Assembly (NCBI GenBank): GCA_010909165.1
Contig: VJWM01000317.1
Location: 13,304 to 77,303, forward strand
DNA length: 64,000 bases
Direction of reading: 5' to 3'
Source: Anthoceros angustus
Lineage: Eukaryota; Plantae; Anthocerotophyta
This document shows, piece after piece, positions 1 through 64,000 of the stretch. The notes beneath the pieces were generated by a model. The model worked only from the letters and a program-made list of their open reading frames with translations, made no database searches and was not told the origin of the DNA. How positions within the stretch are numbered: position 1 is the first letter of the stretch; each line of letters starts with the position of its first letter. A program made the translations under genes and the position numbers.

Positions 1-528
1 GCGAGTTGGAATTAATGAGCCAGAATTGGTGTTAGAGTAGGAGATTGTGGAGGAAGGAAGGGTAGATGAGTAGAGAAGAAGAGGGCGTTGTTGATTGAGA
101 GAGTTGTGAGGAGGATTAGAGTGTAGGAAAACTAAGGCCACAGTGCGAGCCTAAGGGACGAATCCCAAACTGCAAGTAAGAGGGCGCTCCTGTGTGGAGA
201 AGAGTGTCTTAGGAGTAGGGACGGTTGCGGTGTGGGTCGGGGTCCCCTGGCGCCCGTGATAGACACACCTTGTTAAGACGAATAATTGTGTGGTGTCGTT
301 GTAGGTTGAGGTTTGGTGAGTTTACGGCAAAGACGGGCGGCGAGGCCAGAGAGGGAGCGTGAGAGGGCGCCTTGCTTGTTTAGAAGGCTGAGGTAGTGTG
401 TAGTGGTGTAGTGACGGATTTCAAGATCGACCCCCAAGTCTCATGGGACGAAACCCAACGCATTTAAAACGGGATAAGTGTGGCCGCTAGAGGGGAATCT
501 CGGAGTGCCCCGGGGTTTTCCTCCCACA
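1..528 (+). repeat. Family A Ty3/gypsy LTR (5'-truncated by window edge)
   Basis: Ends ...CTCCCACA immediately before a PBS. The same sequence recurs at 6668-7730(-), 16960-18015(-), 24494-25529(+), 40280-41335(+) and 63800-64000(-). Confidence 0.9.
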
Positions 529-532
529 TTTT

Positions 533-549
533 TGGCGCCGCTGTCGGGA
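533..549 (+). promoter_or_regulatory. Primer binding site, tRNA-Asp type
   Basis: TGGCGCCGCTGTCGGGA 4 nt after the LTR CA end. The copy at 16940-16955(-) reads TGGCGCCGTTGCGGGA, matching the complement of the plant tRNA-Asp 3' end (TGGCGCCGTTGCCGGGGA). Confidence 0.8.
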
Positions 550-3449
550 CTTGTGGTCAATTTGAAATTTTGAGATTTTCGTTGCTAGCTTGCGATGAGC
601 AGAGGATCTTGTAAGGAGGTGGAGCGGGGTCTAGGAAGAGGCCTACACGTCCTGGAACCTGCGTTGTGAAGGAGGAGCTCCACGCCTCGAATGGTGTGAT
701 TTTTGTGTTCCCCGCAGCAAGAATGGCGATGGGCGGAGTTGGCTGATTTTTCTTTAACAACCGTGTTTTGGAGGCTATGAGGATGCTTGCAGATGTCTAG
801 CAGAGGAGGGGAGAGGAGAAAACCATAGGAGGTCACCCCACTTATCGCAAGAGATCTAAGAGCTGCAAGAAGAAATCAATGGAGGGAGGAAAACGCAATG
901 GTTGCACGCGGCTCCAGGGAGGAGGAAGAGCTAAGGGCGCTTGAGGAGGAGGCCGTTTTGCCCTTGCCTACAAGGGGAGCCAAGTGATCCAGCAGAAAAC
1001 GCCGGAGAAGGGACGTCAAATCACCGACATGAAACAAAGGAGGTGGTTGAAGAAGAGGTAGTTGTCTAAGAGCAAGAGGAGGAGGAAGCACCGCTTCGAG
1101 CACGATTCAAGTTCAGCTACCAGCACCGGGCCTTCTCAACGCTGGACCTTCGTGGAGTGGTATCTAGCTCAACTCCAAGCGAAATGTAAAAGTGAAGAAG
1201 GTGGGGTGAGCAAAGGGGAATTTCAGGTCTCAAGATCTTGCGGAGCGCCTTGATAGAATCACCGCCAGCTCACCTTGGGACGCACACCTAGGGGAGACAC
1301 CATCCCACAACCGCCCCAATCTTTGTGCAGACACCCTTTCTCAGAGAACTTTGGTTGGAGAATTTACTGCAGGAGAGGAAGGGAGGTGTGAGTTCGCCTA
1401 GCTCATCCGGACCAAGCAACATGAGTGGAACAGAGTAGGAGGGGATTTGCTGTTTGGATAGTTGTGTGTTGAGGGGTGTGAGCGTGCTTGCGTCTAGCCT
1501 GGGAGGGAGGAAGTACTGTAGGAGTTGAGAGGAGATCACCCCGTCTTTGTGCAAGGGATTTGTGAACTGAATGGAGAAATCATGTGCGTGAAGAAAGCTT
1601 AGTTGCTGCTGATGTGCAAAGGAAGAAGCGGAGGAGAGATTTTAAGAGGAAGCTACATGTGCTAACATCTTCAAGGGTTCCGTTGAGGAAGAAGAGGTAG
1701 TTGTCTAAGAGCAAGAGGAGGTTGTGCTCACGGACAGCGAGAGGAAGGAGGTTGTTGCCGAGGAGTTGATCAAGGGTGAGGGTCAAGAACTGAGCCAATA
1801 ATTTCAAGGTACATCTTCCGTTCCAAGAGGAGGACTTTTTCGGTGGATTGTTGAGCTCTTCTAGCTCGAGTTGGTCGTCAAGAGGAGGAAGGCAAGAGGG
1901 TGAGATTTGGCGGAGAAGTTGGGGTAGATCTAATGGCCGAGCTACAAGGTCTTGATCGAATTATTGCCCATCTTGCTGCCTTTCAACCTTGCTTGTTAAG
2001 AGGATCGAGGCGCTTGTGTGCCCAAGTCTGTGTATAGTACATCCCGCTGGCAGATTTGCTTATTGCCAGACAGGTGGAGTTTCTTGGGAGGTGTGCACGC
2101 TTTGTGGACGCCTCAACCATGAGTGGAGGAAGTGGAGGTGGTGGAAACACCCACAGCTACCAGCAATATGGGAGATTTGGGAGAAGCAACAGGTGAAGAT
2201 GTTGAGGCTTTTGTGCAAACTTTTGAACATGTGACTCATACGAATTTGGAAGCCTCAATCGTGGATTGTCTCCGAAATTTTCCTAGAGTACTTCGAGGTC
2301 ATGGCCAGCAGCGGTATAGTCACACGTATGGAGCTGCATCACCGTTGGGTTGGGATTATATGAGAGCTGTATCTTTGAACCGGTTTTGTGGCTTAAGCTA
2401 TGCACATCACACGTTGGTCCGGTTGAGGACTCTGCGAAGGAAGAGGAGGGAGTCTTTGTATGATTACATAGAGGAGAGAGTACCACCACGGCCACCTGAA
2501 GGATGTAGCCTTCTGCAAAAGCAAGGCCTATGGTATGACCTTTCTTGATAAAAGTTGGGGAAACAGTGTAGGAAGGAGTTAGAGGGAACACATGTAGATC
2601 CATGTGCCATAGAAAAATTAGAGCTAGAATGTGGTAAGGTGGTGAAGATTTCTAAGTGTAGAGGAGATGGTAGAGTTTAAGAAGGTGCAGGGAAGAGCAT
2701 GAGAATGCAGGTTTCATTTTTCGATCGAAACCGGAGAGCGACTTGAGGCTGCGATGACCGATTTCGACGAGGAGTTGGTTGCCACGGCCTGGGTTGAAGG
2801 GGAGGACGTGAGCATGTTGTAGACGGCCTAAGATTGATCAGCAAGCCTTGTTGCCAGCAGAGGTCAAATGAGCAAGAAGGGGAGGCCAGTGAAAGGCCGC
2901 AGCAGACAACTGGAACCGAGAGGGATAAAAGGGCGCCAGTATGGGCGCGAGGAGGAGGCTGGAATGCTCCTCAAGGGTGAGCAGTCAGGAGGGCTGCAAG
3001 TGGAGGCCAGCGTTAAAAGAAAGAAGCGAAACGACATGGGAGCCGCCCAAGTAAAGAAAAGGCGCCCCACTTGGCGAGGTGCCAGGCGCCATGGAGAGGA
3101 GAAGGCCCTAGGGAGGTAGGTGCGCAGAGGAGGAAGGAGATGCATCCCATGAGAAGCTTGAGCAAACGGCAGGAGAAGAAAATGGCGATTCATGGAAATC
3201 ACTCATGAGGTGGCCATGGGGTAAACAGCAAGGAGGTCGCCATGGGAGCACGAGCTGGACCTGGACACGAGGCTAGACCAGCAGGAATGGAAGAAATCCG
3301 AACGTTGTTGGAGGAGGAGCATGCAAACGGGCTGCTCAAAACTTGCGATGGACAAAGCGAAACTGGATTTGTGGATGGAACAACGCCGTCTGGGCTGCTG
3401 GTGGGCGAGCTAGCAGGAGGCGACGTGGTATGCGTGGAAGGAGGAGATT

Positions 3450-4630
3450 AGAACGTGAGGGGCGTTCATGCCCAAGTGTTGAATGGTGAGGTACGAAATT
3501 TTCTAGAGCATGGAATCATGCCCGATGGTTTGTCTAGGAGGGCAGCTGTTTTTCTCCACAAGACAGCCCCTTATTGCCTACGGATGGGGTCTTGTACAAG
3601 CTTGGTCCGACGAGAAGATTGATGTTTGGAAATTAGAGAAGCTGGTCACGCTTTATATAAGAGGTGGTCATTATTCACGAAATCACGTGAAGAAGGTCTT
3701 GGATGCGCTCGTGGGCTACAATGCGAGGGATGTGTGGGAATTTATTAGGAGGTGTGATGTCGAGGGTTGGAAGGCCCACTTTGTCAACACAAAGGGCCTC
3801 TCACCTACATACTACCTTTGGCACCATTTGAGAAGTGGGGTATAGATTTTGTAGGTCCAATCAAGCCACCCACACAATGGACAAGGAAGCAATATATCTG
3901 GTGGCTACGGACTATTGTACAAAGATGGTGGAGGTCAAGCAACAAGGAAGGACGACGACCAGAGCGTTTCTCTTTGAGAACATTATAACGAGGTATGGAT
4001 GTCCTTTTGAGTTGATGGGAACTCATTTCCTCAACTCTGATTGAGACTCTCACCACCTACTTCAACATTCGATCGAAAGACAACTCCTTACAATCCCAAA
4101 GCGAATGGTTTGACGGAGAAAACGAATGGGTCAAGTCTGACCAAGGTAACTGTGGACTCACATGTATGATTGGGACACTAAGCTACATTCAAGCTATGGG
4201 CTGAGCAGAGAAGGTGACAACCAAGAAGACCCCTTATTATTTAACATATGGCATGTCTCCTGTGATGCAGTGAATTTGAAGTACCTACCTATAGAATCAT
4301 GGAGGATGAGCGATGACTCAGAGAGATAGTGTAGCTAGATTAGAATCTTTCATAGAGCATGAGGAACGAGGAAGATGCTTTAGAAGAAACTCAGGGAGCT
4401 TAGAAAGGATAGGCATGATGGGAAGTTGAGGAAGCAAGAAGCTATCCCGGGATTTGGTTCTTCTATGATAGCCGCTATATGGACTTCCTGGAAGCTTAGA
4501 TTGAGATGGATGGGACCTTACGAGGTGGTGGCAGTGTATGAGAATGGATCCGTGCAACCACGCAGCCGGATGGGGATTTGCGCCAACTAGAGTGAATGGG
4601 TGGAAGGTTAAGAAGTACCTTCACCCGAGA
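3450..4630 (+). pseudogene. Gypsy integrase remnant
   Basis: GGHYS, CDVC-like, PFEKWGIDFVGPI, VATDYCTKMVE, NIITRYGCP, W.GPYEVV pieces spread over shifting frames; near-identical to the cleaner copy at 61240-62030(-). Confidence 0.85.
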
Positions 4631-4859
4631 TCTGCTGTTTGCGAGGACGCAAACAGTGAGGAGGGAGTATGTGGAACGCAAAAGTTTGGGCAACAAGCTT
4701 AAATGAGTTTGCTTTGGAACAGGCCCACACTCTTTTGCTAGAAATGGTTTGGTGAAGACATGCAAGGAAATTTTTGCTCCTTTTGAGCGGAGTTGTAGGA
4801 CCATGTCGGGAAGGCAAAGAGGATATGCAGGAAAAGAAACGGGTCAAAACGACCTCGGT

Positions 4860-5110
4860 GAGGAGAAAGGTAACCTACATGAGTGGTAGGAGGTGTCCTA
4901 CCACCGAGGAGAAACTCCTACCATGGTAGACGAGGGTAGGAGAGATCCTACCACCGTAGGAGAATGACCCTAGTGTTTTGATCACCGTAGGAATAGCTAC
5001 CATGGTAGGAGAGGGTAGGAAGGTATCCTACCGCCAGAGTAACTCCTACCGTGGTAGGAGAAGGAGGAAAACGCCTACCATGGTAGGAGGATGTCCTACC
5101 ACGAGGAGAT
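4860..5110. repeat. Array of ~20-22 nt quasi-palindromic units (GGTAGGA...TCCTACC; core TCCTACCATGGTAGGA)
   Basis: Directly visible. Same array at ~8080-8190, 9480-9555, 11085-11225, 12855-13110, 18370-18430, 19715-19785, 21670-21925, 22715-22770, 24055-24150 and 26030-26115. Confidence 0.9.
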
Positions 5111-6667
5111 GCTAAGGAAAGTAGCTTATGTTTTAGGAAGGATAGGCTTGCTATATATAGGGTCTTTTAGTGGACTAGATAAATAGGCCAAAATAGGTAA
5201 TTAAGAAATTAGAGGCTAATTTTCAGAATTAGAAATTAGAAAAATAGGGAAAATGGTATTTTAGTATAAGGAATTAGGAAACTAACATCAACGGTGAGAA
5301 ACGTGGCACACATCCAAGGGCAGGATAGAATGGTAGTTACTTTTTCTAACCCTTGGGTGACTTATAAAAGTGGATTAGAGGCCACAACTCGAAACTTGAG
5401 GAGACAGAGGAAGGCGCCGCCACACCTCAAGCTAAGGCCCCATACAGCAACGCACATGATTAAGGAGAAGAAGGGCGTGAGCTCAAGAAGGAGGCAAGCC
5501 AGCGCCCAAGAGAGGAAGAAGGAGGAAAAAGAGGAAGAAGAGAAGGGAGAAGAAGGTTGGGCGCAACCCAACACTTGCCAAGCTCGTGAGGGTGCCTAGG
5601 AGGGTGGAGCGTGGCAGGCACAGGAAATTGTGAAGGAAAAGCTCCCAAATCGGAGACACAAGTGTAAGGACTCGTGAGGAACTTTGGAGGAGAATTGCCA
5701 AATCATAACAGCGAGTTGGTGCTTGGGAAGGCTAGCAAGGCCAGGTGGCTTGTGGCAAGGTGAAGAAGAAGGGCGTGAGCTCGAGGAGGTGAAGTCCGTG
5801 CGCCCAAGAGAGAAGGAGGAAATTGAGGAAGAAGAGAAGGGAGAAGGTTGGGCGCAACCCAACACTTGCCAAGCTCGTGAGGGTGCCTAGGAGGGTGGAG
5901 CGTGGCAAGATTGCTAGGAAACCGTGCAGGAAGGGCTCCTAAATTGTTGTGCGGTGTAGAGTCAGGTGGGGAATTTTGTTGAGCTTTCTGCAGGAGAAAT
6001 CGGGGTTTGAGACGCCAAGGTGTAAGGACTGCAGGAGGAGAGCAAGGGCAAGGACCTTTGAGCTGTGAGCAAAAGCAAATCACCGAGGAGGAGAAACGTA
6101 AGGATAAGAAGTCGGTGAGCCGCAGGAATTGCAGAGGCATCACTTTTCTTCAATTTCGTGCAAGTACTAACCAAGGAGGCCATGACCAAGCCCACCATGA
6201 CCAAGGGCAAGGAGGTAGTAGCCAAGGAAGGAGCGTCCACCAAGGAGGTGGCGCAGGAGCGGGCAAGAGGTCTAAGGCAGGAGGATCAGACCCCGGAGGG
6301 TGGAAATTTGACATGCCACTATTTACGTGCTATGCAGCCAGCTGTCCTCTAGAGACCTTTCAGACTTTTGACCTTGGGCAGCGAGGAGGAGAATATTCAT
6401 AGAGTGGGTGTATGGGCGACATTGGTCTCCACCAACCTTGAATTGATAGAAGAGTGTTTTGCTAATTTGCAGCAGACGGAAGAGGAATTGGCTGCCTACC
6501 GATAGAAACGCACGGACGGATCCACTGTTGGAGTAAGGAGCATACGCCAGTCTATGGCAGCGGATAGCGAGGATAGCGGAATCACGTTGATGGAAGGAAC
6601 GAGTGAGGCAAGCGTGCATCAACGGCGGATCTTCCCAAGGGAACCCTTACCCTTATGCAAGGGGGCA

Positions 6668-9600
6668 TGTGGGAGGAAAACCCCAGGGCACTCCCGAGAT
6701 TCCCCTCTAGCGGCCACACTTATCCCACTGCTTCGTGACGTTGGGTTTCGTCCCATGAGACTTGGGGAACTGATCTTGAGAACCACACCACCGCAGCTAC
6801 ACACTACCTCCTTCTAAACAAGCAAGGCGCCCTCTCACGCTCCTCTACAGCAGCTACGCCCGCATCGCTCAGAACTCACCAAACCTCAACCTACAACGAC
6901 ACCACACAATTGCAGTGTTACGACAAAGAAGGTGTCTATCACGGCGCCAGGACCCCGACCCACACCGCAACTCGTCCCTACTCCTAAGACACTCTTCTCC
7001 TGTGAGCGCCTCTTACTTGCAGTTGGGATTCGTCCCTTAGGCTCTGCGTGGCCTCCGTTTTTCCTACACTCTAATCCTCCTCACAACTCTCTCAATCAAC
7101 AACGCCCTCTTCTTCTCTACTCATCTACCCTTCCTTCCTCCACAATCTCCTACTCTAACACCAATTCTGGCTCATTAATTCCAACTCGCCTTACGGCACA
7201 ACCGCCTGGGGTCCGTCCAGGAAATTAACGAGTTCTTCCTTGGGCGTTATGTGGTTTGCACGCAATGAGAACCTGGAGTCTTTCCTGCAGTCTACCCTCA
7301 AGCCGAGAGTTCCTTGAGCATCGCCACACACTCAAAGCAAAACAATTCACACAAAGAACCATTCACAAGGGAGCAGTGGGCGCTGCAAAGAGCAAGCCCT
7401 CCACCCAAAGACCTCCGCCGCTTCTCTCTCTACGGACCTGCGTTGGCTTGCTGCACGAAATTCACAAAGTGAAGGACTCGGGAGGATGGGAGCGCAAGAC
7501 ACGATAATTTTACTTCACAAGCTCCCTCCTTTTATAGGGAGGTCCTCACATACAGCCTCCCGGCGCCCTCCGCACGCCACTCCTTATTTTAGTGTATCCT
7601 ATTGTCGACTTTAAGTTCGACATCCAAGCATCTTGGGTAAAATTCTATTCTAGCAAAATTCACCTATGTGAGCCTTAATGGCTCACAACATTCCTATCTA
7701 GCTAGTCAACACACTCTCCGACAAGCATTAATGCTCCTCCTCTAAAGAAAAGTCTTCCCAAGTGGCATCTTGCCCCATGTCTTCAAGCTAATTTAAGGAC
7801 TTCTTATGAATCCCTTCCTTATCTTGATGCCTATCTTGAGTTCCTTCCTCCAATAAAATAGCCGGGCTCTCTTAGCCTGGCTCATCCTCGACTTCTCCTC
7901 TTCCTCTCACTTGTGGAGCAAGTGAGCTCCTTGCCCTGCACCCATGTTAGGAGGTTGGTCTTCTCCTTGTGATTCTTGCTCCATTCTGCAAGATCAACCC
8001 CTCTTCCTTCTTTCTCCGCAAGGGCCAAGGTCGCCTCCCTTGCCGTCAAATCCATGCTAGCCTTGAATCGCTTCTTCCCCTCCTACCATGGCCTTCTCCA
8101 TACCTCCTACCACGGTAGGAGTCCCTCCTACCACGGTAGGAGTCCCTCCACGGTAGGAACTCCTCCTACCACGGTAGGAGTTCCTACCGGGTCGTTTCTT
8201 CTTCCTTACCCCTTCACAGGGTGATTCTCTCCACTGCAGCTTCCCGCTTCACTGCTTCTCCACAGTGCGAAGTTTCTTCACCCCGTTGCTTGGGACACTC
8301 CAAGTCTAAGGCTTCCGGTTGGACTTGCATGAGGGCCTCCCTATCATCGTCATGAGGTCCCAACATCCTCCTCTCAGAAGTCGCAACAACTCGTTAGTGG
8401 CCTTGAGCACCTTGTTGTGAAGATGGGCTGCAAATCGTTGTTGTGCCATCTCCAATTCGTAATCCTCAAGCCATACTCCATGCTCACACTTGCTTTTGTA
8501 AGCATCTCGCTCCAAGGCCAGCTCACCAGTCTTGACATGGAGAGCCACATTCTCCGTCCTCTCATTCTGCAGTTGGCGGATCAATCTCTCTTGTAGGGCA
8601 TAATCAGCCCGAAATCTCTGCTCCCTCACCGCCAACATATGCTGCACAACCGCCTCATGACGGCCTTTCTCCTTTGCCATTTCTTCCTCCAACTCCCCTA
8701 TCCTCCTAGGGAGTTGTGCATTCTCCGTTCTTTGGACTTCTCGTTCCATTTCCAATCTTTGGACAAAATGTGTCCGTTCTTCCAGCTCTTCTTCCTTCAA
8801 TTCCAGCCTCATTTCTCCCAGCTCCTTTTCCATGTCACTAATCTTCACACTGTGGCTATGACCCGCTCATGTGCGCCTACTTGCCTTTGTCCGCCCCTCA
8901 TTTGCCGCAGATTGCTCTCGTCTTGACCTTTCCTCCATTAGCAGCACTTGCTTGTCTTCCGCCTTCTTTTCCCATGCGCACCATGTGAGCAAGTTGCTCC
9001 ACCTTCTCCTCTCGAGCTGCCAATTGCTTGGTAAGAGCCTTGTTCTCCGAATATGATTGTTTGCCTCGTAGCCTTGTTTCAAGACTCTTTCCAAGTGCTC
9101 CACTTGAGCTTCCATCCTCATAACATCCTCCGCACTGGGTTTCCGCCTACCCGCAATTTCCCTTGCTTGGTAGGTCCTTGTCTTCCGCCTCCTTCAAGAA
9201 TTCAACTCTCCTCTTGGCGGCTCCTACATCTACCTTGAACATCTCCCTATGCGCAGCATCTCCTCCAACATGTCCAAGTCTCCTTTCTTACCTCCTCCGG
9301 GAGACTCAAGGCCTTTGCCTTGCTCATGGGATCTTACATCCCTTGCTTCCCTATGATGAGCTCCCGCTCATCACTTGGTGGGCAACTCCTCCCACCGTGA
9401 CTCCATCCGCTCGCCCACCTACGGGCCGGTTGCCTTCTTATCTCCCGCTTGGGAGCTTCCAAACCGTGACTTCCTTTCCCTCCTACCGTGGTAGGAGGTG
9501 CTACCACCGTAGGACTACTTCACCGTGGTAGGACTAATTCCGCCACCGTAGGCCTTGTCATGAGGACGAAGGGGTCCCAAACCATGGGAACACCTCCCAC

Positions 9601-10470
9601 CTCGCAGTGGATTCCGCCATGGTAGGATCTATCCTACCTTCCATCTCCGCATCCTCCGCGGTCCAAACTTCAAATCCCCTACAACTTCTCCTTGCAAGTC
9701 CTCCTGCACATCCTCGGCCTATCTTTCGGAGGATTCCTTCCGGCAATAATGTCCTGTGTGGTGCTGCGGCACCTCCTTTAGCGCAAAGCACCAAGCACTC
9801 CCTCTCTGTGTTACACAATGTTAAAGGGATGCTTGGAATCATCCAACTCCTTACTTGTGAGTAGCCCTCTACTTCCCACAAATGCACTAGATAAGTGCTA
9901 AGATAGCATGGCCTGCCTTCTTCATCCGACGCGTTGGGTTTCGAACTTTTCCCTTGGTAGGTGTATGCTTCATACATGATGAGCCCCAATCCGCTTCGCC
10001 CTTGAGTGATCTTCCATAGAAAATGGAGGAAGGTAGTGCTGAAATATGACACCTTGGATTGCTCACCAAGCCCAAAACAATTCTTGTGAACAATCTCCAC
10101 TTGGGCTCCAAGATTTGGTCCGTCGCCAACCATTCTTGGACTTAGCCTTCATGCCCCTTGCATAAGTGTAAGGGCTCCTTGGGAAGATCCGCCGTTGATG
10201 CACGCTTGCCTCCGCTCGTTCCTTCCATCAAGCGTGATTCCGCTATCTCGCCATCCGCCCGCTCCTGCGTATGCTCCTTACATCCAACACCGTGGATCCG
10301 TCTGCTTTCTATCCGGTAAGGCGGCCAATTCCTCTTCCGTCTGCTGCAAATTAGCAAAACACTCTTCTATCAATTCAAGGTTGGTGTAAGACCAATGTCG
10401 CCCATACACCCACTCTAGCTGAATATTCTCCTCTGCTGCCCAAGGTCGAAAGTCGAAAGGTCTCTAGAGG
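6668..10470 (-). mobile_element. Family A 3' half on - strand (extra ORF, 3'UTR, PPT, LTR 6668-~7730)
   Basis: LTR reverse complement starts TGTGGGAGGAAAACCCC at 6668; PPT complement CTCCTCCTCTAAAGAAAAG at ~7733; coiled-coil ORF pieces at 8306-8848 and 9558-10133. Confidence 0.85.
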
Positions 10471-11095
10471 ATAGCGGAATCACGCTTGATGGAAGGAACG
10501 AGCGGAGGCAAGCGTGCATCAACGGCGGATCTTCCCAAGGGAGCCCTTACCCTTATGCAAGGGCATGAAGGCTAAGTCTAAGAACGGTTGGACGGACCAA
10601 ATCTTGGAGCCCCAAGTGGAGATTGTTCACAAGAATTGTTTTGGGCTTGGTGAGCAATCCAAGGGTGTCATATTTCAGACTACCTTCCTCCATTTTCTAT
10701 GGAAGATCACTCAAGGAGCGAAGCCGGATTGGGGCTCATCATGTATGAAGCATACACCTACCACCGGAAAAGTTGTCAAACCCAACGCGGATGAAGAGTC
10801 CAAGCTATATCTTAGCACTTATCTAGTGCATTTGTGGGAAGTAGAGGGCTACTCACAAGTAAGGAGTTGGATGATTCCAAGCATCCCTTTAACATTGTGT
10901 ACTTACGTGAGAGGGACAGGAGTGCTTGGTGCTTTGCCTAAAGGAGGTGCCGAAGCACCACCGGACATTATTGCCGGAAGGAATCCTCCAAAGATAGGCC
11001 GAGGATGCAGGAGGACTTGCAAGGAGAAGTTGTAGGGGATTTGAAGTTTGGACCGGAGGATGCGGAGATGGAAGGTAGGATAGATCCTACCATGG
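10470..11095 (+). mobile_element. Inverted (fold-back) fragment of the family A extra ORF
   Basis: ORF 10514-11035 (+) is the reverse complement of 9620-10250 and 11230-11710; its right junction lies in TCCTACCATGGTAGGA. Confidence 0.8.
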
Positions 11096-11224
11096 TAGGA
11101 CATCCTCCTCGGTGGTAGGAGTTTCTCCTACGGTGGTAGGATCTCTCCTACCCTCTCCTACCATGGTAGGACACCTCCTACCATGGTAGGAGTTTCTCCT
11201 ACCACGGTAGGAAGTAGTCCTACG

Positions 11225-14200
11225 GAGCACCTCCTTTAGCGCAAAGCACCAAGCACCCCCTGTCCCTCTCCCGGCGTAAGTACACAATGTTAAAGGGATG
11301 CTTGGAATCATCCAACTCCTTACTTGTGAGTAGCCTCTACTTCCCACAAATGCACTAGATAAGTGCTAAGATATACCTTGACCTTCTTCATCCGACGTTG
11401 GGTTTCGCAACTTTTCCTGGTAGGTGTATGCTTCATACATGATGAGCCCCAATCCGCTCCTTGAGTGATCTTCCATAGAAAATGGAGGAAGGTAGTGCTG
11501 AAATATGACACCTTGGATTGCTCACCAAGCCCAAAACAATTCTTGTGAACAATCTCCACTTGGGCTCCAAGATTTGGTCCGTCCAACCATTCTTGGACTT
11601 AGCCTTCATGCCCCTTGCATAAGTGTAAGGGCTCCTTGGGAAGATCCGCCGTTGATGCACGCTTGCCTCCTCGTTCCTTCCATCAAGCGTGATTCCGCTA
11701 TCCTCGCTATCCACCGCCATATGGCGTATGCTCCTTACATCCAACACCGTGGATCCGTCTGTGCTTTATCCTGCGGCCAATTCCTCTTCCTGCTGCAAAT
11801 TAGCAAAACACTCTATCAATTCAAGGTTGGTGGACCGTCGCCATACACCCACTCTAGCTGAATATTCTCCTCTGCTGCCCAAGGTCGAAAGTCGAAAGGT
11901 CTCTAGAGGATGGCCCGCATAGCACGTAAAAGGGCATGTCAAATTTCCACCCTCCGGTCTGATCCTCCTTAGACCTCTTGCCCGCCCTCGCCTCCTTGGA
12001 CGCTCCTTCGGCTACTACCTCCTTGCCCTTGGTCATGGTAGGCTTGGTCATGGCCTCCTTGGTTAGTACTTGCAGAAATTGAAGAAAAAGTGATGCCTCC
12101 TGCACCCCTGCAGCCCTGCCATTTTCTTATCCTTGCAAACGTTTCTCCTCCTCCTCGGTGATTTGCTCTTGCTCACAGCTCAAAGGTCCTTGCCTTGCTC
12201 TCCTCCTCAGTCCTTACACCTTGGCGTCCCTAAACCCCGATTTCTCCTGCAGAGAAAGCTCAATAAAATTCTCGACTCTTACACCGCCAGCAATTTAGGA
12301 GCCCTTCCTTCACGGTTTCCTAGCAATCTTGCCACGCTCCACCCTCCTAGGCACCCTCACGAGCTTGGTGTTGGGTTGCGCCCCAACCTTCTTCTCCCTT
12401 CTCTTCTTTTCCTCCTTCTTCCTCTCTTGGGCGCCGGATTTCGCCTCCTTGCTGAGCTTGCGCCCTCCTTCTCCTCCTCAACACAGGGGCGGTGGGCGTG
12501 CTGTATGGGGCCTTGGGCAGCTTGAGGTGTGGCGGCGCCTTCCCGCCGTGAGGCCGCCTCTCTTCTCGAGTGGCCTCGCAGCACCGCACCACTTTTATAA
12601 GTCACCCAAGGGTTAGAAAAAGTAACTACCATTCTATCCTGCCCTTGGATGTGTGCCACGTGGCCCTCTCCCACCATTGATGTTAGTTTCCTAATTTCCT
12701 TATACTAAAATACCATTTCCCTATTTTCTAATTTCTAATCTGAAAATTAGCCTCTAATTTCTTAATTACCTATTTTGGCCTATTTATCTAGTCCACTAAA
12801 AGACTCTATATATAGCAAGCCTATCCTGCCTAAAACATAAGCTACTTCCTGAAACTCTCCCACCGTAGGACATCCTCCTACCATGGTAGGCGTTTTCCCT
12901 TTCTCCTACCACGGTAGGAGTTTCTCCTACCACTCATGTAGGTTACCTTTCTCCTCCTCCTCCTCGGTGGTAGGAGCTATTCCTAGGGTGATCAAAACAC
13001 TAGCGGTCATCCTCCTACCACGGTAGGATCTCCTACCCTCGTCTACCATGGTAGGAGTTTCTCCTACGGTGGTAGGACACCTCCTACCACTCATGTAGGT
13101 TACCTTTCTCCTCACCAGGTCGTTTTGACCCGTTTCTTTTCCTGCATATCCTCTGCCTTCCGACATGGTCCTACAACTCCCGCTCAAAAGGAGCAAAAAT
13201 TTCCTTGCATGTCTTCACCAAACCATTTCTAGCAAAGAGTGTGGGCTGTTTCAAACGAACTCATTTAAGCTTGTTGCCCAAACTTTTGCGTTCCACATAC
13301 TCCCTCCTCACTGTTTGCGTCCTCGCAAAACAGATACTGGCTGGTACTTAACCTTCCACCCATTCACTCTAGTTGGCGGCAAATCCCCATCCGGCCTGCG
13401 TGGTTGCGGATCCATTCTCATACCGCCACCACCTCATAAGGTCCCATCCATCTCAACCTAAGCTTCAGGAAGTCCATATACGGCTATCATATAGAAGAAC
13501 CAAATCCCGGCCATGATAGCTTCTTGCTTCCTCAACTTCCCATCATGCCTATCCTTTCTAAGCTCATTCAGTTTCTTCTAAAGCATCTTCCCTACGTTCC
13601 TCATGCTCTATGAAAGACTCTAGTCTAACTTCCCACTATCTCCATGCGCTCATCCTCCATGATTCTATAGGTAGGTACTTCAAATTCAATGGAGACATGC
13701 CATATGTTAAATAATAAGGAGTCACTTTCTCCGCTGTCCTCAAGCCCATAATGCTCTGATCTAAGATCTTCTTCACCGTGATTTACAATAATGGCCTCCA
13801 ACCTCTTACGCATGCAAAGCTTCTTTAAGAAGAGAAGCTTCCTTCCCTTCAAACAACGTCGGATCTTCTCATCCAAACCAAGCTTGTATAAGACCCCATC
13901 TCTTAGACAATAAGGCACAGCTCTAGGGAGAAAGACAGCACGCCCTTCCCTAGACAAACTATCCAACATGATTCCGTGCTCCAAGAAATTTCATACCTCA
14001 CCATTCAATAACGTGGACATGGGAGTCCTTCACGTTCTAATCTCCTCCTTCCACGCATACCACGTCGCCTCCTGCTAGCTCGCCCACCAGCAGCCCAGGC
14101 GTTGTTCCATCCACAAATCCAGTTTCTCCCGCTTTGTCCATCGCAAGTTTTGAGCTGCGGTTTGCATGCTCCTCCTCCAACAATGTTCGGATTTCTTCCA

Positions 14201-17200
14201 TTCCTGCTAGTCTAGCCTCGTGTCCAGGTCCAGCTCTTGCTCCCATGGCGACCTCCTTGCCTGTTTGCACCTCCATGGCCACCTCATGAGTGATTTCCCA
14301 TGAATCTGCCATTTTCTTCTCCTGCCGTTTTGCTCAAGCTTCTCATGGGATGCATCTCCTTCCTCGCCCTCTGGCGCACCTACCTCCCTAGGGCCTCTCC
14401 TCCTCGCCCCATGGCGCCTGGCGACCTGCCAAGTGGGCGCCTTTTCTTTGCTTGCGACGCTCCCATATCCGCTTCTTTCTTTTGCCAACGTCTGGCCTCC
14501 ACTTGCAGCCCTCCTGACTGCTCACCCTTGAGGAGCATTCCAGCCTCCTCCTCGCGCCCATACTGGCGCCCTTTTATCCCCTCTCGGATTTCCAGATTGT
14601 CCTGCTGCAGCCTTTCCTGCACAACGCTCCCTTCTTGCTCATTTGACCTCTCTGCTGGCAGCAAGGCTTGCTGATCAATCCTTAGGCCGTCTACAACATG
14701 CTCACGTCCTCCCCCTTCAACCCAGGCCGTGGCAACCAACTCCTCGTCAGAAAATCGGTCATCTGTGGCCTCAAGTCGCTCTCCGCCAAAAAATGAAACC
14801 CGCATTCTCATGCTCTTCCCGCACCTTCTTAAACTCTACCATCTCCTCTACACTTAGAAATCTTCACCACCTTACCACATTCTAGCTCTAATTTTTCTAT
14901 AGGACATGGATCTACATGTGTTCCCTCTAACTCCTTCCTACAGTGTTTCCCGAACATTTATCAAGAAAGTTCATATCATAGGCCTTGCTTTTGCAGAAGG
15001 CTACATCCTTCTGGCGGCCGTGGTGGTACTCTCTCCTCTATGTAATCATACAAAGACTCCCTCCTCTTCCTTTGCAGAGTCCTCAACCGGACCAACGTGT
15101 GATGTGCATAGCTTAAGCCACAAAACCGGTCCAAAGATACAGCTCTCAAATCATCCCAATCCAATGGTGATGCAGCTCCATACGTGTGACTATACCACTG
15201 CTGGCCATGACCTCAAGTACTCTAGGAAAATTTGGAGACAATCCACGAGGCTTCCAAATTCGCATGAGTCACATGTTCAAAAGTTTGCACAAAAGCCTCA
15301 ACATCTTCACCTCGTTGCTTCTCCCCAAATCTCACATATGCTGGTAGCTGGGGTGACTTCCACCACCTCCACTTCCTCCACTCATGGTTGAGGCGTCCAC
15401 AAAAGCGTGGGCACACCTCCCAAGAAACTCCGCACATCGGTAATAAACAATGCCGCTGCAAGCGGGATGTACTATACACAGACTTGGGCACACAAGCGCC
15501 TCGATCCTCTTAACAAGCAAGGTTGAAAGGCAGCAAGATGGGCAATAATTGATCAAGACCTTGCAAAAGCTCACCATTAGATCTCGTACCCCAACTTCTC
15601 CGCCAAATCTCACCCTCTTGCCTTCCTCCTCTTACGACGACCAACTCGAGCTAGAAGAGCTCAACAATCCACGAAAAATCCTCCTCTTGCAAGAACGGAA
15701 GATGTACCTTGAAATTATTAACTGGCTCGGTTCTTGACCCTCACCCTTGATCGGCAACTCCTCGGCAACAACCTCCTTCCTCTCGCTGTCCGTGAGCACA
15801 ACCTCCTCTTGCTCTTAGACAACTACCTCTTCTTCCTCAACGGAACCCTTGAAGATGTTAGCACATGTAGCTTCCTCCAAGAGCTCTCTCCTCCACTTCT
15901 TCCTTTGCACAGCAGCAACTAAGCTTTCTTCACACATGATTTCTCCATTCAGTTCACAAATCCCTTGCAGACAAAGGCGGGGTGATCTCCTCTCAACTCC
16001 TACACGAAATTACTTCCTCCCTCCCCGACTAGACTTACGCACGCTCACACCCCTCAACACACAACTATCCAAAACAGCAAATCCCTCCTACTCTGTTCCA
16101 CTCATGTTGCTTGGTCCGGATGAGCTAGGCGAACTCACACTCCCTTCCTCTCCTGCAGTAAATTCTCCAACCAAAGTTCTCTGGAGAAAGGGTGTCCTGC
16201 AAAAAGATTGGGGACTTGTGGGATGGTGTCTCCCTAGGTGTGCGTCCCAAGGCGTGAGCTGAGCGGTGATTCTATCAAGCGCTCCGCAAGATCTTGACCA
16301 CAGAAATTCTCGCACCCACCTTCTTCACTGCTTGGAAGTTGAGCTAGATCCACCACTCGAAGGTCCAGCGTTGAGAAGGCCCAGCTGGTAGCTGAACTTG
16401 AATCGTGCTCGAAGCGGTGCTTCCTCCTCGCTTTCCTCTTCACATACCAACTCTTCTTCAACCACCTCCTTTGTTTGTCGGTGATTTTGGCGTCCCTTCT
16501 CCGGCGCCTGATCACTTGGCTCCCCTTGTAGGCAAGGGCAAAACGGCCTCCTCAAGCGCCCTTAGCTCTTCCTCCTCCTGGAGCCGCGTGCAACCACCGC
16601 GTTTTCCTCCCTCCATTGATTTCTTCTTGCAGCTCTTAGATCTCTTGCGATGTGGTGGGGTGACCTCCTATGGTTTTCTCCTCTCCCTCCCTCTGCTAGA
16701 CATGCAAGCATCCTCATAGCCTCCAAAACACGGTTGTTAAAGAAAAATCAGCCAACCGCCATGCGCCATTCTTGCTGCGAACACAAAATCACACCATTCG
16801 GAGGCGTGGAGCTCCTCCTTCACAACGCACAGGTTCCAGGACGTGTAGGCCTCTTCCTAGACCCCGCTCCACCTCCTTACAAGATCTCTCAGCTCATCCA
16901 AGCTAGCAACGAAAATCTCAAAATTTCATTTACCACAAGTCCCGCAACGGCGCCAAAAATGTGGGAGGAAAACCCGGGGCACTCCCAGATTCCCCTCTAG
17001 CGGCCACACTTATCCCACTGTCGTGACGTTGGGTTTCGTCCCATGAGACTTGGGGAACTGATCTTGAGAAATCCGTCACTACTACCTACACACTACCTCA
17101 GCCTTCTAAACAAGCAAGGCGCCCTCTCACGCTCCCTCTACAGCAGCTCGCCGCCTGCATCGCTGTAAACTCACCAAACCTCAACCTACAACGACACCAC

Positions 17201-20200
17201 ACAATTGCAGTTCGTCTTAACGGGTGTCTATCACGGGCGCCGGGGACCCCGACCCACACCGCAACCGTCCCTACTCCTAAGACACTCTTCTCCACACAGG
17301 GAGCGCCCTCTTACTTGCAGTTGGGATTCGTCCCTTAGGCTCACATGGCCTTAGTTTTCCTACACTCTAATCCTCCTCACAACTCTCTCAATCAACAACG
17401 CCCTCTTCTTCTCTACTCATCTACCCTTCCTTCCTCCACAATCTCCTACTCTAACACCAATTGCTGGCTCATTAATTCCAACTCGCCCTTACGCTGGCAC
17501 AGGGTCCGTCCGAATTAACGAGTTCTTCCTTGGGCGGTTGCTATGTGGTTTGCAGATAATGAGAACCTCCAGGAGTCTTTCCCTGCGTCTACCCTCAAGC
17601 CGAGAGTTCCTTGAGCATCGCCACACACTCAAAGCAAAACAATTCACACAACCATTCACAAGGGGAGCGCTAGTGGGCGCTGCAAAGAGCAAGCCCTCCA
17701 CCCGGCCTCACCGCGTTCTCCTCTCTACCGACGTTGGCTTGCGGGCACGAAATTCTGCACAAAGTGAAGGACTCGGGAGGATGGGAGCGCAAGACACGAT
17801 AATTTTACTTCACAAGCTCCTCCTTTTATAGGGAGGTCCTCACCTCTCCCGCCCTCCGCACCGCCTTACTCCTTATTTTAGTGTATCTCATTTTTAAGTT
17901 CGACATCCAAGCATCTTGGGTAAAATTCTATTCTAGCAAATTCACCTATGTGAGCCTTAATGGCTCTGTCAACATTCCTATCTAGCTAGTCAACACACTC
18001 TCCACAAGCACAATGCCCTCCTCTAAAGAAAAGTCTTCCCAAGTGGCATCTTGCCCCATGTCTTCAAGCTAATTTAAGGACTTCTTATGAATCCCTTCCT
18101 TATCTTGATGCCTATCTTGAGTTCCTTCCTCCAATAAAATAGCCGGGCTCTCTTAGCCACCGGCTCATCCTCGACTTCTCCTCTTCCTCTCACTTGTGGA
18201 GCAAGTGAGCTCCTTCTGCACCCATGTTAGGAGGTTGGTCTTCTCCTTGTGATTCTTGCTCCATTCTGCAAGATCAACCCCTCTTCCTTCTTTCTGCAAG
18301 GGCCAAGGTACTCGCCTCCCTTGCCGTCAAATCCATGCTAGCGACCTTTGAATCCGCTTCTTCCGGCCCTCCTACCATGGTAGGACCTTCTCCTACAGGA
18401 GTCCCTCCTACCACGGTAGGAGTTCCTACGGGGTCTTCTTCCTTACCCCTTCACAGGGTGATTCTCTCCACTGTGAAGCCCCGCTTCACTTGCTTCTCCT
18501 GGTGCGTTTCTTCACCTGTTGCTTGGGACACTCTCCAAGTCTAAGGCTTCGGTTGGACTTGCATGAGGGCCTCCCTATCATCGTCATGAGGTCCCAACAT
18601 CCTCCTCTCGAAGTCGCAACAACTCGTTAGTGGCCTTGAGCACCTTGTTGTGAAGATGGGCTGCAAATCGTTGTTGTGCCATCTCCAATTCTTCATAATC
18701 CTCAAGCCATACTCCATGCTCACACTTGCTTTTGTAAGCATCTCGCTCCAAGGCCAGCTCACCAGTCTCGACATGGAGAGCCACATTCTCCGTCCTCTCA
18801 CTCTGCACTTGGCGGATCAATCTCTCTTGTAGGGCATAATCAGCCCGAAATCTCTGCTCCCTCACCGCCAACATATGCTGCACCACCGCCTCATGACGGC
18901 CTTTCTCCTTTGCCATTTCTTCCTCCAACTCCCCTATCCTCCTAGGGAGTTGTGCATTCCCGTGCTGGACTTCTCGTTCCATTTCCAATCTTTGGACAAA
19001 ATGTGTCCGTTCTTCCAGCTCTTCTTCCTTCAATTCCAGCCGCGGATTTCTCCAGCTCCTTTTCCATGTCACTAATCTTCACACTGTGGCTATGACCCGC
19101 TCATGTGCGCCTACTTGCCTTGTCTGCCCTCATTTGCGCAGATTGCTCTCGTCTTGACCTTTCCTCCATTAGCAGCACTTGCTTGTCTTCCGCCTTCTTT
19201 TCCATGTGCGCACCATGTGAGCAAGTTGCTCCACCTTCTCCTCTCGAGCTGCCAATTGCTTGGTAAGAGCCTTGTTCTCCGAATATGATTGTTTGCCTCC
19301 TGTAGCCTTGTTTCAAGACTCTTTTCCAAGTGCTCCACTTGAGCTTCCATCCTCATAACATCCTCCGCACTGGGTTTCCGCCACCGCAATTTCCCTTGCT
19401 TGGTAGGTCCTTGTCTTCTCGCCTCCGTCTTCAAGAATTCAACTCTCCTCTTGGCGGCTCCATCTACCTTGCTGAACATCTCCCCTATGCGCAGCATCTC
19501 CTCCAACATGTCTAAGTCTCCTTTCTTACCTCCGGAGACTCAAGGCCTTTGCCTTGCTCATGGGATCTTACATCCCTTGCTTCCCTATGATGAGCTCCCG
19601 CTCATCACTTGGTGGGGCAACTCCCACCGTGACTCCATCCGCTCGCCCACCTAGCAGGGCCGGTTGCCTTCTTATCTCCCGCTTGGGAGCTTCCAAACCG
19701 TGACTTCCTTTCCCTCCTACCGTGGTAGGAGGTGCTCCAAGGACTACTTCCTACCGTGGTAGGACTAATTCCCCCACTGTAGGCCTTGTCATGAGAGGAC
19801 GAAGGGGTCCCAAACCACTGGGGAACACCTCCCACCGCAGGCGGGATTCACGCCATGGTAGGATCTATCCTACCTTCCATCTCCGCATCCTCCGCGGTCC
19901 AAACTTCAAATCCCCTACAACTTCTCCTTGCAAGTCCTCCGCACATCCTCGGCCTATCTTTGGAGGATTCCTTCCGCAATAATGTCCTGTGGTGCCGCGG
20001 CACCTCCTTTAGCAAAGCACCAAGCACTCCTGTCCCTCTCCGGCCGTAAGTACACAATGTTAAAGGGATGCTTGGAATCATCCAACTCCTTACTTGTGAG
20101 TAGCCCTCTACTTCCCACAAATGCACTAGATAAGTGCTAAGATAGCTGACTGTTCTTCATCCGACGCGTTGGGTTTCACAACTTCTCCGTGGTAGGTGTA

Positions 20201-22095
20201 TGCTTCATACATGATGAGCCCCAATCCGGCTTCGCTCCTTGAGTGATCTTCCATAGAAAATGGAGGAAGGTAGTGCTGAAATATGACACCTTGGATTGCT
20301 CACCAAGCCCAAAACAATTCTTGTGAACAATCTCCACTTGGGCTCCAAGATTTGGTCCGTCTGCCAACCATTCTTGACTTAGCCTTCATGCCCCTTGCAT
20401 AAGTGTAAGGGCTCCTTGGGAAGATCCGCCGTTGATGCACGCTTGCCTCCGCTCGTTCCTTCCATCAACGTGATTCCGCTATCCTCGCTATCCGGCCGCC
20501 ATATACAGCGTATGCTCCTTCTCCAACACCGTGGATCCGTCCGTGCGTTTCTATCCGGTAAGGCGCCACCTCTTCCTCTGCTGCATTAGCAAAACACTCT
20601 CTATCAATTCAAGGTTGGTGTAAGACCAATGTCGCCCATACACCCACTCTAGCTGAATATTCTCCTCTGCTGCCCAAGGTCGAAAGTCGAAAGGTCTCTA
20701 GAGGATAGCTGGCCTGCATAGCACGTAAATAAGGGCATGTCAAATTTCCACCCTCCGGTCCGATCCTCCGCCTTAGACCTCTTGCCGCTCTGCGCCACCT
20801 CCTTGGTGGACGCTCCTTCCTTAGCTACTACCTCCTTGCCCTTGGTCATGGTAGGCTTGGTCATGGCCTCCTTGGTTAGTACTTGCACGAAATTGAAGAA
20901 AAGTGATGCCTCCGCAATTCGCACTGCCTTCTTATCCTTGCAAACGTTTCTCCTCCTCGTGATTTGCTCTTGCTCACAGCTCAAAGGTCCTTGCCCTTGC
21001 TCTCCTCCTCAGTCCTTACACCTTGGCGTCCCAAAACCCCGATTTCTCCTGCAAGAGAAAGCTCAACAAAATTCCCCACGGACTCTTACACCGTGCAATT
21101 TAGGAGCCCTTCTGCACGGTTTCCTAGCAATCTTGCCACGCTCCACCCTCCTAGGCACCCTCACGAGCTTGGCAAGTGTTGGGTTGCGCCCAACCTTCTT
21201 CTCCCTTCTCTTCTTCTCTTTTCCTCCTTCTTCCTCTCTTGGGCGCTGGGATTTCCTCCTTGCTGAGCTTGCGCCCTCCTTCTCCTCAACTGGCGGCGGT
21301 GGGTGCTGGGGCCTTGGGCAGCTTGAGGTGTGGCGGCGCCTTCTGCTGTGAGGCCGCCTCAAGTTCGAGTTGTGGCCTCCTGCGGGCACTGCGCACTTTT
21401 ATAAGTCACCCAAGGGTTAGAAAAGTACCACATTCTATCCTGCCCTTGGATGTGTGCCACGTGGCCCCTCTCCCACCATTGATGTTAGTTTCCTAATTTC
21501 CTTATACTAAAATACTATTTCCCTATTTTTCTAATTTCTAATTACTGAAAATTAGCCTCTAATTTCTTAATTACCTATTTTGGCCTATTTATCTAGTCCA
21601 CTAAAAGACTCTATATATAGCAAGCCTATCCTGCCTAAAACATAAGCTACTTTCCTTAGAAACCTATCTCCTGGTAGGACATCCTCCTACCATGGTAGGC
21701 GTTTTCCCTTTCTCCTACCACGGTAGGAGTTTCTCCTACGGTAGGATACCTTCCTACCCTCTCCTACCATGGTAGGAGCTATTCACACCGGTAGGTGATC
21801 AAAACACTAGCGGGTCATCCTCTACGGTGGTAGGATCTCTCCTACCCTCGTCACCATGGTAGGAGTTTCTCCTACGGTGGTAGGACACCTCCTACCACTC
21901 ATGTAGGTTACCTTTCTCCTCACCAGAGGTCGTTTTGACCCGCTTTTTCCTGCATATCCTCTGCCTTCCGACATGGTCCTACAACTCCGCTCAAAAGGAG
22001 CAAAAATTTCCTTGCATGTCTTCACCAAACCATTTCTAGCAAAGAGTGGGCTGTTTCAAAGCGAACTCATTTAAGCTAGTTGCCCAAACTTTTAT
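11225..22095 (-). mobile_element. Two family A copies in tandem on - strand sharing one LTR (16960-~18015)
   Basis: Read on -: INT end (22095), array, AT-rich block, extra ORF (21100-18541), PPT (~18017-18035), LTR, PBS (16955-16940), gag, partly deleted INT, array, extra ORF (to 11225). Confidence 0.8.
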
Positions 22096-22096
22096 G

Positions 22097-25000
22097 CTCG
22101 GGGCATGAAGGCTAAATCCAAGAACGTGGCGTGACGGACCAAATCTTGGAGCCCAAGTGGAGATTGTTCACAAGAATTGTTTTGGGCACGTGAGCAATCC
22201 AAGGGTGTCATATTTCAGCACTACCTTCCTCCATTTTCTATGGAAGATCACTCAAGGAGCGGCCGGATTGGGGCTCATCATGTATGAAGCATACACCTAC
22301 CACCAAAAAGTTGTCAAACCCAACGTCGGATGAAGGTAGTCCACGGCCGTGCTATCTTAGCACCTATCTAGTGCATTTGTGGGAAGTAGAGGGCTACTCA
22401 CAAGTAAGGAGTTGGATGATTCCAAGCATCCCTTTAACATTGTGTACTTAGGAGAGGGACAGGAGTGCTTGGTGCTTTGCGCTAAAGGAGGTGCCGCAGA
22501 CCACCGACATTATTGCCGGAAGGAATCCTCCAAAGATAGGCCGAGGATGTGCAGGAGGACTTGCAAGGAGAAGTTGTAGGGGATTTGAAGTTTGGACCAA
22601 GGAGATGGAGATGGAAGGTAGGATAGATCCTACCATGGTGAATCCCGCAGGGTGGGAGGTGTTCCCACGGTGGTTTGGGACCCCTTCGCCTCCTCATGAC
22701 AAGGCCTACAGAATTAGTCCTACCACGGTAGGAAGTAGTCCACTAGAGCACCTCCTACCACGGTAGGAGGAAAGGAAGTCACGGTTTGGAAGCTCCCAAG
22801 CGAGATAAGAAGGCAACCGCCCTGCTAGGTGGGCGAGCGGATGGAGTCACGGTGGGAGGAGTTACCAAGTGATGAGCGGGGAGCTCATCATAGGGAAGCA
22901 AGGGATGTAAGATCCCATGAGCAAGGCAAAGGCCTTGAGTCTCCCGGAGGTAAGAAAGGAGACTTAGACATGTTGGAGGAGATGCTGCGCATAGGGGAGA
23001 TGTTCAGCAAGGTAGACATAGGAGCCGCCAAGAGGAGAGTTGAATTCTTGAAGACGGAGGCGGAGAAGACAAGGACCTACCAAGCAAGGGAAATTGCGGG
23101 TAGGCGAGCGGAAACCCAACAGGAGGATGTTATGAGGATGGAAGCTCAAGTGGAGCACTTGGAAAAGAGTCTTGAAACAAGGCCAGGAGGCAAACAATCA
23201 TATTCGGAGAACAAGGCTCTTACCAAGCAATTGGCAGCTCGAGAGGAGAAGGTGGAGCAACTTGCTCACATGGTGCGCATGGGAAAAGAAGGAAGACAAG
23301 CAAGTGCTGCTAATGGAGGAAAGGTCAAGACGAGAGCAATCTGCAAAGAAATGAGGGCAAAGACAAAGGCAAGTAGGCGCACATGAGCGGGTCATAGCCA
23401 CAGTGGTGAAGATTAGTGACATGGAAAAGGAGCTGGGAGAATCACGAGGTCGGAATTGAAGGAAGAAGAGCTGGAAGAACGGACACATTTTGTCCAAAGA
23501 TTGGAAATGGAACGAGAAGTCCAAAGAACAGAGTGCACAACTCCCTAGGAGGATAGGGGAGTTGGAGGAAGAAATGGCAAAGGAGAAAGGCCGTCATGAG
23601 GCGGTGGTGCGACATATGTTGGCGTGAGGGAGCGTAGATTTCTGATTATGCCCTACAAGAGAGATTGATCCGCCAACCGTGTAATGAGAGGAGAGAATGT
23701 GGCTCCATGTCAAGACCGTGAGCTGGCCTTGGAGCGAGATGCTTACAAAAGCAAGTGTGAGCATGGAGTATGGCTTGAGGATTACGAAGAATTGGAGATG
23801 GCACAACAACGATTTGCAGCCCATCTTCACAACAAGGTGCTCAAGGCCACTAACGAGTTGTTGCGACTTGTCGAGAGGAGGATGTTGGGACCTCATGACG
23901 ATGATAGGGAGGCCCTCATGCAAGTCCAACGGAAGCCTTAGACTTGGAGAGTGTCCCAAGCAACAGTGGGTGGAGAAACTTCGCAGTGAGAAGGAAAGCG
24001 GGGAAGCTGCAGTGGAGAGAATCACCTGTGAAGGGGTAAGGAAGAAGAAACAAACCACTGTAGGAGGAGTTCCCACTGTGGTAGGAGGGACTCCTACTGC
24101 AGGAGGGACTCCTACCGTGGTAGGAGAAGGTCCTACCATGGTAGGAGGGCCGAAGAAGCTGATTCAAAGGTCGCCATGGATTTGACGGCAAGGGAGGCGA
24201 GTACCTTGGCCCTTGCAGGAAGAAGGAAGAGGGGTTGATCTTGCGAATGGAGCAAGAATCACAAGGAGAAGACCAACCTCCTAACATGGGTGAGTAAGGA
24301 GCTCACTTGCTCCACAAGTGAGAGGAAGAGGAGAAGTCGAGGATGAGCCAGGCTAAGAGAGCCCGGCTATTTTATTGGAGGAAGGAACTCAAGATAGGCA
24401 TCAAGATAAGGAAGGGATTCATAAGAAGTCCTTAAATTAGCTTGAAGACATGGGGCAAGATGCCACTTGGGAAGACTTTTCTTTAGAGGAGGATGTATTA
24501 ATGCTTGTCACCAAAGAGAGTGTGTTGACTAGCTAGATAGGAATGTTGACAGAGCCATTAAGGCTCACATAGGTGAATTTGCTAGAATAGAATTTTACCC
24601 AAGATGCTTGGATGTCGAACTTAAAGTCACAATAGGATACACTAAAATAAGGAGTGAGGCCGGAGGGCGCGCCAGGGGGAGGTCAGATGTGAGGACCTCC
24701 CTATAAAAGGAGGGAGCTTGTGAAGTAAAATTATCGTGTCTTGCGCCCCATCCTCCCGAGTCCTTCACTTTGTGCAGTGAATTTCTCGCAAGCCAACGCA
24801 GGTTCGGTAGAGAGGAGAACGCGCGGTCGGAGTGCGGAGGGCTTGCTTTTGCAGCGCGCCCTTGTGAATGGTCAGGTGAATTGTTTTGCTTTGAGTGTGT
24901 GGCGATGCTCAAGGAACTCTCGGCTTGAGGGTAGACTGCAGGAAAGACTCGGAGGTTCTCGTCTGCAAACCACATAGCAACCGCCCAAGGAAGAACTCGC

Positions 25001-25529
25001 ACTTCCTGACCCTGTGCAGAAGGCGAGTTGGAATTAATGAGCCAGAATTGGTGTTAGAGTAGGAGATTGTGGAGGAAGGAAGGGGTAGATGAGTAGAGAA
25101 GAAGAGGGCGTTGTTGATTGAGAGAGTGAGGAGGATTAGAGTGTAGGAAAAACTAAGGCCACAGTGCAGAGCCTAAGGGACGAATCCCAACTGCAAGTAA
25201 GAGGGCGCCCTGTGTGGAGAAGAGTGTCTTAGGAGTAGGGACGGTTATGTGTGGGTCGGGGTCCTGGCGCCCGTGATAGACACCTGTCATAAGACGAACT
25301 GCAATTGTGTGGTGTCACAGGTTGAGGTTTGGTGAGTTTACGGGCAAGACGGCGCAGTAGAGGGAGCGTGAGAGGCGCCTTGCTTGTTTAGAAGGCGAGG
25401 TAGTGTAGTCACAGGTGACGGATTTCAAGATTCGACTGCCCCCAAGTCTCATGGGACGAAACCCAACGACGAAACGATGGGATAAGTGTACGCTAGAGGG
25501 GGGGAATCTTGAGTGGCTTTTCCTCCACA
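22097..25529 (+). mobile_element. Family A 3' half on + strand with near-complete LTR (~24494-25529)
   Basis: Extra ORF pieces at 22100-23941; PPT AGAGGAGGA at ~24485; TATAAAA at 24702 inside the LTR; LTR ends TCCTCCACA. Confidence 0.85.
22100..23941 (+). pseudogene. Extra ORF of family A located between pol and the 3' LTR (env-like position); long C-terminal coiled coil
   Basis: Frameshifted segments: NGWxTDQILEP...FLWKITQGAKPDWGLIMYEAY, then EEMLRIGEMFSKVD..., MRMEAQVEHLEK, ELEERTHFVQRLEMERE, ELALERDAYKSKCEHG. Present in at least 5 partial copies. Confidence 0.7.
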
Positions 25530-26949
25530 GGAGTTGGAGGAAGAAATGGCAAAGGAGAAAGGCCATGAGGCGGTGGTGCATATGTTGGCGGAGGGGAGGG
25601 GAGATTTCGGCTGATTATGCCCTACAAGAGAGATTGATCCGCCAACCGCAATGAGAGGATGAGAATGTGGTTCTCCATGTCAAGACCGGTGAGCTGGCCT
25701 TGGAGCGAGATGCTTACAAAAGCAAGTGTGAGCATGGAGTATGGCTTGAGGATTATGAAGAATTGGAGATGGCACAACAACGATTTGCAGCCCATCTTCA
25801 CAACAAAGTGCTCAAGGCCACTAACGAGTTGTTGCGACTTGCTGAAAGGAGAATGTTGGGACCTCATGACGATGATAGGGAGGCCCTCATGCAAGTCCAA
25901 CCGGAAGCCTTAGACTTGGAGAGTGTCCCAAGCAGGTGGAGAAACTTCGCACTGGAGAAGCAAGAAGGGAGAAGCTGCATTGTGGAGAGAATCACCCTGT
26001 GAAGGGGTAAGGAAGAAGAAACGACTGGAGGAACTCCTACCGTGGTAGGAGGAGTTCCTACCGTGGTAGGAGGGACTCACCGTGGTAGGAGAAGGTCCCA
26101 CCATGGTAGGAGGGCCGGAAGAAGCATGATTCAAAGGTCGCTAGCATGGATTTGACGGGGAGGCGAGTACCTTGGCCCTTGTGAAGAAGGAAGAGGGGTT
26201 GATCTTGCGTGAATGGAGCAAGAATCACAAGGAGAAGACCAACCTCCCAACATGGGTGCAGAGTAAGGAGCTCACTTGCTCCACAAGTGAGAGGAAGAGG
26301 AGAAGTCGAGGATGAGCCACACTAAGAGAGCCCGGCTATTTTATTGGAGGAAGGAACTCAAGATAGGCATCAAGATAAGGAAGGGGATTCATAAGAAGTC
26401 CTTAAATTAGCTTGAAGACATGAACACGATAATATTCATACCGGCGGAATAAACAGGAAGCGGCTTTTGCAATGAATAAACTGGAAACCGGCGGGAACAT
26501 GGGAACGAAACGCCTGATCCTGCCATTTTCCAAAAAAAATGCTTCAAAATTACGGTTGCTTTGTGCGAAGCCGGATAATGTCATGACATAGGCTGGAAAG
26601 GGATATACAACCTCGATGGGCACACATTTGCCTTGAAATAATGCCCATACATGACTTTTACATTGGTGGCGTGAAGAGGGCACGAGAGGCCTCTTGCTAT
26701 TCATTCAAGACGTAAAGGGTATATGATTTTGGAAAAACCGCTTTTAATGAGGGAGTAATAACTATTGGAGATGACAATGAAAATTCAACATGCGCAAGTC
26801 CTGTTTCCATCTTCCAGAATCAAGACATGCAATTGCTTTCCATGCCTTTGGTGTGTGTTTTGTACCGCCGAGTCTCACCGCTTCATGGATGGGTGCTATC
26901 AAAGAAAAACAATCGCAAGGGGAACAAAAGTCTCCGAAGAGTGAGGAGA

Positions 26950-27700
26950 TTGACTTACCTTAGAGAGAACTTTTGGACGCATGGACTCGAAATTCCGCCT
27001 TGACAAACATCGAAACATATGGATATTGAACTGCGGGGAGGTATTGTCAATGGGCGCCGGCATGCCGCGCCTCCACTATCTATATTTTCTACAAACGGTA
27101 GAAACAAGTGACTTACCTTGGAGAACTCGTGGGCGCATGGCCCCGAAATGCCGTCCCGCCGACAAAGCGTTGTAACATATGCGGAGTGGCTGTAGGCGGT
27201 GTAAGCAGAGGCCGGCATGCAGCGCCTCCACCTTATGACAGAAACAAGTGACTTACCTTGGAAAGAACTAGGGACACATGGACCCGAAATGCCGTCCCAT
27301 CCGACAAACGTTGAAACATATGAGGAGCGAATGCGGGCTAGGGTATTGTCGGAGGCGCATGCTGCCTCCACTATCTATATTTTCTACAAGCGAGAAACAA
27401 GTGACTTACCTTGCAGAACTCGTGGACGCATGGCCCCGCCAAATGCCATCCCTTCAAAACGTTTAAACACATGAGGAGTGAATCAAGGGAGGCGGTGCAT
27501 GCCGGCGCCCACCGCTTATACCGCTAAACGGTAGAAACAAGTGACTAACCTTGATGAACTAGGGAACACATGGACCATGAAATGCCATCCCATGTGACAA
27601 ATGTTCAAACATATTAGGAGTGAACTGCAAGCTAGGGTATTGTCAATGATGGCGCCATGCGGCGCCCACGGAATTTTGGAAGACAAGCGGTAGACCACGT
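26950..27700. repeat. Subterminal tandem repeat, ~5 units of ~145 bp
   Basis: (GAAACAAG)TGACTTACCTTG-AGAACT at ~26951, 27101, 27241, 27393 and 27534, each followed by GxxCxCATGGxCCxGAAATGCC and a GGCATGCC-like motif. Confidence 0.85.
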
Positions 27701-27869
27701 AAAAGCATGGACCCGAACGCCTTCATTACATAGCGACGTAAAAGCGTGCGACCGGTGTTCAGCCAACCTATCTAGTAATCGCCTCCGAGTATGAAACTGG
27801 AAGCCAACATACGCTAACTCTATCGTGAAAACAAAACCCTAAAATCTCTAGTCTTGGGACATCGAATTC

Positions 27870-30800
27870 CTTCGTCAACCAAAGGACATCCATCATCCAC
27901 TTCATGGTCATCCTCCTCTCCAGCGCAGATAAGGTCGCTTTGATTCATTCTATCTCGAATAGCCTTCTTGTCGGAGCGTAAAGGTGCTTTCTTGCATTGA
28001 GGTTGAACCCATAATAGAGAATAATAGTCTTATTCACAAATAGTTTCGAATGTTTTGGGTAAATTTCTCTTTCCCACTCTCTTCCCATTTCGCGATTGTC
28101 GATTGTCTGGTCCTCTAACAAAGAACTCCTCAACATATTTCCCTTCAAAAGCATCACTGTGCTCAGTCCTGTACCAGTGGACCATAAGAAATGGGTTCGC
28201 ACAATCGAAGTCTACGCTTTCCACCTTCCCAATCCAGAAAGCCCTGTTATGTGTATCTCCTGAGCATGGAGTTGCAATGAACATGCCCTTCCTTATCTCT
28301 TTGACATCTCCATTCATCCTTTCTATTTCTTGATGTTGTCGACTTGCATTCTGGTGAGCTCCCAAATACATATCCCGTTGAGGAACTTCTCTTAGTAATG
28401 CTTCATCAAGCACAACCTCCTCCGGCACTTGAAGTGGCGGCATGTGCCTCCACCTCTTCTCTGTACCACCTCCACGGTTGTTTAAGCACTAGAGCAATAT
28501 TGTTCTCCACAATAGTGGCAATTCCTTCCTGGTCGACCCAAAACAACCTCCACCACACCCTCTCCGATGGCGTGATATACGTCGCCAAGTTCAGTAAGCC
28601 ATGCTTCAAGTGCGCCACACCTGCCGTTGGTGAAAGACCTCCATCTTGACCCTTTTTGTCTCTCGCCTTCAGCGGCATGAGGGGAGTGGGGCGTACGGTG
28701 GTTGATGGAACAAATTTCAAAAATTCCAAACCATCTTCTGATTCCCATTGAGGGGATGTTGAGTACTGCTTACTTCGAATGACCGTAACTTGACCTCGGT
28801 CCTGTCGTTCCTCTCTCGTGATTTTAAATTGATGTTGGAAGGAAAGATTATTCAAGCGTTCAGCCGCCTTGTATGCATATCCTCTCGTCCCTTCTTAATG
28901 GGCCATACATAAGACCAATCACCACCTCTGTTATTACTTTAACTTCCGTTGGGGTGAAAGCCTGTCAAAATCTCCGAAAGTGTATCAATAGTAAACGCTT
29001 CTTTGTGCCTAAGAAGCTTGAGAAACAAGAAAACATTTGATCAACGATCATGGGTATGACCAACCAATAGGAACCCAACCTTTATTTTAACACACGAAGG
29101 TCGATGAGCATATTTAGATGCGAATAGTAGCTGGTTCTTGTTCTCGCAAGTATTATCAAGTGAGGTAAAGAACTTTAGGAAGCACCCTTCGTAAGAAAAT
29201 ATGACATCCTGAATTATATGGATAGTGAGATTGGCGTCGTTGTGCAGATTAGCGTAGTGTAAATATGCCCTGGCCTTGAAAGTGTAATTATGTATCATAC
29301 ATCCCACCACATGAACATTAATAAGTGATGCCTCTGCCAACTCTTTGGGATAACGGAGGAAATGAGGGAGCTCTGTCTTCTTCTGGTCCATGCCATCGAT
29401 AGCAAGCTGCATATACTTGTGGGGCTGACTATAACTTTTGGACCGATGTTTTGCTGCTTTGTCTCTCTCATTGCTTAGTCGCACCCTGTGTGATGCCAAA
29501 GCTCCTTCGTAAACCTCTGCAAAAATGGAGCGACAGTATTATATCAGACAGTATTGTTGCACAACGTCTACACTAACATGAACATGGGTGCGTTAATCTC
29601 TCGGGGCGGCATGCACCCCCCGGACCGACATGCGGAAAAGCTTTGGGGGCACACCGCCTCGGCGCCCAGGCGCAGGCCGGCGGCCGCCCTGCATGTCTTG
29701 AAGGGTCTGGGCCCCGGTACAATGGAAGCACTCTTCCGCCTACAGCAACCTATGTGAGTCTTGCACATTGGTATCTACATTGCCACACCTCTGCGACAAG
29801 CGAGGCGCAAGCCAGGTGGCCCACCTTTTAAGAAGCCACATATGCATATACACTACAGGACATGTAAGCAGGCGTCATGCATCCTTCCAAAATGGTTCTT
29901 AGAAACTATGCACATCCCGGCAGGATATGAAGAACAAACCTTGGTACGCTTTCTGGAAGTGTTCCGGATGGTGCGCTTGATCCTTCACATAAAGAGCAAG
30001 TGGAAAACCTATTAGACTTTGGAATCCTAACCTTGGGAAGTTGGTCCTCCAGGGTCGGAAAATAGGGATAGACACGAGCGCATACTAGACCGTGTCATAT
30101 CCGGCGATCTGGCCCGGATCTCCAACTTTGAGAGGTGGAACACATCAACGTTTGGCAGCCTTTCCGCCTTGAAAGTGTAATTATGTATCATACATCCCAC
30201 CACATGAACATTAATAAGTGATGCCTCCCAACTCTTTGGGATAACGGAGGAAATGAGGGAGCTCTGTCTTCTTGGTCCATGCCATCGATAGCAAGTCGCA
30301 TATACTTGTGGGGCTGACTATAACTTTTGGACCGATGTTTTGCTTTGTCTCTCATTGCTTAGTCGCACTGTGATGCCAAAGCTCCTTCGTAAACCTCTGC
30401 AAAAATGGAGACGACACAGTATTATATCGAGACAGTATTGTTGCACAACGTCTACACTAACATGAACATGGGTGCGTTAATCTCGGGGGGCGCGGCATGC
30501 GGCCTCCCGGACCGACATGCGGAAAAGCTTTGGGGGCACGGCCTCCGCCCGAGGCGCTTTGAGGGGGTCGCGGCTGCCGTGGCCGTGCATGTCTTGAAGG
30601 GTCTGGGACAATGGAAGCACTCTTCCGCCTACACCAACCTATGTGAGTCTTGCACATTGGTATCTACACACCTCTGCGACAAGCGGGGCGCAGCCGGTGG
30701 CCCACCTTTTTGAAGCCACATATGCATATACACTCACTTGCAGACATGTAAGCAGGCGATCATGCATCCTTCCATAAAATGGTTCTTAGAAACTATGCAC

Positions 30801-31800
30801 ATCCCAGCGGATATGAAGAACAAACCTTGGTGCCTGCGGAAGTGTTCGGATGGTGCGCTTGATCCTTCACATAAAGAGCAAGTGGAAAACCTATTAGACT
30901 TTGGAATCCTAACCTTGAAGTTGGTCCTCCGAGGGTCGAAAGGATAGGGACAGGCGCATACTAGACCGTGTCATATCCGGATCTGGAGATCTCCAACTTT
31001 GAGAACGTGTCCGGTGGAACACTGGAACACATCAACGTTTGGCAGCCTTTCCGCCATCTTGGCGTATCCATCCGCAGCGGCTCCCGGTGTGTAGATGGTT
31101 GTCGCGGATTCACTCTTGACCCATCCACGGTGCATTGCATAACACCACCTCTTCAACTCCTCGTACCTCTCGAGCCGATGCGGTATACTCTTGAAAAGCT
31201 TGCAAACAACACCGAATCGCGTCGCCCCATTATATGCGTGATGACCTTGTCCTTTTACGGTGGCACTAAGTCCACGACCGGAGGGATCAAGAAATGTCTC
31301 TCTCGCCCTCCCCATTCGCGATAACGTTGCTCATGGAAATTGGCCTTAGACATTGGTGGGCGCATTGCTTGTTGCGGCATGGCTTCGGAAGTCCGGTGAC
31401 AACGTCGGAGTCGCTCTTGACAAAGGAACTCCACTTGCCCGCCTTCTACGAACCACGGATTGCATGTCCGTGGCGCCACAAATGTTTCGCTCGGTGGTTT
31501 GGGGTGGAATGACCGTGCGTCGGGGCGGTCGCCTTCCTCTCTCACTAAAGGTGCATCGGCGAGGGTTTCGAGAACACCCTCCTTTCCTCAATTGGAAACA
31601 AACCCCGGCCTTGGCAGTGCGTGGGAACTATTCGGTTCTTCATGGCGGCCGTACTAGGACTCCGCTCCACGGTGAATACAAATTGATGTTCCTTGGTGTT
31701 GAGGAACACCGAGAATCCTTGGTGAGGTCTGGACCCGCTTCCTCCAACCTTCATGCAAGCGCGGCATTTGGTGACGATCGGGGGGAACTGGCCTCTTACA
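27870..31800 (-). pseudogene. DDE/D transposase, Sola/DUF7869-like (frameshifted in this assembly; intron at ~29520-29930; ~890-bp internal duplication)
   Basis: WRTNFPRLRIPKSNRFSTCSLC (~30050-29985); YMQLAIDGMDQKKTELPHF, LDNTC(R)ENKNQ and VGFLLVGHTHDRxDQMFS (29420-29025); HQFKIT...SKQYSTSPQW; C-terminal GMFIA...FWIGKV...VHWY. Boundaries approximate. Confidence 0.8.
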
Positions 31801-31808
31801 GTGTTGTT

Positions 31809-34055
31809 GGCATGCGTGAGGGAGAACTACCGCGAAATTAACATGACCATCTACTACCCACAAGCCATTTGGAGGCTGCGGTGTGTTGTGCGGCATCATC
31901 GGACAGGAGGATCGGACGCATTCAATCTTGCATTGCGTTTCCTTTTTCTTGCGGCGTCCGACTCTCGGTTGAAGCTGCGATGACAAGTCCTCCCTTCACC
32001 GCAACATGAAAGCGAAGTTTAGGCGGGAAGAACATCAAGGAACATTATTGCATGGAGTGCATTGGATACAACAAATATCGCTCACTTCACCGTCCATGCG
32101 GTGAGTCTCTGTAACATTCGCAGGCGATGCCACTTCACCCACGACACAAAGCAAGTGTGTTCTCCTGCAGAAAAGGGAAATATAACGTCAAGCCACCAAC
32201 TTCAACGTCACCGCACGAGAAAGGCTGCGCTCAATGCACAAGTTCTAGACCTATAACGGCAAACAATCGGTGCCATCGTAATGGCGCCGCCTCCGCCAAA
32301 GCGACACCACCATTAAGAGGTGTAGTTAGGACATTGTCCTAAAATGGAATTTATGCATTATATGCGTTCGCGAATCCATGGAGGTTACGGTGAGAAGCAA
32401 ATGAAGGGAACCCTAACTTCTTGTCGCGTATAAGGTCTTTAAAACCATTTCCCCACACTTGTCCACACGAAGCGGGCTTTCGTCCCCTTCAACTTTGTGG
32501 CTGCAGCGGACTCCTGCGGCGGGCGAGAGGGAGTGATTCAACGCTTGCGGTGGCATGCGTGAGGACGAACTACACGAAATTAACACGCGACCATCTACTA
32601 CCCACAAGCCATTTGGAGGCTGCGGTGTGTTGTGCGGCATCATCGGGGCGGAGGATCGGACGCATTCAATCTTGCATTGCGTTTCCTTTTTCTTGCGTCC
32701 TCTCGGTTGAAGCTGCGATGACAAGTCCTCCCTTCGCAACATGAAAGCGAAGTTTAGGGAGAAGAACATCAAGGAACATTATTGCATGGAGTGCATTGGA
32801 TACAACAAATATCGCTCACTTCATCCATGTGAGTCTCTGTAACATTCCGCGGCGATGCCACTTCACCCGACACAAGCGAAAGTGTGTTCTCCTGCGGAAA
32901 AGGGAAATATAACGTCAAGCCACCAACTTCAACGTCACCCGCGCACACGAGAAAGTGGCGCTCAATGCACAAGTTCTAGACCTATAACGGCAAACAATCG
33001 GTGCGCCATCGTAATGGCGCCGCCTCCGCCAAAGCGACACCACCATTAAGAGGTGTAGTTAGGACATTGTCCTAAAATGGAATTTATGCATTATATGCGT
33101 TCGCGAATCCATGGAGGTTACGGTGAGAAGCGGGCAAATGAAGGGGAACCCTAACTTCTTGTCGGGCGTATAAGGTCTTTTAAAACCATTTCCCCACACT
33201 TGTCCACACGAAGCGGGCTTTCGTCCCCTTCAACTTTGTGGCTGCAGCGGACTCCTGCGGCGGGCGAGAGGGAGTGATTCAACGCTTGCGGTGGCATGCG
33301 TGAGGGCGAACTACACGCATGCTGCGACCATCTACTACAAGCCATTTGGAGGCTGCGGTGTGTTGTGCGGCATCATCGGACAGGAGGATCGGACGCATTC
33401 AATCTTGCAGCGTTCCTTTTTCTTGCAGCGTCCGACTCTCGGTTGAAGCTGCGATGACAAGTCCTCCCTTCACCGCAACATGAAAGCGAAGTTTAGTGGG
33501 AGAAGAACATCAAGGAACATTATTGCATGGGTGCATTGGATACAACAAAGATCGCTCACTTCAGCATCCATGCGGTGAGTCTCTGTAACATTCGCGGACG
33601 ATGCCACTTCACCCGACACAAGCGAAAGTGTGTTCTCCTGCGAAAAGGGAAATATAACGTCCAAGCCACCAACTTCAACGCCACCCAACGCAGAAAAGGC
33701 GCCGCCGCTCAATGCACAAGTTCTAGACCTATAACGGCAAACAATCGATTGCACGCCATCGTAATGGCGCCGCCTCCAAAGCGACACCACCATTAAGAGG
33801 TGTAGTTAGGACATTGTCCTAAAATGGAATTTATGCATTATGTACGTTCGCGAATCCATGGAGGTTACGGCTGAGAAGCAAATGAAGGGGAACCCTAACT
33901 TCTTGTCCGGGCGTATAAGGTCTTTTAAAACCATTTCCCCACACTGTCCACAGGCACGAAACGGGCTTTACGTCCCCTTCAACTTTGTGACTGCAGCTGC
34001 GGACTCCTGCGAGCGGGCGAGAAGAGGGAGTGATTCAACGCTTGCCAGTGGATGC
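31809..34055. repeat. Tandem triplication of a ~745-bp unit between the two divergent transposon genes
   Basis: Units start GGCATGCGTGAGG at ~31809, 32552 and 33293; near-identical apart from small indels. Confidence 0.9.
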
Positions 34056-34201
34056 GCGTAGGGCCTTTGAGGATCATCCCCACGCAAGGAAGGAGGTGTT
34101 CTTCTCCCCAATTCGTTGCTTTCCACCTCGCAAAGTGAGAACTCTAATACGTATGCTTTCAGTTGGTTGATGCGCGTCCGCGTTCCTTGTGGCAGGAAAT
34201 C

Positions 34202-37200
34202 ATGGCATCGGGGAGGGCTCTCCGGAGCAAGAAGGACCTAGCGGCGCCTACGCTTGAACCACCTTCCGAGATTGCGGCGGAAGAAACCAAGAAGAAGGCG
34301 ACTCGGAGGCGGGCGGAGGAAGTCGCGGATATGGCGGCGGCCGACAAGGGTGGTGGCGGCCAGGCGCCGCGGCAACAGCATCGCTGAGGCGGTAAGGATG
34401 TGGGTGGGCGGCGAAATCGAGCTCGGGAATTCAGCAAAAGCCAGCAACACAGGAGGCGAGGCGGGCCACGAAAGACAAGGAGGCTTGAAGGGGAAGAAAG
34501 CAACCCGATCCTGTGCCTTCGCCATACAACTTGGAAGAAACTATGCTCATCGGGCGCGACTAACTCAATCGATGCGATAATTGTCTAGGGAAGGAGTGGT
34601 TTTTTACCAGGCGGGCGGATGATCTTGACCATATGGACACATACAGTGGTTCTGAGGTTTGGACCAGCTAAGCCAAATCGGTGAGCAAGAGTTGGCTGGG
34701 TTGTATGGGCAAGCTGGATTGTCGCAGGGCGAATTCGAGGTCCTCCTTACAACAAAGCCACACCAAGCTGGATGAAATTCGCCCGTGCGGAGGAGTTCAA
34801 GGTTATCACCGTGGGCCTTGGGATGTTCAAGCTTAAGAAGTGTTCCCGGATGTCGACAAGCGCCTTAGAGGCTAAGCAGAATCAACACGTATGGACGGTT
34901 GGCTAACATTGTTTTGTGCTTGAGCTGTGCTTTTCATTTCGCTTGTTGCTGCATGTAGCTGTGGGTTGGCTTATGAGTTTTGTGTGTCAACAGGCTGGGA
35001 GGGCTTTCTATAAGCAACTGTTTGCTTTTCTCACACAGTCTATCGTGGACCACCGGAGAGAAATGAGCATCGGCGAACCAGGCAGCCCTCCCAAAATCAC
35101 GACGAGGACCTCTCGGGCTCGGAGGAAGAGGCTGGGCCCGAAGATGAGCATGATGGACCATTGCCCGACATCCTTGGACAATCCGGCGAAGATGATGGAA
35201 GAAGCGGGGATGACTTGGAAACCGAGGTTAGAGATGCGATTAATAATGGATTATGACATGCCTCGACTCTATGCTTGTGCCCCAGTCCCTTATAACCCGC
35301 CACAGTGAGCGCGGCATCTTGCGCCCGACTCCATTCAGGTGTGGGTCCGCCAACCCCTCGGCCGGGCATGGGTATGGATGTGGCGGGGAGCAAGGAAGAG
35401 GAGGGCGGCATGCGGCGCCTACGTGCGGTGTGGAGTCCTCCCAACCCCCATGCAGGCATGTTTATGGATGTGGCAGGAGCAAGGGAAGGGGTGGGCGCCG
35501 GCATGCCGGCGGCCCGACTCCTCATCCCACAGCAGGCGCCACCCTTCTACTATACCAGGTGCTATGAGAGCTATCGACCCAGCCGTTGGATTGTCGGGAG
35601 GGGCTGGAGGAAAGGCAAACGAAAGCGCACCAGGAACAGCAACCCGAACACGACACCCAAGTCCAGATGCAGCTGGTAATTTGTTGGCAGGCAACGAGCT
35701 AGTCATTTCCGATACAAGGCCGGGATCTGGAAAGAGGAAACAGAGTGCTGATGCAAGAGGATCTGAGCGCGAACGAGAGAGTTTGGAGCCCGAACATGGT
35801 AAAATACGGAAGAAAGCAAAGACTACGAACTATGTCACCAGAGAGACATTCCCAGTGCACCTTTCAGATGAAGAGAGGTTGGAATCTTCCTTCCACGAGG
35901 AGGACTACCTCACCCGAATTCGAGATCAGCTATGTCACGAAGAAGGTGGTCCGGAGGCTGTCTGGTGAAGCTGGAGAATCTGCGGCTGCCTCTTATCTAA
36001 CCCGGATCATGATTCGGCGTGTGGATGAAGCGTGGACTAATTATCCGCTCGCGTGATTGGAAAGGGCCGAGTTGAGGAGGGCGTATTGCCTTTGTGCATG
36101 ATTGATCCCAAGGAGTGTGATGATCTAGAGGACTGGTGGAAAAATTCGGGCAAAGAAATACATCATGGGTGTGTTAGGCGGGAACCACACATTTGCGGCA
36201 ATGCAACATTTGGCGGACATATCACCGATGAAAGAGCGTTTCAAATGGATAGAGGCACATGTGTATTGTGGGCGACCCACCAGAAATGAGGGTTTTGGCG
36301 GTGATCACAATACAATGTCGACAAGCGGAAGATGTCGTTCATAGAGCAAGTAAGATATCTCGAGATGAGCGCTTATAGCCAAGCGGGATGGCGTGCATAT
36401 GTCCATGAATTGGAAGTTCAACTGTATAAGGTATTGGGTCTTATCGAAGATGATGAAGGACGGAAGATGATGCCTACAAAGCAGAACAAGGTTGACAACG
36501 GGGCGCACATCTTGTGCATAGCGAAGTTGGAAGGAAGGGTATGGGAGAATGTGGACAAAATTTTTGCAAAGTGGGAGGCTTGTGACTTGCGGACGGAAGA
36601 AACATGTGGCGGATTGAGCAAAAGAGCAAAGGCAAGCGGAAGCGTGAAGAAAGCGAAACAAGTTGAGGGTATATTGGTGAAGCCCAAGGAGATGCAGACA
36701 AAGCCATGGCGTTGCTTTCAAGGTATTCTGCGGGGAGGCGGGCAGCAAATGCTTATTAGTGCCAGAAAGTTCTCACGGCCTTATGGATTTGAAGGAATGT
36801 CGGATGAAATTATATTGCGAAATTGCATATCATCCAAGTGGCCATGGCGAAGCACTTAGGATGTTCATCTTTTGAGATGGTGAGGCAAGAGTACCCACAA
36901 CATTCCACGAAGTAGTCGCGGGTTCAGGCTTTCGAGGGAAAGGTATGTTATCATACTCTCTTGTTTCTTAGAATCTTTATATGGTATGGGAGGAGGAGGA
37001 GGAGGGAGGCGCGGCATGCCGCCTCATGGGATGGCGCCGGCCTCGCCCGTCGAGGTTGGGTGGGGCGGCATGCCGCTCCTTCATCCCACAGCGCCACCCT
37101 TCTACTATACCGGTGCTATGAGCTATCGGCCGTTGGATTGTCGGGAGGGCTGGAGGAAAGGCAAGCAGCGCACCGAGGCAGCACCCGAACACGACACCCA

Positions 37201-39810
37201 AGTCCGGATCATTTGGTAATTTGTTGGCAGCAGCTAGTCATTTTTACAAGGCCGGGATGCGGAAAGAGGAAGCAGTCTGATGCAAGAGGATCGGCGAGAG
37301 AGTTTGGAGCCGAACATGGTAAAATACGGAAGAAAGCAAAAGACTACGGGAACTATGTCACCGTAGAGACATTCCCAGTGCACCTTTCAGCGGATGAAGA
37401 GAGGTTGGAATCTTCCTTCCACGAGGAGGACTACCTCACCCGAATTCGAGAGCGACATATGCGAAGAAGGTGGTCCGGAGGCTGTGGTGAAATGGAGAAT
37501 CTGGCCCTCTTATCTAACCGGATGCGCGATTCGCGTGTGGATGAAGCGTGGACTAATTATCGGCTCGCGTGATTGGAAAGGGCCGAGTTGAGGAGGGCGT
37601 ATTGCCCCTTTGTGCATGATTGATCCCAAGGTGTGATGATCTAGAGGACTGGTGGAAAAATTCGAGCAAAAGAAATACATCATGGGTGTGTTAGGCGGGA
37701 ACCACACATTTGCGGCAATGCAACATTTGGCGGACATATCACCGATGAAAGAGCGTTTCAAATGGATAGAGGCACATGTATTGTGGGCGACCACACGAAA
37801 TGAGGGTTTTGGCGGATCACAATACAATGTCGACAAGCGGCGGAAGATGTCGTTCATAGAGCAAGTAAGATATCTCGAGATGAGCTTATAGCCAAGCGGG
37901 ATGGCGTGCATATGTCCATGAATTGGAAGTTCAACTGTATAAGGTATTGGGTCTTATCGAAGATGATGAAGGACGGAAGATGATGCCTACAAAGCAGAAC
38001 AAGGTTGACAACGGGCTCTTGTGCATAGCGAAGTTGGAAGGAAGGGTATGGGAGAATGTGGACAAAATTTTTGCAAAGTGGGAGGCTTGTGACTTGCAGA
38101 GAAGAAACATGTGGCGGATTGAGCAAAAGAGCAAAGGCAAGCGGAAGCGGAAGAAAGCGAAACAAGTTGAGGGTATATTGGTGAAGCCCAAGGAGATGCG
38201 AGACAAAGCCATGGCGTTGCTTTCAAGGTATTCTGCGGGGAGGCGGGCAGCAAATGCTTATTAGTGCCACCGAGAAAGTTCTCCGGCCTTATGGATTTGA
38301 AGGAATGTCGGATGAAATTATATTGCGAAATTGCATATCATCCAAGTGGCCATGGCGAAGCACTTAGGATGTTCATCTTTTGAGATGGTGAGGCAAGAGT
38401 ACCCACAACATTCCACCAGTAGTCGCGGGTTCAGGCTTTCGAGGGAAAGGTATGTTATCATACTCTCTTGTTTCTTAGAATCTTTATATGGTATGGGAGG
38501 AGGAGGAGGAGGGAGGCGCGGCATGCCGCCTCATGGGATGGCGCCGGCCTCGCCCGTCGAGGTTGGGTGGGGGCGGCATCGCCCCTCATATAGTAGGGGT
38601 TGCCACGGGGAGGACGGCGCATGCGCGCCCACCGGTCTAGATGCTCGGGCCCTAAGTGCGGGGAGGCGCCCGCATCTCGCCTCCGCTAATATTGAGCATC
38701 CTTTTTTGTGCAGCAACAAAAGACATTGAAGTCCTTACCAAGTGCCGAAAACTTTCAGCAGTTCATTTATGAGGTCAACACTTGGAAGGGCTTGGAGGAT
38801 GAGCAGAGCTCGCATGAGATAGAGACATAGAAGAGGATTGTTGCAATTCACATCCGATCGGAGAAAAAATCGATGTCAGTTCATGCTCGAGATGTGCGGG
38901 ATATGCGAGGTTTTGTGAGGAAGAGGAGTTACTCTTTGCTTGTGATGGATGTCCCACGTGGATTCGAGAAGGGCCCAAAGGATGGAAGGTTTGATATTTG
39001 GCAAGTTGGTAATGTTTTGCATTCCTTCCATGACTTGTTGAATCTGGCGATTCGGGATGATCATAATGCATGGTGTGGAAGATTCACATATTGTGCGGGG
39101 AGCCTATCACGGAAGTGGTGCGGAGGGTGGTCTTGTTTCATTTGTGTGGACAAGACAAATGTCAACAACGACAAGGGTGGGTTTGATACGGTGGAGTATG
39201 TCAGCGGGTGAAATGAAGAAAAGCTCGAGTTGCGGTCATCATGTTACCTAATGTTTTGCGGGCACTTTCAATAATGGTCGGTCGGTGATTGCCCACCATA
39301 CGATTGTGAAAAATGGTTTATCATTCACTTGACAAACTTGTTATCTGTCCCTACCAGTGACCTTTAGGTTTGATGATGAAGCTTATCAAGACATTCTCAA
39401 GGAAGGGTGGATATTGGATGCATGTGCGGTAGTGGGTCATCTTTAATGGCTGCCTTGTTGTCGGCGAAATTGTATTTCTATCGAGGACAAGAGGTGTGCA
39501 TTCATTCCAGCGTGTACATGGATATGAAATCTTAGGATGCGGAGGAGGCGACACATGAGCCGCATCGTCGTGGTCCATCTCAATTACAGGCCAAGGAGGT
39601 TTGCGTCGTGAGAAGGATATTGGGAAGGCTCAAATTGTGCCTCTAGGGTCGGCGAATGAAAGAAAGGACTGGAGACCACAGCCGATGAGGGCAACAGACA
39701 CTAGAGGTGTATGGCACACTGACCTCGAAGTTGACGGAAGGAAGGCAGCGCCCGGCGATGATGGTCATGGACTCTTTCGGAGAGCGGATGAAGCCGAAGC
39801 GTCACCGTAG
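34202..39810 (+). pseudogene. Intron-containing gene: ParB/Srx-like domain plus beta-class N6A/N4C DNA methyltransferase (frameshifted here; ParB part duplicated at 35520-37080 and 37081-38585)
   Basis: ParB-like RRVDEAWTNYL...P.CMIDP...YIMGVLGGNHTFAAMQHL (36177, 37694). After acceptor TTTTGTGCAG (38713): YSLLVMDVPRG (motif IV position, 38948), VWDKTN...VEYV, CPYQ*PLGLMMKLIKTFS, WILDACA(G)SGSSLMAALLS(G)RNCISIE (motif I, 39408-39486). Confidence 0.8.
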
Positions 39811-42800
39811 TTCACGATAGTGAAGCCGGTTTGTGTGCGGTTGAATCTTGAGACCGTGAACTTCCTTAGGTGGCTAGAACGTTTTCTGTTTCGTGCTGTA
39901 TGTCGTATGGGCCGTTGTCTTTGGAGTGGATGACACGCGGATCTTCTAGTAGCAAGTTGTTACGTATAAGCCATGAGGCCATTTTGAATACATCGGCGGG
40001 CACTCTACTTATAAGCGAGCATTGCCGCTTGTCCGCAAGCATCCACACGCACCTAGCACCTTCATTGCGGACCCCTTTGAACCGAAATTGAATGTCTCAA
40101 TCACAATGATTGCTTGTGCGCGTGTGCTTTCGAGGCGTGTTTGGAGCGAATTAATGGCCTATGAAAAGTACCAATGACAATTTTTCCATAACCGCGTACA
40201 TTATTCATGGTGTATGAATATTATCGTGTTCATGGGGCAAGATGCCACTTGGGAAGACTTTTCTTTAGAGGAGGACAGGCATTAAAACTTGTCGGCCCGA
40301 TGAAGTGTGTTGACTAGCTAGATAGGAATGTTGGCGAGAGCCATTAAGGCTCACATAGGTGAATTTTGCTAGAATAGAATTTTACCCAAGATGCTTGGAT
40401 GTCGAACTTAAATTCGACAATAGGATACACTAAAATAAGGAGTAAAGGTGCGAGGCGCGCCGAGGCTGTATGTGAGGACCTCCCTATAAAAGGAGGAGCT
40501 TGTGAAGTAAAATTATCGTGTCTTGCGCTCCCATCCTCCGAGTCCTTCACTTTGTGTGCGGGAATTTCGTCTTGCATACCAAGCCAAGTCTGGTAGAGAG
40601 GAGCAGTCGGTCTTTGGGCGGAGGGCTTGCTCTTCTGAGCGCCCACTAGCTGCTCCCCTTGTGAATGGTTCTTTGTGTGAATTGTTTTGCTTTGAGTGTG
40701 TGGCGATGCTCAAGGAACTCTCGGCTTGAGGGTAGGCTGGAAAGACTCCTGGAGGTTCTCATTTATGGTACAAACCACATAGCCGGAAGAACTCGTTAAT
40801 TTCGAGACGGACCCAGGCGGTTGTGCCGTAAGGCGAGTTGGAATTAATGAGCCGACAATTAGTGTTAGAGTAGGAGATTGTGGAGGAAGGAAGGGTAGAT
40901 GAGTAGAGAAGAAGAGGCGTTGTTGATTGAGAGAGTTGTGAGGAGGATTAGAGTGTAGGAAAAGCGGAGGCCACAGGCGAGCCTAAGGGACGATCCCAAA
41001 TCTGCAAGTAAGAGGGCTCCACATGTGGAGAAGAGTGTCTTAGGAGTAGGGACGAAGTTGCGGTGTGGGTCGGGGGTCACAGGCGCCGTGATGACACCTT
41101 CTTTGTTAAGGCGTACACTGGTGTGTGGTGTCGTTGTAGGTTGAGGTTTGGTGAGTTCTGACGGCTGGTGCGTGGCTGCTGTAGAGGCGTGAGGCGCCTT
41201 GCTTGTTTAGAAGGCTGAGGTAGTGTGGAGCTGCGGTGGTGATTTCTCAAGATCGGATTTTGTCTCATGGGGCGAAACCCAGCGTCTGAAGCAGCGGTGG
41301 GATAAGTGTGGCGCTAGAGGGTGCATCTCGGGAGCCAGGATCACGCCTCCCACCAGGGAGGTGCAAAGGGTGATCTTCCAAGAAGATGGACATGATCATC
41401 ATGGGCGGGTTGATAGCCGTGGTAATGTGGAGAGGCACATTCCTCCACGGTGATGATGAACGAGGTCGAACAAGCTCCTATAGAGGTGCACATGCTCGTG
41501 GGTCGAGGCGGATTACACGACCTCGGCGGTGTAATCCATCTCCTGGATTATGTCGTCTTTGACAGTTACAGGAACCCTCTTCTTACAAAAGAGCCATGTC
41601 AATGAATAACAAGCGAGTGGGAGAAGGCCATGCGATTGATGAATTATTGCATAAAACCAAACTTGGGAGTTGGTTCGTTGCCTAGGGATAAGAAGGCACT
41701 CACGTGCAAATGGGTGTACAAGATGAAGGTCATACCCTTGATGGCAAACCAAAGTACAAGGCACGATTGGTTGCTAAGGGTTTCAAGCAACAACCGAGCA
41801 TTGACTTTGATGAGATTTTCTCACGGTAGCCAAAATGACAACTTTGCGATGTGTTCTTGCTTTGGTTGCGAGAATGATATGGAACTTATGCGGATGGATG
41901 TCAACACGACATTCTTGCATGGTGACCTTCAAGAGGACGTCTAGCAATATGTGATAGCCAGAATGGGTTTCTTGCATCCAAGAAGATGGACATGATCATC
42001 ATGGGCGGGTTGATAGCAATGTGGTAGTAGAGCACATTCCTCCACCGATAGATGAACGAGGTCGACAAGCTCCTATAGAGGTGCACGTAGCCGTGGGTCG
42101 AGCGAGGATTACACGACCTCGGCGGTATATAATCCATCTCCTGGATTATGTCGTCTTTGACAGTTGTGGGGAACCCTCTTCTTACAAAAGAGCCATGTCA
42201 ATGAATAACAAGCGAGTGGGAGAAGGCCATGCGATCGGAAATGAATTGACATAAAACCAAACTTGGGAGTTGGTTGGTTGCCTAGGATAAGAAGGCACTC
42301 ACAGTGCAAATGGGTGTACAAGATGAAGGTCATACCCTTGATGGCAAACCAGCACGATTGGTTGCTAAGGGTTTCAAGCAACAACCGAGCATTGACTTTG
42401 ATGAGATTTTCTCACCAGTAGCCAAAATGACAACTTTGCGATGTGTTCTTGCTTTGGTTGCCAGGAATGATATGGAACTTGTACAGATGGATGTCAACAC
42501 GACATTCTTGCATGGTGACCTTCAAGAGGACGTCTACATGTAGCAATGTGGAATGGGTTTCTTGCATCCGAAGACGCAAAGAGGCCACATTTACCCTCTA
42601 TGTCGTTATAGTCTTAGGATTCGATCCCAAGGGAATGGTTTTGTGTCAAGGTGTTCTGAATCTATGGATTCTAGACCTACCCCGCCGCTCACTACCCACC
42701 TTATCCAGCTACCCTACCCAAACCCACCACGTGGTAGACTGCCACCGCAGCGGTTCACCACCGTGGCGGGTCCCACCACGCTGCACCGCGGGGTCTATTT

Positions 42801-44558
42801 GTCACCGCTCCTCGCAGACCTTGGGGCTATGGACATACAAACACCTATATACACCTCACTTACCTCTAGGAATTTCTGCGATTCCACCGCACTTCCACTC
42901 CCCCACGCATTTCGATTTTCCCCACACGCACTCACAATCCCTCACAGTAGCACTCATCTACCCTTTGAGGACCTTTCCCTTCCTAATGAACTCTCCCTCG
43001 CCTCCCACCAGGGAGGTGCAAGGGTGATCTTCCAAGAAGATGGACATGATCATCATGGGGGCGAGTGGTAATGTGTGGTGGAGCACATTCCTCCACCGAT
43101 AGATGAACGAAGAGTCGAACAAGCTCCTATAGAGGAGTGCCGTGGGTCAGAGGCAGATTACACGACCTCGGCGGTGTATAATCCATCTACGGATTATGTC
43201 GACAGGTGACAGTTGGGGAACCCTCTTCTTACAAAGAGGCCATGTCAATGAATAACAAATGAGGGAGAAGGCCATGCGGTCAAAATGAATTTGCATAAAA
43301 CCAAACTTGGGAGTTGGTTGGTTGCCTAGGGATAAGAAGGCACTCACAGGTAAAATGGGTGTACAAGATGAAGGTCATACCCTACGATGGCAAACCAAGT
43401 ACAAGGCACGATTGGTTGCTAAGGGTTTCAAGCAACAACCGAGCATTGACTTTGATGAGATTTTCTCACGGTAGCAAAATGACAACTTTGCGATGTGTTC
43501 TTGCTTTGGTTGCGAGAATGATATGGAACTTATGCAGGATGGATGTCAACACGACATTCTTGCATGGTGACCTTCAAGAGGCGTCTACATGTAGCAATGT
43601 GGAATGGGTTTTGCATCCGAAGACGCAAAGAGGCCACATTTACCCTCTATGTCGTTATAGTCCTAGGATTCGATCCCAAGGGAATGGTTTTGTGTCAAGG
43701 TGTTCTGAATCTATGGATTCTAGACCTACCCCGCCGCTCACTACCCCACCTTATCCAGCTACCCTACCCCAAACCCACCACCGTAGATCGCCACCGCAGT
43801 TGGTGTTCACCATCGTGGCGGGTCCCACCACAGCGCGCCGCCTGTCGCGGGGGTCTATTTGTCACCGGCTTCCCTGGCGCAGACCTTGGGGCTACATACA
43901 AACACCTATATACACCTCACTACTAGGAATTTCTGCGATTCCACCGCACACCCCCACGCATTTCGATTTTCCCTCACACACTCTCACAATCCCTCACAGT
44001 AGCACTCATCTACCCTTTGAGGACCTTTCCCTTCCTAATGAACTCTCCCTCGCCTCACGGGCCACACAGACCCCTCCTTGGGCCGCACAGACCCCTCCTT
44101 GGGCCACACACAGACCCCTCCTTGGGCCACAGACCTCCTTGGGCCACCACAGACCCCTCTCATGGAATAAAACACGCCTGGTGTGGGGAACCCTCTTCTT
44201 ACAAAAGAGCCATGTCAATGAATAACAAGCGAGTGGGAGAAGGCCATGCGATCGGAAATGAATTGACATAAAACCAAACTTGGGAGTTGGTTGGTTGCCT
44301 AGGATAAGAAGGCACTCACAGTGCAAATGGGTGTACAAGATGAAGGTCATACCCTTGATGGCAAACCAGCACGATTGGTTGCTAAGGGTTTCAAGCAACA
44401 ACCGAGCATTGACTTTGATGAGATTTTCTCACGGTAGCCAAAATGACAACTTTGCGATGTGTTCTTGCTTTGGTTGCAGAATGATATGGAACTTGCGGAT
44501 GGATGTCAACACGACATTCTTGCATGGTGACCTTCAAGAGGACGTCTACATGTAGCAA

Positions 44559-47500
44559 TGTGGAATGGGTTTTGCATCCGAAGAAGCGCAAAGAGGCCAC
44601 ATTTACCCTCTATGTCGTTATAGTCCTAGGATTCGATCCCAAGGGAATGGTTTTGTGTCAGGTGTTACGAATCTATGGATTCTAGACCTACCCGTCGCTC
44701 ACTACCCACCTTCTCCGGCTACCCTACCCAAACCCACCGTGGTAGACTCGGCCACCGATGGTGGTTCAACCAGTGGTCCCACGTGCGCATCGCGAGTCTA
44801 TTGTCACCGGCTTCTCGCGCGACCTTGGGGCTATGGGCACAAACACCTATATACACCTCACTTACTTAGGAATTTCTGCGATTCCACCACTTCCACTCCC
44901 CCTCGCATTTCGATTTTCCCTCACGCACTCACAATCCCTCACGGTAGCACTCATCTACCCTTTGAGGACCTTTCCCTTCTAATGAACTCTCCCTCGCCTC
45001 ACGGGCCACAGACCCCTCCTTGGGCCACACAGACCCCTCCTTGGGCCACCACGGACCCCTCCTTGGGCCCAGACCCCTCCTTGGGCCACAGACCCCTCTC
45101 CTTGGAATAAAACACGCTGGTGGCGGTTGGGAAGAGGATCGAAAGAAACCCCGCTGCTTGGGCGATTCGCCTTCCCGGCAGCTCCGCCTCGGCCTTCGCG
45201 GCAATTCCTACCTCTTTTTCCAAGGCCACCCTCCTCACACCCCGTGGAGCTTGGCCACCCGCCTCGACCATCCAGGATCTTCCGGCCTTCTTGTGACGAG
45301 AAGGCGGTGCATCGAACGAGTTTGATGCTGATCAGACGTCTCCAACCAACCTCGCGCATAGCTTCAACACACGGAAGTTCACACCTAAAATTGTCTGTTA
45401 AGAGAGACTCTCAAGGGTCTCTTATACATTCAGCTGTGGATTTCCACAGCTCACTCCTACCAGTGTCTAGAAAATATGGCCCACTACCACGAGCGCTCCT
45501 ACCAATTCAGGTAACTACAGCTCCACGGGTCCTCAAAACATCCTATCCCCTACCCCAAAAAGAAGCCTCTGGCCTATGATGTCGCGCTCCCCTAAAATCA
45601 GTAGCGTGATTCTTTGCCTAGCCTACGGTAGGTGGGGTTCCGTCGCTCTCGCTCTCTGCCGCCTCATCCGGCGATTCTCCCCAAAACCTCCACCTCGGCA
45701 TCGCACTGCGGTTTCTTGGCGTCTTCCATGGGCGTCGTCGTCTATAGGCCCTATGCATTATTCCGCTCCTCATCGTTTGGACGCCACAGTGTGCTCCTCC
45801 CTCACGCCACAGCCTCCGCTCATTTCCTCGATCACCACTTGGGGGTAGGCCCCGCTCCGTTCGGAAGAACCAGTGGCGTGGCGGTCAAGATGTCGACCAA
45901 TAGTTTACGCCCCTCTGTCCCAACAACCACATACACATTTAGAGTGAGCACCGCTCACCATGCGGCGAAGCAGGACATGAGCATCCTCATCCAGGGCCGT
46001 AACTGTCGCTCTTGACTACGAGGTTCTTACCCTCTCCTCCGTGGACAATCACAGGCGGTGCCTTGGATCGGGGGATCGTATCCCCACTGCGGCGCTCTGG
46101 GTGACTTCCCCACCTCGGTTCCTCCTTCGCGGCGGTGGCGGTTTAGCCACCGTGGTGGTAGTTTCCCCGGTGGTGGCTTGACTCTGCTGTTCTTGTGGCT
46201 CGCCCTTCTTGGTTTGGCCACCTCTCTCTTGACTCGGCCCTAGCTTCATCTCTCTCTCGCTTATATCTCTCATGACTTCTTGAATTTCTCAGGCGCCATT
46301 GTTTCCATTTGTTCACAGGCTCATGAGACCTCATCTTGAAGCTCCTCGATTGTGGCATGCGCCCCTTGACTGATTCACTAAGGCCTCTGTTGGGTGGACA
46401 TGGCCTTCGCTCACATGCCTTGCATAGGGCCGCCTCGCATTCCGTCTGCGCTCCTCGCCACCTTGTTCTCGCCTTCGGGCTCTCCAACTTCTCCTTGAGC
46501 AACTTTTCCTGTTGGCACACTCGGCCGGTGAGAGCCATGGTGCACAGTCGAGGAGATCACTGCGTCGAGCCATGGTCGGGGCACAGTTCGAATTGGGCCC
46601 CGTGCCCATTCCCTTCCACAACAATTCTACGCGCGGTGTCACTGTCTCCACTTGATGGGACGTCGGTGAAATGTCGCCAAAAATGTTCCGGAGCTCCGTC
46701 GCGGACTTGGCTATCGAAACTAACCCCTCTTCTTCTAGGGGTTGGTTTGCCACAACTTCCTCATCCGCTCCAATCTCTCCTAGCGGCAGCGACTCCTCCC
46801 CTGCACCTGAGAGGGGCACAACTTGTCGTTTCCCTTTTATTTTCTCCTCCTTCACTCGCGTTCCTGCTGCCGATTTCGACCTGGTGACCCTAGGTGTGGC
46901 TGTGGGTTCCTCTTCTGCTGCGGCTGTCCTTCCCTTCTTCAGACCCGTTCGGCCGTCGCCCTCCGCTTCTTGCCCTTGGAAACCTCCACCTTCATCCAAG
47001 ATCTTCTAGGAGGCGCATTCCCTTCTGGAATCCTTCCGGAATCTTCCTTACACTCCTCCTCCTCTACCTTGAGTTCCACGGTTTCCGGCTATGAAGGCGG
47101 AACCGACTTCAACTCCGTTAGACACCGGGCGCGAACACATGAATTAGAAAAGGTGAAATCAAGGAGGGAGGGAAGGGAGAGCAAATTCGCCCTCTCCTCA
47201 CAGGCTCTTTCAAAGATCATCCGCCCCAATCGATTTGTGTACCTTTAACCACCTCATGAAGAAAGACCGAGTGAGTGCGCCATATGATCCAACTTGATTC
47301 TGCGAACACAAAATCCACTTGGCTAATCCCACAGTTGGAACACGAGTTGGCGAGTCACCCATCCATTGTTCACTCTCACTTCTCCGGGCTTCATGGCCTT
47401 GACTCTCGGGGTCTTCTTTCTCTGGGGTCAATTACCAAGCTTCCATCCTCGATGCTTCTCGCCCATACTTTCGAAAGAGTCCCAAATCCCAGTTTTGCGG

Positions 47501-48370
47501 CCTCTTCCTCGCGTCTCCCTCTTGCAACTTGGTTCTCAATTGCCGGGCGCACTCTTGCACCAATGCTGAGCTGTCGTAACACCATTTCTTCTCCATAAAT
47601 TCCAGACCCAGCTCCTGCACCAGGCTGCCCGCTCTCACCTTCCAGTGGTCCATGTTGGGCCACTGCATGGTGGGAATTTCGGCCGCAGCTCGGGGCGCCA
47701 TCTCCCTTTCTCCTTGTTTCTTCAGGAAAAGAACCCGACCCTCCTGCAAACGCTGGTCAGAAAAAGGGGACACCACCCTCGCGCGTCTCCTCCACTCGCC
47801 TTTGCGCTGGCGCTCTTGCCTCAGCGTCTCTTTTCCTCCTTCGCTACTTCGCCAGCGCCTGGTTTCCTTCCTCCGCCACCCGTGCGTGCGCGTCGTCCAC
47901 ACCTGCAAGCGAGAGCCCGGTAGCGGTTGCATCGCGCTTCTGCTGCTGCTCGGCCCGGCGGAATCGACCTCGCGGTCTTTGGGTGTGTCGTCTCTCGATT
48001 GCGCTCATTGCGGCAGCCGCTCACTAGGGTTGTAAACTCCCCCAGTGCATCGTCCCGTTCTTGGCCACCGTGGTGGGCGGCTACCTCCGCAGCTGCGCTG
48101 TGGCGGTGTAGGCACCTAACATATATAGACACTTTCTTATTTCTAAAATCACCAAAACCCAAGGACTCTATCTCAGAGCCTACCTATCAGGGTCGAAAAA
48201 CCTAAGGTTCAAAAGAAAATTATTATCCCAAGGGCCAAGGACCATTCTCGTATAAAAGACCTTACCCAGGCGATTCTCAAAGCACTTTGCTATACAAACA
48301 CTCCCAAAACAAAAAAAATCGTTCATCCCGACACTTCAGAGAGGGGTTAGTGTATATGTGGTCTTCCACA
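44559..48370 (-). mobile_element. 3.8-kb solo-LTR-like element ('family B') with internal ORF
   Basis: Termini TGTGGAA...TTCCACA and 5-bp TSD AGCAA (44554-58, 48371-75). Its 44559 end (rc) is homologous to the LTR end preceding the PBS at 49730-49835. Partial copies at 42549-43010 and 43598-44180. Confidence 0.85.
45004..45105. repeat. Minisatellite, ~20-bp unit CCACACAGACCCCTCCTTGGG, about 5 copies (also at 44061-44160)
   Basis: Directly visible tandem units. Confidence 0.9.
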
Positions 48371-49350
48371 AGCAACCAGAAGGTTTTGTTGAGAAGGGCA
48401 AAGAGAATCGGTGTGCGAGGTTGAGGAAGAGCCTTTATGGTTTGAAGCAGGCACCAGTGGTATCACAAGTTCCACTCATTTATGCTTTCTCAAGGCTACA
48501 AGCGTGGCGATGAGGATCATTGCCTCTATCTGAAGCAAGCTAAGGATCAAAGCTTGCTCATTTGATCCTCTATGTGGATGATATGCTAATTCTTTGAGCA
48601 GTCTTGATGAGATTTCGTTGAAGTCAAAGTTGAATGCTCAGCTTGAAATGACAGACTTGGGAGAGGCGAGCCATATACTTGGCATGCGTATTCGTCGGAA
48701 CAGACATAATTATCTGCTTTATTTGTCTCAGACGGAATACGTTAACAGAGTGCTTCAATGTTTCAACACGGAGAAGGGGAAACCATTGGGTACTCCATTG
48801 CCTCCATATGTGAAACTTTCAAGCGCGGATTGCCCAAGCTACGAGGAGGACAAAGGCTGAAATGGAGAAGGTCCCATACTCATCATGTAGGGAGTTTGAT
48901 GTATGCAATGATTGCTACCGTCGACATTGCCTTTGCGGTGGGAGTGGTTAGCGGTTTATGTCAAACCACGGCAAGAAGCATTGGGAGGCGATAAAAGGAG
49001 TTATGAGGTCACAGATGGTACAAAAGCTTTGTGCATATGTTTTGGTAGTGAAGATGCATGTGTGGTTGGGTACAGATCGCGATTATCACGAGGATATGGA
49101 CAAAGGAGGTCCACATCGAGTTATGTCTTCATACCTTTGGAGGCGATCTCATGGCGATCTCGTTTGCGATCGTGCATTCGCTATCTACCACAGGGAGTAT
49201 GTTGCGACAGAGGCTTGCAAGGAAGCCATATGGCTTGCTCGTTTAGTGGGAGACTTGGGGATCAAGGTTGAGCTGCCAGTGTTGCATTGTAATAGCCAGA
49301 GTGCTATCCAATTGGCAAAGAATCCAGTGTTTCATGCGAAGACTAAACAT

Positions 49351-50640
49351 GTGTGAGTGTGGCGCCCTTGTGTGTGCGTGAGAGCGGTTGTGAGGGCTCC
49401 GAGGGACGTTGGCCCTAGGAGTCAATGTGTGCGTCAAGAGTGGAGAGCAAAATAAAGTCGGATCTGTGCGCAGGGGTAGCCGTCCGTGGCAGGGAATCAC
49501 GGCGCCGCGCACCAGATTAAATTGCTAGGGTTTGGTGTGGGACCCACCCCGGTAGTCGTAGCAACTACTCGGTAGTGGTGAGAGCCACCGCGGTAGTAGG
49601 CCGGAAACGGGGGTTGTGGAATAAGACTTATGGTAGTTAGACCAGTCGGAAGGTAGTGGTAATTGAGTAGATATGTGATAGTAGGTAAGTCCTGACTTAG
49701 GTGAAGGTTAGTAGCGATAGAAGTTAGCGTTCCTTGGCACAAACCATTCCCTTGGGAGCGAATCCTGGGCCTACAACGACATTGAGGGTGAATGTGGACC
49801 TCAGGGTGTCCCTAGACACAAGTTTAGACCCCACATTTTGGCGCCGTTGCCGGGGAATGAAACTGCTGTCAAGGACGTAGGTAGAATTAACAAAAGCCTA
49901 AGTAGAGAGTCTAAGTATTGATAGGTTGATAGATGGATGCCTCGGGTGAAGACAAGCGACTGTGGGTCTGACTATGGGGAAACGCCCTTGGCAAAGCGAC
50001 AACGCCAAGCAGCGGAAAGGTTGCAGAGTGTCACAAGGAGGGCGCAGTGGGAGGCCATACCTGCTGGACGAGGAAAAGGAATAAGGAGTCAGCCGGGAAT
50101 CGAGGGTCGGATCCTATTCTAGCCAGATTCCCAACTCTTGGCTATGGAAGAGGTACAAGGGCCCAGGTACCCCAACCCGACCCCGCTTTTCGATCTTCGT
50201 TCCAGATTGCCCGGCCAGCTTCAGTCCAGTCAAACTTTGTGGGCGTGGAAGTCAGTCCAGACGTGCTTTGGTATACCATAAGGAAGCACTGGCATCCTCA
50301 AAAGCGCAAGTAGCTGCAGTTTAGTGGTATTTGCCTAGTGGATATATATGCCAAATGTGGCTAATTGGGAGATGTGTGCCGGGTTTCAAAAAGCCAGGGC
50401 GGATTTGTGGACAATGGATGCCAATTTGCTCTAGTCACCGGGGAACCTTGCAACCATCGCTGCTCAGTCGCCTTTCCAGCTTCACGGGGCGACATCCAGT
50501 TGACATGAGAACTCACACGCTTGCATGCCAACCAAAATATGGAGTCCCCACGCTTGAGACAGATCAAAACAGGCTCTTTAATTTTGGCAGCAAGAGTAGG
50601 AGGCCCGTTCATTTCAGCAGTAGCCGAGGCAAGAGTCCCT
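49351..50640 (+). mobile_element. Truncated gypsy element related to family B: LTR part (49351-49835), PBS, start of gag-like region
   Basis: LTR ends CCCCACA, followed by a perfect 18-nt PBS TGGCGCCGTTGCCGGGGA (49839-49856). It cuts the copia RNaseH at KTKHV. Right boundary uncertain. Confidence 0.7.
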
Positions 50641-52732
50641 GACTATTCTGCGGTGTAGAAAGAAATCTGAGAATTTTTCTTCCATATAATAAAAGCTGTC
50701 TACCTATAGGGTTGATGTGTGAAACCAAGTGGGAAATAAGGGTTGGCGAACTTTCGCAGAATCGTTTTAGGGCTTCTGACTTACTACTTCAGGAGTTGGG
50801 CCTGGTGGCGAAATGCGGTTTTGGACCCCTCAATTCTCTCTCTCCTCTCTCTAGCGTTTCTGCTTCCTGCTGTTTATTTATAGGGCAGCAGCTGCATTAG
50901 CTCTTCATAGTCACCTTTCCCCAGCGGTCTGCTTCTCCTCCTCTGTTCTTTCCTACTAGAGCGATCCAGCGGTGAACCATCTATCCCTTGTGCGAGCGTC
51001 ATTAGCAAGAAGCTTTAAGTACAGCCGTCGCATACATCTCCGTGTGCTAACAAGGTTGGGCTGAGATCGAGCGGCGCCTCTGGACAAGATCTTCAGGTCA
51101 CATCCAATCTGCTTCCGGCGTTTGCAGCCCTCTTGCTCCCCTGTCTGCTTCTTTTCTTCATCGTCACGGCCCGGTGACGCCAGCCGGGCGCGCGGGGAGG
51201 AAGGGCGCTCATGCCTCGTCCGGCTTTCAATCGGCCTTCAGGACGGGAAAATAGGAGCTTTGGAACAAGCCTGCCTATGGCATAGATGCAGTAACAGCAA
51301 GCCCTAGCCACACGTCCTCCTCGCCTGCTGTATCGCGCTGACTCCGTCCTTGTTATGTTGGCCCGTAAGCGCGGGCCCTTCCCTTTCCCCTTCCCTTCCC
51401 TACTCACTTGCTAGTCCCTGGAATGCTGCGCTTTTGTTGCTCCACATTGCATACTCCTCGGAGTTAGCACAGCCTGTTGCGCAGGTCGGTAGGGTGAGCA
51501 AAGTGATGGTGTGGTGGAATCTGCCGTTGCTAGCCCAACCAAAGGTTAACTGTTTAACCCATGGTTGGGAAGCATCAAGTCACGATCGGGCTCCACAATC
51601 TCCCCAGCATGGAGGCTCGGCAATCCTAAACTATGAAATCTCATGGCTCGGCCCACATCTTTAGATTGCTAGCTACAGCTTGATAGCAGCAACTTTGGAT
51701 TGCTGGCTAGCTTGACAGCTTGCTGCTATCGCTTGGTCTCCTACAAAAAAGAAGTTTCAGCCAGTGCCGGAACGCGTCAACAGGCAGGTAGGGAAGGGGT
51801 AAGGGAGCCGTGCGCACGCAGATATGTCCATAGTGATGCCATCCAGGGCAGAAAAAGATTGAGCTGCGCCTGCGAGAGAGAGAGCGCGTGTCAGTGAATG
51901 TGTGGCCTTTGCGTCTGAGAGAAGAGTCCCTGAGAGAGAGCTGGAGGGGGTGAAAGAGAGAAACCCTATTGTTGCTTCTACGTCCCCTGGAACTATCTGT
52001 TACATCTTGCCAAGCTCCGAACTTTGATCAGAGGGACGAGTATAGGCCCCTGTTTGCACCGGAGACAAAGTCATCCCTTGCTCTAACATTGTTGAAAGCC
52101 TGTCATTGCAATATCGGCGCAATCAATCAGCTGTGAAGCCCTAATCAATCTCCGACGTGTGGAGAATTGGGAGCTCACGCTAATGCTCCACCGCCTCCCG
52201 GTCATCCCTGCCATGGATTCTATAGCCTTGTATCCATTTACTTGCCTTGCCCCTTGGTATACTTATTCCAATTCTGTCAAGCCCCACCCTCTTCGCTATC
52301 CGGTGTTGCTTGTGTACTCATCGTAGGTTTGCCTTGGTCGTCTGCAGGTTTCCTTACATACAATTACAACTGAAGCTCTCCATTTGTGTGAGGGACTCGC
52401 AGTATTGGCAGCCGGTACAGACGACGATCAGCAAGTCTATGCCCACCGGAAATTTGCGACATACACCAGCTGCTGCGTCCGCAAAGGCGCCTATCATTTT
52501 TCGGAATCTGAATACTCACGTTTGTAGACCTTCAAGTTTTGCAGCAAGTGGGGGGCTGAAAGAGTCAGTTGTGGCGTAGCTGCAGCTTTGAATTGCCCCT
52601 CATAGGCAATCAACTTTCTGATGGGTTTCCACAAGCAGCTCCCCTGCGGTTGCGCGCAGGTGTGATGTAGAGGGACATTCTAGGAAGTAGCGGGCGAGCA
52701 GCGGATTGTGGCTTTCTGAGGGAACGTATACC

Positions 52733-55700
52733 ATGGCGAGGGACACCGTGGAGTTCGTGACTCGTCTATATTCGCGAGAAGATTATGTCGCTGAAGTCAC
52801 CGTCTCACCACAGACTGAAGATACTAAAATGCGCGACTTATTTCAAAAGGAAATACGTGTGACAGCTTTCTCTCAACAGAGCGAACGGTGTCTTCCACTC
52901 CAGGTGCTTCATACCATTGGCTCAGCTGGCGTGTATTTTAAGTTGCGCGCTTCAAATCAGCAGCTTCATGGCGACAGTCAGAACCTCTCGCGGTTCTATG
53001 GCTCCTGTCTGAACGATGCGAAGGTAATGTTAAGGGTCATCTCTTAGAAGTCAAACCTCTGCAGATCTTGTAGTTGGCTTGTCTTTTCAACGTATGTACC
53101 GAGGGTTTGCACTGGACCGCTGCCTGATGGAAGCCTAAGAGATAAATACAGGCAGGCTTCCTCGATGGCGCAATGTGTGCTTGTCGAGTCATGAATTAGT
53201 TATGGTGCTGGAGCTGTCCCGGCTGTACGAGTATCCATTCACGACTAGGTCGTAACGTACTTGATCTGAGGCTCCACTGCAGTTGCGTATGTCCATGCAG
53301 AATTGATTGTGTCACGCTAGAGGCGTCCTGCAATGCGTTCCAAATGAAGTTCAGGCGAAGTCAGGTTTGCGGGCGTGAATCACTGAAGCTTTTTCCTTGG
53401 TGTCTGCAGACTGCAGTGGTTTTACTTGAAGGTGGGAATGAGGTTCATCTTGTGGCCATGTCCTCTGGATCTGAGCTGCAAGTTCCTTGCTTCTGGGCTT
53501 ATCTGGTTGGACAGGGCCTGTATGCCTCTTGTCTGCAGATGTTCAACATGAGGTGTCTGTCAATTGTGTTTGATCTTGACGAGACCCTTATAGTTGCTAA
53601 TACTCAACGTAGTTTTGAACTCAAAATGGACACGTTGAAATACCGGACTCCTAGTACTGCTGAATCTGTTGCGGAGCTTAAGAGGTATCAGGAAGACAGG
53701 GCAATTTTAAAGCAGTACATCGAAAATGATACAGTTTTTGTGAATGGTCGGGCTATCAGGGCACAAAACGAAGTGGTCCCGCCTGTATCAGAGGGAGCAC
53801 TGCCGATGATGCGGCCGATTATCCGTCTGCCAGAGAGAAATATGATCCTCACTCGCATCAATCCAGCTGTAAGTTTGAAATTTGGAGCATTTAATGGTAG
53901 AGCAACTTGGCGCATGCTATTTCTGACCATCATGTAAATTCGCTTTATATCAGATACGTGACACCAGTGTGCTTGTAAAACTTCGTCCCGCATGGGACGA
54001 CTTGCGAAGCTATGTCATTGCGAAAGGGCGAAAACGGTTTGAGGTGTACATTTGCACAATGTCTGAGAAGGACTATGCTCTAGAGATGTGGAGACTGCTA
54101 GATCCAGAGGGACAACTCATAAACGTAAAGGAGCTGAATGACAGAGTTGTCTGTGTGGAATCAGGTATGCTGATGTCCGCCTGAGTTTTTGGGTGTGCAG
54201 AACCTGTTAGTGCACTGCAAGTTTACATGCCTGGCTGCCCAGCATATTTCTTACGTTGCCTTTTTTTGTCTTTTTATTTGTTTGTTGTTGGCAGGTGGAA
54301 AAAAATCCCTTGCCAATGTCTTTGCCCGCCAGACTTGTCACCCTAAGATGGCAATGGTCATTGATGACCGCATGAAAGTATGGGACGAGAAAGACCAATC
54401 CCGTGTCCATGTGGTGACTCCCTTTGCACCATACGGTGCTCCTCAAGCGGAGGTTTTGTGCTGTTCCTGCTACTCATACTCACGTCATCTCTGTTTTCAG
54501 CTGTTGCGTTTCAAATATCCGTATTGGTCGTGCTTTGCTTTTGCAGATGGTAGCTGGAGCAGTGCCTGTTTTGTATGTCGCAAGGAATGTTGCTTGTAGT
54601 GTCAGAGGAGGGTTTTTCAGGTAAATGAACAGCTGGCTGAAAGAATGGCTCACACAAAATTTTCCTGTAGCCTTTCTGTTGTAAGATTCTTGAGGAGCGC
54701 GGAAAGATGTGGGAAGTTTAGGTGGAATCACGTGTAAAGTCTAATTTTGTGCTGAAACTTTGAAGCAAAATCTGCTGCCCTCTTTACAGGGATTTTGATG
54801 ATTCCCTCCACCTTCAAATGACAACAGTCCGCTACGACACTGATCTTGCATCACTTCCTTCACCTCCAGACGTCAGCAACTACTTGGTTTGTTTTCACTG
54901 TGTCTGTAGATATGATATTAGATTTTCTTACAAGGGACGTTGTCTGATGGCCCTCAATTGATGACGTCAGTGCAGATGTTTGTTTCCTCCTGGCGGTTTC
55001 TCAGTGTGGGAATTGGTTTTTACTGTTTTAGGACTCTCAGGAGCCGTTTGCTCCTGGATTTGGTTCCAATGTTGTGTCGAAAGACTTTGCAGATGGGATA
55101 GCTAGCAGTGAAGTGGAATCCAGGATTCCTCAGGTAACTTGTTTTCTTATGTTTCGTTTTGTTCAAGGTGACAACGGAGTTCTGGTGAACCCTCTAAGCA
55201 GTGAAGTATGGTGAACCCTCTAAACAGTGAACTATGTAACAGGAAATGCCTGCCGCTATGGAGTCCAGGGTTCAACCTGCTGAGAATGAAGATCTAAGGT
55301 TGACCTTACGTCCCCCAGTGCAACCTACCCAACTATTTGCAACCTCACTCTTGAAAGAGCCAGCCATTCTGGACTCTGATAAGGAAGACTGTCATACGTA
55401 CCTTAATGTCTCCACAACAAGGCCATTAAGTGTAGGGCTACCACCATTGCCTGAAATATCCAAGGCTAGCTCCCCTGCCAGGGAGGAGGGAGAGGTGCCA
55501 GAGTCGGAGCTGGATCCAGACACCCGTCGTAGGCTGCTGATCTTGCAGCATGGCCAGGATACTGGACAGGCACATGCCCCACTAGAGAAGGTTGAAGATT
55601 CGTCTTTTCCACCATTGCAAGTGAATCTCTCTACCATATCATCTGGCGGTTGGCTTGGTGCTGAGGAAGAAATGAGTCCTCGGCAGCTTTCCAGGAATTC

Positions 55701-58000
55701 ACCCTTGATCTTGGAGCCAGAGTCACCATCTTTTGACAGGATGAATCAAGTGCACTTTCAGCTGCCTGCTGAGGGATCTTTTTCTGGTGACAGGGATTTC
55801 CGTCTGTCTAGACGACGATACGCAGATGAGGTATGTGTGAAGCTATTTGGAAGGAGTGCCAGCAAGCAGTTTGGTGATCTGTTCAGCATTGTTTAGGGGT
55901 GCATGGATTGATTCTCTTACATTACAGATGCAAGGATTCATGCTATGCATCTTTGTAACATAAAATGAAGCTGCACCTCAGCAGGACATGTTGCTACATG
56001 GCCTTGGTGATCCTCAAGATAGTCACCATGTGGGCTTTCTGCAGGGTTTGTCTTAGCTAAACCATAAAGCTAAGGGGGTTGCAATTTTTGTTGCAGGGGT
56101 TCCTAGAAGATCAGCATAGGACTGATCAAAGCTTGCTTGAAGACTCAACGTCCCCAGGTATGCGTTGCGCAAAAGTGTTGTTGTGATTAGAGGTAGTTAG
56201 TTTGTGGTTTTGGCTCTATTGGAGAGAGATGATGGACGTTTTTGGTATGTGGCAGGTAACGGAACTCATGGGAGATCGCTGTCCCCAGATGCTGTTACAG
56301 TGCTGCAAGGAATAGGGGAGAAGTGCAAGCATGTGGTATGCTTTTTGGGGTCTTTCACCTGTCACTTGGAAATGTCTGCTCATTGTGGCGGATTCTTGTG
56401 CTGACAGTCATTTTATCACAAATCTTTGTAGACTCTAAACCAATGTCCGTAATGTGTATGTGTCTGTATAGGTGGAATACAGGATACTACCAAATGCATC
56501 CCAGGTGTCTGTGGAGGTACGCGAAGCCTGCTGCGGCTCAAAGATGTCTTTTCTTAGTTCCTCCTTACAGTGCTTTTAACTTTCCTGTGGAGGTTGGCCC
56601 TGCAAAATCAGCCCAGTGTAGGGCTGAGAAGCACTGGGTGTCTAACATTTTCTTCGAGTTAATGCAGGTCATGTTTGGTGGAGAGAAGATGGGGGAAGGT
56701 GTTGGTCGGACGAAGCAGGAAGCAAAGTTGAAGGCTGCAGAGCATGCTCTTAGATGCTTAGCTGGTGAGTATTCCAGCCTTCAGAGCTCACATTGCTAGC
56801 TTTGTGTTTAGCCAGGATACTGCTACTCAGCGTGAGAAGATAATTCTATCTGCCTAACTCTTTGTGCTGAGGTGCTGCCTATAAGTTAGTGGGGCATGCA
56901 TTGTTAACGGTCCAAAGCTACTCAGTATTCTAGGCCGCCTTTCATTCTTTTCAGTGTCTGACTTATGTCATATGCCTCAGGTACCCCTCCCATGTCTTCT
57001 GGAAATAGTTCTAGTCTTCCAAGTAGTATGTATTCAGGGACAAGTGATGGCAGGGTTCAACGTAGGGGGCCACGAGATTCACGGATGGTTGGAGCTGGAC
57101 TGGACATACCCATTGCAAGCACGTCAGGGCAGGTAAACTACATGGACTACAGGCCTCCTGACGAGCCAGTGGCAGCAAGGGCACAGTATGATGCAGTGTT
57201 GGCATTAACAGAACTGGTATGCCATTTGATCTCCTGCTTTGAGTCTCGAATACCGACCATAGAAGAAGCATGTCAGTTCAGAGTGACTAGTGTTGAACTT
57301 ACCTCGCTCCTGCCATTTCCTTTATACAGTGTCAAGTGGAGGGCTTGAGTCTTAACTTTTCCCGAAGGGGCTTCCAGTGTCATGTGAGTGTACATGTCTT
57401 CGGGGGTTTATGTTTGTACTTACATCTTCTCTAATCAGAGAATCGTATAGTTGACAGAATCATTTGTAACAGGTTGAGGTTGGGGGAAAACTTTTGGGGA
57501 AAGGGAGTGGTCCCTCTTGGGAATCAGCTAGACAACAGGTGTGGACCTCCACACAGCGATTGATTATCATCCATCTGAACTGGATACAAGCACTTTCTAA
57601 AGCTTTGGGTTTGTTGTATCCTTGAAATGTTGTTAATGATCAAGGTTGGGTTGGGTGGTCTATGATATAGTTATGGGCTGGCTCTGTGGTTCAGGGGGCG
57701 GAAGATACCTTAAGGAATCTGCAACCTCAATATACCTCTGGTCTCCTCAAGCGCACTAACGCCCCCCGGTGAGCCCCTGGTGACTGACGAGACTGAGTCC
57801 ATAGGGAATCGTTGTGTGATATTAAGTAACATGTGGGTGGCCTCTGCAGATCCCCGCCCCTGCACTCAAACAAAAGGCAAAGAGTTGGAGATTTTTTACG
57901 AGGTGCGAGCCCACTTAGACATCTACCAGGATCACCTCACCGAGGTAGACATAGATTATCCCCAAACAAGAGATACTCAAAGTCTGGGCTTCCTATCTGA
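52733..58000 (+). CDS. CPL1: RNA polymerase II C-terminal domain phosphatase-like 1 homolog (FCP1/SCP-type HAD domain plus two dsRNA-binding domains), ~17 exons
   Basis: [90 protein letters not shown], ds[38 protein letters not shown]-terminal [15 protein letters not shown] exons approximately 52733-53023, 53410-53868, 53954-54164, 54295-54452, 54547-54620, 54790-54886, 55032-55133, 55243-55830, 56097-56157, 56256-56335, 56472-56516, 56668-56764, 56955-57216, 57330-57384, 57473-57538, 57695-57768, 57850-58000. Confidence 0.92.
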
Positions 58001-58654
58001 TTGGGTACGGTAATTAAACAATTTGGTTTCTCCTTACACCGACCAATCCTCATGGTCTGGAAATGTTTGTACAATAGTGCCCATTGTGAGGAAAAGCTGC
58101 TCTTGGAAGAATCAACCCCGTGTGAAGCCGAGTCTGCGGCCTGCTCTGGGTCTCACCCATTGATATGCCTCCCCTCCATGGTTTAGGGGTGGAACGTGGG
58201 ATAACACGATTTGTATTAGTTTTCTATGTGATACAGGTCCAGCGAATTCCTTAGGTTTCAGTTGTACGTATGCAAAGGGCATGTGCGAAGTACTTGGAGT
58301 CAATAAACCTGTCAGATATTTGATGTGTGGAAGATGTGTGTTCCTGCAGATGCTCAAGCTCTGCACTTGCCAACACCAAACATGAAGGGTGGGCGTAACA
58401 CTGCTTTTTGGGATCCTATACGTCTTTGGACGTTTATGGGTGCCGTACCTCTTTCTTATTATGTTCCTGCTCATCCTTTGTGCCCACATGAGCATTATTT
58501 AAGAAACCAGCTAATTCAATCATGCACAAGTTCAGCTGGCTTCAAGTTTTCCGGATGATAATGACATGTTTAAATAGAAGAAAGAATATTTGAAAGATAT
58601 TGGCCAAATATTTAATTTCGAAGTAAAAAGTAAATGCCTACCCACTTCTTAAGG

Positions 58655-58872
58655 TTTTTTTTTTTTGAGAAATGAATGCAGCTTATATTACAAAATGACT
58701 AAAAACCGAAAAAAAATACAAACGCCAAAGGTTAAGGACCTACCGGCTCCGTTTTATCAATACGGGGCAGAGGACCTCCGTGCACGGAATCCGTTACACC
58801 GCGTCCGGTCATTAGTCAGTGGATGGTCGGATCAATCACGCATAAATGGGTTCATGGCGGTATCGACTATCT
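58655..58872 (-). mobile_element. Possible 3' end of a non-LTR retroelement (poly-A tail)
   Basis: T12 run followed by GAGAAATGAATGCAGCTTATATTAC; on - this reads ...GTAATATAAGCTGCATTCATTTCTC-A12, typical of plant LINE ends. No TSD found. Confidence 0.4.
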
Positions 58873-58873
58873 C

Positions 58874-59770
58874 CTATTCTGCGGGGAGCACATGCATTCG
58901 TCGGTTAATGGGCTCACAAGTCGTCAGCTGCACCCTGAACTTCATGACATTGCAAGTGCCAAGGTCCTTCATTGAAAACGCAAAACAATCCTCACATGTT
59001 ATCAGCAGCTGAAGCAATCGCCATCTCTGATCATCTGTCAGTTGTGGGCCCATCTTCCACTGGAAACTGGCCATTGTCTTAGCCCTAATTTGCCTCCGCT
59101 GACAATGCAATGACTCTCCCAAGATCATCAGCTGAAGCTGGAAACGTATGATCCCTAAAAAATGCATACTCCCCCCCCAAGCTTCCAGCTGAAAAGGACA
59201 ATGCCGAAAGCCTGGCGACTGTTCTGCTTCCTAAGAAGGACAATCAAGGTGCACTACTGGAAAGATGAACAGCATCTGGATGACACAAGCAAGACTACTG
59301 ACTGATAAAGCCACAAAAGCCAGGACCAGCAAAAAGCCAAACAGATGCTGACTAGCCAAGTCATAGCATGTAAATCCATGCCCCGACCCAAAGCAGCACA
59401 ATGCTGAGCAAAAGAAACGCTAGGAGCTGCAATATCGTGAGTCGCAAACCCCATGATGCGTTCCTGCTCTTCAGCAGTAGGTTCCTCCCAGCGCCGAGTC
59501 TCTGAATGCAGCAATAAACTCGTGCCTTCTCCACGATATGCATAAGACCGTGAGAAACTAACAAGGGTAGGTAGCATACGGTGCGGATAACCCACCTTAT
59601 TAGTAGCAAACCACGGGGCTTTCTCTGGTGCTGTAACAGGTCAAGGAGAGTGATAAACCTCTAGCACATCATGTAACTGATGCTCGGGAGGACGGGTAGT
59701 ATGATTCAAAGACAATTCAAGCATGTCGCCAGTTGGTCCAAAAGCTGAAGACAATGAGCGTAGGCACACT
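58874..59770 (-). pseudogene. Decayed gypsy pol fragment: C5-cytosine DNMT C-terminus followed by the pre-RT segment
   Basis: AYAHCLQ/FWTN (motif VIII), LPTLVSF, WEEPTAEEQERIMGF (motif IX), QHCAALGRGMD (motif X); then MGPQLTDDQRWRLLQLLITCEDCFAFSMKDLG...VQLTTCEPI, typical of the segment just before gypsy RT. Confidence 0.65.
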
Positions 59771-59779
59771 GACATTGAA

Positions 59780-61215
59780 AACTAGTGGCGGCCCCAGCAC
59801 ATATGAGGGGAGAGCGCAAGAGGTAGAAGGCCGCCCATCCAAGGCCAAGCGAGTTCGGGAGGAGGAAGATTGGGAGGGGATTCCGGACTCCATACGTCTG
59901 GAACGGACCCCCTCGCCACCCCGGGAAGTGTGGGAAGAAATTCCCGCTTCTCTCCTTTTAGTCCCTCCACCGGAGCACCCTGCGCCGAAGGAGGCTGCCA
60001 TAGGGAGGGAGTTGGTGGTGGCGGCCACCGCCGGCCAGCCCTGGCCCCACCAGAACCCGGACCGGACCGGGAGGCAAAGGGAAGGCGGCCTCCATCAGCG
60101 CGGCGCCGAGGCCGTCGGTCCCTTGCCCTGCCGGGGTGGCGGGAGGCGGAGGCCGTGGGAGGCGAGAGGGATGTGGCCGGGCGGAGGACAGCAGCAACCC
60201 CCACCGAGCCGTCTGTCCCCAACCGGGAGGCAAGAGAGCCGACTCAGGGACCCCCTCACCACCTTCGAGCCCCAAGAGAAGGCGGGCGGAGAAAGAGCTA
60301 GCGGCCAAGAGGGCCAAGGAGGTGGAGACTCCGGACCAGAACACTCGGGACCTGAGGGTCCCCGGATCCGAGTCCCTAGTCCCGGCGTCACTACGGCTGC
60401 AGTGTGGCGTCCCGGACCAGGCGAGCGGCGGACTTCACGGGAATTTCCCCAGCGGCCGTGGTAGAAGAAACCAGGAGGGTACTGCATGTTATATGGTGCT
60501 CACGAGGTCTCGAGCAGAGAAGACCTAGGAGGTAGAGGCCACCAGAAGACGGATGGTGGAGCTCCAGGGTCAGGCGGAGGCGGCCCAAGCGGCCAAGAGG
60601 AAGGCGGAGACCCTCGCAAGAATCGAGGAAGAGAAGCGCAGGGCGGCGGAGTCGGAGGCAAGGTCCGCCCAACAAGACCAGGCCAAGATCCTTCAGCTGT
60701 GTGAACAGCTGAAGCAAGCGCAAGAGACACGAGCAAAGGCGGAGGACCTTTGCAAACGGAGGGAAGCGGCCCAGGAGGAGGCGGAGGAAGAAGGCGGGCG
60801 GAAAGGAGCTAAGGACTGGCCGAGGCAGCTCGGCGGGGCAAGCAAGCACAGGAGGCTCGGGTGAAGGCGCAGGCCGGCCGAGCGGGCAGACGAGGACCAC
60901 TACGGCGGGACCGAAACTAGTGGAGGAGGCAGTGAGGCGGCGCAGCCAACGAAGGCGGCGGCGGCGAGCAAGCACGGGCAAGCGTGAAGAAGAGAGGAGG
61001 CCAGCACCCGGGAGATGGAAGATCTCCGGGAACACGGTTAAGGCGGAGGATCAAGTCGGTGGAGGACCGCAAGGAGACCCTGGAGCTACAGCTCTAGGAA
61101 ACGAAGGAGCGAAATGGAATCCTTCGGGGGAGAATTGCGGATCACGCGAGCAGATCAGCGGCTCGTACATTGGAGGTGGAGGAGGGTCGACGGTGGACCC
61201 GTGGACATCGCCGGC
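59780..61215 (+). pseudogene. Frameshifted Glu/Ala/Arg-rich coiled-coil ORF, probably a retroelement accessory ORF (similar pieces continue at 62945-63790)
   Basis: MVELQGQAEAAQAAKRKAETLARIEEEKRRAAESEARS..., AQAHVEEAIQQVDSNFAYYHAELLK; ~210-bp tandem duplication at 63102-63520. Confidence 0.5.
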
Positions 61216-62945
61216 TGGAGAGGACCTTCTCCATGTCCTGTAAGCCCACAATCTTAGATGCAACTTAGCATCCCAATCATACATGTGTATTCTGATTACC
61301 TTGGTGAGGATCGTGCATAACAACCCGTTTGTCTTCTCCGTCAATCCGTTTGCCTTGGGGTTGTAGGGGGTCGTCTTCCGATGCCGAATGTTGAAGTAGG
61401 TGGTTAGGGACTCAACAACAGAGTTGAGGAAATGTGTCCCTCGGTCGCTGACCAACTCTAAAGGACACCCGTACCTTGTTATAATGTTCTCGAATAAAAA
61501 CTTTGCCACTGCAGGTGCGTCGTCCTTCCTCGTTGCTTCCGCCTCCACCATCTTCGTGCAATAATCCGTAGCCACCAAAATGTACTGTTTCCTTGTCCAT
61601 TGCGTTGGCGGTTTGATTGGCCCCACGAAATCGATTCCCCACTTCTCGAATGGTGCTAACGGTAGTATATAGGTGAGGGGCCATTGTGTCGACAATGTAG
61701 GCCGCCCAACCCTCTGACACGCATCACACCTCCGAGTGAACTCCCACACCTCCTTACGCAGCCCACAACGCATTCAAGATCTTCTTAACGGTCACCTGTA
61801 CCGAATAGTGTCCACCAGCCTCTTCTGCATGTAGTGCCTCTGTGACGAGTGCCGCCTCTTCAACCCCGAGACACCTCCGAATCTTCTCGTCCGGGCCTAG
61901 CTTGTATAAAACGACTCCCTTTAGACAATAGGGCGAGGCTTTGTGGAGAAAGCAGCCCGCCCCTCCCTGGATAAGCCATCGGGCATGATTCCATGCTCCA
62001 GGAACTTGCGTACTTCACCGTTCAACAGGTATCTTGGGCATGAACGACCCTCACGTTCTAACCTCCTCCTTCCAGGCATACTACGTCGCCGTCTGCCCAT
62101 TCGCCCGTTAGTAGCCCTAGGTGGCATGGATCCCTCTTCAAGTCCATCGCCTTCTGTTCGATCTTGCTCACGACTGCGGTCCGTTTACATGCCCTCAGGC
62201 AGAACGATCTCTTCCATTCCCGCTAGTCTAGCCTCGTGCCTAGGTCCAGCTCGTGCTCCCATGGCAAACTCCTGGCCTTCCTGCACCTCCATGTCCTCCT
62301 GAGGCGTGATTTCCCATGAATCCGCCACCTCCTTCTCCTGCGAGTTTTCTTCAAACTTGTCACGTGGTGCACCTCCTTCCTTTTGCCAACTCGTGGCCTC
62401 CCCTTGCAGCCCTTCTGACTGCTCACCCTCGAGGATCATTCCAGCCTCCTCCGCGCGCCCATGCTGGCGCCATCCTATCTCCTCTCGGATTTCCAGTTGT
62501 CCTGCTGACTTTTCACACTGGCGCTCCCTTCTTGCTCATTTGGCACATCTCAGCAACAAGACTTGCTGATCAATTCTTAGGCCGTCTTCAACATGCTCAC
62601 GTCCTCCCCTTGACCCGGCTGCGGCGACCGGCTCCTCGTGAATCTGGTGTGGTCTCAAGTCGCTCTCCGGTTTAGGGCGAGAAATAAAATCAGCATTGAT
62701 CTTGCTTCACAGCCTAGTTTCCACGTCGTAATCGAATTCTTGTAGCAGTAGCACCCATCTGGCAATCCTTCCTGACAAATCTGGCTTGTTGACAAGATAC
62801 TTCAACGCAAAATGGTCAACATGGAACGTCACCTTGCAAGCAAGCAGATAGTGTCTAAACTTCTTACAGGAGTAAATGATACCAAGACCCTCTCGCTCGG
62901 TGGTTGAGTAATTCTTCTCAGCGTCCGTGAGCTGTCTACCGGCAT
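61215..62945 (-). pseudogene. Gypsy RNase H, acidic linker and integrase fragment from an autonomous relative of family A
   Basis: RQLTDAEKNYSTTEREGLGIIYSCKKFRHYL...DHFALKYL...RIARWVLLLQEFDY; CDACQR, PFEKWGIDFVGPI, SDRGTHF, YNPKANGLTEKTN. Confidence 0.9.
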
Positions 62946-63799
62946 AGGGGAGGAGGAGCACGCGGAGTAGCAGCAGAGGCTGCAGGAGGTGGCGGAGCAG
63001 CCTTGGCGGCCTCAAGAGACTCCACCAGACTCCAGTTGGCGGGCCTGGCGGCGGAGACGGCCCAGCAGGCCAACTAGCATGCGCAGCTACCGGCGCACCT
63101 TTGGAGGAGGGAGTATCGGGTGCTCCAGGCTCATGTGGAGGAGGCAATCCAACAAGTCGATTCAAACTTTGCCTACTACCACGCAGAGCTCCTCAAGGAG
63201 GTCTGAACCACCCCGGTTAGCGGACCCCGGATGGATCGGAGGTAGTGGGATGAGGCGAAGGCCACAGAATGTGCGGCCATCGGGACTCTGGGAGGCGGCC
63301 AGAAGCAAGGCGGAGGAGGGAGTATCGGGTGCTCAGGCTCATGTGGAGGAGGCAATCCAACAAGTCGATTCAAACTTTGCCTACTACCACGCAGAGCTCC
63401 TCAAGGTGAGGTCCCGAACCACCCCGGCGATTGGACCCCGGATGGATCGGAGGTAGTGGGATGAGACGAAGGCCCTGGAGATAGTGCGGCCATCGGGACT
63501 CGGGGCCTGTTAAGACGAGCGGCAGGGAGGAGAGCATCGAGGAGGCGAGATACGGACACCCCAGGCATGAGGTAAGCCCGCCGCACTCCACCAGGGAAGA
63601 AAGGGAGGGCCGAGGGTCGAGAAGTCCAGAAGACCAAGCCGGTGAGGGGTGGGCGAGAGACGGAAGAAGGGCCAAGGAAGGAGAGGAGCGGACGCGTTCC
63701 CTCGATGCTCAGTGCAGTGGCGTGGAGGATGGTGAAACAGGCTCACCGGCGGTGAAGAAGGTGGCGGGCAGTTGTTGATCCGCGGGTATAGGGTCCCCA

Positions 63800-64000
63800 T
63801 GGGAGGAAAACCCCGGGCACTCGAGATTCCCCTCTAAGCGGCCACACTTATCCCGTTTTCGTCGTTGGGTTTCGTCCCATGAGACTTGGGGGCAGTCGAA
63901 TCTTGAAATCCGTCACTACACTGCGGCTACACACTACCTCAGCCTTCTAAACAAGCAAGGCGCCCTCTCACGCTCCCGGCGGTTCAGCACCACGGCGAGG
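63800..64000 (-). repeat. Family A LTR 3' end (runs off window)
   Basis: TGGGAGGAAAACCCCGGGCACTCGAGATTCCCCTCTA... matches 6668 onward and 16960 onward. Confidence 0.85.

What the first reader, a model, noticed from the sequence alone, without database searches (positions are those of the whole stretch)
58874..59770. Second TE-borne methyltransferase: C5-DNMT remnant inside a gypsy pol
Seen on -: AYAHCLQxFWTN ... LHDVLE ... NKVGYPHRMLPTLVSF ... WEEPTAEEQERIMGF..HDIAAPSVSFAQHCAALGRGMD, followed within ~150 nt by the canonical gypsy pre-RT segment. HCLQ is what HRLR becomes through CpG transitions (CGT to TGT, CGG to CAG). Established: AHR.R.FW.N, E.ER..GF and R...LG.. are motifs VIII-X of DNMT3/DRM-like C5 methyltransferases, and DNMT-carrying retrotransposons are reported from dinoflagellates and charophyte algae. 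Inference: a DNMT-gypsy lineage existed in this plant, so two unrelated TE classes in one window carry two unrelated DNA methyltransferase classes.
Basis: partly seen in the sequence, partly recalled or inferred. Interest (0 to 1): 0.78.

Follow-up and report, generated by a model that had tools for sequence, protein, structure and literature searches.

The report
Dead Gypsy retrotransposon DNMT3 fragment
This is a 0.9-kb broken scrap of a Gypsy-type jumping gene, in a seedless plant or close algal relative, that keeps only the tail end of a DNMT3-like DNA methylase placed just ahead of its reverse transcriptase; the scrap lacks the catalytic half, and the design is already described from an alga, where the enzyme would likely methylate the element's own DNA copies.

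Summary
Confirmed. Window 59774-58862 (-) holds the C-terminal 40% (motifs VIII-X) of a non-permuted DNMT3-like methyltransferase, a linker and a Gypsy pre-RT segment, with four frame changes and two stops; motifs I-VII and RT proper are gone. A profile of 61 homologous domains scores it 144 bits, next best place 0.2. Of 150 homologs, 16 have PR-DNMT-RT order, 41 RT-RH-DNMT-INT, 93 unassigned; the fragment groups with the first. A close family (80 metagenome loci) reads Gag-PR-DNMT-RT-RH-INT, has split direct repeats, DNMT dN/dS about 0.10, and DNMT3A as best solved match. The RH/INT pieces upstream belong to another Gypsy. This is a dead member of the Gypsy-DNMT3 kind described in Klebsormidium; this scan has already noted it on other DNA (31 findings, at least 7 genomes, this one included). 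One added lead: a G7-8 tract in the DNMT-RT linker is shared with that family, resembles its 3' polypurine tract, and lies where intact Gag-PR-DNMT frames of a sister family end. The window's claimed other methyltransferase was not confirmed.

The parts
59745..59774 (-). 5' half of DNMT motif VIII (decayed YAHRLR equivalent); 5' limit of the remnant about 59775-59785
   Evidence: aligns to profile position 194 onward
59732..59743 (-). 3' half of motif VIII (FWTN), in a different frame; frame breaks on both sides
59332..59724 (-). DNMT3-like target-recognition region and motifs IX-X, one frame, in-frame stop at 59643-59641
   Evidence: 144.5 bits, profile 212-341 of 346; 40% identity over 131 ungapped codons to L004
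59075..59331 (-). DNMT-RT linker, two further frame changes; keeps an HPD-VHL word (59282-59262) also found in the close family
59171..59178 (-). G8 tract followed by A, at the place of the G7A tract of the close family; only run of 7 or more G on the minus strand of the window
58862..59074 (-). Gypsy pre-RT segment (first about 70 codons), stop at 58876-58874; RT catalytic core absent; last 8 codons matched by eye
   Evidence: 46% to L004; E 3.6e-11 to P0020
59781..61242 (.). Not part of the element: GC-rich (65%) unrelated sequence with decayed E/K/A/R-rich frames on +; it stands where DNMT motifs I-VII would be
   Evidence: no profile match; no Pfam family in its frames
61243..62946 (-). 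Not part of the element: RNase H (62946-62734) and integrase core (61656-61357) of another Gypsy family, cut off at 61243
   Evidence: related copies at 3131-4202 and 13763-14785; integrase 27% identical to the DNMT family's
52754..57772 (+). Neighbouring host gene, CPL1-type RNA polymerase II CTD phosphatase (NIF + dsRM); 3' end read by eye; ends about 1.1 kb from the remnant

Best explanation
This is a dead, doubly truncated fragment of a Gypsy retrotransposon whose polyprotein carried a DNMT3-like cytosine methyltransferase ahead of reverse transcriptase, an enzyme that in active relatives would likely be packed into the particle and methylate the element's own cDNA before integration. Shown here: the fragment's homology and order (DNMT motifs VIII-X, linker, pre-RT), the loss of the SAM-binding and catalytic motifs, the Gag-PR-DNMT-RT-RH-INT layout, split direct repeats and purifying selection in close relatives. 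Inferred: that this copy's ancestor had the same full layout (about 0.9), release of the DNMT by the element's protease, and CG methylation of cDNA that lets new copies arrive pre-marked and so avoid host recognition or limit their own activity (about 0.5). The present fragment makes no working enzyme.
For: 382 homologs at E<=1e-3; PF00145 in 39 of the 100 scanned of the best 150. Domain order among the 150: 16 PR-DNMT-RT, 41 RT-RH-DNMT-INT, 93 too short to assign. The fragment sits in an 8-row clade (SH-aLRT 95) with L004, which has PR-DNMT-RT order, inside a 22-row group with no row of the other order (support 83). 70 of 80 loci have the pre-RT anchor within 600 nt after the DNMT end, 34 at 426 nt in frame; the window's distance is 395 nt. 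L004 and the window are colinear over both DNMT (40%) and pre-RT (46%). L004 DNMT: best solved match DNMT3A E 8e-9, with motifs VIII, IX, X aligned. dN 0.099, dS 1.04 over 320 codons between two subfamilies. A...B-A-B repeats in 4 of 6 loci examined, as the 2018 paper says for KnitGypsy-Dnmt3 (DIRS-like repeats, Gypsy domains). No frameshift within the aligned exons of the neighbouring host gene, so the breaks look like decay rather than base-calling noise. SymbioDIRS-Dnmt3 domains methylate CG in yeast (PMC5890265 section 10).
Against: The K. nitens Gypsy DNMT showed no de novo methylation in yeast, which the authors call inconclusive, so activity of any Gypsy-borne DNMT3 is unshown in what I read. 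The close family has WEC in place of the usual PC at motif IV (30 of 48 loci matched). No intact copy from this genome could be examined (no genome held), so PR, RT, INT and repeats of this exact family are inferred from relatives at 40-56% identity. The tree rests on 138 columns and a quick search. The 80 loci are partly redundant (34 loci gave 29 distinct segments) and were selected by similarity.
Confidence: 0.88

Rival explanations
1. The element origin is right but the DNMT domain does not methylate cDNA; it is kept as a nucleic-acid-binding or particle component, or acts on host chromatin at the insertion site.
For: No activity for the K. nitens domain in yeast; EC instead of PC at motif IV in 26 of 61 homologs; some sister families make Gag-PR-DNMT as a separate frame, which would give far more enzyme than one cDNA needs.
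Against: Motif I, the catalytic Cys, motif VI (EN) and motif VIII arginines are kept in most full domains; dN/dS about 0.10; human DNMT3B also failed in the same yeast assay.
Confidence: 0.3
2. The DNMT piece is a processed pseudogene or exon of a host DNMT3/DRM gene that lies next to a Gypsy fragment by chance.
For: The region is a patchwork of unrelated element fragments; plants have host DNMT3 and DRM genes (PMC12344493 passage).
Against: Among the best 150 homologs, 57 could be assigned and all 57 are retroelement polyproteins; the spacing, linker word and G tract between DNMT and pre-RT match the element family; phmmer of the piece against solved DNMT3/DRM gives no hit, so it is far from host enzymes.
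Confidence: 0.02
3. The DNMT piece belongs with the upstream RNase H and integrase remnants, as in the RT-RH-DNMT-INT layout, and was rearranged.
For: Same strand and within 3.2 kb; that layout is the commoner one among assigned homologs (41 of 57).
Against: The order here is RH-INT-unrelated 1.5 kb-DNMT-preRT, which fits neither layout; that RH/INT family recurs at 3131-4202 and 13763-14785 with no DNMT signal; its integrase is 27% identical to the DNMT family's; the fragment groups away from all 41 rows of that layout.
Confidence: 0.03

Closest known systems
KnitGypsy-Dnmt3 of Klebsormidium nitens (de Mendoza et al. 2018, PMC5890265; passages and sections 10-11 read, 3 supplementary text files searched without hits, figures not seen); called streptophyte 'Gypsy-DNMT3' in bioRxiv 10.64898/2026.05.21.726589 (one passage read)
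   Same: Intronless, non-rearranged Dnmt3-type domain inside a Gypsy polyprotein; purifying selection on the domain; DIRS-like repeat layout with Gypsy domains (seen here in close relatives).
   Different: Host here is not shown to be an alga: its CPL1 gene is closest to liverworts (59-63%) but falls in no sampled group. This copy is a dead 0.9-kb fragment. The domain order of the K. nitens element is in Fig. 4c, which I could not see, and no K. nitens sequence came up in my searches, so direct kinship was not measured.
SymbioDIRS-Dnmt3 of Symbiodinium (same paper)
   Same: Dnmt3-type domain in the Pol frame; the only such retroelement domains shown there to methylate CG.
   Different: DIRS with tyrosine recombinase; independent acquisition according to the paper; this lineage has a DDE integrase.
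Animal DNMT3A/B catalytic domain (PDB 6brr, 7v0e) and plant DRM (PDB 4onj, 7l4c)
   Same: Motifs VIII, IX, X align to DNMT3A through the relative L004.
   Different: No PWWP/ADD domains; longer target-recognition region; W[EP]C at motif IV; not circularly permuted as DRM is (DRM permutation from own knowledge and the 2018 passage).
Central polypurine tracts of Ty1, HIV-1 and Arabidopsis EVADE (PMC7197481, passages read)
   Same: Internal purine tracts that prime plus-strand synthesis; the linker G tract resembles the family's own 3' tract.
   Different: Those are described as 15-19 nt purine tracts in EVADE; the tract here is G7-8 plus a short purine tail and is untested; it may instead be a recoding site.

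Membership tests
C5 cytosine methyltransferase, DNMT3 type | Motifs VIII, IX, X with DNMT3-type wording | tested here: met
   (decayed in this copy)
C5 cytosine methyltransferase, DNMT3 type | Motifs I, IV (catalytic Cys), VI present in this copy | tested here: not met
   No profile match upstream of position 194 anywhere in the window; present in relatives. The copy is a fragment, not an enzyme.
C5 cytosine methyltransferase, DNMT3 type | Closer to DNMT3 than to other C5 families | tested here: met
   For relative L004: DNMT3A 8e-9, DNMT3B 9e-7, DRM 4e-4, M.HhaI 7e-3; no tree against reference DNMT families was built
C5 cytosine methyltransferase, DNMT3 type | De novo CG methylation activity | not testable with these tools
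   K. nitens domain negative and inconclusive in yeast
DRM (domains rearranged methyltransferase) | Motifs VI-X precede I-V | tested here: not met
   After motif X come the linker and pre-RT; relatives have motif I first
Gypsy-DNMT3 retrotransposons (KnitGypsy-Dnmt3 kind) | Intronless DNMT3 domain within the Gypsy polyprotein frame | tested here: met
   Colinear DNMT-linker-preRT in the window; one open frame from DNMT into RNase H in L004; P0157 Gag-PR-DNMT-RT-RH-INT
Gypsy-DNMT3 retrotransposons (KnitGypsy-Dnmt3 kind) | Gypsy order RT-RH-INT with DDE integrase | tested here: inconclusive
   Met in relatives; deleted in this copy
Gypsy-DNMT3 retrotransposons (KnitGypsy-Dnmt3 kind) | DIRS-like split terminal repeats | tested here: inconclusive
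   A...B-A-B in 4 of 6 relative loci, A piece only in 1, none in 1; no termini survive in this copy
Gypsy-DNMT3 retrotransposons (KnitGypsy-Dnmt3 kind) | [quoted passage not shown] | tested here: met
   dN/dS about 0.10 for L004 against L002; window against relatives has saturated dS, dN 0.56
Gypsy-DNMT3 retrotransposons (KnitGypsy-Dnmt3 kind) | Common ancestry with the K. nitens elements | not tested
   No K. nitens sequence was among the named hits

The most novel reading that the evidence does not exclude
Gypsy-DNMT3 elements are a green-lineage-wide superfamily that reached land plants, and the G7-8 tract kept at the DNMT-RT junction is a working signal: a recoding site at which some families end a Gag-PR-DNMT protein, so that particles are loaded with methyltransferase at Gag-like copy number while RT needs a frameshift, and/or an internal plus-strand primer that copies the element's 3' polypurine tract.
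Probability: 0.3. Interest if true: 0.62.

Novelty: new member of a known kind. Interest (0 to 1): 0.36.

Why it matters
The copy itself is inert. It adds one more host (a seedless plant or close streptophyte) to a kind of retrotransposon that carries the enzyme class hosts use to silence it, described in print only for K. nitens as far as my searches show. Named relatives in two liverworts, Closterium, Haematococcus and Cymbomonas, and two domain orders, suggest a much wider family. Intact Gag-PR-DNMT frames among the relatives make the open question (does a Gypsy-borne DNMT3 methylate its own cDNA?) testable.

Tried and rejected
Pfam on the window pieces: no PF00145. phmmer of the piece against PDB: only nanobody noise, E 0.28 or worse. 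Word-indexed search with the piece: 0 of 79 candidates. IMG/VR scans with four queries: no relative. No whole genome held; no sequencing run was listed, so copy number, expression and methylation were not examined. No second DNMT copy in the window. Rfam on 57500-64000: 0. A programmed frameshift at the G tract in the close family: not supported, since the modal state is G7 and in frame (34 of 70). Third-position test at the G tract within that family: uninformative, copies too alike. A T6A word just after the G tract in the window looks like a slippery heptamer (recalled motif) but is absent from the seven relative linkers printed, so I dropped it. CpG depletion of the remnant (0.52) equals that of host sequence (0.51-0.57) and says nothing about self-methylation. 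The careful CPL1 tree did not finish; the quick tree was used. The first run of the motif VIII test used a coordinate one base off and was repeated.

Full report
Observation. The quoted peptides are all on the minus strand between 59765 and 59374, in three frames with one stop. Pfam does not recognise them, but a full HMMER search with 59326-59640 found 382 proteins at E<=1e-3, 53 at 1e-10, and the ESM Atlas put 13 of its 30 hits in a set whose best cluster carries PF00145 on 21% of members (a lead only). Of the best 150, I scanned 100; 39 show PF00145 at E<=1e-3, upstream of the stretch that matches the window. A profile from 61 homologous domains scores the window 144.5 bits at one place and 0.2 bits at the next best of 324 chunks, covering profile positions 212-341 of 346. 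The out-of-frame motif VIII pieces, read with X at the breaks, add 20 bits, more than any of 100 shuffles. Nothing matches positions 1-193: the SAM-binding motif I, catalytic motif IV and motif VI are missing.

Anatomy. From 5' to 3' on minus: motif VIII (59774-59732, two frame breaks), target-recognition region and motifs IX-X (59724-59332, stop at 59643-59641), a linker with two more frame changes and a G8 tract (59178-59171), then about 70 codons of the Gypsy segment that precedes RT (59074-58862, stop at 58876-58874). Upstream lies unrelated GC-rich sequence (59781-61242) and then RNase H and integrase remnants of another Gypsy family, which recurs at 3131-4202 and 13763-14785 with no DNMT signal and whose integrase is 27% identical to that of the DNMT family. 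Downstream, about 1.1 kb away on the other strand, ends a CPL1-type host gene. Its aligned exons show no frameshift, which argues that the breaks in the remnant are decay rather than sequencing noise, although the window has many 87-93% tandem duplications.

Host. The CPL1 exon's best hits are Marchantia paleacea (63%), Riccia and Diphasiastrum. In a quick tree of 22 rows it lies on a long branch outside the sampled seed plants, mosses, Marchantiales and lycophytes. No hornwort, fern or algal row was included, so I can say only seedless plant or close streptophyte.

Relatives. Among the 150, 16 have DNMT after PR and/or before RT, 41 have RT-RH-DNMT-INT (often with G-patch or PHD), 93 are too short to assign. 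Named members, from 30 proteins looked up and one named search: Calypogeia fissa, Marchantia polymorpha, Closterium spp., Haematococcus lacustris, Cymbomonas tetramitiformis. A scan with alignment A3 found 202 relatives in metagenome contigs and kept 80; their host was not determined here. They read PR-DNMT-preRT-RT-RH-INT; 70 of 80 have the pre-RT anchor within 600 nt of the DNMT end, 34 at 426 nt in frame, against 395 nt in the window. L004 is colinear with the window over DNMT (40%, 131 ungapped codons) and pre-RT (46%). On a 138-column tree of 74 rows (57 assigned proteins, 14 unassigned close hits, window, L004, L002; the other unassigned rows left out), the fragment is in an 8-row clade with L004 (SH-aLRT 95) and apart from the 41 rows of the other order. 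The L004 domain's best solved match is DNMT3A (E 8e-9), ahead of DNMT3B, DRM and M.HhaI. Two subfamilies differ by dN 0.099 and dS 1.04 over 320 codons. Four of six loci examined have split direct repeats A...B-A-B.

The G tract. At the same linker position 65 of 77 loci carry a run of 6 or more G, 48 of them G7. The window has G8A there, its only run of 7 or more G on the minus strand in 64 kb. The same family has a G8A tract directly before repeat B, the position of a 3' polypurine tract (6 or more G in 23 of 41 loci) and a G6A tract near the Gag/PR boundary (30 of 57). Separately, seven proteins of one sister family (P0285, P0287-P0292; six of them 1330-1339 residues, Gag-sized N-terminus, PR and DNMT, no RT) all end 8 residues after a GG, and other PR-DNMT frames (P0294-P0296, P0281) also end before RT. 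Of 77 homologs that end 25-140 residues after the DNMT, 31 have GG in the last 25 residues, against 13% of 1523 and 17% of 114 control windows (rows are partly redundant, and slippage in a homopolymer of dead or misassembled copies would give the same pattern). In the window one frame through the tract stops four codons later and another runs on into pre-RT, but upstream indels hide which was original. Against a recoding role: the close family is mostly in frame. Conserved Gly-Gly with G-ending codons could account for the run without any nucleotide function. So this is a lead: internal plus-strand primer as in Ty1, HIV-1 and EVADE (PMC7197481 passages) or a recoding site.

Mechanism. Shown: homology, order, truncation, and the layout and selection in relatives. 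Inferred: in an active element the DNMT is made with Gag/Pol, enters the particle, and methylates CG in the new cDNA, as de Mendoza et al. propose for DIRS elements (PMC5890265 section 11). That paper shows activity for SymbioDIRS-Dnmt3 but not for the K. nitens Gypsy domain (section 10). I put the element origin at about 0.9 and self-methylation at about 0.5. The fragment itself has no catalytic half.

Comparison and novelty. It works like, and by the features I could test in this copy and its relatives belongs with, KnitGypsy-Dnmt3. Two later texts mention the kind only in passing, one as 'LTR Copia' (PMC12344493 passage), one as streptophyte Gypsy-DNMT3 (bioRxiv 10.64898/2026.05.21.726589 passage; its supplements are closed and may list more hosts). 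Searches joining DNMT3 with hornwort, Anthoceros, moss/liverwort or green alga plus retrotransposon terms returned 0 papers; the library lacks most subscription papers. This scan has already noted the same kind in 31 findings from at least 7 genomes, with at least three notes on this genome. Verdict: real, a dead new member of a known kind, modest interest.

Noticed in passing
window 35700-39530 (+), duplicated 35518-37078 / 37076-38587: Decayed frames with words that by eye resemble a ParB-like domain and a beta-class amino-methyltransferase (motif IV-like near 38880, motif I-like near 39410; motif labels recalled). Pfam 0 of 8 pieces and Atlas gave no methyltransferase.
   Followed up: partly
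L004 6051, 8396 and 11601 approx.; window 59171-59178: Three G-rich tracts in the close family (Gag/PR boundary, DNMT-RT linker, before repeat B); the middle one is kept in the window.
   Followed up: partly
P0285, P0287-P0292, P0294-P0296, P0281 (protein ids): Long PR-DNMT frames of 1330-1440 residues (P0285 shorter) that end before RT; possible programmed recoding. DNA not available.
   Followed up: partly
P0069, P0326 (protein ids): The same DNMT domain after an integrase plus retroviral SH3-like domain (P0069, Copia-like order) and before an RNase H PF00075 (P0326): possibly further independent element classes.
   Followed up: no
P0073, P0095, P0105, P0126, P0134, P0135 (protein ids): RT-RH-DNMT-INT-PHD polyproteins, some with G-patch or a Tudor domain; named members are chlorophytes.
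   Followed up: partly
window 41344-45122 and 48256-48857 (+): Copia RT remnants (RVT_2) in several near-tandem copies at 88-93% identity; similar tandem duplications at 29273-31055, 31808-34064, 63103-63505 could be real or assembly stutter.
   Followed up: no
window 1-26400, 40231-41334, 63800-63977: A multi-copy repeat family at 80-91% identity, nested in both orientations, with no Pfam family in its frames of 85 residues or more.
   Followed up: no
window 52754-57772 (+): Apparently intact multi-exon CPL1-type CTD phosphatase gene, usable to place the host.
   Followed up: partly
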